DNA of 64,000 nucleotides from positions 1 to 64,000 of the forward strand of contig JBEQLE010000003.1 of assembly GCA_040326155.1 (NCBI GenBank), read 5' to 3'. Below are positions 1 through 64,000 of this stretch, one piece after another. The notes beneath the pieces are model-generated. The model had not been told where the DNA came from, made no database searches, and saw only the letters and a program-made list of their open reading frames with translations. The translations under genes were made by a program, and so were the position numbers. This DNA comes from Leptospirales bacterium. GTDB taxonomy: Bacteria; Spirochaetota; Leptospiria; Turneriellales; JAOUFE01. The stretch's first letter is position 1. Each line of letters starts with the position of its first letter.

Positions 1-2
1 CT

Positions 3-1550
3 AAAAGCGACCGTCAGTATATTCTATTGCTGAACAGGACTGATGATGACGGGAAAAAATTTGATTTGGGGGATGAATTTTTCAGCAAGGTTCAAGAGAA
101 GATCAGTAAAAAAAACAAGGTTTCTATTCCGGAAATCTGGGGAACGCTTGGAACGGCCAGCGATCTACCAATTGATTTGCAGGGATCCATTCAATATTCA
201 AATGAAGGAAGCCTCGACTCAAAAGCCGGTCAGTCAGGCAAATTAACTCTTACTGAGATTGGCTTATTCAGAGGTTGTAGAACAGAGGAAATTAATATTG
301 AAAAAGGTTCCATTAAAGAAAGGTTTATCAGCTTCGAAGGTATTGACAGAAAAAAATTATTGAAATTGGGTCCTATAGATTTAAGGCTTACTCTATTTTT
401 AGAAAAAGATGAGGGGGCTGTAGTTTATTTTCAATATGGAGATAATAAACCTGAAGAACCAGATATAGAATATGTTCTACCCGAAGCAACAAAAAATTTC
501 AGCTGCACAGAAAGAGACAGGCTTCATTATATTCTTCCCATTGATGAAATTATGGAAGGCAAACCGACGCTTAAAATATTAACCGGTTTCAGAGCTACGC
601 AAGATGACATTTTGGCCGTTGGCGGCAAGAAGAAAAGCGAACCTGACGGAATATTGGAAAAATTACAAGCCCACCTTTTTGGTAGTAGTCATAAACTGCA
701 GCTCTGGAATAAGAGTAACCATGAATTTGAAGAGATTGAGGGAACCCGTTTGCCCGATTTAACAAATGGCAGAACATTGTTTTTAATACACGGAACCGTC
801 TCAAATACCAACACCGCTTTTAAAGGGTTAATTGAAGAAGGCGGTGCCTCCTGGTTGGCAGAGATCGAAAACAATTACGATAATGTAATTGGCTTCGACC
901 ACCCAACTTTTTCCGAAGGGCCCGTAGAAAATATAGAAGCTTTTTTTAAAATGATCGGTGGAGCTAAAACCGCAACCGTTGACATTATTACCCATAGCAG
1001 AGGAGCGCTTGTCGGAAAACATTTAAGCTCCGTAGGGAAGAATTTTAAAATAGAAAAGGGGGCTCTGGTTGCGGGGGCAAACGGCGTTGGTTATTTTACG
1101 GCAGGTGAAGATGTAGCAAAGTTCCTTAAAGCCATGAAAAAGTCAAACCTCGGTAATTTAGCCTTTTTAAAGCTGATTTTTGGTATGGCACAGTTTTCTA
1201 CAGAATGGTTTTTAAACTTACCCGGCGCTCGCGCCATGACGCCAGGCAAGGATGATTTGCAAGACATTTTGAATAACATAAGAAAGGACCCTCCCACCTT
1301 TTTGCCGATTATTGGCGATTATCGTGCAGATGTGGGTTGGTTTAAAGCAATCGGCAAGCGATTAATTGACCTTATTATTAAAATTTTTCTTGGCAAACAA
1401 CATGACTGGGTTGTGGGTGTTAGAGCGCAACGAATTGTAAAACCAGGAGTACTGCCTGCCGGTTACAAAGAAGTAATTCATAACGCGTTGCATACAAAAT
1501 ACTTTGGGCAGAGCGGCGTTCAAAACAGAATAAAAGATTTCTTAAAATAA
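3..1550 (+). CDS. Alpha/beta-hydrolase-fold (esterase/lipase-like) protein, probably 5'-truncated by the window edge
   Basis: Frame is open from base 3; motifs LFLIHG, FDHPT, nucleophile elbow IITHSRG, and C-terminal HDWVV...HTKYF. Confidence 0.7.
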   Translation, partial: KSDRQYILLLNRTDDDGKKFDLGDEFFSKVQEKISKKNKVSIPEIWGTLGTASDLPIDLQGSIQYSNEGSLDSKAGQSGKLTLTEIGLFRGCRTEEINIEKGSIKERFISFEGIDRKKLLKLGPIDLRLTLFLEKDEGAVVYFQYGDNKPEEPDIEYVLPEATKNFSCTERDRLHYILPIDEIMEGKPTLKILTGFRATQDDILAVGGKKKSEPDGILEKLQAHLFGSSHKLQLWNKSNHEFEEIEGTRLPDLTNGRTLFLIHGTVSNTNTAFKGLIEEGGASWLAEIENNYDNVIGFDHPTFSEGPVENIEAFFKMIGGAKTATVDIITHSRGALVGKHLSSVGKNFKIEKGALVAGANGVGYFTAGEDVAKFLKAMKKSNLGNLAFLKLIFGMAQFSTEWFLNLPGARAMTPGKDDLQDILNNIRKDPPTFLPIIGDYRADVGWFKAIGKRLIDLIIKIFLGKQHDWVVGVRAQRIVKPGVLPAGYKEVIHNALHTKYFGQSGVQNRIKDFLK

Positions 1551-1595
1551 AAACGTTATTACGCCAACCCACTGGTTTAAACCAAAATTTAACTG

Positions 1596-2360
1596 CTACG
1601 GCTTTTTAGAATGTGCATGGCAACCGGTGCATTTGTACTGTGTATAAACACCCAGTTTGTGACAATTTTTACATGTGCCTTTGTGTCGTTTATCGAGACG
1701 ATAATATTTAGCATGGTCGAAAACTATCGGTTTCCAAACGTCGTTTTTATGACAGTCACCGCAATTTTCTCTTTTGCTTTTATGAAAAGAGTCTTTAGAT
1801 GACTTATGGCATGATTCGCATCTAATAAATACATTTTCCGGCACTTTCTTCACCGAATGGTCAAAATTCGGTTTATTCCAGATTTTCGTACTGTGGCATA
1901 CATCGCAGTCTGTAGTATTCTTTTTATGCGGCGTATCTGGAGGGTTCGAATGACAAGTCTGGCACTTTTTTTTCTTTTGACCATTTTCATAACTTTCATT
2001 CTCATGGTTAAATGCAGTTAAATTTGGCGCAAGCTTAACCCCTCGGTGATCAACATGACAATGGCCACAAGAAACCGGTCCCATACGCTGGTGATTTACT
2101 TTACCGGACTTTGTGTTTCGTGGTATTTTTTCTCCGGTTGTTTTGAAAAAACCGATTTTAGTAATAGCGTGGCAAGAAATGCAACTGCTTTCGTAATCAT
2201 TTTTAAAAACAGTATGGCATTTCTGGCAATCTGAAACAGATGTATGGCCCTGCATAAGAGGCCCCGGCGACGCGGCAAATTTCGGACTCAGGTAAAATAG
2301 CCCAAGTGCCAACATTATCGACCCAAGAAAATATAAAATAGCGTACGATTTAGGCTTCAT
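1596..2360 (-). CDS. Membrane-anchored or exported multiheme cytochrome c (9 CxxCH motifs)
   Basis: CQKCH, CISCH, CGHCH, CQTCH, CDVCH, CESCH, CGDCH, CKNCH, CTGCH; hydrophobic N-terminus; ATG at 2360 overlaps the upstream stop (TAATG). Confidence 0.85.
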   Translation of the reverse strand: MKPKSYAILYFLGSIMLALGLFYLSPKFAASPGPLMQGHTSVSDCQKCHTVFKNDYESSCISCHAITKIGFFKTTGEKIPRNTKSGKVNHQRMGPVSCGHCHVDHRGVKLAPNLTAFNHENESYENGQKKKKCQTCHSNPPDTPHKKNTTDCDVCHSTKIWNKPNFDHSVKKVPENVFIRCESCHKSSKDSFHKSKRENCGDCHKNDVWKPIVFDHAKYYRLDKRHKGTCKNCHKLGVYTQYKCTGCHAHSKKP

Positions 2361-2923
2361 TAAAAAGCTCCGTACATGAGAACAACGATCACATGAAAAA
2401 CAAGCAACCCGGCAAAGATAGAGGTTATGGGCAGATGTATGGCATGCCACTTTTCCATTACCTGAGCATGAAGTGAAGCCCCCCATAATTTGTTTTCTGC
2501 ATCTTCATCATTTAGACCTTTTTTCATTAATACTTTTTTTGAAACTTCCAATTCCCGACTGGCTTCTTCGAAATGAAAGCGTCCGGCAAAACCACTGGTT
2601 ATATTCGCCAACATTGCTGCCGTTGCAAGCCAAGGTATTATAGCGTTAAAATGAATTCCCGAATGAACCAATATGAGCAAAGCTCCAAGCCAGGTCATCA
2701 CTTCATGAAACAACAGGTAGTTTTTCATGGAACCACCATGAATTATTTTTCTCTTTCTTAACGAATATAAAAACGACAACAAGATAAAAAGCAACCCGAC
2801 AGGGCCCAGGTAACGCCCTATAAATTCAATTTTCAAAAAATGCAATACGAAAATAAGAAAAGCTGCAATTGATATTTGAATTAAAAAACCAAATATTGAA
2901 TTTATCAATAAGGATTTTTTCAT
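2360..2923 (-). CDS. Integral membrane protein with His-bearing helices (cytochrome b / ferric-reductase-like)
   Basis: About 5 hydrophobic segments; LLFHE, LVHSG, WHAIH, VFHV; translationally coupled to the multiheme gene. Confidence 0.6.
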   Translation of the reverse strand: MKKSLLINSIFGFLIQISIAAFLIFVLHFLKIEFIGRYLGPVGLLFILLSFLYSLRKRKIIHGGSMKNYLLFHEVMTWLGALLILVHSGIHFNAIIPWLATAAMLANITSGFAGRFHFEEASRELEVSKKVLMKKGLNDEDAENKLWGASLHAQVMEKWHAIHLPITSIFAGLLVFHVIVVLMYGAF

Positions 2924-3041
2924 ATATCACTACTTCTATGTATAAACAGATTGTAAAGCGAGCTATTATTATCCTTTGCCCCTTGTAAATTCAAATGCGA
3001 ATTGTATTTACAGTAGAGGGTATTTACGTTCTAAATGGTAG

Positions 3042-3341
3042 CTATTTCAAATCTCGTTCCATTTGCTCTGGATTTCTAAGCCCGTGAAATATTGCTAAAA
3101 TAATTATTTCATGAGTTTCTGCAACGTAGAAAATAATATATGGAAAGTTCTTTAAAACATATTTCCTGATTTTGAATTTATAACTTGCACCTATTCTTGG
3201 ATTCTGTGAAATAATAGATAAAGATTCATCAATTTCCGTGCAGAACTTGTCAGCAACTAAAGAATTGATTTCACTGTACCAATTCAAAATTGATTCAAAA
3301 TCTTTCTCGGCTTTAGGTTTAAATCTTGTGGGTTTGCTCAA
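3042..3341 (-). CDS. RelE/ParE family type II toxin
   Basis: 99 aa; AEKDFESI..WY, FPYIIFY, IIILAIFH..RNP; overlaps the antitoxin stop. Confidence 0.85.
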   Translation of the reverse strand: MSKPTRFKPKAEKDFESILNWYSEINSLVADKFCTEIDESLSIISQNPRIGASYKFKIRKYVLKNFPYIIFYVAETHEIIILAIFHGLRNPEQMERDLK

Positions 3342-3553
3342 TTACTTTTTGACCCTGTTTTGATCTCAACCCAGGATCTGCCCGCTTCTGGATTATTCAA
3401 ATGTTCTTGATACCGTTTATCGAGTTCTTTTTGATCCTGAGGTGAAATAATAATATTTTCGCTTTTATCAGGTATGCTTTCCCATAATTTTAAAGCCAAA
3501 TCGATGCGTTCTGAAACATTGAGGTCCAATAATTCTTTTATTGCCACTGCCAT
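3338..3553 (-). CDS. Addiction-module antitoxin (TIGR02574-like)
   Basis: 71 aa; L.VSERIDLALKLWESI...ELDKR...SWVEIK; upstream of the RelE/ParE gene. Confidence 0.85.
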   Translation of the reverse strand: MAVAIKELLDLNVSERIDLALKLWESIPDKSENIIISPQDQKELDKRYQEHLNNPEAGRSWVEIKTGSKSN

Positions 3554-3559
3554 ACATCA

Positions 3560-3588
3560 AAAATATATTGAATGAGTTCATATGTCAA
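3560..3588 (-). promoter_or_regulatory. Sigma70-type promoter for the TA operon (leaderless geometry)
   Basis: Minus strand TTGACA-17nt-TATTTT-6nt-ATG(3553). Confidence 0.5.
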
Positions 3589-3759
3589 TACTTTTATCAT
3601 ACTGCGCAGTCATTCCAGACTGAGCCAGGTTTTACGCTGCCTCAATATCGTATGGGGTGGCGTAGGACTCACCCCATGTACTCTGGGCTTTTCCAACAAA
3701 TTTGCCTATGAGAAATAGTGAGCAGGTTGACACCCACTTTCGTTTTAAAAACCTGCTTT

Positions 3760-4521
3760 ATGAGTGTTCTAGAAAAGATTATTCGCGATAGAAAACCGGA
3801 TATACCGACGGCAAAAGAGGCCCAGGCTTTTCGGTGTGAGCCAACAACAAAAGATGTAAAAGCGACCTTGCAAAAATCTGAAAATAAACTTCGCCTTATC
3901 GCTGAACTTAAAAGGAAAAGTCCTTCGCAGGGGGAAATTAATCCGAAAATTGACGTCGAAGCCGCCGTTAAACTCTACCGTCCCTTCGCCGCGGCAATGT
4001 CGATTTTAACGGAGCCCAATTATTTTGGAGGCTCTTTAGAAGACCTTTCCCGAGCAGCCGAATTAACGGACATTCCTCTTTTACGAAAAGATTTTATTAC
4101 AGATACTAAACAGGTGAAAGAAGCCCGTCACTACGGAGCGGACTTTTATCTATTAATTGTTGCCGCGCTTGCGCCCTCGCAATTGAGTGAACTATTGGAT
4201 GCTGGCAAAGAGTGGAATATGCCTGCACTTGTGGAAATTCACAATGAAAAAGAAGCCGAAATTGCTCTTGCTGCGGGAGTTGAAATTTTAGGAGTCAACA
4301 ATAGAAACCTTCACGATTTATCGATAGACCTTTTAACAACCAATAGAATTTATGAAAACCTTGAAAAAGAGTTACAAAGTATAATCCTTATTTCAGAGTC
4401 GGGGTTTAAGTCGCGAACCGATTTCACGGGGCTGCCCGAACGCATTGACGGTGTGCTTATTGGAACAACATTTATGAAATCTCCCGAGCCCGCCCAGTTG
4501 CTTAAGGAAATGTTTGGATGA
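3760..4521 (+). CDS. trpC: Indole-3-glycerol phosphate synthase
   Basis: IAELKRKSPSQG, SILTEPNYFGGS, LLRKDFI, GVNNRNL, ISESG; likely ATG at 3760. Confidence 0.95.
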   Translation: MSVLEKIIRDRKPDIPTAKEAQAFRCEPTTKDVKATLQKSENKLRLIAELKRKSPSQGEINPKIDVEAAVKLYRPFAAAMSILTEPNYFGGSLEDLSRAAELTDIPLLRKDFITDTKQVKEARHYGADFYLLIVAALAPSQLSELLDAGKEWNMPALVEIHNEKEAEIALAAGVEILGVNNRNLHDLSIDLLTTNRIYENLEKELQSIILISESGFKSRTDFTGLPERIDGVLIGTTFMKSPEPAQLLKEMFG

Positions 4522-5939
4522 AGTTTTTTATCGAGAATAGGCGTCATACGTTACCGATATCTGTTTTTCTGTCAATTGTAACTGCGTTTTTTTTTCGTTT
4601 GTCCGGTTTTCATCCGACAGACACCGCAATAGATTTTATTTTTTCGGGAAAACTGGATGTTAACTCCTACTTTTTTTATTTGTGGAAAAACCCATATTAC
4701 CTTACCCTCGATTTTCATTCGATTCATCCCGATTATTATTTAGTTTCTTTTATAGCTAAAGCCGGGGTTTCCTGGTTGGCACAGATTCTCGCTTTTACGG
4801 CTACGCCCGTATTGCTGTTTTTTATAGTTCGAAAAAATCCCGATTATGTTTTTCCCGTTCTAGCCTGGCTTGCCACCCTGCCGATTATTTTTCTGTTTGG
4901 GTATGCGGTCTCTTTTATCTGGATATCGATATTTGCTTTAGAGTTGATTCTTTTAAAAAACAGTAATATTCGTATTGGCGGCGCAATTCTGTTTTTCTCT
5001 TTTTTATACTTACCGACGGTTTTTATTACCATCCCATATTATTATTTTATCTACGGGTATAAAAATAACCGACAATCTGTTATTACAATTTTATGGAGTC
5101 TGGCTTCTATACTGTTTTTTCATTCCCTTTTGGCGTTTATTTTATTTGGCGCAGCCTTTAAAGACTCTATTCATTTTGTATTTTTTCATTTTCTTGGATA
5201 TGCTAATTATTTTCGAACGACGGGAGAATACTATATGGTAAGCCTCTCCGAAAATCTTCCGGAAACGATTTATTACATAATAGCTTTTCTACTTGTCGCT
5301 TTTTCTTCTTATAAAGGAATTTTACACTTTGCCAGAAAAGCCCCTCTCGGACTTGCTCTGTTTTTCGCTTTTATACTCATAGATATGTTTTTAATTACCA
5401 GAGGCGCGTCCGCTCTGCTCTGGATAGGCGGCGCGATTGTGCTGGGTTCGGTTTCAGCTTCGTTTACTTTCGACAAGATAAAATTTTCGAAACATGTACT
5501 ATCGATCATGGTTTCTATGTTGTTTGTTTCCTATTATGTTTATGCTGGAAATCTGGAAATTGAGCAGAATAAAAAAGCTCCCTCAGAAAACTGGATTGTC
5601 TCTATAAATGATCTTCCAAAGTTTCCATATGGCCCGGCTCGGGTAAAAAAAATCTACTTAATGGATACAAAAATTATTCCCGCAAATATTGTTATGGAAA
5701 AACAATTTCATGGCAAAAATTACGATACGATGCTGTCGAAAATTGCCATAGAGTTTTTCGATGCCGAAAAACAGTTTGCCGAAAAAAGTTTAAAGATATT
5801 AAGTGGAGAAAACTTTAACCTTTATTTGTCGAGTGGCTCGCATCCGGCAGATGAAAAGGAACCGTATTCTCGCTCCCGTATTTTGTGGGACAGTTTAATA
5901 AGCGATCAAACTTTTAAACGCGCCATCTTTATGGATTAA
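4518..5939 (+). CDS. Polytopic membrane protein of unknown function with a soluble C-terminal domain
   Basis: 473 aa, about 10-11 hydrophobic segments; ATGA overlap with trpC. Confidence 0.6.
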   Translation: MKFFIENRRHTLPISVFLSIVTAFFFRLSGFHPTDTAIDFIFSGKLDVNSYFFYLWKNPYYLTLDFHSIHPDYYLVSFIAKAGVSWLAQILAFTATPVLLFFIVRKNPDYVFPVLAWLATLPIIFLFGYAVSFIWISIFALELILLKNSNIRIGGAILFFSFLYLPTVFITIPYYYFIYGYKNNRQSVITILWSLASILFFHSLLAFILFGAAFKDSIHFVFFHFLGYANYFRTTGEYYMVSLSENLPETIYYIIAFLLVAFSSYKGILHFARKAPLGLALFFAFILIDMFLITRGASALLWIGGAIVLGSVSASFTFDKIKFSKHVLSIMVSMLFVSYYVYAGNLEIEQNKKAPSENWIVSINDLPKFPYGPARVKKIYLMDTKIIPANIVMEKQFHGKNYDTMLSKIAIEFFDAEKQFAEKSLKILSGENFNLYLSSGSHPADEKEPYSRSRILWDSLISDQTFKRAIFMD

Positions 5940-5948
5940 ACCATAAAG

Positions 5949-6758
5949 TCAATAATCAGCCTCGGGACTCGACGCTGTAGCAAACAGTTTTCTCGGAATT
6001 CTTCCCGCTTTGTAGGCAATGCGGCCAGAAATGGAAGCATGTCTCATCGAAATTGCCATCGATAAAGGGTCAGATGCTTGCGCTATAGCGGTATTGAGTA
6101 AAACTGCGTCCAGGCCAAGTTCCATAGCAATGGTAACATCGGCGGCGCAACCCACGCCTGCGTCTAAAACCAGCGGAACTTCCCCGTTAATTATTTCCAT
6201 AATCATTTGAAAATTGGCCCGGTTTTGAATTCCACGCCCGCTGCCAATGGGACTTCCTGCGGGCATAATTGCATCTGCGCCCGCTTTCAATAACTTACCG
6301 GCCAGAACCGGATCGTCATTTGTATAAACCATAAGAAACAGGTCATCGCTGGTAAATTCCGCTTTTATTAATTCAACAGCTTTCAGTGTTTCTACCGGGT
6401 CTGGTAAAAGAGTAGTAACATCGCCCATGACTTCCAATTTTAAAAAACTTAGCCCCATAGCTTTGGCGATTTTTGCAAAGCGAAGCGCCTCTTTTGCACT
6501 ATGAGCCCCGGCTGTGTTCGGCAATAAAGTAATCTTTTCGGAGTCTATATAATCTAAAATGTCGGCGGTATCTTCCGATGAGAGGTGCAAAGGAACTCTG
6601 CGCAAGGCGATGGTAACCATCTGGGTTCCCGAAGCTTCGTGGCAATTTTTCATCAGTGGCAGTGTCTCATATTTACCCGTTCCGATAAACAGTCGCGAGT
6701 AGAATTTCTTTTTGCCAAGAACCAGCGGGTCGTTTTTGAAAATTTCAGATTCATTCAT
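5949..6758 (-). CDS. thiG: Thiazole synthase
   Basis: [43 protein letters not shown] at 6758 preceded by a GGGAG SD. Confidence 0.95.
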
Positions 6759-6851
6759 AAAGTCAACTCCCTGTCGCATCGCGTGTCCTGTAGTCAAATA
6801 ATTTTTGCTTGTCACCCTATTGTAGACGCAGTTTTGGGTATAGGCAATAAT

Positions 6852-7874
6852 ATGATACTTGATTGGTTCCACTCACTATTTTCTAACGATCTGGGAATTG
6901 ACCTGGGAACGGCAAATACATTAGTATATGTCAAAGGTCAGGGCATTGTCCTTTCCGAACCTTCGGTCGTTGCAGTACAAGCTAGCACCGGAAAAGTAAT
7001 CGCCGTCGGGCAAGAAGCCAAACGGATGATGGGAAGAACACCCGGCGAGATCGTCGCGATTCGACCGATGAAAGACGGAGTAATCGCCGACTTTGAAACC
7101 GTCGAAAAAATGATTCGTTACTTTATTAATAAAGTTCATAATCGAACTACCCTTGTAAAGCCCCGTATAGTTATTTGTGTACCATCCGGTATTACAGAGG
7201 TGGAAAAACGAGCTGTACGTGAATCTGCAGAGCAGGCTGGCGCCCGTAATATTTACTTAATTGAAGAAGCTCTTGCTGCGGCAATTGGCGCGAATATTCC
7301 AATACAAGAACCTGCAGGAAATATGGTTATTGATATTGGGGGGGGAACGACCGAAATTGCAGTTTTATCTTTAGGTGGTATGGTCATTAGCGATTCCATT
7401 CGAGTTGGCGGAGACGAATTTGACGAAGCCATAACCAAACATATGCGTAATAATTATAACCTTGTCATTGGTGAGCGTACAGCAGAAGAAGTGAAAATAT
7501 CGATCGGTAACGCATTTAGTGAAAAAAAGAGTGAATCTTTTGAACTCAAAGGTCGGGACGCTATGTCGGGTCTTCCTCGTGTACTCATTATTGATGGTAC
7601 AGAAATTCGAAAAGCTCTAAAAGAACCTCTCGATGCTATTCTTGAAGGCACTATACATGTTCTGGAAAGAACTCCGCCTGAACTTGCCGCAGATATTACC
7701 GAAAGAGGTATTGTTTTAACCGGCGGTGGAAGCCTTCTAAAAGGTCTCGATAAATATATATCGAAAGAAACCGGCGTACCAGTAATTCTTGCAGAAAATC
7801 CACTGAATTGTGTAGCCATCGGAACTGGTAAATATCTCGAAGAACTGAAAAATATTGAAGGAAAAGCAAGATAA
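6852..7874 (+). CDS. mreB: Rod shape-determining actin MreB
   Basis: [35 protein letters not shown]; true start is probably ATG 6852. Confidence 0.97.
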
Positions 7875-7932
7875 GTTCCCCTTCTTAAATGCCGGAATAT
7901 CGGACGTCCGGTGGAAACAGGAACTAACCTAA

Positions 7933-8904
7933 ATGTTAGCCGAATTTATATCGAATTATAAGGCGGGACTTTCCCTGGCCTTCGCCATCATTTTCTCTTT
8001 TACGAATTTAATAACGAGATCCGATTTTGTCGGAACATCCGTGAATACAGCCACATCGGTATTAGACTTTTTTACAGGTACTTTTCATTCCATAGGACAA
8101 GGATTTTCACGAATTGTCGATAGCTATGGCAATTATAATGAACTTGAAAGCGAAAGAGACGCTTTGAGAAAGAAACTTCAAGATGCTCAATTTCTCCAGT
8201 TTCAAACAGAACTTCTCGAAGACGAAAATCGCAGGTTACGAGCCATAATCGAACTTCCTGAACGTAAAAATTATGACATGGTTACTGCTGAAGTAATTTC
8301 TGTTGATCCGGATAACTGGTTTCAAACTATTATTATAAATAAAGGCGAAGCGGACGGAATAGAAGTCTATATGCCCGTAATTGCCTACCAGGTCGTTACG
8401 GTTCCATCGGAAGATGGGAAAACGATGGTAGAACAACTTGTACATGGCGTTGTTGGTAAGGTAATTCAGGTAACTGCGCATTCGGCCAGAATACTACCGA
8501 TTACAGATCAACACTCCCGCCTCGGCGTCAAAGTTAAAAAAACTGGACACTGGGGTTTATTAATTGGCCAAAGCCAGGACGATCGTCCTCCAAAACTGGA
8601 ATATGTGACTTTGAAACTGAACCTTGAGCCTGGCGATGAAATTGTCACATCGGGCGCCGGCGGTATTTTCCCTCCGAATGTGAATATAGGCGTTATCGAA
8701 GGAGAAATTAAACGAGGGGCAACATTTCAAGAAGCATATTTGAGACCGGCTGTCGATATTCGTAAGCTCAATTTTGTCTTAATTGTAAAGAAAAGACCCG
8801 ATGACAGAGAGAAGTTAACCGAACCACTGTCCTCGCCGAAAGTGCAAAAAACCTTGCAGGAAAAAATCTCTACCGAAGCCATGGAAGAACCTGAAACGCC
8901 ATGA
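7933..8904 (+). CDS. mreC: Rod shape-determining protein MreC
   Basis: N-terminal TM and coiled coil; INKG..DG, TSG.GGIFP; synteny. Confidence 0.92.
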   Translation: MLAEFISNYKAGLSLAFAIIFSFTNLITRSDFVGTSVNTATSVLDFFTGTFHSIGQGFSRIVDSYGNYNELESERDALRKKLQDAQFLQFQTELLEDENRRLRAIIELPERKNYDMVTAEVISVDPDNWFQTIIINKGEADGIEVYMPVIAYQVVTVPSEDGKTMVEQLVHGVVGKVIQVTAHSARILPITDQHSRLGVKVKKTGHWGLLIGQSQDDRPPKLEYVTLKLNLEPGDEIVTSGAGGIFPPNVNIGVIEGEIKRGATFQEAYLRPAVDIRKLNFVLIVKKRPDDREKLTEPLSSPKVQKTLQEKISTEAMEEPETP

Positions 8905-9425
8905 TCTTTGAAAAACTCATTATAGCCGTTGCGATTATTGTCTCGTATTTTATGCAGACAAGTATGGACTTTTTTAAACTCGGAGCTATAAGTCCCGATT
9001 TCCTTATGCTATTAACCATTTATTTTGCCGTACACCGGGGAGAGTTTGCGGGCATGTGGGTCGGTTTTTTTGGCGGACTGTTACAGGATATTAACTTCGG
9101 GACCTTTTCTATTATGGCCATGGGCTCACTTCAGCACTCTATTGGAATGAATGTTTTACCAAAATCCATAGTCGGGTACATTGCAGGTAAGTTTTCAGAA
9201 AAAGTACGAAAGGATAACATACTCAGTCTGGTTCTTCTTGTTTTTGGTTTCAGTATTTTAAAAGGTCTGGTCAAATTATTACTGACTGTTCTTTTTTCCG
9301 GCAGTACAACCGGACAGGCGATTATTACGGTTATTTTACCAGAATCTTTGTATAACGCACTATTAAGCATCGTTTGGTTTAAACTACTCTTCTGGGCCAT
9401 TCCCCCGGTCGACCTCAGGAAATAA
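8901..9425 (+). CDS. mreD: Rod shape-determining protein MreD
   Basis: Hydrophobic 174 aa; PDF, GF.GGLLQD; synteny. Confidence 0.9.
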   Translation: MIFEKLIIAVAIIVSYFMQTSMDFFKLGAISPDFLMLLTIYFAVHRGEFAGMWVGFFGGLLQDINFGTFSIMAMGSLQHSIGMNVLPKSIVGYIAGKFSEKVRKDNILSLVLLVFGFSILKGLVKLLLTVLFSGSTTGQAIITVILPESLYNALLSIVWFKLLFWAIPPVDLRK

Positions 9426-9426
9426 A

Positions 9427-11283
9427 ATGTTTGGATCGGCAACACAAGCTCGAAATTGGAATAGAATTAGAAAGCGAATGCTTTTTATGATTGTCATTAT
9501 AGCGCTCGGATTTTTTTCCCTGTTATTTCGTCTTTTACAGCTACAGGTTATAGATGGAGAAGCTTATTATAAAGATTCGAAAAGGGTAATTCGAAAAATT
9601 GTAGTGGATAACGCGCCTCGTGGACAAATGTTTTATCGTAATTACCAGGGACGTGAAAACTCAAGTTATGTTGCCCAGAATACAACCACATTAACTCTGA
9701 TTGCCGTACCTGACCATTTTGATAAAGGCGAACTCTATGAAAAAACCCTGTTACTGGAAGAAGCTTACAAAATTACCGACAAGAGCCTTGTAAAGAAAAT
9801 TACCCCTGAGGCGATACGAAAAAAAATGGCAATAGTGCTTTTGGAAAATCTGACTCCGAAAGATCTCTCGATACTTGCTGATTACTACCTGCATTTTCAT
9901 AAATTTATTATAAAAGAAAACACGAAGCGGTTTTATAATGATGGGGAAAAAACTGCCCATATTACCGGCTATATTGGACCGCCCAATAAAAAAGATATTG
10001 CAGCCGGAATACGCAGCTACCAGCTCGTTGGAAAAAACGGCCTGGAAAAGTATTATGATTCTATTTTACGCGGTCAAGACGGGGAAATTGTTCAGATTAC
10101 TACAGCGACGGGAAATTTCGAAGAACAAAAGATTTTTCGAAGTTTTGTTCCCGGAAACAATCTTGTTTTAACGGTAGATGAAGATTTACAAAAAGCTGCC
10201 TGGAAGAGTATTCAAGGTCGTAAAGGGGCCATTATGGTTTTAAAACCCGCCACAGGAGAAATTTTGGCGCTGGTCAGCCAACCCGATTATAATCCCAATA
10301 CTTTATTATCTGACGTCCCGGGTGAGCGAAAAAAACATCTAGCTTATATTCGATCCAGCTACGCCGAAATTAATCGCGCTATTTCCGCAAAGTTTCCGCC
10401 GGCATCTACATTTAAACCACTTGTGGCCATAGCCGGTATGGAAGAAAAATTCGTTTCATCCGATTTAACTTTTTATTGCCCCGGTAAATTCGTAATGAAA
10501 AGTTCTTATTCTCATTTACCCGATTCGACTTTTCATTGTTGGAAAACCCACCGCAAGAATAATTTAATAACAGCAATTAGAGATAGTTGCTCCGTATACT
10601 TTTACCGCCTTGGTTTACGAATTGGCGCAGAACCTATAATGAATTATTCACGTCATTTTAAGCTGAATGAAGTTACCAATATAGACTTGCCAGGAGAAAT
10701 TGCCGGTTTTGTTCCTTCCAAAGAATGGAAACAGAGTGAATTTCATCAGGGGTGGTATGACGGCGATACTGTGAACTTAAGCATTGGCCAGGGCTTTATT
10801 GAGACAACGCTTATTGGAATGGTCAATTTTTACGCTGCTATCGCTTCGGGTGGCATTGTATATAAACCCCATCTGGTGAAAGAAATTCGTTTTGCAGAAA
10901 ATGATCAGATAAAAGAAAGTATTATACCGCAAGTTTTATATGAACTTCCACATTCGAAATTAACGATGGACACCATACGAGAAGGCTTACGTCAAGTGGT
11001 ATCGAAAGGAACAGCAAGGTGGGTTTTAAATCGTCCCTATTTAATGCCCATAGCAGGAAAAACAGGAACCGTACAAACTCGTTCGTTTGACCGGCACGCC
11101 AACAAAACCCAGCACGCATGGTTTATTGGTTATGGGCCATACAATGGCGATATTAACAAAACGATCGTTGTTGGTGTATTTATAGAACAAGGAGTTTCCG
11201 GGTCTGTCGGGGCTGCGCCAATTGCACATGATATATTCAAAGTGTGGAGCAATAAACTAAAGGGAAATTTACCGCTGGACTAA
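9427..11283 (+). CDS. mrdA: Penicillin-binding protein 2 (class B)
   Basis: SxxK (STFK), SxS/N-like (SCSVYFY) and KTG motifs; synteny. Confidence 0.92.
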   Translation: MFGSATQARNWNRIRKRMLFMIVIIALGFFSLLFRLLQLQVIDGEAYYKDSKRVIRKIVVDNAPRGQMFYRNYQGRENSSYVAQNTTTLTLIAVPDHFDKGELYEKTLLLEEAYKITDKSLVKKITPEAIRKKMAIVLLENLTPKDLSILADYYLHFHKFIIKENTKRFYNDGEKTAHITGYIGPPNKKDIAAGIRSYQLVGKNGLEKYYDSILRGQDGEIVQITTATGNFEEQKIFRSFVPGNNLVLTVDEDLQKAAWKSIQGRKGAIMVLKPATGEILALVSQPDYNPNTLLSDVPGERKKHLAYIRSSYAEINRAISAKFPPASTFKPLVAIAGMEEKFVSSDLTFYCPGKFVMKSSYSHLPDSTFHCWKTHRKNNLITAIRDSCSVYFYRLGLRIGAEPIMNYSRHFKLNEVTNIDLPGEIAGFVPSKEWKQSEFHQGWYDGDTVNLSIGQGFIETTLIGMVNFYAAIASGGIVYKPHLVKEIRFAENDQIKESIIPQVLYELPHSKLTMDTIREGLRQVVSKGTARWVLNRPYLMPIAGKTGTVQTRSFDRHANKTQHAWFIGYGPYNGDINKTIVVGVFIEQGVSGSVGAAPIAHDIFKVWSNKLKGNLPLD

Positions 11284-11284
11284 A

Positions 11285-12808
11285 ATGAATCCGATACGAA
11301 TAGACTGGACCATAGTAATCTTTTCCATTACGGCAACTTTGTTTGGCGCGCTATCCTTATATGGCGGCGGTGGGTTTGGAGAAACTCTTGCCATTAAACA
11401 TTTAATCTGGTTAGTACTCGGAATTATATTAATGTTCCTGTTTACCTTTGTGAGTTATCAGTTAATTGGTTCTTATGCTCTTATTATATTTGGCGTAGCG
11501 CTGTTTTTATTGGTCATTACATTAATACCGGGAATTGGCGCAAAAATAAAAGGAGCTCGTTCCTGGATTCGTTTTTTTGGCATGGGTTTTCAGCCGGCAG
11601 AGTTAATGAAAATTGCAATGGTAATTATGCTGGCAAAGTATTTAACGCTGAAAGAAAACCAGATTGCCCATATTAAAGAATTGTTTTTACCTTTTTTACT
11701 GACTATTATTCCGATGACCTTAATTGCGATTCAACCTGACCTCGGTTACGCCGTCATGATGTTACCTCTTTCTTTTATACTATTGTTTCTAGGGGGAGCC
11801 AATGTGCCTATTCTGGCTGGACTGGTCGTAGTCGGTTTTTCCATTCTATTTGTACCTATGTTTCTGGAATATCACAAATATATTATTACCGGAGAAATAG
11901 TTAAACTATTAGAATTGGATCATTATAATTTGTCTCATGCCATTAAGTCTTTAAGTTTTGAAGTATGGCGCTATGCCGAGAATGCTGCGAAGTATGCAAG
12001 CATGACCATCGGGACGACTGAAACAGAAAAGGCCATAGTAACCTTGTTAAAAGGCGATAACTTGAAACTGTTTTTCGAAACTGCCGATACGGCAAGAGCT
12101 GCAAAAAGTAATTTTCTACGTGATTTTTTTGCCAATGATCGCTTAATTATTCTACTATCGATATCGTCTTTTGTTATTTATGGAGTTTTGTTCTTTTTAC
12201 AACGCTTTTATTTTCGCCAAAATGCAGCCAAGGTTGCCACTGTTGCATCCTTAATTCTTGCCCTGAGTTTATCACTATCGTTTTTATTCAGAAGTTTCGT
12301 CAGTTTTAAACCCCACCAGGTTGTTAGAATTGTTTCATTTGCAAACCCCAAAGAGTTTCCGCAAGGGGCTGGTTACCAACTCAACCACTCTTTAATAACA
12401 GTCGGCTCTGGAAAAATTACCGGGAAAGGTATTTTTCAAGGCGATATGACAAAAGGTGATGTTCCATTTTTACCAGAATGGTATAACGATTTTATTTTTC
12501 CCGTCATAGGCGAACAATTTGGTCTGGTTGGTACAGTCACCGCGCTTTTATTATTATTAGGTATCGTTATTCGTGGGGTCAGTATTGCATGGCAGTCCAA
12601 AGATAACTTCGGCGCTCTGCTTGCGGCCGGCATTACCTCGATATTCTTTTTACATATATTTATTAATATAGGAATTACCCTTGGCATGTTACCTGTGACC
12701 GGAATACCGCTGGTCTTTTTCAGCTATGGGGGTTCCAACCTGATCGTTAATTTTATAGCCCTCGGAATTTTAATGAATATTCATCGCAAGCGTTTGATTA
12801 ACGTTTAG
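11285..12808 (+). CDS. rodA: SEDS glycosyltransferase RodA, with an internal insertion
   Basis: GARSW, QPAE, QPDLG, GYQ, PVTGIPL..SYGGS; 507 aa. Confidence 0.92.
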   Translation: MNPIRIDWTIVIFSITATLFGALSLYGGGGFGETLAIKHLIWLVLGIILMFLFTFVSYQLIGSYALIIFGVALFLLVITLIPGIGAKIKGARSWIRFFGMGFQPAELMKIAMVIMLAKYLTLKENQIAHIKELFLPFLLTIIPMTLIAIQPDLGYAVMMLPLSFILLFLGGANVPILAGLVVVGFSILFVPMFLEYHKYIITGEIVKLLELDHYNLSHAIKSLSFEVWRYAENAAKYASMTIGTTETEKAIVTLLKGDNLKLFFETADTARAAKSNFLRDFFANDRLIILLSISSFVIYGVLFFLQRFYFRQNAAKVATVASLILALSLSLSFLFRSFVSFKPHQVVRIVSFANPKEFPQGAGYQLNHSLITVGSGKITGKGIFQGDMTKGDVPFLPEWYNDFIFPVIGEQFGLVGTVTALLLLLGIVIRGVSIAWQSKDNFGALLAAGITSIFFLHIFINIGITLGMLPVTGIPLVFFSYGGSNLIVNFIALGILMNIHRKRLINV

Positions 12809-12818
12809 TTTTTCTACA

Positions 12819-13262
12819 TTAAAACTTTTTTGAAAGACCCAGATTAATTCCCGGTCTATTGTTCAGGTTGTCAAAGTTTGTCGGTTCACGATTATTTTTG
12901 GCGTCCTTTATGGCGATTAAAAGAGTGAGGGTAACAGTAGATGCACCCATTGTAATAAGATACCAGGTCGGCAAGGCGCCCAGAGTAAAATCATATGTCG
13001 GATCGTAAATATAATAACCACTGCTGAAAACCAATATGTTCGCTAAAGCTATAAATGGCAGGGCTAAAAAAAACACAATCTCGCCTCGTCGAAAAGGCGT
13101 TTCCGTATATTCCGTGTCGTCATTTTCGGAACTATCGGAGACCTGTTGCGCATTCCATGTCTGCCAGGCCAGTGGTTCGGAATAGATTGGTAGTGTAAAT
13201 CCCCATAGCAAAAACAATGTAATTAACTTTATTGCAAAACTATTTTTAATTGAACAGGTCAT
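12819..13262 (-). CDS. Hypothetical membrane protein
   Basis: Signal-like N-terminus and two TM segments; overlaps the ruvB stop. Confidence 0.55.
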   Translation of the reverse strand: MTCSIKNSFAIKLITLFLLWGFTLPIYSEPLAWQTWNAQQVSDSSENDDTEYTETPFRRGEIVFFLALPFIALANILVFSSGYYIYDPTYDFTLGALPTWYLITMGASTVTLTLLIAIKDAKNNREPTNFDNLNNRPGINLGLSKKF

Positions 13263-14274
13263 TTTCTACTCCAGGGGGTTGTATATGAATGTGCTCATAT
13301 CCCTTATTAGTCAGCATGCGTCCTCTTGAGGTTCTTTGTATTAAATCGAGTCGAATCATAAATGGTTCCACAAAGTCTTCCAGAGTAATTAAATCTTCCG
13401 ATAAAATTGCTGAGAGTGGTTTCAAACCGACAGGCCCACCTTTGTATTGTACGGCTAGAATACGCAGAAATTCGTTATCTAGAGCTGTTAACCCCAGTTT
13501 GTCGACTCGCATTTCCGTAAAACTATGGTCCGTAATGCTCACATCGATCACTGTATTTTTTTCACCCTGAGACTCTTCTCCTACAATTGCATAGTCCCAG
13601 ACCCGACGTAAAAGCCGCAGGGCAATACGAGGGGTTCGCCGACTTCTTTGAGCAATTTCGTTTAAGGCGTCGGCATTAATAGAAATACGCCACTTCTTTG
13701 CGGCATTGCTGATTATTTTTGCTATATCTTCTATATTATAAAAGTCCAGTCGCAAGTGAATTCCAAACCGGTCTCGCAAAGGTGACGAAAGATTTCCCGG
13801 CTTCGTAGTCGCCCCGACCAGAGTAAAAGGAGGAATATCGATTGTAACGGTAGTCGCCCCGAGACCCTCGGCAAGTGTAATATCAATTTGCCTGTCTTCC
13901 AGAGCGGGGTAAAGTATTTCTTCAACCGGAGCCGGCAGACGATGTATTTCATCTAAAAAAAGTATATCATTTTCATTTAACGTAGATAAAATTTTGGCGA
14001 GGTCTCCGGGTCTTTTTAAATTTGGCGCCGACACCTGGTAAAATTGTCCCTCTTGCTTACCGGCAAGTATTTTTGCCAGAGTTGTTTTCCCGAGCCCCGG
14101 TGGCCCGGAAAATAAAATATGATCTAAAACTTCGTTTCGTAAAGAAGCAGCCTTTAGATAAACTTTTAAATTATCCACCGCTTCCCTTTGCCCAATAAAT
14201 TCGTTAAAATCCGCAGGACGTATGGTAATATCTTCCGATGAATTTTTTTCTTTTCCGTAAATTTGAGATTCCAT
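13246..14274 (-). CDS. ruvB: Holliday junction branch-migration ATPase
   Basis: RP..F.EFIGQ, GPPGLGKTT, DEIHRL, PLRDRFG, RTSRGR. Confidence 0.97.
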   Translation of the reverse strand: MESQIYGKEKNSSEDITIRPADFNEFIGQREAVDNLKVYLKAASLRNEVLDHILFSGPPGLGKTTLAKILAGKQEGQFYQVSAPNLKRPGDLAKILSTLNENDILFLDEIHRLPAPVEEILYPALEDRQIDITLAEGLGATTVTIDIPPFTLVGATTKPGNLSSPLRDRFGIHLRLDFYNIEDIAKIISNAAKKWRISINADALNEIAQRSRRTPRIALRLLRRVWDYAIVGEESQGEKNTVIDVSITDHSFTEMRVDKLGLTALDNEFLRILAVQYKGGPVGLKPLSAILSEDLITLEDFVEPFMIRLDLIQRTSRGRMLTNKGYEHIHIQPPGVENDLFN

Positions 14275-14282
14275 AATCTTAT

Positions 14283-14651
14283 CTATTTTTCCAGAACAAC
14301 CATAGCCGTAGAATAATTGTCAGCATGAGATATGCTACAGTGGATATTTTTAATTTGTAACGTATTGATTTTTTCTTTCATGTCTCCGAACACTACCGGG
14401 TCTTTTTTACCGGAACTGCCAACAAGTCCGATTTCTTTGTACGATGCGAAAGTGCCGAACCCAATGGCTTTTATAAAAGCTTCTTTTAGAGCGAAACGGG
14501 CAGCCAGGTGTGGCACCGGGTTATTCTTTTTCATGCAGTATTCAATTTCTTCTGGAATAAATATTCGTGACAAAAAAGAATCTTCGTATTTTTCAAGAAT
14601 CGATTTAATTCTGTAATTTTCACAAATGTCTACACCCAGGCCGAAGATCAT
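14283..14651 (-). CDS. acpS: Holo-ACP synthase
   Basis: GLGVDI, AARFALKEA..KA, SISH. Confidence 0.95.
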   Translation of the reverse strand: MIFGLGVDICENYRIKSILEKYEDSFLSRIFIPEEIEYCMKKNNPVPHLAARFALKEAFIKAIGFGTFASYKEIGLVGSSGKKDPVVFGDMKEKINTLQIKNIHCSISHADNYSTAMVVLEK

Positions 14652-15406
14652 GTATTCACCATTCTCAATAAAATATTTTTCATCTCATGTACGGCTTGCC
14701 GCATTCCAACTTTAAGAGCTTTGGAAATAATGGCGTGCCCTATATTCACTTCGCTTAGATTTTCAATATGTAATAAACTATAAATATTATGATAGTTTAA
14801 TCCATGACCTGCATGAAACTCTAGATGTTTTTCCTTGCAAAGTTTTCCGGCATAATGAATTTTTTTCAGTTCGTCTTCGTGCGCTTTGTTATGAAAAAAA
14901 CTTCGAGCAAAATTACCGGTATGCGCTTCTATTCCGCGAACGCCCAGTTTCGCAGCATGTTCGACTGCTGTCTGGGTAGCTTCTGTAAAAAGGAAAACTT
15001 CAATGTCAACTTCTTTAAAAACCGGAAGACTTTCAGACAACAGATCATAGAGTTCCGTTGTATTTAGACCGCCTTCGGTAGTTAATTCTTCTCGTTTCTC
15101 TGGAACAATACAAACACTTTTTGGCTTTAACTTTAAAGCAATATCGATCATCTCTTGCGTAAGCGCCATCTCCATGTTAATTGGAATTTTCAGATGTTTA
15201 TTTATATCGAATAAATCGTCGTCCACGATATGGCGACGGTCTTCCCGCAGGTGCATCGTCAATGAGGCTGCTCCGCCTTCTTGCGCTTCAAGAGCCATGT
15301 CGATTAAAGATGGGTCTTTTTCACCACGGGCATTTCTAAGCGTGGCAATGTGGTCGATATTTACTCCAAGCTTAATTTCTTTTATTTTATGATCAGTTTC
15401 CATCAT
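14648..15406 (-). CDS. pdxJ: Pyridoxine 5'-phosphate synthase
   Basis: LGVNIDHIATLRNARG, HLREDRRHI, TTEGG, AGHGL, NIGH. Confidence 0.97.
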   Translation of the reverse strand: MMETDHKIKEIKLGVNIDHIATLRNARGEKDPSLIDMALEAQEGGAASLTMHLREDRRHIVDDDLFDINKHLKIPINMEMALTQEMIDIALKLKPKSVCIVPEKREELTTEGGLNTTELYDLLSESLPVFKEVDIEVFLFTEATQTAVEHAAKLGVRGIEAHTGNFARSFFHNKAHEDELKKIHYAGKLCKEKHLEFHAGHGLNYHNIYSLLHIENLSEVNIGHAIISKALKVGMRQAVHEMKNILLRMVNT

Positions 15407-16424
15407 TTAATTCCCCATTATTATCATTGTCATCAGGGTCGTTATTCTCTTCAGGTTCTTTTATATATTCCGGTTTTACGGAAAAACGCACGGTAAGGTA
15501 ATTCGGCATTATTTCTATTATGTCAATAGCCTTCTTATTTGTCAGAATCCTAATGATTATATCGATTTCCGATTCTGTATCAAATGGCATTATGGCTCCC
15601 GTTTTGGGAATGAAACGCGTTCCCTCGAGATTTACATAGGCTTGAAAAGAATCAGCGCTCAATTTATTAATAACTTCAGGGTTACCCGTAACGCGAATTT
15701 TAATTTCAAGGCTGGATAAGCGAACTTCTAATGCCGGGTCTAATCCTTCAACCTCGACTTTAATTCCCGAAATAGTTTTTTCACGAGTATTATCCTGAGT
15801 CGATATTGTAATCTGAACTTCAACAGATTGATGATCAATAATTTTACTTTGCCTGGGTTTTATCAGAGCCTTTCGCACAACCAGAGACTTTTGTGCATTT
15901 TCCAGGTTTACCCATTCAGTTTGTACATATTTGATTTCGCGTATTTTAGACTCAGGACCCTCAATTGTAATTGATTTAGGGGTAACCAGTGTTTTACCCT
16001 TCTTGAAACCTTCAGCGATTTCGCCCTGGACCATCACTTTAACGGGAACTATTTTTCTTACTGCTTTCTCTAAATCGATTTTTATCGCCTTCGCCATTGA
16101 GGTAATTTCAATTTTATCCGGTATCTGTTCGGCAACAAATTTTACTTTATACTGTTTGCGTCCGGCTTCGGCGTCGCCAAGATACACGGAGGCTTTCAGG
16201 TTACCAGTGGGGAATTTTAAAGCTTCCTGACGCCCTCTGACACTGAGTTGCAGATAGCGAGGCGGGTCTTTTTTCCAGTAAAGGTTATCTGGTTTTTGCT
16301 CGTAAGTAATGGGAACAGGTATTGTAATGGTATTCATTTTAATATCGCGCACATAATACCATGTGATGATGGCAACAATAATGCTTACGAGTTTTATTTT
16401 CCAGTTTTCCGTAAACCAACTCAT
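15393..16424 (-). CDS. cdaR: YbbR-domain diadenylate cyclase regulator
   Basis: NW.IKLVSI..A N-terminal anchor and repeated YbbR-like beta domains; directly follows cdaA. Confidence 0.85.
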   Translation of the reverse strand: MSWFTENWKIKLVSIIVAIITWYYVRDIKMNTITIPVPITYEQKPDNLYWKKDPPRYLQLSVRGRQEALKFPTGNLKASVYLGDAEAGRKQYKVKFVAEQIPDKIEITSMAKAIKIDLEKAVRKIVPVKVMVQGEIAEGFKKGKTLVTPKSITIEGPESKIREIKYVQTEWVNLENAQKSLVVRKALIKPRQSKIIDHQSVEVQITISTQDNTREKTISGIKVEVEGLDPALEVRLSSLEIKIRVTGNPEVINKLSADSFQAYVNLEGTRFIPKTGAIMPFDTESEIDIIIRILTNKKAIDIIEIMPNYLTVRFSVKPEYIKEPEENNDPDDNDNNGELNDGN

Positions 16425-17224
16425 TTGTTCTTACCGCTCCCTGTTGGCGCAAATAAAGTATTCCACTCTTCAGATAATCGATCAGAGTTAAAAGCCATTA
16501 AAAGTGATTTCAATTTTACATGGTCAACCTTTTCTTTCATCTCACCCAAATAACAAGCTGTAATCCACCCTTTTTCTTCCGAAACAACCAGGGCCAGACA
16601 ATCTGACTCTTCACTAATACCAAGCCCGGCTCTATGCCTTGCCCCATGGGTTTTTTTCAATTGATCTGAATTTGAGAGTGGCAGATATGTCGCTGCCGAT
16701 AAAATTTGATTCCCTTCAATAATGATGGCGCCATCGTGCAGTGGGTTTTGCCCGTAAAAAATGGAAACCAACAACTCTTTGGTTAGTTTTGCATCAATAG
16801 CAATACCCCCTTCTGAAATGTGCTTCAGACCGATTTTATTTACCAAAACAAACAAAGCTCCTGTTTTAACTTCTGATAATTGCATGCCAGCCTGGTAAAT
16901 TTCATCAACCGGTACTTCCCGTGTCTGAAATAAAAGTCGGTACCATCGAGTTTGTCCAATTGTATAAAAAATACGCCGTAATTCGGGTTGTAAAATTACA
17001 ATCATTGCAATTAAAATATACCCAGAGATGGATTCAAAAATCCAATTTACTGTCTCAAGTTGTAGTATACGGGAAATAACAGAAACGGTAAGTAATAACG
17101 CAAGACCAATAAAAACAGGTGTAGCGCGAGTATGCCGCAACAATCGAATAATTTGATAGGTGATAAAAGCTACGAGCAGAATATCAATTGCATTGCGAAA
17201 AAGGACGGTATAGCTTTCAACCAT
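16421..17224 (-). CDS. cdaA: Membrane-bound diadenylate cyclase (c-di-AMP synthase)
   Basis: 3 N-terminal TMs; QPELRR, HDGA, GARHRA, VVSEE; start probably ATG 17224. Confidence 0.93.
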   Translation of the reverse strand: MVESYTVLFRNAIDILLVAFITYQIIRLLRHTRATPVFIGLALLLTVSVISRILQLETVNWIFESISGYILIAMIVILQPELRRIFYTIGQTRWYRLLFQTREVPVDEIYQAGMQLSEVKTGALFVLVNKIGLKHISEGGIAIDAKLTKELLVSIFYGQNPLHDGAIIIEGNQILSAATYLPLSNSDQLKKTHGARHRAGLGISEESDCLALVVSEEKGWITACYLGEMKEKVDHVKLKSLLMAFNSDRLSEEWNTLFAPTGSGKNK

Positions 17225-18044
17225 TTTGATTTCCGTTTGCCTCAACGGCAGCTAAAATTCGTTTCATTTGAATTGCCGGGGTAACATCATGAACTCTCAA
17301 TATATCGACGCCTTGTAAAGCTAAATATGTATGGAAAACAAGAGTCGCGTCGCCTCGCTTTTCAACCTCTTGAATACCCAGTAAGTGTTCCATAAGTGAC
17401 TTTCTGGAAACCCCGACAAGAAGTGGAAAACCCTCTTGTTTGAATCGTTCTACATTATTTAATAATATCAAGTTGTGTTCGAGAGTTTTACCAAAACCAA
17501 TGCCAAAGTCCCAGATAATCTTTTTTTCATCTATGCCAAATTTCAAAGCTTTTTCTGTTCGTTGCTTCAAAAAGTCGATGGTTTCTGTGACAATATCTTT
17601 GTATTGAGGTTTTACCTGCATAACCTCTGGAGTTCCTTTGGAGTGCATAAGCACAATACCGGCTTTGTGTTCTGAAACCGCCTGTAAAAGCCCATCTGAT
17701 TCACCGGCTCGAATATCATTAATAAAGGATACCCCCCATTGCAATACTTTTCGCGCCACTTCCGCTTTATGCGTGTCCACAGAAATATTTTTTATTATTT
17801 CAGTACCATTTTTAGTCTGTGTAAGAGTTTCCAACGGGGCGAGTCTTTTCAACTCTTCTGTGACCGTAATCGGCGATGCAAAAGGACGACTGCTTTCGGC
17901 GCCGACATCAAGAATGTTCGCACCTTCGTGTAAATATTTGTTTGCAGTGTTTAAGAATAATTCGGGCTTAACTCTTGAATCGGGTACGAAAGAGTCAGAT
18001 GTAAGGTTGATAACAGCCCAAATTTGTAAATTATTCGTTTTCAA
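17217..18044 (-). CDS. folP: Dihydropteroate synthase
   Basis: N.TSDSF, DVGAESSRP, D.GIGFGK, GVSRKS, LRVHDV; TTG start overlaps the upstream stop. Confidence 0.95.
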   Translation of the reverse strand: MKTNNLQIWAVINLTSDSFVPDSRVKPELFLNTANKYLHEGANILDVGAESSRPFASPITVTEELKRLAPLETLTQTKNGTEIIKNISVDTHKAEVARKVLQWGVSFINDIRAGESDGLLQAVSEHKAGIVLMHSKGTPEVMQVKPQYKDIVTETIDFLKQRTEKALKFGIDEKKIIWDFGIGFGKTLEHNLILLNNVERFKQEGFPLLVGVSRKSLMEHLLGIQEVEKRGDATLVFHTYLALQGVDILRVHDVTPAIQMKRILAAVEANGNQNG

Positions 18045-19066
18045 AAGACAAAATTCAAGTCGACATAGTGTTGTAACCCAATTCTAAGAGGATCGCGATT
18101 AATGGAGTAGGCAAATTTTAAAAAGGGAAGCTCAAGACCAGCCCCGAAAGCCAGGTTACCATCTTGCAGTCCACCCATCAGAAATATATATTTCGCAAAT
18201 AGAAAATGTACGCCAATTCGAGTTGTAGTGGGATTGTTCACATCGCCCATATTTTTGTTCACAGACATCATTATTTTAATGTTCGTGGTAGGGGGTGTAA
18301 TTGCCAACGAAAGATCTAATTCGGTATCCATTTTTTCATAATTGCTTGAACCTACTGATCGTTGGTAAAGTCCAAATAGGTTTTTTGCGACAAATCCAAT
18401 ATTTATAATTGGTATCGGCGCAATTTGAACTCCGAAGGAAAACCCTCCTCCATAAATACTCGCTGTACCAAGATATTCCTGCATAAAGTGGGCCGATAAA
18501 CCCCACCTTAACGTTCCTGACTCTCGGGCATATCCAAGTATAATATCACCAAAACGATATGTTAATTGTCGTGTTGCAACTCCGCTTTCATCGTACCCCT
18601 GAATTCCATCAACAAGACTACCCAAAAATCCGATACCGACCGTCCCTTTAAACAGGGTCAAGCCAATTCCGCTATAGACAATTTTTCGATCCAGCGTCAT
18701 CTGGCCATATGTGGAGAAAAATTGCATTTCGAAAGTTCGCTCACTGGTCTCGTCTTTTTTATTCTCGTCTTTTTCATCCCAGAAGCCTTCGGGCAATGGG
18801 TTGTCATCGGAATTGTCAAACGTATCTTCGCTCTCTTTTTCAAGACTATTTTGACTGCTGTCTTCGCCGTTAATCTGGCTAAGTCCGGCAGGGTTGACTA
18901 AAAGTGAAGAAGGATCGGATACCACCGCTCCATTTGCACCCCCCGAGCCGATATTTTCCGCTCCGTACGTTCCATAGAGAACTCGTCCAGCCGACTGAGC
19001 CTGAATTTCAGCCCATGAAGCCGTTGTGAGAAACAATATAATTAAATAAATTACTTTTTTTTGCAT
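18041..19066 (-). CDS. PorV/PorQ-like (FadL-superfamily) outer-membrane beta-barrel protein
   Basis: Signal peptide; GAENIGSGGA...DPSSLLVNPAGL motif; amphipathic strands ending in terminal Phe. Confidence 0.7.
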   Translation of the reverse strand: MQKKVIYLIILFLTTASWAEIQAQSAGRVLYGTYGAENIGSGGANGAVVSDPSSLLVNPAGLSQINGEDSSQNSLEKESEDTFDNSDDNPLPEGFWDEKDENKKDETSERTFEMQFFSTYGQMTLDRKIVYSGIGLTLFKGTVGIGFLGSLVDGIQGYDESGVATRQLTYRFGDIILGYARESGTLRWGLSAHFMQEYLGTASIYGGGFSFGVQIAPIPIINIGFVAKNLFGLYQRSVGSSNYEKMDTELDLSLAITPPTTNIKIMMSVNKNMGDVNNPTTTRIGVHFLFAKYIFLMGGLQDGNLAFGAGLELPFLKFAYSINRDPLRIGLQHYVDLNFVF

Positions 19067-19070
19067 AAGG

Positions 19071-19442
19071 CTATTGAACCAATACTTTAACGTATTTTAC
19101 CCCAATAGAGGAGTCAGGGTAAGTTTGTGTGAGTTGAATAAAATAGAGTCCGGGACTTACTCGAGTTCCCGAATTATTATGGCCACTCCATTTGATTACA
19201 CTGTTTGTGACGGATGAACCACTGTATGCGAGATTTTCGTTGAAATCGTATACTTTGAAACGGACTGTACCGCTGAATGTTGCCGAATTAGCCGGTTTAA
19301 TGGTCAAAGTGTGCTTGCCTGGGTGAAAAGGGTTGGGGTAGGCAATGACTTTCCCAATAGCTTTCGATTTTCCATAGGAATAATAGCCAAAAGAAATTAA
19401 AAATGCGATCAAGATACTGGAAATTATTTTCCGCTGATTCAT
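19071..19442 (-). CDS. Small secreted protein consisting of a single FlgD-Ig / T9SS type-A CTD-like domain
   Basis: Signal peptide, then AYPNPF, VYDFN, WSGHNNSG..VSPGLYF, VKVLVQ; likely ATG 19442. Confidence 0.7.
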   Translation of the reverse strand: MNQRKIISSILIAFLISFGYYSYGKSKAIGKVIAYPNPFHPGKHTLTIKPANSATFSGTVRFKVYDFNENLAYSGSSVTNSVIKWSGHNNSGTRVSPGLYFIQLTQTYPDSSIGVKYVKVLVQ

Positions 19443-19579
19443 ACAGTATGTTGTGAATTTCACTATAAATAGTCAAGGTTAATATTGGCCATGATTATGA
19501 TTTTCAATTATTTTTGTATGTTAAAATATACATCTGAAGTTTATATGTACATACTTAATAGTAAATATTCACTTTTTAC

Positions 19580-19609
19580 TTGACAACTAGTGTGTTTTCG
19601 TACTACCTT
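19580..19609 (+). promoter_or_regulatory. Putative sigma70 promoter for the 19.6-24.7 kb array
   Basis: TTGACA(19580)-18nt-TACCTT; GGGA SD before ATG 19633. Confidence 0.4.
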
Positions 19610-19632
19610 GGTATTAATATGGGAATAATAGT

Positions 19633-20700
19633 ATGAATATTAGATATTTAATTGCCTTGTTAACTTTTCTTCTGGCTGGCAGTCTGTTTTCACCTGCTTT
19701 TTCACAAGATGCAGAAAAGCCTGATGAAAATCTTGTAAAGAGAAAAGTTCTGGTGTTACCTTTTGTTGATCTTGGCGAAAAAAAGTCAAAAGCCGGGTAC
19801 CTTTCTGTCAGTATTCCTGGAGTAATAATTACCTCACTAAACAAAAGTGGCTCTTTTCAGGTTTTAACCCTTGAAGAAAGCAGCACTTTTGCAAAGAAAG
19901 CCAAGGTTCAGAGTAAAGATTTTTATAATGAAGAGATGGCCATTAAAATTGCAAAAGAGGCCAATGCTGATGTTGTCTTATTGGGTAACTATTTTGTCGT
20001 TGCTGATAAGCGAAGAGGTGACTCCATGCAGATTCAAGCCAAAGTGCTTGATGTTCGCACCGGTAGAAACCGGGTCACTGTAACTAAAAGCAACGAAGTT
20101 TCAGCTTCGGTATTCGTAACTATAAAAGAAATTGCCAGAGAAGTTACCAGGGGTATGGTTAAAGAGCTGCCCCCTTTGACAGAAAGAGAGGTGATGGCTC
20201 AGCGTAATGTCAAGTCCGGTGGTCGTGCCTATCCTTTTGTTCCAAATTTAATGGTAGGCTTAATGGTGAACTACGGCATCAGCGACATGATAATTGGAGC
20301 AGGTTTTTCCAGTATCGGTGTTCGATTTTTTTATGAAAGCAATTCATTTGGCTTTATGACACTGTTTTTAGTGGCTGAGTTGGAAGTATCGTATGGTAGA
20401 GAAACTCTGTTTTCAACAGATGTGTATTATGGTAATTTGCACGCTGGGTTTTCATACCCGCTAAAAATTTCGAAAAAATTCTCTTTTTCTCCTTACATCA
20501 TGGGCGGAATTTTTACCGGAATAGTAGGCCCGACAAGTGAGTATTTTCTTATTCCTTCCGTGAAACCGGGAGTGAATGTTAAATTTGCGTTCAACGAAAA
20601 AAAGGGTATAAACGTACATTTTTCTATGCCATATGTGCTAGATCCAAAAGGTTATTTCTTTTCTCTGGAAGCAGGAGTTGGTTATGCCATCAAATTTTGA
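19633..20700 (+). CDS. Array component A1: TolB-N/CsgG/FlgO-like domain + C-terminal beta-barrel
   Basis: Signal peptide; KVLVLPF, AIKIAKEANADVVLLGNY, IQAKVLDVRTG; ~150-aa amphipathic C-terminus ending GVGYAIKF. Confidence 0.65.
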   Translation: MNIRYLIALLTFLLAGSLFSPAFSQDAEKPDENLVKRKVLVLPFVDLGEKKSKAGYLSVSIPGVIITSLNKSGSFQVLTLEESSTFAKKAKVQSKDFYNEEMAIKIAKEANADVVLLGNYFVVADKRRGDSMQIQAKVLDVRTGRNRVTVTKSNEVSASVFVTIKEIAREVTRGMVKELPPLTEREVMAQRNVKSGGRAYPFVPNLMVGLMVNYGISDMIIGAGFSSIGVRFFYESNSFGFMTLFLVAELEVSYGRETLFSTDVYYGNLHAGFSYPLKISKKFSFSPYIMGGIFTGIVGPTSEYFLIPSVKPGVNVKFAFNEKKGINVHFSMPYVLDPKGYFFSLEAGVGYAIKF

Positions 20701-20734
20701 TATATTAAATAATAGAGAATCTAATGGTAGTCTT

Positions 20735-21658
20735 ATGAACAATAAAACAAAAGAAACAAAATTCTTGAGAAGTCTGGTTATTCTAACGATTACCGGGTTG
20801 ATGTTAACTGCGCTCTCTTGCGTCAGCTATGTCGACACGGTAGTCCCTAAAGTTAAAGTGACTGTTACTCAGTCTGACCAAATGAACATGAACAAAAATG
20901 CGATGATGGGTGGTTACGCCAAAACAATATGGGCTGCAACCACCCGATACGAAACTACAGGTTATGAGGCCGAGAAAGTAAAGCTGGATTCGAACGAAAA
21001 CGGCAACTTGGTAGGGTATCTTCCGGTAAAACCTGGCACAACAAGTGTAACTGTCATTGTCTGGGATGATGATTTAACAAACGCGACGCCATACGGTGGA
21101 AATCGATATGCCCCTTATTCGAGAAACCATAAACTACTCAAAGCAAAAGGCTATTTTACGCCATGTACCGGGGCTTCGGATACTTTGGGTGTATTATTAT
21201 CTAACCGAGTATATGGGGACAACCGCTTGCCTGCTTTTGGCTACGCTACTGCTTTTATTAGTTCTGGTAATTATCGTACATATGGTACCAATAGCCAGGT
21301 GGCTAGTAATGGCGGGCCTTCGGAGGAAGTTTATACAACCGTGACCAGTGTCTCACCTGACAGTTCAATAACGGTCGATTACACGAGTTTCATATTACCC
21401 ACAGCGAACCATTGTGACTGTCCGAAACCTTTAAACGTTGTAAATGCAATGTATGCAGTCAGTTCGCCGAGACAGGTATCCGATTGGGCGTTTTTTTACT
21501 ATTACAGCGACGTTTATCATAATTCATCTGCATCTGGATGGTGGTTCAGTCAAATAATATTTCAAGCGGCTGTCATGTCAACAACACCAATATCCCCGAA
21601 TCTTACAGATACAGCGTCGACAACCGTCGGTGGGGCCTGTATAAGCAGAATAAAGTAA
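20735..21658 (+). CDS. Array component B1: lipoprotein of unknown function
   Basis: Lipobox TALSC; paralog of 22793-23653 (WA..TRYET.GY..EKV.L, PYG, YF.PC.G, VDYT.F, CxC, terminal Cys). Confidence 0.7.
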   Translation: MNNKTKETKFLRSLVILTITGLMLTALSCVSYVDTVVPKVKVTVTQSDQMNMNKNAMMGGYAKTIWAATTRYETTGYEAEKVKLDSNENGNLVGYLPVKPGTTSVTVIVWDDDLTNATPYGGNRYAPYSRNHKLLKAKGYFTPCTGASDTLGVLLSNRVYGDNRLPAFGYATAFISSGNYRTYGTNSQVASNGGPSEEVYTTVTSVSPDSSITVDYTSFILPTANHCDCPKPLNVVNAMYAVSSPRQVSDWAFFYYYSDVYHNSSASGWWFSQIIFQAAVMSTTPISPNLTDTASTTVGGACISRIK

Positions 21659-21667
21659 ACAGAATTT

Positions 21668-22780
21668 ATGGAATATAATATGCAAATAAAACGGAAACAA
21701 TTCTCCTCTCAACCCCATAAACAGTTTCGCTTATTTGCGAAAATGGTAGCATTGTTTTGTACTCTGGGGTTTTTGTTGGTTCCCGCAGAGTCAATACTAG
21801 CACAGGGAAGTGCTAAAAAAGAGCGCCTAAAGCGAAGGGTTCTTATTTTAGATTTTTCCAATGCCAGTAAAGCCAGAGGCGGTGAACATCTCGATTTAAC
21901 TATTCCAGATGCATTAATCGAACACTTACAAAAAACGAATGACTTTATTATCTTAAGGCGTGACCTGGCTGCCAAAAAAGCGGCTAAAGTTATGAAACGA
22001 GATTCCCGGTATGATGTTGAAAAAGCAATTAAAGTTGGCGATTCAGCAAACGCCGATGTTGTTGTAATTGGCAACTACGCAATTTACAATGGTTATATTC
22101 AAATACAGGCAAAAGCAATCGATGTACATTCGGGCGAAGTTCCGGTGGTAATGACAGTTCAAGGAAGAACAGATAGAAATATCTTTGTTACAATACAGAA
22201 GCTGACTCGACAAGTAGCATCAAAAATGTCAAAGGAACTCGGGCCTATTGACGTTACGGAGTTACCTGCGAAACGAGCTATGTACGAACAGAGTCTTGCC
22301 TTAAATGAAAAGAAACAAAACCGAATGTTGCCGTCGGCTTCCATTGGGTTTATTGGCACTTTTGGTCTTACCGATAATGCCCAGATGCTTGAATTTGGTA
22401 AAGGGGTTCGCGTAGCGTTTACGCCAACGCCCTTGTTTAATGGAGTTTTAAATATGTATTTTGAGTGGAATTTATGGTTTTCGGGTGATAAATACCAGAA
22501 TATTCCCTTGATGTTTAATGGAATATTTGCCGGTACTACCTACCCTGTTGTTCTATTTCCGAAGTTTATATTGTCGCCATTTCTTCTAGTGGGAAATTAT
22601 GGCGGTCATGTTTCAAACAAATCAATATTTTCGATATTTGCTACAAAAGTCGGCTTGGATATGAAGTATGCATTCAAAGAAAATTTCGGCGCTAATGTGA
22701 CCGTAAGTTTAGTCAGTTTGCATGACGATGATATACAAATGTTGCTTGAATTCAGTGCGGGAGTTGCCGGAAAGTTCTAA
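21668..22780 (+). CDS. Array component A2: TolB-N/CsgG-like domain + C-terminal beta-barrel
   Basis: RVLILDF, AIKVGDSANADVVVIGNY, IQAKAIDVHSG; ends AGVAGKF. Confidence 0.65.
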   Translation: MEYNMQIKRKQFSSQPHKQFRLFAKMVALFCTLGFLLVPAESILAQGSAKKERLKRRVLILDFSNASKARGGEHLDLTIPDALIEHLQKTNDFIILRRDLAAKKAAKVMKRDSRYDVEKAIKVGDSANADVVVIGNYAIYNGYIQIQAKAIDVHSGEVPVVMTVQGRTDRNIFVTIQKLTRQVASKMSKELGPIDVTELPAKRAMYEQSLALNEKKQNRMLPSASIGFIGTFGLTDNAQMLEFGKGVRVAFTPTPLFNGVLNMYFEWNLWFSGDKYQNIPLMFNGIFAGTTYPVVLFPKFILSPFLLVGNYGGHVSNKSIFSIFATKVGLDMKYAFKENFGANVTVSLVSLHDDDIQMLLEFSAGVAGKF

Positions 22781-22792
22781 GGTGGTGCAATT

Positions 22793-23653
22793 ATGAAATT
22801 ACATAAAAACGAATTAAAAAAACTAACGAAGAAATTATTTTTATTATTACTGCCCCTTTTGGTATTTGCAAATTGCGGAGATTTCTCTTTATTTAACCAA
22901 TTGTCGCAACCAGTGAGTATTGTGGTTTATAATGCAGACCAGAATAATAATAATAAAACAAGCCCGAAAAAGGCTGTAGATCTCTGGGCTGTTTCAACAA
23001 GATATGAAACAGGCGGATATTCTTCAGAAAAAGTGCAATTGACCGACAAGGGTAATGGGGAATGGAGTGGTCTTTTACCGTTGGTGGACCAGGGCGACAC
23101 TTACATTATAATTTATGATGATGTACAGACAAAGCCTATTCCATATGGTAATTCAACTCTGCAAACCAGTACATTTTACTTCAGCGCGTCTAAGCGTTTA
23201 ATAACGGATGACTATTTTTCTCCATGTATGGGACCAGTTAAAAACCCTACAGGCGCGAACACACCTTTGTATAATTTAATGTCAAGCGGACAAATATCGA
23301 TATTTAATAACGCAGATAATGTTGGTTCTGCTACCACAGCAAATGATGAAGTTTATATTGTTCAATACGTAAATTCAGATTCCAGTACAGTTCAAGTTGA
23401 CTATACACAATTTGGCCAGGCCAATGTGAGCTGGTTTTGTAATTGCAACCGTAATGTGCAAATTTATAAAACGAGTATATTCTACTCGTCCCCAAGTACG
23501 ACCGTCACCAACACCTACCCATACTCCACTCCATATGTAATGTTTACAGACAATGATCACTTTACACCAAGTATGGGCACTGGGGGTTACACCTCCACCT
23601 ACACCCCCCCATACACCACTGTGGTAGGTGGAACAACCTGTCCAAGCAGGTAA
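22793..23653 (+). CDS. Array component B2: lipoprotein of unknown function
   Basis: Lipobox VFANC; paralog of B1; Thr/Tyr/Pro-rich C-terminus ending GGTTCPSR. Confidence 0.7.
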   Translation: MKLHKNELKKLTKKLFLLLLPLLVFANCGDFSLFNQLSQPVSIVVYNADQNNNNKTSPKKAVDLWAVSTRYETGGYSSEKVQLTDKGNGEWSGLLPLVDQGDTYIIIYDDVQTKPIPYGNSTLQTSTFYFSASKRLITDDYFSPCMGPVKNPTGANTPLYNLMSSGQISIFNNADNVGSATTANDEVYIVQYVNSDSSTVQVDYTQFGQANVSWFCNCNRNVQIYKTSIFYSSPSTTVTNTYPYSTPYVMFTDNDHFTPSMGTGGYTSTYTPPYTTVVGGTTCPSR

Positions 23654-23684
23654 TGTGTATATTAATGAATATAAAGGCAAGAAA

Positions 23685-24713
23685 ATGAAACGAATTATAA
23701 ACATATTATTAACAATTGGAATTGTCTTACTTGTAGGTGGTTCGTCTTCCATATATGCACAAAAGGGTGTAAAAAAAGTGTTAATACTCGACTTTGCAAA
23801 TGGCGGCGGCGGTGCTAAAGTCGATTTTTTCCATACTACTGGTTCCGACATCTTGAATGAAAAATTATTAACCTCCCGAAAATTTGAAATTATTTCAAAA
23901 GCAAAAATGAAAAAAGCCATTAAAAAATTGAAAATATCTAAAAATCAAATTCATTTAAAAAAGAATGCTATTCGTATTGCTGAATTAGTGGAAGCTGATA
24001 TCGTTATCTCTGGTGTATACAAAACAGCCCAGAACAATTATATGTTTACCATAAATGTTTATCACATGAAAAAAAGTGATGAAAAAAAGGACTTCAAGGA
24101 AGAAACCAAAGGCTCATTAAAGAATTCTGTTTTTGCAGCTATGGATAATCTGTCAAATAAGGTTGTCAAACGGGTCGATCGAACTACCTCTGTCAGTTCT
24201 TCAGGTAAAACGGAAGCACGCAGGTTTTCAGGGTATACCAGGTTTAATCCCGTTATCGACGTATATTTTTCAGGAGCATATATTTCTACTTTTAATATGA
24301 TAGGTTTGGGAACGAAGGTCAATTGGCAACCGCCTCCACTCGGTAAATCTTTTCACACATATTATGAGTTTGAAGCCATCAAGCTTGACAATGGCAATTC
24401 ATACGATTCGACATGGTATGTCTCCATTAGTTATTTTGGTTATATTATTCCAATTCAGATGGGCGGTAACTTCGTGCTTTCTCCCTATATATTGCTCGGT
24501 GAATATTTTATATCGGAAAATTCGTCTGCAACCATGGACGGACCCGTAGTAAAAACGGGAGCCAACGCCAGATTTTACTTTGGCAAGTCTTTTGGAGTTG
24601 CCGTAGACGCTTCCATCGCAGCTCCCATGCTTTCAAATATGGGAAGTGGGTTCTTCAGTAGCTTTATAGGCGTTATAAATGTAAGTCTGGGCGTTACCTA
24701 TCGAATCAAATGA
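23685..24713 (+). CDS. Array component A3: TolB-N/CsgG-like domain + C-terminal beta-barrel
   Basis: Signal peptide from ATG 23685; KVLILDF, AIRIAELVEADIVISGVY; ends SLGVTYRIK. Confidence 0.65.
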   Translation: MKRIINILLTIGIVLLVGGSSSIYAQKGVKKVLILDFANGGGGAKVDFFHTTGSDILNEKLLTSRKFEIISKAKMKKAIKKLKISKNQIHLKKNAIRIAELVEADIVISGVYKTAQNNYMFTINVYHMKKSDEKKDFKEETKGSLKNSVFAAMDNLSNKVVKRVDRTTSVSSSGKTEARRFSGYTRFNPVIDVYFSGAYISTFNMIGLGTKVNWQPPPLGKSFHTYYEFEAIKLDNGNSYDSTWYVSISYFGYIIPIQMGGNFVLSPYILLGEYFISENSSATMDGPVVKTGANARFYFGKSFGVAVDASIAAPMLSNMGSGFFSSFIGVINVSLGVTYRIK

Positions 24714-24721
24714 ATTTACAT

Positions 24722-25288
24722 TTACGAAGAGGCATTCAATAGCAGGTATCCTGCAATAATAGACGCGACTATTAATATTACAGGATTAATGCGGTATCGT
24801 TTATTCAGCCAAAATACACTTCCTGCGATAGCAATATAGAAAATCGACTGAACCCATTCCATTCTAAACCCTTTTTTCAAGAGTCCATATAAGAACACAG
24901 CTAAAATAGAAATAATAGCAATCTGAGCGCCTTTGCGTATATTTTTAACATTCTCTTTATGTGATAGCCGGTTATAGAATTTCGTTATTAATGGTACAAT
25001 AAGCAGGCTAGGCGCAAGCAGCCCCAGTAATATGGCGAGCATCGTGAAAACCCCTCCCAGAGGATACCCCAACATGGCTATTCCGCCGACTCGCGGTCCG
25101 GGTATCATTCTGGATATGCCGAATATTCTGTCGAAGTCTTCCTGCTTAAAAACGATCTCTCTTTCGCACTGTTTTTCCACTTTGCATTCGGTCACCAGCT
25201 TTTTTTGCGTGAGAGCCCAGATTGAATAGATACCGCCAAAACTGTAAAGGCTGATCTGAAAAAACAAAGCAAATAATTTAAGGTTCAC
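24722..25288 (-). CDS. Short-chain CHR (chromate transporter family) subunit
   Basis: FFQISLYSFGG and IPGP motifs; start uncertain (GTG 25288 or ATG 25324). Confidence 0.8.
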   Translation of the reverse strand: MNLKLFALFFQISLYSFGGIYSIWALTQKKLVTECKVEKQCEREIVFKQEDFDRIFGISRMIPGPRVGGIAMLGYPLGGVFTMLAILLGLLAPSLLIVPLITKFYNRLSHKENVKNIRKGAQIAIISILAVFLYGLLKKGFRMEWVQSIFYIAIAGSVFWLNKRYRINPVILIVASIIAGYLLLNASS

Positions 25289-25853
25289 TGTGACCTCGTA
25301 TCTTTCGCACGACTGGAATTGCATAGGTTATAACTGCGCCAGCTAAAATTATTACAAAAAATGAGACACCATCTGAAAACAGTTTTCCCGCTCCCATAAC
25401 AAAAAGAAGGAACAGTAAAATTGCTGTTTCTGTTTTTCCGGTTATTATATCCTCACCCAGTTTTATAGTAGCATTTAATAACAGTCCCGCGATACCGGCT
25501 TGCAGCCCCATAAGAATTCCATGGTTTTCCATAAAGAAGGCAGCCACACCAGGTTGGTATAACATAGCGGCGATGCCTGCTGCAATGAATAACGAGGGCA
25601 ATACAAAACCGGCAACGGAAAGCAACATTCCCGAAATACCTCTTAACTGGTATCCTAAATTTACTACAATATTAACGTGATAGGGTCCGGGCGCAAACGC
25701 GGCCACGGCATAAGCCTCTCGCAATTTTTCAAGGCTCATCCACTTTTTTCGTTCTACAAGGTTCTCAATCAGAACTTCCCCTGTGGCTGCCCCAAAAGAG
25801 TAACTTCCAATTTTGAGAAAGGCGAGAAATATATTTAATTTCGTAATTTCCAA
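25278..25853 (-). CDS. Short-chain CHR (chromate transporter family) subunit
   Basis: FLKIGSYSFG, LVERKKW, APGP, GY.LRG..G, FVLPS. Confidence 0.85.
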   Translation of the reverse strand: MEITKLNIFLAFLKIGSYSFGAATGEVLIENLVERKKWMSLEKLREAYAVAAFAPGPYHVNIVVNLGYQLRGISGMLLSVAGFVLPSLFIAAGIAAMLYQPGVAAFFMENHGILMGLQAGIAGLLLNATIKLGEDIITGKTETAILLFLLFVMGAGKLFSDGVSFFVIILAGAVITYAIPVVRKIRGHSEP

Positions 25854-28057
25854 CGCTCAGGTTCCGTCGGCAATAATTTTTTCAGTCTTTGTATCGACTC
25901 TGATAAGCCGGGATGTTCAATATCATAGAACTCCCTTTTCTCAATTTTATCGCCAAATTCAAAAAACATATACCGTACGCCGGTTTCTTCGTTTTCTTTC
26001 ACGAGCTTTCCATATGGCGTAATTACTGCGCTGTGTAAACCAAAGGGAAGGCCGTTGGTCCGTTTCAGTTTCCAGGCGCTACCAACGATCGTAAACACCG
26101 GCAACATAAAATCTTCTCTTTTGTCTGTAAGAGGTGTAAGGTTAACATGAAATAAACTTTCGCCTTTCAGGCCAAGGGTATCTTCTTTATCCGGTAGCAG
26201 GTTGGTTAAATTTATTAAAGTTGGAAAAATATCAAGTATGGATGCCGGTCGGTCAATACGCGCTGGTGCAATTTTATTTTTCCAATAAAAAAACAGCGGA
26301 ATGTCAATGAGTTCCGCATGCAGGGAGTTCATATGCCCATAAATATTGTGCTCATAGAACGACTCTCCGTGGTCGGCAACAAAAACGATAATTGTATTGT
26401 CCAGCTCGCCTGCCTGTTTCAAATACTCAATGACTCTTCCCAGGTTTGCGTCAGTAATGCGTATTGCATTATCGTAATTGGCGATCAGGCTTTCCAGTTT
26501 TCTCGGGCCCATTCTTGGCGCCGGCTGAGAAGGAGGGGTATGTTGTGTCGGCGGTGAATACTGCTGGTTAACATACTCTGCGCCAAAGTAGGGTAGTAAG
26601 TACGGCAGTTGTTGGTAATAAGGCGTATGTGGTCCCATAATCTGGAGGTGTACAAAAAATGGTTTGTTGGCAGGCTTAATATTTTTATGCCAATCCATAA
26701 ACTTGTTTGTAACATTTTTATCTTTAAGCCAATAATTTACAATTTCTCCTTCGGAGTCTTCAAGTACAAAATAAAAAAAGTAGAGCGTATTTTTATACCA
26801 GGAGTTTAGAACATTCGTGTACCATTTTCCTGAGATCGGTAAGATATTGGGAAACTTTCTTAATTCATCTGCAGCCTGCTTATCAATGAGATTATGAATT
26901 ATTTTCCGATATTGAGCTGTCTCTTCGGCGGTTAATTTAATTCCCGGCTCAATTTTTTCATTTAGAAAATCGTTTAACTGAGATAACGATAAATTAAGAT
27001 AATCAGCGTACTCTTTCAGTGAAATACTATTATTTTTTAAAGATGAAAATGCTTTTCCATGGAATGTATTTTCGAAAAACCGGATAGTTATAAATTTATG
27101 AAAGGCAGTATGCTCTGGCGGCATAGAGTGCATGCGATATTTATACCCTTTTGCATGACCAAAAAATGAGCTGGCATTGCTATTCGCTGAAATCAGCGCA
27201 GTCTCGTAACCTTTTGACGAAAAATATTCCGCCATAAAAGTTCCTTGATATGCAATTGGATAGGCCCCGTTATGAACGGTATCATCTGTCAGTGGTTGAG
27301 AGGTAACCAGAGACGCTGTTGCAGGTTTTGTCCAGGCGGAAGTTGAAAATGCATTTTCGAAAACAACCCCCTTGTCCGCCAGTTTTTTCATATTTGGCGT
27401 TGTGTCTCGTTCGTATCCATAAAATGTCATGTGGTCTTGCCGTGTGGTGTCGGAGACAATCAACAACACATTTGGTATATTCTTCTGGGAGTTTCCGGAA
27501 CTGATCATGTTATTACCGAAATGTTTTGCAAATGAAATCAACAAAAGTAGAATAACAAATATAAAACCTGCTCGTGTAATGAAAGTGGTACCAATGGCAA
27601 AAAAGAGTATACTCAAAAGAATTATAACCGTAAAAAACCGGTCACTGACCAAAAGGCTGGAATTGTCAGCCATTTGCCAGAAAACAATGACAGTTATAAA
27701 TGTAATAACATGGTGAATTCGCTTTTGCTTAAAATGAGCAATTCGTTTCAGAGTTTGAAGAGCCCTGTTTTTTTGTGAACCCTTTGCTGTTTCCCGGTTT
27801 TTCAATATTGCATGTAATTTACCAATTAAGTATTCAAAAAGAAGAAAAAACAAAAACAGTGGAACCAGTAAATATAAAAATCCGATCAAGTAAAACATAT
27901 AAGAGAAAAGAAATGCCGGCGTAAAAAATTCAGCCATGGCAGCTGAATGAAAATGGTAAATAGTTTCAGTGTAAATTAGAATATAAGACATTACGGAGCC
28001 GGCTAAGAAAGCATGAGCCAAATTGGTGAATGTCTTTTTAATCAGTATGTTTTTCAT
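25835..28057 (-). CDS. Membrane-anchored sulfatase-like / alkaline-phosphatase-superfamily hydrolase or transferase
   Basis: 5 N-terminal TMs; PNVLLIVSDTTRQDH, TTPN, WTKPATASL, PHTPY, ADHGE. Confidence 0.85.
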   Translation of the reverse strand: MKNILIKKTFTNLAHAFLAGSVMSYILIYTETIYHFHSAAMAEFFTPAFLFSYMFYLIGFLYLLVPLFLFFLLFEYLIGKLHAILKNRETAKGSQKNRALQTLKRIAHFKQKRIHHVITFITVIVFWQMADNSSLLVSDRFFTVIILLSILFFAIGTTFITRAGFIFVILLLLISFAKHFGNNMISSGNSQKNIPNVLLIVSDTTRQDHMTFYGYERDTTPNMKKLADKGVVFENAFSTSAWTKPATASLVTSQPLTDDTVHNGAYPIAYQGTFMAEYFSSKGYETALISANSNASSFFGHAKGYKYRMHSMPPEHTAFHKFITIRFFENTFHGKAFSSLKNNSISLKEYADYLNLSLSQLNDFLNEKIEPGIKLTAEETAQYRKIIHNLIDKQAADELRKFPNILPISGKWYTNVLNSWYKNTLYFFYFVLEDSEGEIVNYWLKDKNVTNKFMDWHKNIKPANKPFFVHLQIMGPHTPYYQQLPYLLPYFGAEYVNQQYSPPTQHTPPSQPAPRMGPRKLESLIANYDNAIRITDANLGRVIEYLKQAGELDNTIIVFVADHGESFYEHNIYGHMNSLHAELIDIPLFFYWKNKIAPARIDRPASILDIFPTLINLTNLLPDKEDTLGLKGESLFHVNLTPLTDKREDFMLPVFTIVGSAWKLKRTNGLPFGLHSAVITPYGKLVKENEETGVRYMFFEFGDKIEKREFYDIEHPGLSESIQRLKKLLPTEPERWKLRN

Positions 28058-28240
28058 GTCTCAGAATCAACTTTAGAGTTATTTCGCATTGTCAATATCT
28101 GAACGATGAAACTCAGGGTATATATTTATTTTGCTGTACCAAACAAAAGAATAACACCTCATCAAATAATTATTATTGATTTGACAATTGAATTGCCGGA
28201 TGTTTGATGTCATTACTTTTATAAAATCAGGAGTTCTATT

Positions 28241-30109
28241 ATGGATAATCTTACACAGATGTTTAAAGAATCATCAGAAAAATTTGCAGACCGACCGGCG
28301 TTTGCATCCAGAGACAAGGACAAAAAGTACAACACAATTACCTATTCCGAACTTTTTCAGACGGCTGAACAACTTTCAATGGGTTTAATAAACGAAGGGG
28401 TAAAGGCTAAAGAGCATGTCGGTATTTTTGCCGATAACAGACTCGAATGGATACTGGCAGATATGGCGGTTATCCTGGCTGGCGCAGCCGACGTTCCACG
28501 AGGTACCGATGTAAATGAACATGATATTACATATATCGTCCCTCATTCTGATATGAAGGTATTGTTCGTACAAAACACTGCCATATATGAACGAGTAAAA
28601 AAGATTAAGCGAAAGTTGCCGAATCTAAAGAAAATAATCATTATGGATAGCAGCGAAAAGACTCCGAAAGGGGCTTTATCGATGTCTGGTTTAATCGAAA
28701 AAGGTAAAACTTTAATTGAAAAAAACCGAAAAGAGCTAGATAACCGATTTAAAAAAATTAAGCCTTCCGACTTGTGTACGCTTATTTACACTTCAGGAAC
28801 GACAGGTACGCCGAAAGGGGTAATGTTGACGCACGAGAATCTCGTCGCTCAATTGAAAAATGTTCCCATACATTTGTTCCCCGAAGATCGTTTAGTTTCT
28901 ATTTTACCGATCTGGCATATTTTTGAGCGGACAATCGAGATGATATCGTTGAATTCAGGGTCTTGTACATATTACTCTACGATTCGCGATTTAAAAGAAA
29001 ATTTTCAACTTGTAAAACCAACCATGATGGCTTCGGCGCCTCGCGTTTGGGAAAGTCTTTACAACGGTGTTCATACTATGATTGCAAAATCGCCCGGAAT
29101 AAAACAAAAGTTATTCGGCGCTGCTTATTTTCTTTCAAATCATTACAACAGGGCGCTTCGATTTTTATCCGGAAAAGAGTTGCGTATTTCCGGCGGCAAT
29201 TTATTGATCAGAGTTGGTCGTGTAATTCCTGAGGCTCTGGTATTAACTCTTTTGTTTCTACCGGAAAAATTGCTAGATACTATCGTATTGAAAAAAATAC
29301 GTAAAGCTACTGGTGGAGCGTTTCGTGGAACCATTTCAGGTGGCGGCGCTTTACCGATGCATGTCGATAAATTTTTCAATAATATTGGCATACCCGTGTT
29401 GGAAGGGTATGGACTGACGGAAACAAGCCCCGTTTTAGCCGTCCGTACTTTTGATAATCTTGTCGTTGGAACCATAGGTCCGCCGGTTCCCGAAACCGAG
29501 ATAAAATTTCTTGATTTGGAAACAAAAGAGCAGATTTATCCTGGGAAGAAAGGGGTAAAAGGCGAACTCTGGGTTAAAGGGCCACAGGTTATGAAAGGGT
29601 ATTATAAAAATCCGAAAATGACAAAGTCAGTACTGACAGCTGATGGGTGGTTTAACACCGGTGATCTTGGTATGGTTACTCATAATGACTGTATAAAACT
29701 TTACGGTAGAACGAAAGATACCATTGTGCTTATGAGCGGTGAAAATGTAGAGCCGGTTCCTATTGAGAACATGTTGAACCAGTCGCATTATATTGACAAC
29801 TGCATGCTGGTAGGGCAAGATGAGAAAAACCTGGGTGTTTTAATCGTTCCGAGCGCTATAGAGCTTGAAAAATATGGAAAGACGTTAAAGCAAATTGCTA
29901 AAAATGAGCAGGTACAGGAATTGGTCAAATCCGAAATCAAAAGATTGATTAATGCTGATAACGGTTTTAAGCCTTATGAAAGAGTTGTGTCGTTTAAAAT
30001 TCTTGAGAAACCATTTCAAATGGGAGAGGAACTTACGGCAAAACTTTCCATTAAAAGGCATGTCGTTACCAAACAGTACCAGGCGGACATTGCAAAGTTC
30101 TATAAATAA
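28241..30109 (+). CDS. Long-chain fatty acid--CoA ligase
   Basis: YTSGTTGTPKG, EGYGLTETSP, TGDLG, GRTKD; GGAG SD. Confidence 0.93.
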   Translation: MDNLTQMFKESSEKFADRPAFASRDKDKKYNTITYSELFQTAEQLSMGLINEGVKAKEHVGIFADNRLEWILADMAVILAGAADVPRGTDVNEHDITYIVPHSDMKVLFVQNTAIYERVKKIKRKLPNLKKIIIMDSSEKTPKGALSMSGLIEKGKTLIEKNRKELDNRFKKIKPSDLCTLIYTSGTTGTPKGVMLTHENLVAQLKNVPIHLFPEDRLVSILPIWHIFERTIEMISLNSGSCTYYSTIRDLKENFQLVKPTMMASAPRVWESLYNGVHTMIAKSPGIKQKLFGAAYFLSNHYNRALRFLSGKELRISGGNLLIRVGRVIPEALVLTLLFLPEKLLDTIVLKKIRKATGGAFRGTISGGGALPMHVDKFFNNIGIPVLEGYGLTETSPVLAVRTFDNLVVGTIGPPVPETEIKFLDLETKEQIYPGKKGVKGELWVKGPQVMKGYYKNPKMTKSVLTADGWFNTGDLGMVTHNDCIKLYGRTKDTIVLMSGENVEPVPIENMLNQSHYIDNCMLVGQDEKNLGVLIVPSAIELEKYGKTLKQIAKNEQVQELVKSEIKRLINADNGFKPYERVVSFKILEKPFQMGEELTAKLSIKRHVVTKQYQADIAKFYK

Positions 30110-30138
30110 AGATGTAAAAGTTCACCGTTTTTTAATTT

Positions 30139-31308
30139 ATGTATGCCGATGTATTACAATATTTTTTGATTTTGCTATTGATAACTCCGTGGTTTTTGTA
30201 CCCGGCTATTGTGTCGTTACTTGCCATTGTAAAATTAACGATTAAACCGGTGGGGAAGAATGCAAAACTTCCCCCTGGCGACTTACGCATATCAATAATT
30301 ATTGCCGCATATAATGAAGAGAAAAACATTCAATCGCGTATAAAAAATATATGGGACTGTAATTACGATAAAAATTTAATTGAAATTATTGTGGGCTCTG
30401 ACGGTTCTAATGATAATACAGTCGCTATTACAAAAAAACTGGCCAGAAAACAAAAACTCATAAAGCTTGTTGAATCAAAAAAACAGATAGGTAAAGCCTA
30501 TATACACAATGAAACTGTTAAACATGCTACTGGTGACATATTACTTTTTACCGATGCCGATACCGAGTTTGATTTGAATTTTCTTCAAAGTATCGCCAAT
30601 CGTTTTAACAGTAATAAGAAGATTGGTTATGTCAGCGGACGTTTAATATTTCATAATCGCAATACCAGCCATGTTACCCAGAATTCTGATATATTCTGGC
30701 GTTTTGAACAATGGTTGCGTCATGCAGAAACCGTGTTGGGCATTTACATGGCCGGTACAGGCGCCTGTTCTGCTGTTAGGGCTTCTTTGTTTGTACCGCT
30801 ATCGATCACCGGCGATACGGACTCCATTACACCAATGGATGTTGTAGCACAAGGTTATAAATGTTTTCACGAACCGAGTGCAATTGCTTATGACGAATAT
30901 CCAGAGACTGAAAAAAAAGAGTTTAATGCCAGGGTTCGCATTTCTTCAAAAAATATACTTGCACGGTTTCAACGGTGGAACCTATGGGCGATGCTAAAAA
31001 AGCCGATTTATGCAATAACTTTAATTGCACATAAATACCTGCGCTGGTTTTTCCCCCTTATTTTTTTAATACTCACTTTCTTTGCTATCATTGTACAAAC
31101 GAAACTTATAATTTCTTATCTGGTGATTGGTGGCGGGTTTTTATTCTTTTTTCTGGCGGCATTGCACCTTCTTGCCAAGAAAAAAATATCGAAATTGTCG
31201 CTATTTTATAATTTCGTTCTTGTAAACATTGCTTTTTTAGTTGGCACTTATCGCGTGATCACCGGTAATGTATCAGGTGTTTTTACTCCTACAAATAAGA
31301 TTGACTGA
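30139..31308 (+). CDS. Glycosyltransferase family 2
   Basis: ISIIIAAYNEE, SDGSNDNT, FTDAD; C-terminal TMs. Confidence 0.92.
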   Translation: MYADVLQYFLILLLITPWFLYPAIVSLLAIVKLTIKPVGKNAKLPPGDLRISIIIAAYNEEKNIQSRIKNIWDCNYDKNLIEIIVGSDGSNDNTVAITKKLARKQKLIKLVESKKQIGKAYIHNETVKHATGDILLFTDADTEFDLNFLQSIANRFNSNKKIGYVSGRLIFHNRNTSHVTQNSDIFWRFEQWLRHAETVLGIYMAGTGACSAVRASLFVPLSITGDTDSITPMDVVAQGYKCFHEPSAIAYDEYPETEKKEFNARVRISSKNILARFQRWNLWAMLKKPIYAITLIAHKYLRWFFPLIFLILTFFAIIVQTKLIISYLVIGGGFLFFFLAALHLLAKKKISKLSLFYNFVLVNIAFLVGTYRVITGNVSGVFTPTNKID

Positions 31309-31333
31309 TAAATAAGATTTGCTTTGGTGAACT

Positions 31334-32473
31334 ATGTGGAAAATCCCTTTATATAAATCAGATTTTGGCGACAGAGAAAAAGATGCTTTAATCGATGTTC
31401 TCAATGCTTCCTGGTATACAATGGGTCCAAAAACCGCTGGTTTTGAAAAAGAGTTTGAAACTTATTTACAAAACGGTCTTGAAAACAATGTCTATTGCAC
31501 GGCAGTCTCGAGCGGTACAGCCGCGCTACATATCGCACTAATGCTATTGGACTTAAACAGTACCGACGAGGTTATTATTCCCAGTCTTACGTTTGTTGCA
31601 AATTTGAATGTTGTTCAACTGTGTGGAGCAAAAGCCGTAGTCGCCGATTCAGCTTCACTGGACGACTGGAACATGTCGCCCGAAAAAGTGGAATCGTTAA
31701 TAACAGAAAACACAAAAGCCATTGTAGCAGTTCACTACGCCGGCTATCCCGTATCGTTGCAAATAAAAGATATTGCAACAAAACATGGTTTAGCGCTTAT
31801 AGAAGATACTGCCCATGCAATTGGCGCTTCGGTAAACTCCCAAAAGTGCGGCACATTTGGCAACATGGCTGCCTTTAGTTTTTTTGCCAATAAAAACCTG
31901 GCTGTTGGCGAAGGTGGAATGTTTGTCACTTCAGACGAAAGTATGTACGAGCGTTCAAAATTACTACGCTCCCACGGAATGAGTACATCGTCTCGCGAAC
32001 GCCATTATGGGGCAAACCCTTCATACGATATTTTACAACCCGGATTAAACTACAGAATCGATGAGTTTCGTTCCGCCCTCGGTCTAGTCCAACTCGAAAA
32101 ACTTGACGCGAATAACGAATCCAGAAGAAAAATAACAGAATATTATATCAGCAGATTGAAAAACAGTCCGCTTACCATTCCTTTTGTCAAGATTGCGAGT
32201 AGTGTAAAACCCTCCTACCATATTTTCCCGATTTTATTGCCGCAAAAAGTTGACCGAGCCGTTTTCATGGACGCCCTGAAAGCGGAAGGAATTCAGGCAA
32301 GTATTCACTACCCTTCTTACAGACAATTTTCTTATTATAAAGACATTATTGATCAGAAAACTCCCATTTCAGACGAAATTTCAAATCGTGTTGTTACATT
32401 GCCGCTCTACCCGACCATGACCGAAGACGAAGCCGAACAGGTTGTAAAAGCGGTTCTTTCAAATATCACATAA
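31334..32473 (+). CDS. DegT/DnrJ/EryC1/StrS aminotransferase (nucleotide-sugar)
   Basis: SSGTAALH, PSLTFVA, EDTAHA, FSFFANKN...GEGG, LPLYP. Confidence 0.93.
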   Translation: MWKIPLYKSDFGDREKDALIDVLNASWYTMGPKTAGFEKEFETYLQNGLENNVYCTAVSSGTAALHIALMLLDLNSTDEVIIPSLTFVANLNVVQLCGAKAVVADSASLDDWNMSPEKVESLITENTKAIVAVHYAGYPVSLQIKDIATKHGLALIEDTAHAIGASVNSQKCGTFGNMAAFSFFANKNLAVGEGGMFVTSDESMYERSKLLRSHGMSTSSRERHYGANPSYDILQPGLNYRIDEFRSALGLVQLEKLDANNESRRKITEYYISRLKNSPLTIPFVKIASSVKPSYHIFPILLPQKVDRAVFMDALKAEGIQASIHYPSYRQFSYYKDIIDQKTPISDEISNRVVTLPLYPTMTEDEAEQVVKAVLSNIT

Positions 32474-32477
32474 CAAC

Positions 32478-32501
32478 AAAAAAGGGGAAGTCTCCCCTTC
32501 C
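32478..32501 (-). terminator. Intrinsic terminator (possibly bidirectional)
   Basis: Minus strand AAGGGGA-GACT-TCCCCTT hairpin followed by a U-rich tail. Confidence 0.7.
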
Positions 32502-32545
32502 ACTTCGGCTGCCCTGCGGGCGAGCCTACGCTTAACCCCTCAATA

Positions 32546-32596
32546 TTAAACCTTCAAGGTAACTTCGTCAATTGATGACGATACATCTTCGTCCAT
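32546..32596 (-). other. 16-codon small ORF (MDEDVSSSIDEVTLKV) inside a structured intergenic unit
   Basis: AAGGAG SD 6 nt upstream of the ATG; followed by hairpins and a terminator. Confidence 0.35.
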
Positions 32597-32618
32597 AGTA
32601 TGCTCCTTGTTTTCCATT

Positions 32619-32638
32619 TTTTCGGACCGGTCCGAAAA
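32619..32638. repeat. Perfect 20-bp palindrome
   Basis: TTTTCGGACCGGTCCGAAAA equals its own reverse complement. Confidence 0.9.
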
Positions 32639-32757
32639 CTCACCTTCACCTCTCGCCAGAGCGGTAAAGGCGAAACTATGCGCCGACCTGGCTCATACTA
32701 TAGTAATAGGCAAAAAGAGCAAAATATTTCACTTTTTGGAAAAAAAGATTGCGCGAA

Positions 32758-33135
32758 CTAAGGTTTTCGAAAATATTTTATTTTGCCCTTTAGATTTTTA
32801 AAGTCAACATCCTGGGTCCATAAAGTTGCGTTATACAGTAATGTTGTTGCATATATAATACTGTCAGCCATGGGAACATTATATTTGCAACTAAGCTTGG
32901 CTGCGCTGATCGCATTTTCCTGATCTAAATCAACGACTTTACCTTGTTGCATGTGGGCAATCGCAGTTAAGGCAATGTCTTCATTGGTTTCGCTAAGTAA
33001 TTTTTTAAAAACTTCATAAAGTGTTATGGAAGGCACTATCAATTTCTTTGTATTTTCTATAGGTTTGGAAAATAGATTAGCTCTATTAGAGTCAGAAAAG
33101 TATTCTATCCAGCCGGATGAATCGACTATGTTCAA
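32758..33135 (-). CDS. vapC: VapC-family PIN-domain toxin
   Basis: MNIVDSSGWIEY, LYEV, MADSIIYAT, WTQD.DF. Confidence 0.9.
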   Translation of the reverse strand: MNIVDSSGWIEYFSDSNRANLFSKPIENTKKLIVPSITLYEVFKKLLSETNEDIALTAIAHMQQGKVVDLDQENAISAAKLSCKYNVPMADSIIYATTLLYNATLWTQDVDFKNLKGKIKYFRKP

Positions 33136-33338
33136 ATTCGATCTTCTTCGCGATCTATGTTAGAGTCAATTCCTTTTGCCAACCCGCGCAACGACTTGAT
33201 GTTTTTCAAGGGTATGACTTCGATTCTACCGTCATAGGAAATAACTTCGACCTTTTGACCGGGAGTAATATTTGATTTTTCGCGAACCAATTTCGGTATT
33301 ACAATTTGATATTTTGAAGAGATAGTTACTGTACTCAT
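33132..33338 (-). CDS. AbrB/MazE/SpoVT-family antitoxin (VapB-type)
   Basis: VTISSKYQIVIPK.VRE...PGQKV; overlaps vapC. Confidence 0.9.
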   Translation of the reverse strand: MSTVTISSKYQIVIPKLVREKSNITPGQKVEVISYDGRIEVIPLKNIKSLRGLAKGIDSNIDREEDRI

Positions 33339-33344
33339 AATAGC

Positions 33345-33373
33345 AATATATTAAATCTGCCACAAAATTGCAA
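33345..33373 (-). promoter_or_regulatory. Sigma70-type promoter of the antitoxin-vapC operon (leaderless geometry)
   Basis: Minus strand TTGCAA-17nt-TATATT-6nt-ATG(33338). Confidence 0.55.
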
Positions 33374-33467
33374 CTATTTTTTGATCGATCTAATAATCGT
33401 TGAACGAGCATGGCATCGGTATTGTCGTCTACAGAGGTTTGAGGATTACCGTTTCCGATGTTCCAGC

Positions 33468-35018
33468 TTACATGGCGTCGGGTATGAATGCAAATATTGA
33501 TTTATATTTCTTTTCGATGTCTGCAACTTCATCATCATCCAATTGGGAAAATTCATTTATTCTGGTCCTTTGCGAGAAAAGTCCGTTATTTTGTTCCAGA
33601 AAACGAAGTAAAAGTGCGACATTTTTATCGGGCATCTCAAAATGGTCATCGAGGTAAGATTTCATTTCATCGTATTTTTGAAGGTAAGATACTTCTTCGG
33701 GTATAATATTGCGAAGGGTGTCTTCAACACAATCATATAAAAACTCGGCTTGCCTGGTGGCGTCAAAGAAACTGTATAAATCCATTGTCTCATTCAGGAC
33801 TTCAATGTTGTTCTCAGGGGTGATGGTCCATTTTATAAAGTCCAGCAATGGTTCTGAATAGGACTCCAGGGTTTGGCGGTAATCATCGATATGGTTTAAA
33901 ATTGACGCAGACACTGGAAAAATAATACCTTGCTCTGCAAGTTGTTTTTTGGAAAGAACATGGTGAATAAGATAACGGTGTAACCTGCCATTGCCGTCTT
34001 CGAGGGGGTGAATAAATACAAAGCCAAAAGAGATCACGGCTGCGGCGAGCACGGCATCAAACCCAGGGTCTTCCAAAAGCTTACTTGTTTCCATCAATCC
34101 GTCGATGAGTTTTTCCAGATCTTTCCACCTCGCGCAAATATGATCGGGAATCGGTTCGCCGGTGGTCCTGTCGTGCTCCCCCACAAAACCGCCTTGTTCG
34201 CGAAAACCCATATTCATAAAGCGGTCGCTTGCAATAATTATCTGTTGCAATCGGAGAATTTCATTTTTCGATAAAGGCTTTAAACCGGCCTGACCGATGG
34301 CCCTGCCCCATCGCGATGCCCGGGCGCCGCCAGGCTCTTCACCCTCTATGGCAAAAGAGGCTTTTGAATCTTTCAGCAGCAAAAAAGCGGAAGCGCGCCG
34401 TAACACGTCTTTGTGAATACTGCTCAGGTAGGTCTGTTTTTGATCGGAAAGGTTAGAGCTGGTCATGGCTTTGAGTTTGGCACTCTTATAAATGAGCGGG
34501 CAGAAGGTTCGGGTTCCCGGCAGATTATTGAGAATGCGGTGGCGCGGCGAGCGGACGCCCTCGATGGTAAACTGGATGTCGTCATCAAGCAAGGGAACAT
34601 AGTTTCCCGCGCTGAGATTCGGCAAGTCAAGTTGATCTTGCGTTAACCACTCATATAAAAACCATATTTTTCGGCTATACTGCCCCGAAGGTTCGATTCG
34701 TATAAGATCGAGCACTTCATCTTTGGTCAGTTTGGCAAACAGTCGATTCAAAACCAATAAATTTATCCCTTCGTATTTGATGGCAAAAATCAGTTGCTTA
34801 TACAAATTATCTTCAGGTTGGTGCCTCGGGGTAAAAACCAGCCACCCCTCTTCTTCATATTGCCTTTTTTTTGAGCTGATCAAACAAAGAGTATGAGGAA
34901 GCGGCAGGGGCAAATCGAGGGCGTCAATGATGGACCCATAACCCGCAATCAAACCCGTCTCGGGCACCTCTCTTCCGTGAAAAACAGTTATTTTACGTGA
35001 AAAACGATTATATTTCAT
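33468..35018 (-). CDS. Fic family protein
   Basis: HPLEDGNGRLHR motif; SKASFAIEGE inhibitory-helix-like motif; likely ATG 35018; visibly GC-richer than its neighbours. Confidence 0.92.
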   Translation of the reverse strand: MKYNRFSRKITVFHGREVPETGLIAGYGSIIDALDLPLPLPHTLCLISSKKRQYEEEGWLVFTPRHQPEDNLYKQLIFAIKYEGINLLVLNRLFAKLTKDEVLDLIRIEPSGQYSRKIWFLYEWLTQDQLDLPNLSAGNYVPLLDDDIQFTIEGVRSPRHRILNNLPGTRTFCPLIYKSAKLKAMTSSNLSDQKQTYLSSIHKDVLRRASAFLLLKDSKASFAIEGEEPGGARASRWGRAIGQAGLKPLSKNEILRLQQIIIASDRFMNMGFREQGGFVGEHDRTTGEPIPDHICARWKDLEKLIDGLMETSKLLEDPGFDAVLAAAVISFGFVFIHPLEDGNGRLHRYLIHHVLSKKQLAEQGIIFPVSASILNHIDDYRQTLESYSEPLLDFIKWTITPENNIEVLNETMDLYSFFDATRQAEFLYDCVEDTLRNIIPEEVSYLQKYDEMKSYLDDHFEMPDKNVALLLRFLEQNNGLFSQRTRINEFSQLDDDEVADIEKKYKSIFAFIPDAM

Positions 35019-35035
35019 AGTAAACCGTGAAAAAC
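34976..35035. repeat. Three direct repeats CGTGAAAAAC spanning the fic start codon
   Basis: Exact copies at 34976, 34996 and 35026. Confidence 0.8.
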
Positions 35036-35117
35036 AGGTATAATTTGGGGTAAGTAGATGACATAGCAATCCTTTTTTGGGGACTTTTTTGTGCTCCGAA
35101 AGGGCTATTTCCGGCTG

Positions 35118-36515
35118 TCATCTACCCTGAAGGTGCAAAATAACTTTTATAGTTCGAATTAATATAGTAAGGTCGAGCAGCAGACTGTAATTTTTTATAT
35201 AGTATATATCGTATTCAAGTTTTTCTCGGGCGTCTTCAATGGAGGCTCCATAAGGATACATTACCTGGGCCCATCCGGTTATACCGGGCTTTAATGAGTT
35301 TCGTAAATTATAATACGGAATTTTAGCTTTCAGCTTTTTATCAAATTCCGGTCTTTCGGGCCGGGGGCCGATAAAGCTCATTTCTCCTTTCAATATATTT
35401 AGAAGTTGTGGCAGTTCATCAAAACGTAGCTTACGAATAATTTTACCAACTCTGGTTACCCGTTCGTCGTTTTTACTCGCCCACTGCGCCCCTTTTTTTT
35501 CTGCATCGGTACGCATGGAACGAAATTTATATAAAGTGAATGGCTTACCATTTACCCCGGTTCTAGTTTGCTTGAAAATAACAGGTCCTTTTGAATCGAG
35601 TAATACAAAAAGGCTCGTTAATAACAACAAAGGAGAGGAGATTATGAGTCCAGATATAGCTACGACAATGTCGATGAGGTTTTTAACCCGTATACCGATG
35701 GGATTATGAATAAGATCAAAACCATGGGAAAACACAAACCATTTTTTATTTATATTCAGAACGGGAACTTTTTGCCATGTCATCTCGTAGAAATCGGTCA
35801 GGTCATAGACGCGAACACCCGATAAGCGAGCTTGCATTAGCTCGTTTTGCATTGCATTTGTAATGGCGTCACTATCGGAGCAGGCTAAAACAATTCCCTT
35901 TGGTTGCATTGTTTTCCAGTGGGAAAGTTTGTTCCAGCCGCCTATAATTCTTTTGGGTTTAACTCCCATTTCAATTAATTTCTTTTTATCCGACGCAAAT
36001 TGCTTCGTCAGAACTTCGTATCTGGATTGAAATTTGGACTGTTTTAGATCTACTAAAAAAGGCGAAAGGGTTTCCAGGTCTCCGAGTAACAACCAGAAGT
36101 CCTGTGAAAGTTTTATACGAACCATACGACTGGTTACCCAGCGAATAATACCAACCCAGACAACATATTGAAACATTGCGAAACTAAATATTCCGCGTCC
36201 CGTTAGACCACCCTGGTATCGTAAGGGGGTCAGAAATAAAATCGTGTTGGTTATAACAATAAGTAAAACTCCGGTTATAAAAGTACGATTTATAATAAAA
36301 TTATTAGACCGCCTTTCGTCAAAATTGTTTAAGTTTAGAATATACTCTATAGAAAAAGAGATTGAAATAATTAAAAGCAGCAACCAGGAGAACGCATAAT
36401 TCGGCGCCAACTGATTTTTATAAACATAATAACTGACGTTAAAAGAGCCTGCCAGTGCTGCAAAATCGAATAAAAAAAGAAAAAAGGTACGCCTGGCTTT
36501 TTTTTTAATAAACAT
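35118..36515 (-). CDS. Polyprenyl glycosylphosphotransferase (initiating sugar transferase, WcaJ/WbaP-like)
   Basis: N-terminal TMs; KFRSM, DELPQL.N, GPRPERP, KPGITGWAQV. Confidence 0.92.
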   Translation of the reverse strand: MFIKKKARRTFFLFLFDFAALAGSFNVSYYVYKNQLAPNYAFSWLLLLIISISFSIEYILNLNNFDERRSNNFIINRTFITGVLLIVITNTILFLTPLRYQGGLTGRGIFSFAMFQYVVWVGIIRWVTSRMVRIKLSQDFWLLLGDLETLSPFLVDLKQSKFQSRYEVLTKQFASDKKKLIEMGVKPKRIIGGWNKLSHWKTMQPKGIVLACSDSDAITNAMQNELMQARLSGVRVYDLTDFYEMTWQKVPVLNINKKWFVFSHGFDLIHNPIGIRVKNLIDIVVAISGLIISSPLLLLTSLFVLLDSKGPVIFKQTRTGVNGKPFTLYKFRSMRTDAEKKGAQWASKNDERVTRVGKIIRKLRFDELPQLLNILKGEMSFIGPRPERPEFDKKLKAKIPYYNLRNSLKPGITGWAQVMYPYGASIEDAREKLEYDIYYIKNYSLLLDLTILIRTIKVILHLQGR

Positions 36516-36925
36516 ATCAGTTATTGAAAATCCTGGTATTATACCAATCTTAAAAACGAATAGACCCGTAAAGAATTAGTTACAAAAATGTTGCATCGAA
36601 TTTGGTGCTGTAAATTGGGGGAAAATAGAAAATCGGGTCAGAGAATTTACCATTTTTCTCCGCAGATGGCTGAAAAGTCAAAATAATATTTTTAAGGGTT
36701 AAATTTGCAACTATATATTGCTTGTCGGCGCGTCATAGTTTTAGATTCTTTTAAAAGTATGATTCTTGATTTTGTATGCGTTGGGCCGGGTAGAAAAAGT
36801 TCTTTTCTAATGCGTCAAATTAGTTGATGACCAGGGAAATTTCAAACGCTTTTATTAATCATCCCGATAAACTCAGGTCGCAGACGTTTGTATTCGATAA
36901 TAAGAGTAAAAGTGAAAGGTAAAAA

Positions 36926-38299
36926 ATGATCAATATAGTTTTATGCGGGGGCAGCGGTACAAGGTTATGGCCAATTAGTCGTAAGTTGATGCCGAAACAG
37001 TTTGTTCCCCTTTTTGAAAATCGCTCTTTATACCAGCTCACCCTGGAACGAAACCGAAACATTTGTGATGCAACGATTATTGTCTCTAACGAAGATCAAT
37101 ATTTTCTGGCTTCGGACCAGAAAGATGAATTGAAAGTTCCGAATACCCAATTTCTTCTGGAGCCATTTGGTAAAAACACGGCTCCGGCTATTGCCCTGGC
37201 TTGTCTGCAACTCAAAAAAGATGATATTATACTGGTTACCCCTTCAGACCATATCGTTAAAAAAAACACAGCGTATGCGGAAGCCATAAACCGGGCCGGT
37301 GAACTTGCCCGCGAAGGCGCTCTGGTTACGTTTGGAATTAAACCGGAAACTCCCGAAACGGGGTTTGGTTATATTCACGCCGATGGCGAAAATGTTTTAT
37401 CGTTTAAAGAAAAGCCCGACCTGGATACGGCAAAAAAATATCTGGAGCAGGGAAATTACTATTGGAACAGCGGAATGTTTTGTTTTCTTGCGTCATCTTA
37501 TTTGAAAGAGCTGAAAAAACAAAATCCTGAAATGCACGATGCGTGTGAACAAGCGGTAAAATCTGGCGTGGTCACCGAAAATACCTTACGTATTACTGCG
37601 GAAGCAATGGAAAAAATTCCCGATGACAGCATCGATTATGCCGTAATGGAAAAATGTAAAAACGTAAAAGTTGTTCCTTCAGATGTTGGCTGGTCCGACG
37701 TGGGTAGTTTTGACAGTCTGTATTACGAGCTTCCCAACGATGAAGATGGTAATACGATCTGCCATAACCATATTAACATTGATTCCTCGAATAATATGAT
37801 CGTAGGCAATGAACGGTTGATTGCAACGATAGATGTACACGATCTGCATATTATTGATACCACCGACGCTCTGCTCATTGCACGAAGGGGCAGCGGTCAA
37901 AGAGTAAAAGAGATTGTCGGTAAGCTGAAAGAGTCGGGTTCCGACCTTCCCGATTTACATGTAACAGCTCATCGTCCCTGGGGTACATATACTATTCTGG
38001 AAGAGGGACCCGGCTATAAAATAAAAACAATCGTTGTAAAACCGCGAAAACGCCTGAGTTTGCAAAAGCACTTTCACAGAAATGAACATTGGGTTGTTGT
38101 CTCCGGTACCGCTTTAGTTACTGTCGGTGAAGATGAAAAAATTGTGCGACAGAATGAATCGATCTATATTTCTATGGGAACAAAACACCGCCTGGATAAC
38201 CCCGGTAAAGTCGATCTCGTATTGATTGAAGCGCAGGTTGGCGAATACCTGGGAGAGGACGATATTGTCAGACTTGAAGATGACTTTAACCGTTCTTAA
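36926..38299 (+). CDS. manC: Mannose-1-phosphate guanylyltransferase / mannose-6-phosphate isomerase
   Basis: LCGGSGTRLWP.SR, PKQF, NTAPA, SIDYAVMEK, RPWG, SLQKH.HR.EHW cupin. Confidence 0.95.
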   Translation: MINIVLCGGSGTRLWPISRKLMPKQFVPLFENRSLYQLTLERNRNICDATIIVSNEDQYFLASDQKDELKVPNTQFLLEPFGKNTAPAIALACLQLKKDDIILVTPSDHIVKKNTAYAEAINRAGELAREGALVTFGIKPETPETGFGYIHADGENVLSFKEKPDLDTAKKYLEQGNYYWNSGMFCFLASSYLKELKKQNPEMHDACEQAVKSGVVTENTLRITAEAMEKIPDDSIDYAVMEKCKNVKVVPSDVGWSDVGSFDSLYYELPNDEDGNTICHNHINIDSSNNMIVGNERLIATIDVHDLHIIDTTDALLIARRGSGQRVKEIVGKLKESGSDLPDLHVTAHRPWGTYTILEEGPGYKIKTIVVKPRKRLSLQKHFHRNEHWVVVSGTALVTVGEDEKIVRQNESIYISMGTKHRLDNPGKVDLVLIEAQVGEYLGEDDIVRLEDDFNRS

Positions 38300-38378
38300 A
38301 AACAGTGATGAAAAAACAATTTACAATAGAAAGGCAAAAGATTAGCCGTAATAATCTTAATTTTCGTATATTGTAACA

Positions 38379-40319
38379 ATGCCAGCACCAAATGAAATAA
38401 TAAAAGTGGAAAATACCGTATATTTAATCGGTAATCCTAATGTTGGTAAATCGGTTATTTTTTCCGCGCTTACGAAAAAGTATGCCACGGTATCGAATTA
38501 CCCCGGAACAACGGTTGAAGTTACGAAGGGGTTAATACCCGGTAACTTACTAAAAAAACAAAAAATAGAACTCGTTGATACTCCTGGTGTAAATAACCTC
38601 GTTCCGTTAAGTGAGGACGAACGTGTTACCAGAGATATATTATATAATCATGAAAAAGCCACTGGTAAAAAACCCAGAGTCGTTCTTGTTATAGATGCCA
38701 AAAACCTCAGGCGAGGTCTGATACTGGCTTACCAACTGGCCTATTCCGACATTCCCTATTTTGTCGTACTGAACATGATGGACGAGGCAAACTCACTTGG
38801 CATAAACATCGACCGTAAATTGCTTCAGAAAAAACTTGGAGTTCCTGTTATACCTGCTATTGCCATTCAAAAAGAGGGCATTCACGAAATAAATCAATTA
38901 ATACACGAAACGTTTCAAACATCCTCCGCTACGCTCTCTTTTCCAGCGGAGCACCAGAATGCTATTGAATCGATGATTGCTACAGTACACCCGTTGTTAT
39001 CGTTGTCGGTGTTCTATTCAGATACAACGGTTCGCGACATGCTCAAAGTCGCACAAGTAGAAGAGGCGGAGAAAATTTTAGCCAAATCTACTTTGAACCA
39101 TAAAAGATTTCAAATTATATGGGTGGAACACGCGAACAATTTAATGTCCGAAGTTTACCAGCGGGAGATCGCTTCCCAAAGCGGGTTTTTAAACTTTCTC
39201 GGCCATTTGTCAATAAGGCCGTTGACGGGTTCTTTTTTACTGCTGGGTGTTTTATATCTGATTTATCAATTTGTCGGTTTTCTGGGAGCTCAGGTAGGCG
39301 TAGATTTTCTCGAGAAAACTCTTTTTGCTGATTATATAAATCCATTTTTTATTTCTGTGTTTACATATATATCTCCGCCCGATCTGATTTTCGACCTTTT
39401 TGTTGGTAAGTATGGACTCTTAACAATGGGGGTCACCTACGCCGTTGCTATTATTTTACCGATTGTCATTACATTTTTTATTGCTTTTAGTTTTCTGGAA
39501 GATTCTGGCTATTTACCGCGAATGGGGGCTCTGTTAAACACAATGTTTAAGTACATGGGTTTAAACGGTAAAGCTGTTTTGCCTATGGTGCTCGGCCTGG
39601 GTTGTGATACTATGGCAACCATGACAGCGCGTGTTCTCGACAATCGAAAAGAGCGAGTTCTTGTGACATTATTATTGGCGCTTGGCGTCCCTTGTTCCGC
39701 CCAGTTAGGGGTAATGTTTGCCTTCGGGGTTCACCTGAGTTTCGGTTATGTATTGGCCTGGGCGCTTATTGTTTTTTCGATATTGGTCATTGTGGGTTTC
39801 ACCGCTTCAAAGCTTATGCCGGGCCGTACGTCCATGTTTTTGATGGAACTTCCCCCGCTTCGGCTTCCCCAGGCTATAAACATTTTTCGTAAAACTTACA
39901 TGCGGTCAAAATGGTATATTAAAGAAGCAGTACCAATTTTTATTCTCGGTACTTTTTTACTGTTTCTGCTCGATACATTACAAATTCTTCCGCTATTAAA
40001 CGAATGGTTAAAGCCAATTACCGTTCATGCCCTGGGTTTGCCGGCGGAATCGGCGAAAGGGTTTATTCTGGGGTTTTTACGACGTGATTTTGGCGCCGCA
40101 GGTTTTCTGGTCATGATGGAAGATGGCTTGTTGAATTCTCGCCAGGCTCTTGTTTCACTTGTCGTTATTACACTTTTTGTTCCTTGTGTGGCTAACCTGC
40201 TCATGATGATTAAAGAAAGAGGGTTTAAAACAGCAATGGCAATTGTATTTTTTATTATTCCCTTTTCCTTTTTAATCGGTACTATATTAAACTATACACT
40301 TCGTTTATTTTCATTGTAG
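38379..40319 (+). CDS. feoB: Ferrous iron transporter B
   Basis: GNPNVGKS, NYPGTTVE, DTPG, NMMD, LEDSGYLPR, GLGC, MELP, PCVA. Confidence 0.95.
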   Translation: MPAPNEIIKVENTVYLIGNPNVGKSVIFSALTKKYATVSNYPGTTVEVTKGLIPGNLLKKQKIELVDTPGVNNLVPLSEDERVTRDILYNHEKATGKKPRVVLVIDAKNLRRGLILAYQLAYSDIPYFVVLNMMDEANSLGINIDRKLLQKKLGVPVIPAIAIQKEGIHEINQLIHETFQTSSATLSFPAEHQNAIESMIATVHPLLSLSVFYSDTTVRDMLKVAQVEEAEKILAKSTLNHKRFQIIWVEHANNLMSEVYQREIASQSGFLNFLGHLSIRPLTGSFLLLGVLYLIYQFVGFLGAQVGVDFLEKTLFADYINPFFISVFTYISPPDLIFDLFVGKYGLLTMGVTYAVAIILPIVITFFIAFSFLEDSGYLPRMGALLNTMFKYMGLNGKAVLPMVLGLGCDTMATMTARVLDNRKERVLVTLLLALGVPCSAQLGVMFAFGVHLSFGYVLAWALIVFSILVIVGFTASKLMPGRTSMFLMELPPLRLPQAINIFRKTYMRSKWYIKEAVPIFILGTFLLFLLDTLQILPLLNEWLKPITVHALGLPAESAKGFILGFLRRDFGAAGFLVMMEDGLLNSRQALVSLVVITLFVPCVANLLMMIKERGFKTAMAIVFFIIPFSFLIGTILNYTLRLFSL

Positions 40320-40346
40320 ACGAATTTTTACTCAAATTTTTCTTAT

Positions 40347-41369
40347 ATGAGTCGATACGAGAGCATGGCAAAAGGCGCATCCACAAATTCAGAAATAAAA
40401 AACGATGTAAAAAAAATGACGCACGCGTTTAAGGCTATTTCAAAGTTTTCAGGACTTTATGGATGGGTCTATTTTTTAATTGTTCTTATAGGCACATTAA
40501 CCATGGGTGGAATTTTCGGTTACACTCTTTACACAGAAGTACGATTGCTCGATCGTGATTTTCGACAATCAGGTAGAGCGATTGCCTTGTCTCTGGGTGA
40601 GAATTCAAAAATAAGCATAGAAACTAAAAAATACGCTCCTTTAATATTAATTTTTGATCATTTACTCGAAGAGCAAAAACAAAACGATAGTATACCCTTA
40701 ATTGAAGAGGTGTTTTTATTAAGCCGTAAGGGAGTAGTGCTGGCTCATCCGGACCCGACTTTGGTTACGGTTCATGCAAAAAGCATCGTCAGTAAAATAT
40801 CGGGCCATTATAATAACGAATTTTTTCATAACTCTGTTATGCTCTCACCGGGTGATGTGTATGTGCAACCTTACCCAAGCGAAAAATATGACAGGGGGGG
40901 TAAAATACTGCATCTATTGAAGGCTGTTTTGCCCGAATTTTATTTTCGCGCTGTAGATTTTTCAACACCGATTCATATTAAAAGAAAGGCAGAGGGAAGT
41001 CTGCATGTTGTTATGTCACGGCGAAATATAGATAAATTTCTATTCGAAAAATTAGAAGCTTTTGGCATAGCCTGGCTCGGTTTAATCTCGGGAGCTGCCC
41101 TGTTTTTAGTGTTCATACGAATTCCAATACAAAAAAAATGGAAACAAATTCAAGGCCTTCTTATAATTCTTAAGGCAGAAACAGACCAAGTCAGGTTTCA
41201 AGAAGAAATGCTATATATTGATAAAAGAATCGAAGAATTAAAAGTGGCTGCCATTGCTCCGAATGAGTCAAAGTCGGAAGGAACCGAACCGAGTAAAAGG
41301 TCGGGCGATATTCTGGAGCCTATTGATTTTGATAATGTCCAGGATGCTATTTTAATTGAGGAAAACTAA
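40347..41369 (+). CDS. Two-TM membrane protein with a Cache-like extracytoplasmic domain
   Basis: TM-periplasmic-TM layout; EVFLLSRKGVVLAHPDP resembles Cache-domain strands. Confidence 0.5.
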   Translation: MSRYESMAKGASTNSEIKNDVKKMTHAFKAISKFSGLYGWVYFLIVLIGTLTMGGIFGYTLYTEVRLLDRDFRQSGRAIALSLGENSKISIETKKYAPLILIFDHLLEEQKQNDSIPLIEEVFLLSRKGVVLAHPDPTLVTVHAKSIVSKISGHYNNEFFHNSVMLSPGDVYVQPYPSEKYDRGGKILHLLKAVLPEFYFRAVDFSTPIHIKRKAEGSLHVVMSRRNIDKFLFEKLEAFGIAWLGLISGAALFLVFIRIPIQKKWKQIQGLLIILKAETDQVRFQEEMLYIDKRIEELKVAAIAPNESKSEGTEPSKRSGDILEPIDFDNVQDAILIEEN

Positions 41370-42202
41370 TGCTTGAATTAAAAACTTCCGTACAAAGTAA
41401 TATTTTCGACATCGAACTCTCCGGCGCACTAGATAGCCAGAGTGCATACGATTTTAAATCGTGGATGATTCAAAAAAATCTCGAAGGGTATCGTGTAATT
41501 TCGTTAAATTGCCACGGCTTAGAGTATATATCCTCTCGGGGTATTGGTTCTCTGGTCGATATTCACCGGGTGTTTCATTCCAAGCAATCGGTGCTGGTTT
41601 TATACCATGTGAGTAATGAAGTTTTGCAACTTCTGGAGTTTTTGAAACTAACAAGCGAGATTGTTATTCTTGCCGACTTTAAATCTGTTTCCGATTCTTA
41701 TGCCGATATTGCCCGTGAAGCCACACCAGAAGAACCACCTCCGGCACCTGCACAGACAAAAGTACCTGAAGAACCCAAAGACAGTGTTTCGCAAGAAAAA
41801 TCGACACCGGAGGAACAAACCTCCGCTCCTGTTGACGAGAATGTGGAAGAAGTTATAGAGCTTGATATTGAAGAGACGCCACTTGCAGTTCCAGCGTCAT
41901 CGCCAGAACCAGTCAGTACAGAAATCGTAAAAGAGACGGTGGTTGAAAACACCACATCAGCGCCAGCGGCTATTCAAGACGCCCCTGTGCCACACGCAGA
42001 ACCTGCGCCACAGGCTGTCGAAGAACAAGATGAGTATATTAATTTAACAGAAACCGCTTCAGAGAGTGTACAATCTCACCCTACTGAATTTACGCCGATG
42101 TATGTGTATTGTCCCAATTGTCGCCAAAGTTTGCGAATTAAGAAAGCCGGACAATATTTATGCCCGGAATGCAGAACCAAATTTCGATACCCTTTTGACT
42201 AA
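41369..42202 (+). CDS. STAS-domain protein with an acidic Pro-rich linker and a C-terminal zinc ribbon
   Basis: LSGALD, LEYISSRGIG; CPNC...CPEC; TAATG coupling to the upstream gene. Confidence 0.8.
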   Translation: MLELKTSVQSNIFDIELSGALDSQSAYDFKSWMIQKNLEGYRVISLNCHGLEYISSRGIGSLVDIHRVFHSKQSVLVLYHVSNEVLQLLEFLKLTSEIVILADFKSVSDSYADIAREATPEEPPPAPAQTKVPEEPKDSVSQEKSTPEEQTSAPVDENVEEVIELDIEETPLAVPASSPEPVSTEIVKETVVENTTSAPAAIQDAPVPHAEPAPQAVEEQDEYINLTETASESVQSHPTEFTPMYVYCPNCRQSLRIKKAGQYLCPECRTKFRYPFD

Positions 42203-42209
42203 TTATGTT

Positions 42210-42491
42210 TTACTTTTTTTTTTCAGGGATAACTTCAATTTTTTGCTTTAAAGACCATTTTCGATATGGCGCTAACGCTTCAATTCGTGCATGAGAAATA
42301 AAGTAGACATTTTCTCCATATTGAACCAACGCCCCTTCATACGTAGCATGCTTACCTTTAAATTCTATCCACCCGATCTCTTTTACCGCTGTCCAATTAT
42401 CACAGGTTTTTAAACTGGGAACTTTATATAAGTATAATTCGCGTATCTTGAACTCATCAAGACCGCCTCTTCTAAGGGTTTGTATGTCCAT
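42210..42491 (-). CDS. Hypothetical protein
   Basis: 93-aa ORF filling the intergenic space, with protein-like composition. Confidence 0.6.
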   Translation of the reverse strand: MDIQTLRRGGLDEFKIRELYLYKVPSLKTCDNWTAVKEIGWIEFKGKHATYEGALVQYGENVYFISHARIEALAPYRKWSLKQKIEVIPEKKK

Positions 42492-42554
42492 ATTCCTATT
42501 CTATACTTTATTTCTTATAGTCAAGTCTTTTGTGTATCCATTCGGGATTAGTTC

Positions 42555-42643
42555 GCCATCTAGTTAATCAGCAATTCTCACCCGCTTTTTTGTCGGGATG
42601 GACAATGACGGCCTGTATAATCTGGTAATGCCATATGGGCATT
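42555..42643 (+). repeat. Direct repeat copy 1 (89 bp)
   Basis: Ungapped match to 43936-44024 with about 14 mismatches by manual count. Confidence 0.9.
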
Positions 42644-42806
42644 ATCAAAAAATGCTTGAGTATATAAAAATCTAGAATTCTTAGTGAGAATTACTGGACA
42701 CATTATGAGAATTTTTTGATAATTCGTTGACCTGAGATGAGTGAAGCATGTAATGCAATTAAAAACTTCCGAATGAGTGGTGTAATATTTGGGAAGAGGA
42801 GCAGTT

Positions 42807-43904
42807 ATGAGGAACAGAGTTACTAAAAGATTTTTATCAACGGCATTCATATTATCCATGTTCGGCCTATCTGCATGCGGTGGTGGGGGCGGCGATGTTA
42901 TTGATATTGTGGATGTTGCCATGACATGGCAAACAGAAGTTTCCGTAGACACAGGCGGGGTAGTGGGTGATTACACATCCATAGCTGTGGCTTCTTCCGG
43001 TAAACTTCATGTCAGCTACCGCGATCTTACAAATGGAAACCTTAAATATGCCACTAACAGTTCCGGCGATTGGGTTACTACAATTGCAGACACAGGCGGG
43101 GTAGTGGGAATGTACACATCTATAGCTATTGATTCTTCCGGTAAAATTCATATCAGCTATCTCGATTCTACGAACTCAAACCTTATGTATGCCACTAACG
43201 CCTCTGGTGCATGGGTAGCTGAAACGGTGGACGGAACAGGGAGTATGGGTACATACACATCTATAGCTATTGACTCTACTGACAAGGTTCATATCAGCCA
43301 TATTGATACTGCCGGAACACTCCGTTATGCTTCAGGCACTGCTGGCGCATGGACTCTTGAAGATGTAGATGCAACAACATCTGTTGATAAATGGACTTCT
43401 ATAGCTATTGACTCTACTGACAAGGTCCATATCAGTTACTACGATACTACCAATACAGCCCTCAAGTATGCCACAGGCAATGCAGGCGCATTTACTCTTG
43501 CTACCGTAGAAGCAGGGACTGTTGGTGAATACACTGCTATAGCGGTTGATTCTGCTGACAAGATCCATATCAGTTACCACGATGGTGCCAATACATCCCT
43601 AAAGTATGCTACCAACGAATCTGGTGGATGGGTAGCTGAAACGGTGGAGAACTCTGCTAATGTTGGTTGGCACACATCTATAGCTATGGATTCTACTGAC
43701 ACTGCCCATATCAGCTATGTCGATGCTTCAAACGGAAACCTTCTGTATGCTACAGGCAATGCCGGTGCATGGACTTTTGGCACCATCTTGGCCACAACAT
43801 CATCTGGTAACTGGAATTCTATAGCTATTGGCAGTTATAATAGCGTTCATATCAGCTACCAAGGTTTTGCCTCTAAAGACCTTATGGTAATTAGCTACGA
43901 ATAA
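42807..43904 (+). CDS. Lipoprotein with seven ~47-aa repeats (probable 7-bladed beta-propeller)
   Basis: GAGGAG SD; lipobox LSAC followed by GGGGG; repeat W..ETVD..G.VG.YTSIAIDS..K.HISY.D..N..LKYA seven times. Confidence 0.85.
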   Translation: MRNRVTKRFLSTAFILSMFGLSACGGGGGDVIDIVDVAMTWQTEVSVDTGGVVGDYTSIAVASSGKLHVSYRDLTNGNLKYATNSSGDWVTTIADTGGVVGMYTSIAIDSSGKIHISYLDSTNSNLMYATNASGAWVAETVDGTGSMGTYTSIAIDSTDKVHISHIDTAGTLRYASGTAGAWTLEDVDATTSVDKWTSIAIDSTDKVHISYYDTTNTALKYATGNAGAFTLATVEAGTVGEYTAIAVDSADKIHISYHDGANTSLKYATNESGGWVAETVENSANVGWHTSIAMDSTDTAHISYVDASNGNLLYATGNAGAWTFGTILATTSSGNWNSIAIGSYNSVHISYQGFASKDLMVISYE

Positions 43905-43935
43905 ATTTAAGGCAATATGGTGTACCTACGCACTT

Positions 43936-44024
43936 GCAACCTTGTTGGTCAGAAATTCTCACCCGTTTTTTTGTCGGGATGGACAATGACGGTCTGTAGA
44001 ATCTTGAGTTGCCATATGGGAATT
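43936..44024 (+). repeat. Direct repeat copy 2 (89 bp)
   Basis: Core AATTCTCACCCG.TTTTTTGTCGGGATGGACAATGACGG.CTGTA shared with copy 1. Confidence 0.9.
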
Positions 44025-44095
44025 TGAATAGTGGTTGACATACGGTTAAAAACTTCATTGATACTAATGAAGTAATTTTTTTTGAGGAGGAGCTA

Positions 44096-44854
44096 ATGAA
44101 ACGCTCACTAAGTTTATTAATTATATTTTCACTTGTCTCACTGGTTGCGTGTGGTGAAAAAAAACCGATTACCCCGGTTGACACCGTAATAGGCAATAAA
44201 TATGCAAAATACAGAGTTTCCATTCGGAAAGCGGCCGATTTAAAAGACTGGCTGGCAACATTGGAAAAAGCCGAAGAAGTAGAACTATTGGAAGAGTTTG
44301 AACAGCTCAATGCCAAAAAGGATACGATTACAATTGCAAAAGTTCGTTTGGCCGATGACCAGATTGGTTATGTTGAATCTCGATACCTTGCAAATGATCC
44401 CATAGTTTTTGTAGAAGACACCCGGGTTTTTAATCGACCCGCCTCTGCAAGTAAGGTGATAGTTACATTACCCAAAGGAACAATCGGTTTTGTTTTAGAA
44501 GAAAAAGACGGTTGGACTAAAATTTATGTCGGTAAATACGATGGAAAGTGGATAACGAAACACTGGGTTGAGTCAGTCTCTTACTCTATCGATGCTCCAC
44601 TTGTTCTCGATGCCCGAGAGTATGAAACAGCTCTGGCGCTTTTAGCAGAGAAAAAATACGATGAAGCTCATGAAAAACTGACTGATTTAGCTAACAACGC
44701 TTCTTTTTTCAATGAATTGGCTGTAGAACAATTGGCCGAAATTGAAAGGTTACAAGAAGAAGAAACAGCTGTAAAAGAAGCCGAAGCAGCGAACAAAACC
44801 GAAACAGAGTCCGACAACGCCCCTGGCACTGAAACAAACCCTGCCACTGAATAA
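44096..44854 (+). CDS. Lipoprotein with SH3-like domains and a helical C-terminus
   Basis: GAGGAG SD; lipobox LVAC; KVRLADDQIGYV and LEEKDGWTKI are SH3b-like segments. Confidence 0.65.
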   Translation: MKRSLSLLIIFSLVSLVACGEKKPITPVDTVIGNKYAKYRVSIRKAADLKDWLATLEKAEEVELLEEFEQLNAKKDTITIAKVRLADDQIGYVESRYLANDPIVFVEDTRVFNRPASASKVIVTLPKGTIGFVLEEKDGWTKIYVGKYDGKWITKHWVESVSYSIDAPLVLDAREYETALALLAEKKYDEAHEKLTDLANNASFFNELAVEQLAEIERLQEEETAVKEAEAANKTETESDNAPGTETNPATE

Positions 44855-44866
44855 TTTCTCGCAAAC

Positions 44867-44899
44867 ACATCCTGGGAAGTTTCAATCTTTCCAGGATGT
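44867..44899. terminator. Stem-loop between convergent genes
   Basis: ACATCCTGGGAAG-loop-CTTTCCAGGATGT. Confidence 0.6.
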
Positions 44900-44917
44900 T
44901 CTGTTCAACCATACACT

Positions 44918-45010
44918 TCATATCCGGGCCGGAAGGCCAATATCATCTGCGATTGCATTGCCAATAGCCCCGCCGACGCCGGTAATAAGAACTCGCTTTA
45001 GATTAGAACC
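44918..45010 (-). pseudogene. Relic N-terminus of an NAD(P)-binding (SDR/epimerase) gene
   Basis: Translates as NLKRVLITGVGGAIGNAIADDIGLPARI-stop; Rossmann TGxxGxIG motif; no in-frame ATG/GTG/TTG. Confidence 0.55.
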
Positions 45011-45018
45011 TATTCGGT

Positions 45019-45498
45019 TTAATGTTCGTGTTCTTCATCTTCGTCATGTCCTTTTTCTGGCGTGATTCCAGCAGCTTCCAAAGAGTCTTTGATCGTTTGC
45101 AGATCCCCTTCTTGCATTTTTGCATCAGGATGCAACCACAGGTAATTACCAATCGGCATTTCACCTTCTTCAATTTCTTCCAGAATTTCACCCCAGATTT
45201 TTGGCTTTTTCGAATCTTTTACAGAGTCCCATTTTGAAAAGTTCAAATGCTCGCGAGCTTTGTTTACATGCATGCCGATTAAAAACGAGAAAACGGGCAC
45301 GCGGGAATACCAGGGGTAAACCGTTTCGTGGCTATGGCAATCGTAGCAAGAACGCTTCAAAATCTTGTCCGTCGCTTCGTCTAAAATCACACCGGTATAT
45401 TTTTGCTCGGGATTCGTTCGTGAAATAACCATCTCCCCGATTGTATAGGTTACGATAAGGAACCCAAGAACAGTTTTCAATATTAAGTTTTTTTTCAT
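45019..45498 (-). CDS. Monoheme cytochrome c (Haem_bd-type domain)
   Basis: ILKRSCYDCHS, YPWYS, HLNFS.W, EMPI..Y...HP; ATG 45498 with an AAGG SD. Confidence 0.85.
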   Translation of the reverse strand: MKKNLILKTVLGFLIVTYTIGEMVISRTNPEQKYTGVILDEATDKILKRSCYDCHSHETVYPWYSRVPVFSFLIGMHVNKAREHLNFSKWDSVKDSKKPKIWGEILEEIEEGEMPIGNYLWLHPDAKMQEGDLQTIKDSLEAAGITPEKGHDEDEEHEH

Positions 45499-45538
45499 TT
45501 TATTTCCTTTATTTTCAAAGTAATTTATATACTTTTCT

Positions 45539-46144
45539 TCATTTGTCCAAAATTTCCTGAGAATAGTCGAGTGTTTCCAAAGTTTTCTTGGCGATTTCAG
45601 CCATTTTAACATAGCCCGCCTCAGAAGGGTGAACCGAGTCTGGCAACAATCCGGCCTTCAGTATGTTATTCTCATAGAAAGCGCGGTCAAAAGGGATAAT
45701 CGGTTGTCCCGTATTTCGAAGCCATTCTCGATAAATTTCAAGTTCAGCGTCAATTCGGGGTTCGACTATTGGTACAGGTATTCCCCAGATCAATTTTTTC
45801 CCCGCCCCTGAAATCAGTCTCTCAATTTCTTGTGACGTGTCGATCATCTCCTGGATTGTAATGTCAGAGTAAACGTCATTCGTTCCGCCCATAACAATAA
45901 TCGTTCGCGCTCTGGTTGTCGCCGCAATCTCACCCAGCCTGTATTGCATTCCTTCGAGAACATCACCGTTTAGCCCATGATTGATTATGGAAATCCCCAA
46001 TGCGGCCTCTACCATTTGCGTCCATGACTTACCATAGGGATAACCCCAGGTTATAGAATCGCCCACTGCCGCAATTACCTTCGAATTTTGCTGTGATATC
46101 TCTGTCACCGTTTCAAAAATAACGGCAATACACTTTGTAAACAC
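45539..46144 (-). CDS. SGNH/GDSL hydrolase
   Basis: AVGDSITWG, NHGLNG, GGTND, DSVHPSEAGY; start uncertain (possibly GTG 46108). Confidence 0.9.
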   Translation of the reverse strand: MFTKCIAVIFETVTEISQQNSKVIAAVGDSITWGYPYGKSWTQMVEAALGISIINHGLNGDVLEGMQYRLGEIAATTRARTIIVMGGTNDVYSDITIQEMIDTSQEIERLISGAGKKLIWGIPVPIVEPRIDAELEIYREWLRNTGQPIIPFDRAFYENNILKAGLLPDSVHPSEAGYVKMAEIAKKTLETLDYSQEILDK

Positions 46145-46150
46145 GAAAAG

Positions 46151-46387
46151 ATGGGTTATGCGTATTTATTTTTTGCATGCAACAACATGATTATTGATAC
46201 TAATACGAAACAATTGACCTCAACAAGAGCAGATCTGGCGATAGCCAGCGAGATGCCTGCAGATTATACGGATACAAGTGGCAAGCACCCTAACGGAACG
46301 GGATATTGTGAACTTGTTGGTTTTGAAAATACTGTGACCTACCGTAATCGGGTACTGGCCTTTTTGAAGAGTGGTACTCTGCCTTAA
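46151..46387 (+). pseudogene. Short ORF, possibly a hydrolase C-terminal relic
   Basis: DTSGKHPNGTGY resembles SGNH block V; YRNRVLAFL resembles hydrolase C-terminal helices. Confidence 0.3.
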
Positions 46388-47367
46388 GAAGTATTTGCAA
46401 ACAAGTCAAACGGATCTTTTTCGGGAAGAATTCCGAATTTATCGAGAAAGGCGATGTAACGGTCAAAGTAGTTTTCTATTTTATCTATTCGGGATTTTTC
46501 TACGGGGCCCAGTTGTCTACCGGCCGATTTAGTTGTGACCGGTAGAGGAAAATCGGTTCCGAAAAACATTCGCGATTTAAACTCGGTAAGGTTTTGCAGA
46601 TGCTGAATAACATTAAAACGAGTGCGCAGGCTCAGGGCCGATAAATCGATATAAAAATTCGGATATCTTGCAAAATAATCTGCCATAGTTTCAATCTGCG
46701 TTTCGAAAATGGCTAAGCCCGAAGCGCAGGCATGGGCTCCAATAAAATTTACTCCCTGTTCCAGCGCAGTTTCATACAAAGAAAGTGCTCCCAGTTTTTG
46801 GTTTGAACCAGGCAAAGCAAACTCATAACCTGTATGACCTAGAAGAGGCAAATTCAGTTTTTCGAGTTTCTTATAAAAAGGTATGTATTTTGCATCGACG
46901 GGATTAAAGTGTTGGGTGTTGGGTAAAACTTTCACCAATACCGCGCCCTGGTCATATACTCTATCGAGCTCATCAAGTGCATCGCGACGGGCAGGGTTAA
47001 TAGAGGCGGCGTAATATAAATTTGGGTAAGGTTTTAGAGACTCGCAGACGTAATCATTATTAATCAAGAAAATAGTCCTGTCCCTGTCGAGCCACCCTTT
47101 CTCATCATAAACTCCGTCTAAACCAAAAACGACTCCACGTGAAACGCTTTTAGATTGCTCCAGAGTTTTAGACAAGTATTCAACATACGCAGTATCTATG
47201 GTATCTCGTTTATCCAGTATACCATGGTATTCGGCCAGCGTCTTCAGCATCATTTTAATTTTTATATTAGATTTGACCCTGTTATAGGAACGGTGGTGCA
47301 AGGCCGACGTGCCAAAAGCGACTGAGTGTATATGGACATCCGTGAGTTGTTTTTTCTTTCGCGACAT
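46384..47367 (-). CDS. Amidohydrolase family protein (Amidohydro_2-like)
   Basis: DVHIH, ASINP, HTG.E, GAHA, DLSA, FGTDFP. Confidence 0.88.
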   Translation of the reverse strand: MSRKKKQLTDVHIHSVAFGTSALHHRSYNRVKSNIKIKMMLKTLAEYHGILDKRDTIDTAYVEYLSKTLEQSKSVSRGVVFGLDGVYDEKGWLDRDRTIFLINNDYVCESLKPYPNLYYAASINPARRDALDELDRVYDQGAVLVKVLPNTQHFNPVDAKYIPFYKKLEKLNLPLLGHTGYEFALPGSNQKLGALSLYETALEQGVNFIGAHACASGLAIFETQIETMADYFARYPNFYIDLSALSLRTRFNVIQHLQNLTEFKSRMFFGTDFPLPVTTKSAGRQLGPVEKSRIDKIENYFDRYIAFLDKFGILPEKDPFDLFANTS

Positions 47368-47500
47368 ATATATAGTAATCCTTTTCTAAAGGGTTTTCTA
47401 TATGTAAATGAACATTCCTCTTGTCGATTGAAAAACGAGATAATCCGCCGTAATATCACACTTGACATGGTGTCAAAATGCCTATCGGTGGACGTAGATC

Positions 47501-47574
47501 GCGCGTGTAGCTCAGGTGGTTAGAGCACTTGCTTGACATGCAAGGGGTCACTGGTTCGAGTCCAGTCATGCGCA
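47501..47574 (+). tRNA. tRNA-Val (GAC), CCA not encoded
   Basis: Cloverleaf: acceptor GCGCGTG/CATGCGC, D arm GCTC..GAGC, anticodon arm CTTGC-TTGACAT-GCAAG, T loop GGTTCGAGTCC. Confidence 0.97.
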
Positions 47575-47601
47575 AAATTCCACACAAAAAAGAAGTAAAT
47601 T

Positions 47602-49506
47602 ATGATTACCCTGACCCTGCCGAACAAACAAGATATTGAAATCGATGGTGTAAAAACCTACGGCGATGTAATTGCAGAACACTTGCCCAAACTGGCTCAG
47701 CGACTGGTAGCGGTGAAAATTGGCGACGATACTTTTGACCTTTCGCGGGAAATAGAAAGCAGTGGAAAACTAACGCCAATTACTTTCGATTCGGAAGAGG
47801 GCAAAGAAATTTTCTGGCACTCCAGCGCGCATGTTTTAGCTCAGGCCATTAAACGACTCTACCCATCGGCGCAATTAACGTTTGGGCCAGTCACCTCTCA
47901 CGGCCCCGGCTTCTTTTACTACGATATCTTTCTCGAGAACGAAACTATTTCAGAAGAAAATTTTGAAGCCATCGAAAACGAGATGAAAAAAATTACCGGA
48001 GAGAAGCAAACAGTTTCACGCTCTGTGTATAAACGCGAAGATGCGGTTAAAGAATTTCGAGATATGGGTGAAGAGTTCAAGGCTAAAATTATTGAAGATA
48101 TTCCGCCTGAAAATGAAATTACCATTTATAAACAAGGGGAGTTTCAAGACCTTTGTCGCGGTCCACACGTTCCCAATACATCGATTTTAGGAAATATAAA
48201 ACTTACTGCTATTTCTGGCGCATATTGGAAAGGCGATTCCTCGAATCCGATGCTGCAACGTATTTATGGCATTAGTTTCACTTCCGAAAAAGAGTTGAAA
48301 TCGTATTTACATAGATTGGAAGAAGCTAAAAAAAGGGACCACCGCAAATTAGGTAAAGAACTTGATTTGTTTAGTTTTCATGAAGAAGCTCCTGGCATGC
48401 CATTTTATCATCCCAAAGGAACCGCCCTGTTTAACGCCTTGCAGGAATATATAAGAAAAGAGTGTTCTTTAAGGGGTTACGAAGAGTTGAGAACGCCGAC
48501 TGTTCTTTCAGATGAGCTCTGGCACAGGTCGGGCCATTTTGAAAACTTTAAAGAGAACATGTATTTTACGGAACTGGATAATCGCGGGTTTGCCATAAAA
48601 CCTATGAACTGTCCAGGCTCTAATCTGGTATATAAAGAACGCCCTCGAAGTTATCGTGACCTGCCGTTAAGGTTGGCCGAACTTGGCATGGTTCACCGTC
48701 ATGAACTTTCGGGTGTGCTGCATGGACTTTTTCGGGTGCGCGCTTTTACCCAGGACGATGCGCATATTTATTGCTCGCCCGATCAGTTGCAATCTGAAAT
48801 TGAACAAACCATAAAATTTACGATTGATGTGTACAAGAAATTTGGTTTCGATAAAATTAATATCTTTATTGCCACAAAACCTGAAAAGGCGATGGGCTCA
48901 GAAGAGAACTGGAAAAACGCAACCGAAGCGCTCGAACAATCTTTAGAGAAAATGGATTTAGAATTTGCCATCAAAGAAGGCGAAGGCGCTTTTTATGGAC
49001 CGAAAATAGAATTCAACGTAGAAGATTCTCTGGGACGAAACTGGCAGCTGGGTACCATCCAGGTTGATTTTTCGATGCCCGAAAGATTCGAACTTGAATA
49101 CATCGGAAGCGACGGCGCAAAACATCGCCCGGTAATGGTTCACCGTGCCATACTCGGGTCGATTGAAAGATTCATGGGGATTTTACTGGAACACTATGCC
49201 GGTAAAATGCCTTTCTGGGTATCGCCCGTTCAAATTCGCATAATGACTGTAGGCGAATCTTTTGTCGAATATGCGGATGATGTTAAAAGACAGCTTGAAG
49301 AAAAAGGTTTCAGGGTAGATAAAGACTATCGTGACGAAAAAATCGGATACAAAATTCGCGAATGGAATTCTCAAAAAATTAACTATGGCATAATTGTCGG
49401 AGAAAAAGAGGTCAACGACAAAACCCTCTCTGTCAGAAAACGCGGCGATAAAGATTCACCCGTTATGTCTTTTGACGAGTTTATCGAGAATCTCCAAAAC
49501 GATTAA
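47602..49506 (+). CDS. thrS: Threonine--tRNA ligase
   Basis: HSSAH, DLCRGPH, RDHRKLG, KPMNCP, RVRAFTQDDAH, HRAILGS.ERF. Confidence 0.98.
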   Translation: MITLTLPNKQDIEIDGVKTYGDVIAEHLPKLAQRLVAVKIGDDTFDLSREIESSGKLTPITFDSEEGKEIFWHSSAHVLAQAIKRLYPSAQLTFGPVTSHGPGFFYYDIFLENETISEENFEAIENEMKKITGEKQTVSRSVYKREDAVKEFRDMGEEFKAKIIEDIPPENEITIYKQGEFQDLCRGPHVPNTSILGNIKLTAISGAYWKGDSSNPMLQRIYGISFTSEKELKSYLHRLEEAKKRDHRKLGKELDLFSFHEEAPGMPFYHPKGTALFNALQEYIRKECSLRGYEELRTPTVLSDELWHRSGHFENFKENMYFTELDNRGFAIKPMNCPGSNLVYKERPRSYRDLPLRLAELGMVHRHELSGVLHGLFRVRAFTQDDAHIYCSPDQLQSEIEQTIKFTIDVYKKFGFDKINIFIATKPEKAMGSEENWKNATEALEQSLEKMDLEFAIKEGEGAFYGPKIEFNVEDSLGRNWQLGTIQVDFSMPERFELEYIGSDGAKHRPVMVHRAILGSIERFMGILLEHYAGKMPFWVSPVQIRIMTVGESFVEYADDVKRQLEEKGFRVDKDYRDEKIGYKIREWNSQKINYGIIVGEKEVNDKTLSVRKRGDKDSPVMSFDEFIENLQND

Positions 49507-49761
49507 ACTATTGAATCTATTTTTATACGCCGTACCACGGTTCCGGTAAAAAATTATTATCCAGTTTATCTAACAGTAGTTTTTGCTTATCGCTTTTTTT
49601 ATGTTCATCCATTTGATAAACCACAACTATATATAGATAACGTCCTTCGGGTTCCTTCGGATAAATTTCAATAAATGATTTCTCTAATGAGAATTGCTGA
49701 ATATATCTAAACTTATAAAAAGAGGTTTACTCTCCCGGCCCCGGCTTTATACATCCAGATA

Positions 49762-50553
49762 ATGAATTCTAAAAGGTTAAACTATCCCCGGGCGTTAAAA
49801 ACCCTTTTTCCTGAGTATTTCACAAGTGAAAAAACGATACTCGCCACACACCGGGGCTACGGTAAACACGGGCCAATTGCTGAAAACACTCTCGGAGCGT
49901 TTCAAGAAAGTACGCGGCGCGGTTTTAAAGCTCATGAACTTGATGTAAGAATTAGCCTGGATTTAAAAGCAGTACTGTTTCATGGACCCACCCTTGAAAA
50001 AACCACTTCTGGTTTTGGCCGACTCGAAAAGCAAAACATGGTTGACCTTGAAAAACTTGACTGGGGAAACTACCTGCCCAAAAAAGCAAAACCTGTAAAA
50101 CCCCTTCTACTGGAAGAGTATTTAAAACTGTTTGCAAATAAAGTTTTTACAAACATTGAAATAAAACACGATTGGTGTATATTTAACCATAACCTGGAAA
50201 ACACAGTTATAGACATTTGTAAAAAAAATTGGGGCAAAGGTAATTATATATTCAGCAGCTTCAATCTATGGTCACTACGTTATTTACGCAAAGCTTTACC
50301 TGCTGCAGCAATAGGAATTCTAATCGACCTGAGTCCATTTGCATCATTAAAAATTGCAATCGGTCGACTCTTTGTAAAACCCGATTCCATTCATCTACAC
50401 CCTCAATTGGCGACCCAAAAAAGAGTTCTAAAATATAAAAAACTGGGTTATGGAATTCTGGTCTGGGGTATTAACAGTTCGGAGAAACTTCAAGAAATGA
50501 AAAATCTTGGTGTCGATATCGTGGTTACCGATAATATGGATCTGTGCAAATAA
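49762..50553 (+). CDS. Glycerophosphodiester phosphodiesterase
   Basis: THRG, ENT..AF, ELDV, NIEIK, SSFN, VWG.N, TD. Confidence 0.92.
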   Translation: MNSKRLNYPRALKTLFPEYFTSEKTILATHRGYGKHGPIAENTLGAFQESTRRGFKAHELDVRISLDLKAVLFHGPTLEKTTSGFGRLEKQNMVDLEKLDWGNYLPKKAKPVKPLLLEEYLKLFANKVFTNIEIKHDWCIFNHNLENTVIDICKKNWGKGNYIFSSFNLWSLRYLRKALPAAAIGILIDLSPFASLKIAIGRLFVKPDSIHLHPQLATQKRVLKYKKLGYGILVWGINSSEKLQEMKNLGVDIVVTDNMDLCK

Positions 50554-50565
50554 CACTGATCATGA

Positions 50566-51735
50566 TTATTTTTCAAGCCTGTAGATTCTTCCAGAAGTAA
50601 AACCTACAATTAAAAGTTCACCATCAACATCAAGACCGAAACTGGAAATATATATACTCGTATCGACTACCAGTGAAGCCAAATTTTGTTTTGCCCCATT
50701 TTGCGAAATCGCCCAGATACGTCCCTCGACAAAGTCACCGAAAATATATAGTCCGTGCAGCTCTGGTATATTTTTTCCGCGATAAACATAACCGCCTGTA
50801 ATGGAAGCTCCCATTTCATGTGTATACTCATAAATCGGATTTTCCAATCCAGCGCGTTTACAATTTACCGCAGGATTATAACAATGAGTTCCTTCCAGAA
50901 TGTGCCAGCCGTAATTTTTACCTTTTTCAATAATCGATACTTCTTCGTACTCATTTTGGCCCACGTCGCCCACCCAAAGTTTTCCGGTTAACCGATCAAA
51001 ACTGAATCTCCATGGATTGCGCAACCCATACGCAAAAATTTCCGGCGCCTCGGATGTTAAAAATGGATTATCTTTAGGTATGGAATATCCCTGCTGGTTT
51101 GAAACATCTACGCGTAATATTTTACCAAGTTTTGTGTTCAAATTTTGCCCATTGTTATGGGGGTCTCCCGCCGACCCGCCATCACCAACGCCGATGTACA
51201 AATAACCATCCGGGCCAAATTCGATATGGCCCCCATTATGGTTACCATAAGGCTGATCTATTTCAAAGAGAACTTCTTCTTTAAAAGAGAGTTGGCCGGT
51301 TTCGGGGTTCCAGTCGGCTGCATTCTCTGTTAAAACTAAACGAGATAGCCTTGTCTTTCTCGGCTTACATACGGAATAATATATATATAACGATTTGTTA
51401 CTTTCAAAGTCTGGGTCAAAAGCAAGACCCAACAACCCTTCCTCCCAACCTTTTGAACAAACCTTCTTATGAATATCGATTAGTGTGGAATTTTGCCAGG
51501 TTAAATTCTCTTTTTGTACTGTGGGATATGCATATTTTAGATAGCCTTTTTTTTCTACTATAATATAAGACCTGGCTTCGCGTATTGACCATGGAGCGGG
51601 AGTTATAAAAACGGGACTGGTAAAACTAAACGGAAACATAGATACCGTTTTTATTCCTGGAATATAGCCTTTGCTGCCGTAGATTCCAAAAACAGTCGCG
51701 AAAATGAACAAGAAAGATAATGTGGATTTTTTCAT
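50566..51735 (-). CDS. PQQ-dependent sugar dehydrogenase (glucose/sorbosone family)
   Basis: EEGLLGLAF.P, NHNGG..FGPDG.LY...GDGG, YGLRNPWRFSFD, GDVGQ. Confidence 0.92.
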   Translation of the reverse strand: MKKSTLSFLFIFATVFGIYGSKGYIPGIKTVSMFPFSFTSPVFITPAPWSIREARSYIIVEKKGYLKYAYPTVQKENLTWQNSTLIDIHKKVCSKGWEEGLLGLAFDPDFESNKSLYIYYSVCKPRKTRLSRLVLTENAADWNPETGQLSFKEEVLFEIDQPYGNHNGGHIEFGPDGYLYIGVGDGGSAGDPHNNGQNLNTKLGKILRVDVSNQQGYSIPKDNPFLTSEAPEIFAYGLRNPWRFSFDRLTGKLWVGDVGQNEYEEVSIIEKGKNYGWHILEGTHCYNPAVNCKRAGLENPIYEYTHEMGASITGGYVYRGKNIPELHGLYIFGDFVEGRIWAISQNGAKQNLASLVVDTSIYISSFGLDVDGELLIVGFTSGRIYRLEK

Positions 51736-51848
51736 TGCAATCAAAATAAAAGATTGCCAATAGAGGGCAAGTTATTTTTCTTCGATTTTAGTATATTTAA
51801 AAGAAAGCATGAACTATTTTTATTAGTTTGAAGGTAATGAGGTGAATT

Positions 51849-52172
51849 ATGAGTTCTGAACATAGAAAATCTGTCCGATTTTTTCCTGAAGAGAAAGAGA
51901 TTGCTGTCGTAAGTATTAACCCCCAGGATTTCGAAAAATACGAAGCTATTAAAAAAGAGTTCAAAGGTGAATTCTGCGCTTTAATTGAAGATGAGGCGCA
52001 CAAAGGGTGCAGTCTGGTGTTTCTCGATTATAACCAACGTGCAGTCAGCCTGGAAGAAGGCGCAAAGTGCGTAGTAAAAATTGGAGAAGTCCTGCCACTG
52101 CGCGGTGAAGTTGTCCGAATAAAGGTCCTGGATGACAAGGTCTATAAAATTGGGATAAAATTTCTTGATTAA
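51849..52172 (+). CDS. PilZ-like domain protein
   Basis: RxxxR (HRKSVR), DxxxxG (DEAHKG), GEVVR..IGIKF; GAGGTG SD. Confidence 0.7.
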   Translation: MSSEHRKSVRFFPEEKEIAVVSINPQDFEKYEAIKKEFKGEFCALIEDEAHKGCSLVFLDYNQRAVSLEEGAKCVVKIGEVLPLRGEVVRIKVLDDKVYKIGIKFLD

Positions 52173-52177
52173 ATAAC

Positions 52178-52576
52178 TTAAAGACCAAAAGGTTCACAGC
52201 CGATGTAATTACCGTTTTGTAATGAATATAAAGAATCACCGATTTTACGATCTTTGCATGTCTTCTCGTCGACATTTTTATAGATTAAAAAAAGAATAGG
52301 TTCATCCTTACACTCCCCAGGGCAAATAAAAACAATGATCAACGAAAAGTTATTTCGTGAGTCAATGCCGAAATCTCTGGGGTATTGATCTTTATCGTAT
52401 TTGTCTACTTGTAATGTTAACAATGCATTAATCTGCTCTTGAATTTGAGCCGGAGTTTTAACTTCAGATTTTATACTCGTATCGGCAGTATTGTTTTCTT
52501 GTAATGACGTGCAAAACTGAGAAAAAGTAAAACAAACAAAAAATAATACCCATTTGAATTTCCAGAACAGATTCAC
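52178..52576 (-). CDS. Hypothetical (lipo)protein
   Basis: Signal peptide with a possible lipobox SQFC; several Cys. Confidence 0.55.
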   Translation of the reverse strand: MNLFWKFKWVLFFVCFTFSQFCTSLQENNTADTSIKSEVKTPAQIQEQINALLTLQVDKYDKDQYPRDFGIDSRNNFSLIIVFICPGECKDEPILFLIYKNVDEKTCKDRKIGDSLYSLQNGNYIGCEPFGL

Positions 52577-52588
52577 TTACAATTACCT

Positions 52589-54604
52589 TCAACTTACGTC
52601 ATCGGCAGATATTTCATACAATGAATCGATTTTTATGTCCAGATTCCTTTCCAGTTCAACAATCGCGTCTAAATGTTTTGCTTCAAATTGAACCAAAATT
52701 GAATCCACCAGATCGACAATTTCTTGCATAGACTCCGGCTTTACGTATCCAGGAACCGGAAGGTTAAACAGTCCTGATTTACGAATTTGGGGTTGTTTTC
52801 CACGACTGATTCGTATTATACCAGTATATCTGGCATAATTTGTTAAAAACGTAGAGTTTAATAAGGCCAATATAAATTTTAACGGATAAATGTCAGATTT
52901 GTAAATGACAAACATACTATATGGCGCCACCACTACCTGTGGAACAAAAGTAGCGCACAAACGACTGTCAGATTGTCGTATGAAAATTTTCTCGCCTGTA
53001 AAGCGATGTAAATCGCCCAGTACAATTTGATTCGAAATTCCCGATAAGCGCGCTGCATTATTCAATTCATTTTGAAACGCCGTATCGAAATGTATAAACA
53101 AAGTGGTCGCAGCCAGGGGCTCAAACCGTCCTGTTATGGAGCCACTCACCACAAAAGGATAATAATCAGATGAAACTTTTGTCTCATGTATAAATTTTTC
53201 ATAAGAACCACCGATATTCACACCCGTGCGAATTTCAACATAATCACCCATTTTCGGATAACTTTCAAGTTTCTGCATTTGCGAATATCTGGTTTTATCA
53301 ATAAATACAGCCCCTTTTGTAAATTGTTCCACCGAGATGGAATAAGCGCTTTGGTCTTGAACATCCTGAACATGAACCTGAATATTATCTACTACGCTTT
53401 TTTTTTGCATCACCACGACGGTTTGCCCGCTGTTTACCCCTGAAAATCCGGCGATATTAATTTCGATTTCCAATGGGTGAAAAGTTTGAATACTCTGCAA
53501 TCGAATATTATAAAATGGTTTTTCAAAAAAATTAATATCATGAATAAAAGCAAATATACCCTTATCTTTAGTGTATTTAAAACCAAAACCAAGAATGTAC
53601 ATGGAAAGGTTCAAACGCTTTTGCATGGAATCATCCGAATTCTCATCTGAAATTTTTCTCGCGGTTTTACTATCCACAGTCGTTTTTGCGGATTGCCTTG
53701 AATATAGAGATACATAAGGTGGGTTAGAAAGAATTATATCATAGGTTTTTGTATGAGTTTCTATAAATAAGATATCTTTTACCTGAAACTTTTCATTTAG
53801 TATTGTCAAAATTTCCTTGTATGTATGCTTATCCATATAATTCAAAATTCTGAAAGCAATTGTAGTTTTTAACAGTTCTATTGCTGAAACATCGGTATCT
53901 ATACCATAGATATTTTTTAATACTATTTCCGAATACAATAACTCATTGCTATAATCTTTCTCTTTCGCTTTGTGAATAAAAAGGTCTATTATTAAATGAG
54001 TAAATATTCCGGGACCACAGGCTAGATCGAGAACGACCGGATGTTGCCATTCGTCGCTTTGTTGCTGTTTATGAAATGCATTCCACGCGTTCGCGACTAT
54101 ACTTTTTGCCAGAATCGGTGGTGTGTAATAAGCGCCATTTTTTTTTCTGAAACTTTGGTCCGATTGTAATTTATCTTCCTCCCGGCGTATATCGTTAAAG
54201 CGTAAAAGCTGCTCGTAAACTAACCCTGGAATTATATATGCATAATAATGTGTATGTAAGGGTAACAAACATTTTTTTTCTATCTTGGAATACAAATTGC
54301 TATTGGCGGCATTATACAAAATAAAATCTAAAAACCCTTCCTGGTTAAATTCTACTGTTTCGCTACCGATTTCATTACGACTCATTATTTTATCAAAATA
54401 TGAATTTAGATCTACAGGGCGTTCACTATCAGCTAATTTCGATATTGCTGTTTCTGCCGAAAAATATACCGCCGAATTGAGTATGAATATTTTAGCTATA
54501 AACGCCGCATTTGCATAATTATCGATGTTTGCAGGATAAATTTCCGAAATTGTTTTCAATAAGACGCTGCGAACTTTTTGATATGTGCCTGGTCGATTTG
54601 TCAT
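52589..54604 (-). CDS. N6-adenine DNA methyltransferase (gamma class, TaqI/Eco57I-like, with C-terminal specificity domain)
   Basis: GAYYTP, VLDLACGPGIF (motif I), YGID, NPPY (motif IV), KIFIRQ...ALLNS. Confidence 0.85.
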   Translation of the reverse strand: MTNRPGTYQKVRSVLLKTISEIYPANIDNYANAAFIAKIFILNSAVYFSAETAISKLADSERPVDLNSYFDKIMSRNEIGSETVEFNQEGFLDFILYNAANSNLYSKIEKKCLLPLHTHYYAYIIPGLVYEQLLRFNDIRREEDKLQSDQSFRKKNGAYYTPPILAKSIVANAWNAFHKQQQSDEWQHPVVLDLACGPGIFTHLIIDLFIHKAKEKDYSNELLYSEIVLKNIYGIDTDVSAIELLKTTIAFRILNYMDKHTYKEILTILNEKFQVKDILFIETHTKTYDIILSNPPYVSLYSRQSAKTTVDSKTARKISDENSDDSMQKRLNLSMYILGFGFKYTKDKGIFAFIHDINFFEKPFYNIRLQSIQTFHPLEIEINIAGFSGVNSGQTVVVMQKKSVVDNIQVHVQDVQDQSAYSISVEQFTKGAVFIDKTRYSQMQKLESYPKMGDYVEIRTGVNIGGSYEKFIHETKVSSDYYPFVVSGSITGRFEPLAATTLFIHFDTAFQNELNNAARLSGISNQIVLGDLHRFTGEKIFIRQSDSRLCATFVPQVVVAPYSMFVIYKSDIYPLKFILALLNSTFLTNYARYTGIIRISRGKQPQIRKSGLFNLPVPGYVKPESMQEIVDLVDSILVQFEAKHLDAIVELERNLDIKIDSLYEISADDVS

Positions 54605-54614
54605 TTATTAGGCC

Positions 54615-54643
54615 ATTATAACAAGTTTTTTCTTTGTGTACAA
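54615..54643 (-). promoter_or_regulatory. Sigma70 promoter of the methyltransferase
   Basis: Minus strand TTGTAC-17nt-TATAAT with an extended TG, 10 nt before ATG 54604. Confidence 0.6.
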
Positions 54644-54695
54644 GAAAAAAAATTGCCAGAGTGAGTACCAGTTGTGTTTGTAGGTCACTATCCTT

Positions 54696-55610
54696 ATGAA
54701 AGAATTTGAAGAAAACTTTAAACCCGTAACCGGGAAACTACCGGAAAATCGCATAGATCTCTTTATAGAATTGATTAAAGAGGCGTCTACTAATTTACCA
54801 CCAGATGTTGTAAAAGCCATGGTTGCTCAGAAGGAAAAAGAAAAACCCGGCTCACAGGCCGAACGTGCGTTTTCTATTATAATCGAAAATATCAAAATGG
54901 CATATGAGAAAAAAACTCCGATTTGCCAAGACACAGGAACGGTAATTTTCCATATTCATTATCCAGTCGGAGAAAGTTCGTTAAAACTTAAAAAGGATTT
55001 AACCGAGGCTGTACAAAGCGCTACCAAAAAAGGGTATTTAAGACCCAACTCTGTCGATTCCATCACCGGAGAAAACCCTGGCGACAATACCGGGATCGGA
55101 CTACCCTCTTTTTATTTTGATGAGTGGGAATCAGATAAACTCACTATACAAATTATGCTAAAAGGGGGCGGATGTGAAAATGTTGGAACACAATATGCGC
55201 TTCCACATACCGGACTGAATGCCGGAAGAGATGTGCCGGGAATAAAAAAAGTAATATTAGACGCAGTCGTTGAAGCGCAGGGTAAAGGGTGTGCGCCCGG
55301 AATTCTAGGCGTTGGAATTGGAGGGGACCGTGTCAGTGGCGCACGCCTTGCTAAAGAACAACTATTCAGGCAACTGTCCGATGAAAACCCCGACCCCGTA
55401 TTAAAAGAAATTGAAGACGAGCTGTTAGAAGAGTCCAATAAACTGGGTATCGGACCCATGGGTTTTGGCGGTTTGACCACGCTTTTAGGAATTAAAGCAG
55501 CTAAAATGCATAGAATTCCTGCCAGCTTTTATGTGAGCATTTCTTACATGTGTTGGGCTACGCGTCGAAAAAAACTTGAAATCAAAGGGAACGAATTTAT
55601 AATTGAGTAA
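54696..55610 (+). CDS. Class I fumarate hydratase, alpha subunit
   Basis: PICQDTG, LRPN, KGGGCEN, GCAPG..GVGIGG, GIGPMGFGG, CWA.R. Confidence 0.92.
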   Translation: MKEFEENFKPVTGKLPENRIDLFIELIKEASTNLPPDVVKAMVAQKEKEKPGSQAERAFSIIIENIKMAYEKKTPICQDTGTVIFHIHYPVGESSLKLKKDLTEAVQSATKKGYLRPNSVDSITGENPGDNTGIGLPSFYFDEWESDKLTIQIMLKGGGCENVGTQYALPHTGLNAGRDVPGIKKVILDAVVEAQGKGCAPGILGVGIGGDRVSGARLAKEQLFRQLSDENPDPVLKEIEDELLEESNKLGIGPMGFGGLTTLLGIKAAKMHRIPASFYVSISYMCWATRRKKLEIKGNEFIIE

Positions 55611-55616
55611 TTAACT

Positions 55617-56252
55617 ATGGCAACAGAAATAATAAACATACAATCCCCCGGTATAACGGAAGAAAAAATACGGTCTTTAAAAATGGGAGACATTGTCTCC
55701 ATTTCCGGAACAATTGTAACCGGTAGAGACGTAGCGCACAAATATCTTGAAGATAATTTTATTCACAACGACAACCCCCCGGTTGAAGAATTAAAAGTTC
55801 TCGATGAACTTAAAAAAGAAATGGATGGTGGAATTATATACCACTGCGGACCAGTCGTTATGAAAGACGACAATGGAGAATATAGGTTTACCGCCGCCGG
55901 CCCTACAACTTCCATTCGAGAAGAACCCTATGAATATGATGTTATTAAACTATTAAATTTACGCGGTGTAATTGGTAAAGGCGGTATGGGACCAAAAACT
56001 CTGAAAGGATGCCAGGACTTTGGAGCTGTCTATTTACACGCCATTGGTGGAGCGGCCACCTACACAGCCGGAAAAGTTAAAAAAGTAAACGCTGTGTTAA
56101 AACCAGAATTTGGAACTCCCGAAGCTTTCTGGGTAATAGAAGTAGAAAACTTTGAATGTATTGTTACGATGGACGCACATGGCAAAAGTCTGCATGAAAC
56201 TGTATTGTCAGACTCAAAACAAATACAAAACAAATATAACGAAAATCGATAA
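55617..56252 (+). CDS. Class I fumarate hydratase, beta subunit
   Basis: GRD.AH, YHCGP, AGPTTS.R, IGKGG, MD.HG.SL. Confidence 0.92.
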   Translation: MATEIINIQSPGITEEKIRSLKMGDIVSISGTIVTGRDVAHKYLEDNFIHNDNPPVEELKVLDELKKEMDGGIIYHCGPVVMKDDNGEYRFTAAGPTTSIREEPYEYDVIKLLNLRGVIGKGGMGPKTLKGCQDFGAVYLHAIGGAATYTAGKVKKVNAVLKPEFGTPEAFWVIEVENFECIVTMDAHGKSLHETVLSDSKQIQNKYNENR

Positions 56253-56266
56253 GAGAGATTATCCGC

Positions 56267-57544
56267 TTGCGCAGTGTTAAACTTATTATCACAGGAAGCG
56301 AAGTAACCAACGGTTATATACAAGATACAAATACGGGTTTTTTTGCCCGACAGATCTACTCTCTTGGTCTGTCTTTAAGTGAAGTACGCATTATACCAGA
56401 CGATTTCAATAAAGCTCTGGAAACAGTAAAAGATCTGTCAAATGGAAAAGACCTCATAATAATGACGGGCGGTCTTGGACCAACGGATGACGATTTAACC
56501 GTCGACATACTCTCTAAATTTACAGGACGAAAACCGGTATCTGACGAATTTGCTCGTAAAAACATTGAAAGTTTAATGGAAGCAGGAACACTAAACGTCC
56601 ATAACTCATCGATGAAAAATCGTCTAATACGACAAAGTAGAATCATTGAAGGAAGCATAGCCTTGAAAAATCCTGTCGGGTTAGCACCCGGTATTTATAT
56701 TCCTGAGCTGCCTTTAATTGCCTTGCCAGGGTTTCCACTTGAAATAAATGGAATCTGGCCCCAGGTCAAAAAGATTATTTCAACAATGGCTCCGCCATCT
56801 CAACTGACAAAAACAATGGCGCTCTGGGGTATCGCTGAAAGTCGCCTTTTCGAAAGTATAAATTTTCCCCCTGAAGTTCACGCCGGGGTACACTCCTTAC
56901 CATACGGAACAAAACTGTTTTTACGATGTGAGAAAAAAAAAGAACCTTTACTGGAAGAAACTTTGCTCAAAGTAAAAAACCTGTTTGAATTCAATATCGT
57001 TGAAAACCCTGTGAATAATTATATCGAATATTTAAAAGCAAATAAACTTACGCTTGGAACTGTCGAAAGCTGTACCGGAGGACTTGGGGGAAAAATTATA
57101 ACTGACATACCTGAAGTATCCTCTGTATATAACGGGTCTATTGTTACGTATCATGATAATGCAAAAATATCTTGCGCGGGTGTTCAACCAGAAACCATTC
57201 AAAAATACGGGGCTGTCAGTTTAGAAACTGCTGCGGAAATGGCGAAAGGCGGTTTAGAAAAACTCAATGTCGACAAATGTCTGTCTTTAACGGGAATCGC
57301 TGGTCCTGGCGGGGGCTCAAAGGAAAAGCCGGTAGGAACAGTGTATATTGCTATTGCGGATAAAAAGAAAAACCGGGCATATGTTAAGTGCTTTAAATTT
57401 CCATATGGACGAGAACGTTTTCGAATGGCGGCTATTTATGCCGGATTTTTATCCATGTACCAAAAAGATGTTGTATTTCAGGAAAATGATGATAAATGGT
57501 TAAAAGAAAAAACGAGAGGAAATTTTACTATAATCGATCTATGA
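56267..57544 (+). CDS. cinA: CinA-like protein (MoCF-like domain + PncC NMN deamidase)
   Basis: GSE..G...DTN, GGLGPT.DDLT, LPG.P.E, ESCTGG, TGIAGP.GG...KPVG. Confidence 0.9.
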   Translation: MRSVKLIITGSEVTNGYIQDTNTGFFARQIYSLGLSLSEVRIIPDDFNKALETVKDLSNGKDLIIMTGGLGPTDDDLTVDILSKFTGRKPVSDEFARKNIESLMEAGTLNVHNSSMKNRLIRQSRIIEGSIALKNPVGLAPGIYIPELPLIALPGFPLEINGIWPQVKKIISTMAPPSQLTKTMALWGIAESRLFESINFPPEVHAGVHSLPYGTKLFLRCEKKKEPLLEETLLKVKNLFEFNIVENPVNNYIEYLKANKLTLGTVESCTGGLGGKIITDIPEVSSVYNGSIVTYHDNAKISCAGVQPETIQKYGAVSLETAAEMAKGGLEKLNVDKCLSLTGIAGPGGGSKEKPVGTVYIAIADKKKNRAYVKCFKFPYGRERFRMAAIYAGFLSMYQKDVVFQENDDKWLKEKTRGNFTIIDL

Positions 57545-57904
57545 GGCGATTCCCTGCTTTAACGGGTACTCGATGTAGAACGAACCCTCGTTAATACTTT
57601 GCAACAATTGCTCCAGACGCGCCATTTTAATTATGCTTAAAACATTAATGTTTGCTCCAAATAACAGCAAAACATGGCTTGTCTTCTCCAGGTATTTTCG
57701 CAGCTTGATCAATAAACTCAAACCCGCCGTATCCATATAACCGAGTTTAGTCAAATTTACTGCAAAAACTGGTTCCGGATGCTCTTCTATTTCTTTTATA
57801 ATTTCTGATTCCAACGTAAGAATTTGATCTGCATCCAAACGTCCAGTTATTATAAATTCAGTGGCGCCCATTCTGTGTTTAATAAATAAATTTACGGTAC
57901 TCAT
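57539..57904 (-). CDS. STAS domain anti-sigma-factor antagonist
   Basis: GRLD and LGYMDTAGL (Thr at the usual phospho-Ser position). Confidence 0.85.
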   Translation of the reverse strand: MSTVNLFIKHRMGATEFIITGRLDADQILTLESEIIKEIEEHPEPVFAVNLTKLGYMDTAGLSLLIKLRKYLEKTSHVLLLFGANINVLSIIKMARLEQLLQSINEGSFYIEYPLKQGIAS

Positions 57905-58070
57905 ACGTTATATCAATAGGACGGCATTTGCCATGAATTAGCAACGAAAATAACTTACAAAATAATAATAATTATCAACATATACCGGTTCGCCAATATC
58001 GAAGGCGATCAAAACTGAAAAAGATATCGAACATCCGGCAAAACGGACGATAGTATAATTAGGTATTTAG

Positions 58071-58511
58071 ATGATCTATTCACTGCATGTACAAAAAACC
58101 ATAAAAGCTTTTAGCGCAATTATACTATTTTCCTTGTTCGCACCTACTTATTTCGGCGATACAAGAAGTGAACTTCGCTATTATGAACTGGAGTTTAAAA
58201 AGGAACCTCCGCGTGTCTGGCCCGATACCCTGTTTGAAAAAACGGTCTGGCATAAAAAAGTTTCTCACCTGGTGTTGGAAGATAAAAAAGATCGATTCTT
58301 CGTTACCTTGCTCATGATTAGCCCTTATCCGTATAATTACAAATCTCAAAATTACGCCTTACATTATGAGTTTTTTGAATATGAAGAAGCCTTTGCAAAA
58401 TTTGTCTGGCTGGATAATTTTATAAAGAACAACGGGGTTCTAAGAATTAAAATTCTGGGTAGTATGATTATCGAAGAAAAAATAATATATAAGGGCGATT
58501 CAGTCCGTTAG
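58071..58511 (+). CDS. Hypothetical exported protein
   Basis: Signal-like N-terminus; TATAAT 11 nt upstream of the ATG. Confidence 0.55.
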   Translation: MIYSLHVQKTIKAFSAIILFSLFAPTYFGDTRSELRYYELEFKKEPPRVWPDTLFEKTVWHKKVSHLVLEDKKDRFFVTLLMISPYPYNYKSQNYALHYEFFEYEEAFAKFVWLDNFIKNNGVLRIKILGSMIIEEKIIYKGDSVR

Positions 58512-59612
58512 ACGTCGGCGTATTCGATTTCCAAAACCGGTCATAATCTCATATGTTATTGTCCGGGAAGTCTGTGCAACCTCTTCCAAAGAGACAGAGT
58601 TTGGCCCAATCAACTCAACCCACTCTTGCAAATTAAAAACTTTACCTAACAAAATCTGATCCATGGTAACCCTGCCAAGCAAGGGATGTTTACCGAATTT
58701 GAAATTATTCGATAAAGCCCTGGGAATTCCATCTGCGTAACCAAGAGGTATTACCCCCACATTTTCCATCTCTTCGCTAACCGTAAAAGTTGACCCATAC
58801 GATATGGTTTCACCCTTTTGCATTTGGCGAACGGAAACAGGTCTCGCCCTCAATGAAAGAGCCGGCCTTAATGGGATTTTTTTCCCGAATTCATCCAGAT
58901 CTTTTTTATTCTGAAAATATCCATAAAACATAAGGCCAGGTCGTATCATATCAAAATGAGATTCTGGATAAAAAACTGTCGCATAAGAGTTAGCCGTATG
59001 TAACAAAACTTCATCACGGTTTAGCTTTAGTTTCTCAATAAGGAATGACGATGTGGCTTTAAATTCGCTAATAATATTTTTCGTAGAAACTTCATCGGGA
59101 ATATCTGCATTTGGAAAATGGGTAAATATTCCGGCAACCTGCAAATTAGGGGCAGAATTTAAAGATTCCACTGTTTTACTTTCCTGTTCTTTCTTTAAAC
59201 CTATTCGCCCCATTCCAAGGTCAAGTTTTAAATGAACCGATAATTTCTGGTTTCGTTGTTCGGCCATTTTATTCAGATATTCGACTTGCCACACATCAGT
59301 TATACTCGGGGTAATAGAATATTCGAAAAAGATTGTTGCACTTTCTTTGTAAAAACCACCGAGGTTTAAAACCTGACCTTGCCAGCCCAGGTCTCGAAGC
59401 GTATAACCCTCCAATGGGTTTGCTACTCCAAGGTAGTCAATCTTTACTTCATTAAAAAATGGTAAAAGCTCCAAAATGCCGCATCCATAGGCATTAGCCT
59501 TCACTGGTATTAAAACTTTCGTTGAATTTTGGCCACAACCTTGTAAGAGACGAAGGTTTTCTTCCAAGGCTTTTTTACTTATATTAAGTTCAGGGTAACA
59601 ATCGAATTTCAT
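58500..59612 (-). CDS. alr: Alanine racemase
   Basis: VKANAYG.G, KLDLGMGR.G, THF..AD, RPG, GYADG, GRV.MD, TI.YE. Confidence 0.95.
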   Translation of the reverse strand: MKFDCYPELNISKKALEENLRLLQGCGQNSTKVLIPVKANAYGCGILELLPFFNEVKIDYLGVANPLEGYTLRDLGWQGQVLNLGGFYKESATIFFEYSITPSITDVWQVEYLNKMAEQRNQKLSVHLKLDLGMGRIGLKKEQESKTVESLNSAPNLQVAGIFTHFPNADIPDEVSTKNIISEFKATSSFLIEKLKLNRDEVLLHTANSYATVFYPESHFDMIRPGLMFYGYFQNKKDLDEFGKKIPLRPALSLRARPVSVRQMQKGETISYGSTFTVSEEMENVGVIPLGYADGIPRALSNNFKFGKHPLLGRVTMDQILLGKVFNLQEWVELIGPNSVSLEEVAQTSRTITYEIMTGFGNRIRRRLTD

Positions 59613-59627
59613 AAATCAAACTATCAT

Positions 59628-61712
59628 TTAAGCTTTTTTATCTTCGCCCATATATTCTTTTATGAAATCTGCTACTTTCTCCGGGTCCATTGGTTTACCA
59701 ATATAATAGCCTTGTCCGTAATCGGCGCCTTGCTCTTTGCAAAAGTTGTATTGTTCTTCATTTTCAATACCTTCCACAACAACTTCATAACTTAAGGCAT
59801 GGGCCATTTGAATCATCGCACGAACAATGGCAGTACTATCTGGATCATGTGGTATGTCATCAATGAACGATTTATCGATTTTTATTTTATTAATAGGGAA
59901 TTTTTTTAAATAACTCAATGAAGAATAACCTGTACCGAAATCATCAATCGAAATCGTAAAACCAGATTCATTTAATATATTCAGCATTTCTATCGAATAA
60001 TCAATATCATCCATAGCTATAGATTCCGTAACTTCAACAATTATTTTTCCATGATCAAGCTTTGCAACACCCAGAGATCTTTTTAAATAATTAATAATGT
60101 CTGTATTTTTAAATTGGCGCAATGAAAAATTAATGGCAACTGATGTATCGATTCCATCTTTGAGGGCCCATCGTTGCAGCTGAAGAGTCGACTCTTCAAT
60201 GACCCAGGCACCCATACGAATAATCATATCGGTCTCTTCCGCTATGGGAATAAACTCATCGGGTCTTATTCTCTTATCGCCGCTATCCCAGCGTATTAAA
60301 GCTTCAAACGATGAAACTTTTTTTTCCTGTAAAGAAACGATGGGTTGATATTGTAAGATAAATTCATAACGCTCGATAGCTCGCAGCAAGCGTCCTTCCA
60401 TTTGTAAAATATTTACGATTCTTGCCCGCATTTTCGAATCATATATTTCGGTTGACCCGCGCCCTTTTTGCAAACCTTTTTGCAACGCCGTAATCCCATC
60501 CCGGTATATGTTGGCAGCTGACTCAAATGTTTTATCAACAAAAACCAGTCCGATACTGGCACTCATGGAAAACTCAGTTCCATCTTTTAGCAGCGGCTTT
60601 GAAACAATTTTATGGATTTTTTTAGCAATTTTATCAACCTCGGTAACCTCGGGATTATCAAATAGAATAAGCCCAAACTCCGAACCGCCCGTACGAGCCA
60701 GAGAATCGACATTCCGAATAATCTTCGAAATTCTTTCAACTGCACTAAGTAACGCAAATTCTCCTGCCTGCGGTCCAAAATTACTTGTAATTAACTTATG
60801 GTTTTCAAGCTCTATAATAATTACAACAAAGTTTTCTCCTCCGTTGCGGTGCAGTCGTGATACAACCGTTTGAATTCTATCCAGAAATAATACTTTGTTG
60901 GGAAGCCCGGTTAACGCATCTTGCAATTTTTCTGCTGTGATATCAATAAGAGAACCCGCGATTTTTTGTACAGAACCTTCAGCATCTCGCAGCGCCTTAC
61001 CTTGCACACGAGCCCATATATACGATCCATTCTTATGCAATAGCCTATGCTCGGTATATAACTTCGGCGTTTCATTAGAAAAGTGTTTATGTATTTCATC
61101 TTCCACATGGCTTGTATCTTCCGGATGAATTCGGTCAAACCACACTTCTGCCGTTCCCATAATTTCCTTAGAATCAAAACCCAGTATTTCAGCCCATCTT
61201 GGAGAATAATAGACGGCATTTGTACGTAAATTCCACTCCCAGATACCATCATTTGTCGCCTGCAAAGCCAGGGAGTACCGCTCTTCGCTCTCTATTAATG
61301 CGGCAAGTATACCGGAACGTTGAATAGCATATTGTATGGAACGATTCAGTAAAAGTTTATCAATTTTACCTTTAATTAAATAATCCTGCGCCCCCATTTT
61401 AACTGCTTTCAGGGCTAATTCGGTATCGTCCACTCCGGTTAATATAATAACCGGGATATCGGGCTTTGGTTCGTGAATTTTTTCGAACGTAGACAATCCA
61501 TTCGAGTCAGGCAAAGTTAAATCGAGTAATATGACTTCAAATCTCTGGTTTTCAAGCGCAAGAAAGGCTTCGGCCAATGTCTCAGCTACAGTGACAACAA
61601 ATCGACGTTGTTCGGACTTCGCTTCAGAATCTGAAACGCTATTAATGATAGCCTGTAAATATGTTTGGTTTACAGCATTGTCTTCAACAAGCAAGAGTTT
61701 AAGCGTAATCAT
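59628..61712 (-). CDS. REC-PAS-GGDEF(degenerate)-EAL response regulator, likely a c-di-GMP phosphodiesterase
   Basis: LLVED/LLDL/GAQDYLIK receiver; PAS; GGSEF; FEALIRW and DDFGTGYSSL. Confidence 0.92.
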   Translation of the reverse strand: MITLKLLLVEDNAVNQTYLQAIINSVSDSEAKSEQRRFVVTVAETLAEAFLALENQRFEVILLDLTLPDSNGLSTFEKIHEPKPDIPVIILTGVDDTELALKAVKMGAQDYLIKGKIDKLLLNRSIQYAIQRSGILAALIESEERYSLALQATNDGIWEWNLRTNAVYYSPRWAEILGFDSKEIMGTAEVWFDRIHPEDTSHVEDEIHKHFSNETPKLYTEHRLLHKNGSYIWARVQGKALRDAEGSVQKIAGSLIDITAEKLQDALTGLPNKVLFLDRIQTVVSRLHRNGGENFVVIIIELENHKLITSNFGPQAGEFALLSAVERISKIIRNVDSLARTGGSEFGLILFDNPEVTEVDKIAKKIHKIVSKPLLKDGTEFSMSASIGLVFVDKTFESAANIYRDGITALQKGLQKGRGSTEIYDSKMRARIVNILQMEGRLLRAIERYEFILQYQPIVSLQEKKVSSFEALIRWDSGDKRIRPDEFIPIAEETDMIIRMGAWVIEESTLQLQRWALKDGIDTSVAINFSLRQFKNTDIINYLKRSLGVAKLDHGKIIVEVTESIAMDDIDYSIEMLNILNESGFTISIDDFGTGYSSLSYLKKFPINKIKIDKSFIDDIPHDPDSTAIVRAMIQMAHALSYEVVVEGIENEEQYNFCKEQGADYGQGYYIGKPMDPEKVADFIKEYMGEDKKA

Positions 61713-61772
61713 ACTTTTTACACATCGAAACCGATGCTTTGTTAGGTAAAAATGGCTGTAACTCTTCGTCTA

Positions 61773-62159
61773 TTATTTTTTTTCTGCGTAAGCAATACGG
61801 GCTCGGTGCGCGGAGGTTTCATTTTCTACAAAATCTCTTTCTTCAGGAGCAATAATATGAGAAATCTTTTCACCCAGACTTTTTATTTCAGCTTCCACAT
61901 CAACGTGATCGGGTAAAATGGCTCCCTCGACTAAAACGCTTAAAGTGTCGTTTTTCACTTCAACGAATCCGCCATCGATAATATATTTCATATCGGAATC
62001 GTCCATTTTAATAATCAACATTCCAGGTTCAAGCTCGCCAATCAGGTTGGTATGCCCCGCTAAAACTGAAAAGCTTGCATCGCTTCCCGGTAGTTGGACA
62101 CTGCTTGTTTTACCTTCAAATAAAATTTCTTCAGGTGATATAACGCTAACTGTTAACAT
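61773..62159 (-). CDS. atpC: F-type ATP synthase epsilon subunit
   Basis: VISPE, LPG...F.VL.GH, GGFVEV; follows atpD. Confidence 0.93.
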   Translation of the reverse strand: MLTVSVISPEEILFEGKTSSVQLPGSDASFSVLAGHTNLIGELEPGMLIIKMDDSDMKYIIDGGFVEVKNDTLSVLVEGAILPDHVDVEAEIKSLGEKISHIIAPEERDFVENETSAHRARIAYAEKK

Positions 62160-62183
62160 AAATACCCTCTTTTTATTATTTTT

Positions 62184-64000
<1,817 letters not shown>

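Follow-up and report, generated by a model that had tools for sequence, protein, structure and literature searches.

Organization of the gene array

The window, a stretch of 64,000 nucleotides from an uncultured Leptospirales bacterium, contains five co-oriented open reading frames on the + strand in the order A1-B1-A2-B2-A3, so that two kinds of gene alternate as A-B-A-B-A; the ORF list bears out the five genes at the positions given to them in the first-pass annotation. These are A1 (19633..20700, 355 aa), B1 (20735..21658, 307 aa counted from the ATG, the ORF opening at a TTG at 20678), A2 (21668..22780, 370 aa, with a second ATG at 21680), B2 (22793..23653, 286 aa) and A3 (23685..24713, 342 aa counted from the ATG, the ORF opening at a GTG at 23628). 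Using these starts the successive intergenic gaps are 34, 9, 12 and 31 bp. The database copy of A2 begins at the ATG at 21680, which is likely the true start.

The upstream flank (pdxJ, ybbR, cdaA and folP) and the downstream flank (two ChrA halves and a sulfatase-family gene) both lie on the minus strand, and the five genes thus form a self-contained block. A3 is followed by a ChrA half in convergent orientation, with its stop 8 bp away. The promoter of the block is presumably located in the 169-bp divergent intergenic region ahead of A1 (19464..19632), in which a consensus scan returned no convincing + strand promoter. The window annotation lists no polysaccharide or curli genes near the array on either flank.

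Sequence comparisons show that the A genes are paralogous to each other, and the B genes likewise, far beyond chance. BLASTP aligns A1 with A2 at E 1.9e-35 (31% identity over 364 positions), A2 with A3 at E 2.1e-13, A1 with A3 at E 1.9e-6, and B1 with B2 at E 1.6e-19 (31% identity over 211 positions), and returns no A to B match below E 0.5. The motifs that had been quoted for the two kinds of protein correspond to invariant alignment columns: in the A proteins V39, L40, L42, F44, A103, I104, A112, D113, V115, G118 and Y120; in the B proteins W66, A67, T70-T74, G76, Y77, E80-V82, L84, P119-G121, Y140, F141, P143, C144, G146, E198-Y200, V214-T217, F219, C227, C229, G299, G300 and C302. The tree places A1 and A2 as sisters (SH-aLRT 92), as predicted by the tandem duplication of an A-B unit that had been proposed, and A3, which has no downstream partner gene, is an unplaced long branch outside the A1/A2 group. 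We therefore read the array as two putatively duplicated units, A1 followed by B1 and A2 followed by B2, plus a third and diverged A gene.

Predicted architecture of the A proteins

The A sequences have a signal peptide without a cysteine at its end, and their C-terminal ends read GVGYAIKF, GVAGKF and GVTYRIK. Pfam matches of A1 to LpoB, FlgO, TolB_N and CsgG are all weak, each being below cut-off, and A2 matches CsgG at 23.5 bits (cut-off 20.8) at profile positions 8-97 of 210 only, which we take to be the part preceding the CsgG membrane hairpins. The AF2 model of A2 has a mean pLDDT of 70.9, with about 85-93 in the N-domain (residues 56-190) and only about 45-84 in the strand set at the C-terminus, which makes up the barrel part. 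With Foldseek the N-domain gives 44 structure matches at E≤1e-3, TolB, LpoB, PelC and GNA1162 lying between E 3e-7 and 1e-4, and VIA-align superposes residues 53-194 on FlgT (LPHT ring, Z 13.4), TolB (12.4), PelC (11.5), CsgG (11.4) and LpoB (10.2). Residues 220-370 superpose on NspA (Z 11.8, rmsd 2.9, 122 aligned residues), OprF-N (11.7), OmpA (11.6) and OmpW (11.4).

These models agree with the CsgG/TolB-N-like fold that had been supposed for the N-domain, as far as a predicted fold can, and they render the C-termini, earlier described as barrel-type, as 8-stranded outer-membrane barrels. Each A protein is thus predicted to be Sec-exported and to combine a periplasmic domain of the TolB-N/LpoB/PelC/FlgT type with an OmpA/NspA-like barrel of eight strands. 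Like other 8-stranded barrel proteins the A proteins terminate in a residue that is aromatic or hydrophobic, and the OMP_b-brl and OmpW Pfam families give sub-threshold matches in A homologues, no Pfam barrel family scoring above cut-off in the A family. The arrangement differs from that of OmpA, whose C-terminal domain has a different fold from the periplasmic domain that A carries at its N-terminus.

The B domain and its genomic contexts

The signal peptides of B1 and B2 end in a cysteine (LTALSC and VFANC, respectively) and the domain has no relative in Pfam, NCBIfam or the PDB, so that their earlier description as lipoproteins of an unnamed family stands. B1 is modelled as an orphan four-cysteine β-sandwich, its core spanning approximately residues 39-240 and its C-terminus carrying the conserved ..TD..GGxCxxR motif; the AF2 model (mean pLDDT 73.2) has strands over residues 39-215, and the best fold matches of the domain reach a Z of 6.3 only. 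The tether is short, about 8-12 residues separating the cysteine from the first strand. E, D and T residues and the four cysteines are invariant. The domain is rare, with 20 representatives among 1.84 billion proteins, and was not found in the other 400 phylum genomes searched; the host genome has a third B-domain gene, on contig C80.

None of the four other B-domain loci (L015, which equals L017, L016, L018 and C80) has an adjoining A gene, L015 and L016 being short contigs of which the neighbourhood is visible in part only. B is therefore independent of an adjacent A gene, contrary to the tie between the two that had been proposed, and A rather than B is the constant partner of the pair.

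The only gene found beside B-domain genes in these other contexts encodes a sulfatase-family protein, and this family adjoins B genes in all three readable contexts (the window, L018 and C80). In the window it is a membrane protein of 740 aa (25835..28057, minus strand, PF00884 at 172 bits) encoded outside the operon, 1.1 kb past A3. In L018 a gene whose product is 47% identical to that of 25835-28057 lies 159 bp past the B-domain gene, and on C80 a 43%-identical paralogue lies 248 bp ahead of the third B-domain gene; the host genome has exactly two full-length paralogues. Among 401 phylum genomes the subfamily occurs in the host genome only at E≤1e-30, two candidates being scored per genome, and it was not found in 4 same-order genomes at E≤1e-20. 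It could then be that B works mainly with this membrane enzyme, as its substrate, product-binding module or accessory subunit, and that the A genes were added later in the host lineage; the enzyme would be a rare Thr-type transferase or hydrolase of the alkaline phosphatase superfamily, with an LtaS/EptA-like architecture. The recurrent pairing in L018 and C80, the two paralogues in the host, the failure to find domain or enzyme in the other 400 genomes searched, and the invariant E, D, T and cysteine residues all favour such a relation. However, the contexts are only three, two of which belong to a single genome; the ChrA pair is a further element of synteny between the window and L018, so that common descent rather than function may explain the linkage. 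In the window, moreover, two transporter genes separate the enzyme gene from the array and it is encoded on the other strand, and L015 has no such gene on its one readable side. We consider this relation improbable as the main role of B, and it is compatible with the docking role of A discussed below.

A-family genes and downstream lipoproteins in spirochaetes

The A family has a match in 157 of 401 genomes of the spirochaete phylum (E≤1e-5), and the host genome has 12 A-family ORFs. Lipoproteins were called with a crude home-made lipobox rule, rather than SpLip or SignalP; the rule gave a false call at least once and overlooked two or three lipoproteins. The rule is positive for 191 of 3398 ORFs of the host genome (5.6%), and for the co-oriented gene following 5 of the 12 A genes (binomial p 3e-4). 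Two more A genes precede proteins with a signal peptide and a cysteine that the rule missed; A3 and C33 have convergent neighbours, and the A genes of C91, C122 and C80 have non-lipoprotein ones. In the other genomes, taking the best match per genome, 27 of 29 loci were evaluable and 18 were positive by the rule, these 18 including one false positive (L027, an RsmI-type methylase). Of the next 20 best matches, several of which lack the barrel-type C-terminus, 19 were evaluable and 8 positive.

In an automated tally of all 49 loci the downstream co-oriented gene is lipobox-positive in 26 of 39 cases, the upstream co-oriented gene in 7 of 32, and ORFs elsewhere in the same loci, if 100 aa or longer, in 9 of 96. 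By Fisher's test the downstream excess has p 4e-11 relative to those other ORFs and p 3e-4 relative to upstream genes, both overstated since relatives are not independent. Positive loci span 11 of the 16 coded families sampled, and the gap from A gene to partner has a median of 12 bp over 30 pairs. The partners belong to several families (Big_5 + propeller, Kelch, PQQ_2, FecR + propeller, RCC1, and several without family), which follow the A clades on the tree; between coded families f15 and f53, an A clade and its partner family remain together. A barrel gene followed by its own lipoprotein gene is a recurrent spirochaete module. The barrel-lipoprotein pairing previously proposed thus holds from the A side, and its specificity for B does not, given the B loci described above.

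It might be argued that A genes and lipoprotein genes are co-regulated neighbours whose products make no specific contact, A being a general envelope protein, for instance a peptidoglycan/outer-membrane tether like OmpA/Pal or LpoB, and the array a plain local duplication. Indeed, upstream genes and other nearby ORFs also exceed the 5.6% background, which indicates that part of the signal is general envelope gene clustering; about one third of the co-oriented downstream genes encode non-lipoproteins, cytoplasmic ones (radical SAM, ECF sigma, RsmI, SUKH, AhpC), and A3, C33 and others are solitary. Such clustering does not readily account for the strong direction bias, the short gaps, the partner family conserved across f15 and f53, or the duplication of A1/A2 and B1/B2 as units, and we regard mere neighbourhood as rather unlikely.

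A complex of A2 (residues 52-370) with B2 (residues 28-286) was modelled in three runs, along with 3 controls. The score was 0.38 (runs 0.02, 0.38 and 0.51), the best of the 3 controls giving 0.02. Of 157 solved complexes 116 reached the mark for such scores, as did 2 of 215 mismatched pairs; at 0.60 or under, only 18 of the 157 did so, along with both passing mismatches. The three runs had no contacts in common (agreement at least 0%) and the partner pLDDT was at least 52. The models weakly support a putative A2-B2 contact, and their weakness and disagreement also speak for the reading as co-regulated neighbours.

Possible roles of the A proteins

We tentatively favour, at somewhat less than even probability, a role of A as a generic outer-membrane docking partner of its own lipoprotein, the array then comprising two A-B units and a diverged A. 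A would be fixed in the outer membrane by its 8-stranded barrel, joined by a short linker to the periplasmic domain, and this domain would bind the newly delivered lipoprotein, by way of either the latter's folded domain or its acidic and aromatic N-terminal tether, keeping or placing it at the outer membrane. In the first 12 residues after the lipid cysteine, D/E amounts to 18.6% against 12.4% (p 0.002) and F/W/Y to 11.1% against 6.9% (p 0.007), in an exploratory comparison of 30 partners with 219 other lipobox ORFs, where the pattern was spotted before being tested and families are counted several times. B, then a putatively disulfide-bonded β-sandwich with invariant acidic residues, would act as the functional member of the pair, most probably for binding, and has the rare sulfatase-family membrane enzyme as its own conserved companion in the genome. 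The partner of the A family varies by clade and would be a β-propeller, an Ig-like domain or a small unknown protein elsewhere, and the B domain here. Docking on A could also prepare the lipoprotein for exposure at the surface by some other machinery.

The first-pass annotation had suggested that each small barrel anchors, chaperones or translocates its cognate lipoprotein. Translocation is the least likely of the three, as an 8-stranded barrel is too narrow for a folded β-sandwich and Pfam, at E up to 1, reports no Slam (DUF560/TPR) or SusC/D family for the array proteins. Dedicated surface display would mean that the A barrel moves or threads its lipoprotein to the cell surface, acting singly or in an oligomeric ring assembled by way of the PelC/CsgG-like domain, in functional analogy to Slam/type XI secretion or to RcsF threading through OmpA/OmpC. 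The operonic pairing fits this, as do an N-domain fold common to the ring-formers PelC, CsgG and FlgT, the adhesin- or propeller-type surface proteins that many partners resemble, and the acidic residues enriched in the tethers. The acidic tethers resemble the acidic lipoprotein export signal of Bacteroidota. Against display stand, besides the barrel size and the Pfam result, the restricted CsgG match, the short B tethers and the B-domain lipoproteins without adjacent A; also, the available portions of 10.1101/2022.12.21.521298 and 10.64898/2026.10.03.756453 ascribe surface-lipoprotein export in Borrelia and Bacteroidota to LptD. Taken together, display by the A barrel appears unlikely.

Comparison with known systems

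Slam combines a TPR domain with a DUF560 barrel of 14 strands, unlike A with its TolB-N-like domain and 8-stranded barrel, and the varied A partners have no common C-terminal signal in their sequences. The resemblance to type XI secretion (Neisseria Slam1/2 with TbpB, LbpB, fHbp and HpuA) lies in a barrel protein with a periplasmic domain encoded beside its lipoprotein, as given in the available text of PMC5449769 and PMC9090332; the adjacency of Slam genes to their substrates (PMC5449769) is a further point in favour of display.

The top match of the A N-domain is the LPHT ring chain 8z5n, and the FlgT entry 3w1e is matched too. According to the portion of 10.1101/358820 available, FlgT and FlgO, members of this fold family, assemble with the lipoprotein FlgP into the Vibrio H-ring beneath the outer membrane, which offers a precedent for the docking role of A; FlgO itself is called a lipoprotein and no barrel is described for it there, whereas A is predicted to have one. 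Several A homologues exceed the FlgO Pfam cut-off of 22.6 (L026 and L040 28.2, L041 25.8, L022 and L036 23.9), A1 (15.1) and A2 (12.5 bits) remain below it, and A3 has no match at E up to 1. The H-ring is flagellar and has one fixed partner; the A family has 12 paralogues per genome, its own barrel and many unrelated partners.

PelC and CsgG share the N-domain fold, CsgG scoring up to 61.7 bits in A homologues, but both are themselves lipoproteins, A is not, and the CsgG match extends only to about position 100 of the 210 in the profile, while the A barrel forms a small domain of its own. LpoB and TolB-N likewise share the fold, with weak Pfam/NCBIfam matches below the curated cut-offs (LpoB 18.7/22.3, TIGR02722 20.9/110.55, TolB 15.3/343), and A differs in having neither a lipid anchor nor a β-propeller. 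As a side observation, many A partners are β-propellers, so that the A-lipoprotein pair loosely resembles a split TolB.

By its description, the same architecture occurs in Brachyspira pilosicoli BP951000_RS01125, annotated as CsgG, for which the available part of 10.1101/2025.01.03.631275, an in-silico study, gives an AlphaFold 3 model in which a periplasmic domain prolongs a barrel of eight strands. It is called a lipoprotein by SignalP, which A is not, and section 3.2.4 of that text names no partner gene and shows no function.

The A family is a large, uncharacterised family of spirochaete outer-membrane proteins, and together with its varied lipoproteins it suggests that spirochaetes retain or sort lipoproteins at the outer membrane in a manner not described so far.

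Organization of the array and its flanks

The region between 19633 and 24713 holds five ORFs in the same orientation, all on the plus strand: the barrel-type gene A1 (19633-20700), the lipoprotein gene B1 (20735-21658, from its ATG), A2 (21668-22780), B2 (22793-23653) and A3 (23685-24713, from its ATG), separated by gaps of 34, 9, 12 and 31 bp. The A proteins are paralogous (E 1.9e-35 for A1-A2, 2.1e-13 for A2-A3 and 1.9e-6 for A1-A3), as are B1 and B2 (E 1.6e-19), and A and B have no mutual relationship. This confirms the alternating A-B-A-B-A order proposed in the first-pass annotation, and each of the A and B motifs quoted there is indeed an invariant column of our alignments. In a 42-row tree of the A family (omitting as truncated or aberrant the sequences from the relatives' loci L035, L040 and L047, the member on contig C80 of the array's own genome and the database protein P0004), A1, A2 and P0002, the A2 orthologue, group together and A1 and A2 are sisters (SH-aLRT 92), in agreement with the suggested duplication of an A-B unit, while A3 has a long branch and is unplaced. 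The array consists of two duplicated A-B units and a diverged A3 without partner.

The genes on either side lie on the minus strand. Downstream there are the two halves of a chromate transporter (ChrA) and the gene of a sulfatase-family membrane protein; upstream there are a weakly PorV-like barrel gene and a small FlgD_ig-like gene, followed by folP, cdaA, ybbR and pdxJ. A scan for consensus promoters and terminators gave no convincing plus-strand promoter ahead of A1 and no clear terminator behind A3. The two upstream genes nearest to the array, both divergent from A1, encode an exported protein of 341 aa ending in ..LNFVF (18041-19066, minus strand), whose sub-threshold PorV/PorQ match covers 39 residues only, and a protein of 130 aa (19071-19463, minus strand) with FlgD_ig and T9SS-CTD-like matches. 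We have considered type IX secretion for this pair and dropped it, the PorV matches being below cut-off: the upstream gene scores 20.7 bits on PorV_fam against a cut-off of 90, the genome-wide best of 30 bits is likewise under it, and a type IX system could not be demonstrated for the array's genome. The search for CTD cargo (TIGR04183) yielded zero matches in this genome and is uninformative, since 14 control genomes likewise gave nothing.

Sequence and predicted fold of the A proteins

The A proteins are 342-370 aa long, and Pfam and NCBIfam searches return weak matches to LpoB, CsgG, FlgO and TolB_N within their first ~150 residues. One match alone passes its cut-off, that of A2 to CsgG (PF03783; 23.5 bits over positions 8-97 of a 210-position profile), the same family giving E 0.26 for A1 and no match for A3. 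The whole CsgG domain, including its membrane-spanning hairpins, is not matched by A1-A3 in Pfam, and in A homologues the CsgG match (up to 61.7 bits) always covers the first ~100 profile positions. Also, A1, A2 and A3 do not have at the end of the signal peptide the lipobox cysteine expected of a CsgG lipoprotein; the single cysteine of A2 is within the hydrophobic core and is missing in the 77% orthologue P0002. Scores on the other families stay below their cut-offs, namely LpoB (PF13036; 18.7 bits for A1 and 17.1 for A3 against 22.3), TIGR02722 (20.9 and 20.8 against 110.55), TIGR02800 (TolB; 15.3 against 343) and FlgO (PF17680; 15.1 for A1, 12.5 for A2 and no match for A3, against 22.6). 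The FlgO cut-off is passed by some A homologues (23.9-28.2 bits), which indicates a domain-level overlap between FlgO and the wider A family. The Pfam barrel families (OMP_b-brl PF13505, OmpW and OmpA TM) have no match in A1-A3; in A homologues, sub-threshold OMP_b-brl and OmpW matches cover the C-terminus, and the best homologue reaches 24.7 bits against a cut-off of 28.7. In the ESM Atlas, A retrieves only 'hypothetical protein' clusters labelled LpoB, CsgG, TolB_N or OMP_b-brl.

In the AlphaFold2 model of A2, built on 12 sequences (mean pLDDT 70.9), residues 56-190 form an alpha/beta domain (pLDDT about 85-93), which is joined by a poorly predicted linker to long strands at residues 224-368 (pLDDT 45-84). 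In Foldseek the N-terminal domain of A matches TolB, LpoB, PelC and GNA1162 with E values of 3e-7 to 1e-4 (44 matches at E<=1e-3). When aligned with VIA-align against 48,161 chains the A2 model splits into two parts: residues 53-194 superpose on one chain of the Vibrio LPHT ring (Z 13.4), TolB (12.4), PelC (11.5), CsgG (11.4) and LpoB (10.2), and residues 220-370 on the 8-stranded barrels NspA (Z 11.8, rmsd 2.9, 122 aligned), OprF-N (11.7), OmpA (11.6) and OmpW (11.4). A sequence profile of A gave a single, meaningless row against PDB chains (E 0.51). The view that the A C-termini fold as beta-barrels is borne out at the level of the predicted model, in which an 8-stranded barrel with an aromatic/hydrophobic C-terminal signal is seen at pLDDT 45-84. 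Taken together, the signal peptide without lipobox cysteine, the C-termini (..IKF in A1, ..GKF in A2 and ..RIK in A3) and the fold matches predict that A is a Sec-exported outer-membrane protein, with a small C-terminal barrel and a TolB-N-type domain reaching into the periplasm.

Barrel-lipoprotein pairs are a known kind, represented by Slam, SusCD, LptDE and PelBC. Slam consists of a periplasmic TPR domain and a 14-stranded DUF560 barrel. That A might be a comparable translocon, exporting the lipoprotein encoded next to it, is the less likely reading: the A barrel aligns with 8-stranded barrels, Pfam (E up to 1) reported no DUF560 or TPR families for A1-A3, and surface-lipoprotein export is assigned to LptD in reports on Borrelia (10.1101/2022.12.21.521298) and Bacteroidota (10.64898/2026.10.03.756453). 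Unlike SusC/SusD, where a 22-stranded TonB-dependent barrel is closed by a SusD-type lid, the A proteins have only 342-370 residues and Pfam reported no TonB-dependent receptor or SusD family for either A or B. TolB has an N-terminal domain of similar fold, but its C-terminal part is a six-bladed beta-propeller, whereas that of A is a predicted 8-stranded barrel. Regulation of a penicillin-binding protein in the manner of LpoB was also considered and appears unlikely, judging from the 12 paralogues per genome and from the array neighbourhood, in which no PBP gene adjoins the array.

Distribution of the A family and its lipoprotein partners

A profile built from A and related sequences identifies 12 A-family ORFs in the array's genome (4.26 Mb, 171 contigs), and at E<=1e-5 has matches in 157 of 401 sampled genomes of the phylum, usually several per genome; in f5, a large family of the same class, only 3 of 75 genomes have a match. 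One clade of A homologues has a PEGA domain between the N-domain and the C-terminal part. A further variant, on contig C109 of the array's genome (14016-14969; L007:1486-2436) and in P0004, has a hydrophobic helical region with a PGWGH motif instead of the barrel; at C109 it is followed 9 bp on by a 403-aa protein with signal peptide and cysteine (IATPGC). The nearest parallel to the A architecture that we have found in the literature is an in-silico one, a Brachyspira pilosicoli protein annotated as CsgG, whose model has a barrel of eight strands extended by a periplasmic domain and to which section 3.2.4 of the study assigns no function (10.1101/2025.01.03.631275). Our literature search, with poor coverage of subscription journals, found no description of the A architecture, alone or paired with a downstream lipoprotein, of a phylum-wide pairing with varied lipoproteins, or of the B domain.

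We have scored the neighbours of A genes with a simple lipobox rule of our own, which is positive for 191 of the 3398 ORFs of the array's genome (5.6%). In that genome a rule-positive co-oriented gene lies behind 5 of the 12 A genes (A1 and A2, followed by B1 and B2, and pairs on contigs C3, C114 and C85); two more, on C109 and C126, precede a protein with signal peptide and cysteine that the rule misses, three precede non-lipoproteins and two have convergent neighbours. The outside loci were taken as the search returned them, disregarding neighbours. Using the best A match per genome, 29 loci were obtained, 27 evaluable and 18 rule-positive, one of the positives (L027) being a false call on an RsmI-type methylase; L030 is a miss of the rule, the gene resembling by eye the partner found at L028, L039 and L045. 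The next 20 best matches gave 8 positives out of 19 evaluable. An automated tally of the 49 loci counts rule-positive genes at 26/39 downstream co-oriented positions, 7/32 upstream co-oriented positions and 9/96 other ORFs of >=100 aa. The Fisher p values for downstream against other ORFs (4e-11) and against upstream (3e-4) exaggerate the significance, since the genomes compared include relatives and are not independent. Of the 16 coded families sampled, 11 contribute positive loci, and the median A-partner gap is 12 bp (30 pairs). The pairing is statistically solid by this crude measure, and the barrel-lipoprotein module envisaged from the array is conserved when viewed from the side of A.

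The partners come from families unrelated to one another: Big_5 with propeller, Kelch, PQQ_2, FecR with propeller, RCC1 and BNR-like proteins are represented, besides several small proteins without family. On the 42-row tree partner family follows A clade. Many of the partners are beta-propellers (DUF5122, Kelch, PQQ_2, RCC1), as at L020, L025, L031, L033 and L044 and on C109 of the array's genome; together with the TolB-N-like domain of A, such a partner bears a loose resemblance to a TolB divided between two genes. Seven loci of families f15, f35 and f53 (L028, L029, L030, L032, L035, L039 and L045) also have a lipoprotein-like gene ahead of A, with a FecR-like start (..VTFVSGxV..NG) recognized by eye, so that the order at these loci is FecR-like lipoprotein, A, second lipoprotein; at L033 it is the downstream partner that carries FecR (Pfam).

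We have also compared the tether, taken as the 12 residues that directly follow the lipid cysteine, of 30 partners with that of 219 other rule-positive ORFs, dropping L027 and any sequence too short to have 12 residues there. Partners are richer in D/E (18.6 vs 12.4%, p 0.002) and in F/W/Y (11.1 vs 6.9%, p 0.007) and poorer in Gly, a pattern that is only a lead, as the comparison is post hoc and families are counted repeatedly; examples from the outside loci (L020-L067) and the array's genome are MFED, MWDD, DFSLF and DWED. Prediction of the complex of A2 (52-370) with B2 (28-286) scored 0.38 (runs 0.02, 0.38 and 0.51; partner pLDDT at least 52) against 0.02 for the best control, was graded as weak support, and gave runs without common contacts; on calibration, a passing score of 0.60 or below is wrong more often than it is right, except where the pairing was likely to begin with. 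It is possible that the genes are plainly clustered and that A and the lipoprotein have no contact, in which case the array would be an ordinary local duplication of envelope genes.

The B domain and its neighbourhood

B1 and B2 are lipoproteins as judged by eye and by our rule, with a positively charged n-region, a hydrophobic core and a lipobox ending the signal peptide (LTALSC in B1, VFANC in B2), the cysteine aligning at the same place in most B-domain relatives. Their common core of about 200 residues is very rare: exhaustive HMMER against 1.84 billion representatives returns 20 proteins at E<=0.001, of which 13 reach E<=1e-10, and a search of the other 400 phylum genomes sampled gave no B domain. 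Most relatives are longer lipoproteins that have the domain at their C-terminal end, behind an N-terminal part that differs between them (Big_7, DUF4215 repeats or no recognisable domain). A 19-row alignment, which leaves out P0022 (SBBP repeats, apparently spurious), P0025, P0027 and P0017 (B2 itself), has as invariant positions (B1 numbering) T70, E73, E80, L84, G94, D111, D112, F141, P143, C144, E198, C227, C229, T291, D292 and C302, comprising four cysteines, a number of acidic residues and a conserved terminal ..TD..GGxCxxR. The B1 model (mean pLDDT 73.2) is a beta-sandwich at residues 39-215 followed by an unpredicted tail. Since Foldseek gave no PDB match at E<=0.001 and a wide VIA-align search gave generic beta-sandwiches only (Z up to 6.3; CBM20, transthyretin-like, Bacteroides adhesins), we claim no fold family for B; its sequence profile found nothing among PDB chains at E up to 1. 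In the B proteins of C80 (27132-29783) and L018 (9161-11137, P0024) a low-complexity insert rich in Tyr, Thr, Trp and Pro separates the sandwich core from the terminal ..FTDTN..C.R strand, and the last cysteine would have to reach back over a variable loop of 100-200 residues.

A distinct scenario resulted when the pairing was analyzed from the side of B. A search with an 8-row alignment recovered two genome loci and two metagenome loci, one of them a duplicate, leaving as distinct outside loci L015 (the same as L017), L016 and L018. In none of these does an A gene adjoin the B-domain gene, L015 and L016 being short and their neighbourhood partly visible, and the third B-domain gene of the array's genome, encoding an 883-aa lipoprotein on C80, likewise has no A neighbour. 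The adjacency of A and B is thus not kept across B homologues, contrary to what a dedicated A-B system, as first proposed, would lead one to expect.

The recurrent neighbour of B is instead a membrane protein of the sulfatase family (PF00884), present in 3/3 readable contexts. In the window its gene lies two genes beyond A3 (25835-28057, minus strand); in L018 it lies behind the B gene (within 9161-13800) and is 47% identical to that of the window; on C80 a 43% identical paralogue (24680-26884) directly precedes the B gene (27132-29783). Mutual identity among the three proteins is 43-47%. The array's genome has exactly two full-length copies, and no further member of the subfamily came up among the other 400 genomes of the phylum sample at E<=1e-30, only two candidates per genome being scored, or in the four genomes of the same order at E<=1e-20. 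A split ChrA pair stands beside the sulfatase-family gene both in the window (24722-25324 and 25278-25853, minus strand) and in L018 (14837-15954), which makes the two regions syntenic. Because of this recurrent adjacency, and because neither was found in the other 400 genomes, the B domain and the enzyme are linked by a common rare distribution and a common neighbourhood, in three contexts only. B may work with the sulfatase-family enzyme, in addition to A or instead of it.

Proposed role of the A-lipoprotein pairs

The best reading is that A is the constant partner in a cognate pairing that is widespread, B being one of the many variable lipoproteins paired with it. Every functional step for such a pair is one that we infer, and by analogy docking is the most likely mechanism: the barrel would fix A in the outer membrane, and the TolB-N-type domain would bind and position the lipoprotein encoded behind A. 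The N-domain fold has precedents of this kind in FlgT and FlgO, which act together with the lipoprotein FlgP in the H-ring of Vibrio (10.1101/358820), and, from the entry titles of the structural matches, PelC with PelB and TolB with Pal. With considerable doubt, we put forward a wider proposal, that the A family is an undescribed class of outer-membrane proteins, spread across the phylum, which serve spirochaete lipoproteins as cognate partners and in which the TolB-N/PelC-type domain would recognise the acidic/aromatic tether just behind the lipid cysteine of the lipoprotein encoded after A and decide between retention under the outer membrane and handover to the surface. The A-B-A-B-A array would then reflect a recent, local multiplication of this sorting device, in the service of B, an orphan binding domain that would work together with a rare membrane enzyme of the sulfatase family.

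The analysis brings to light two unnamed families: one with the A architecture, and one represented by the four-cysteine B domain, which is very rare and linked to that enzyme. Spirochaetes have unusually many lipoproteins, whose sorting, retention and exposure at the outer membrane are only partly understood. A family present in about 40% of the sampled spirochaete genomes, in several copies each and directly ahead of varied lipoprotein genes, would give a concrete, testable handle on cognate complexes between lipoproteins and outer-membrane proteins.
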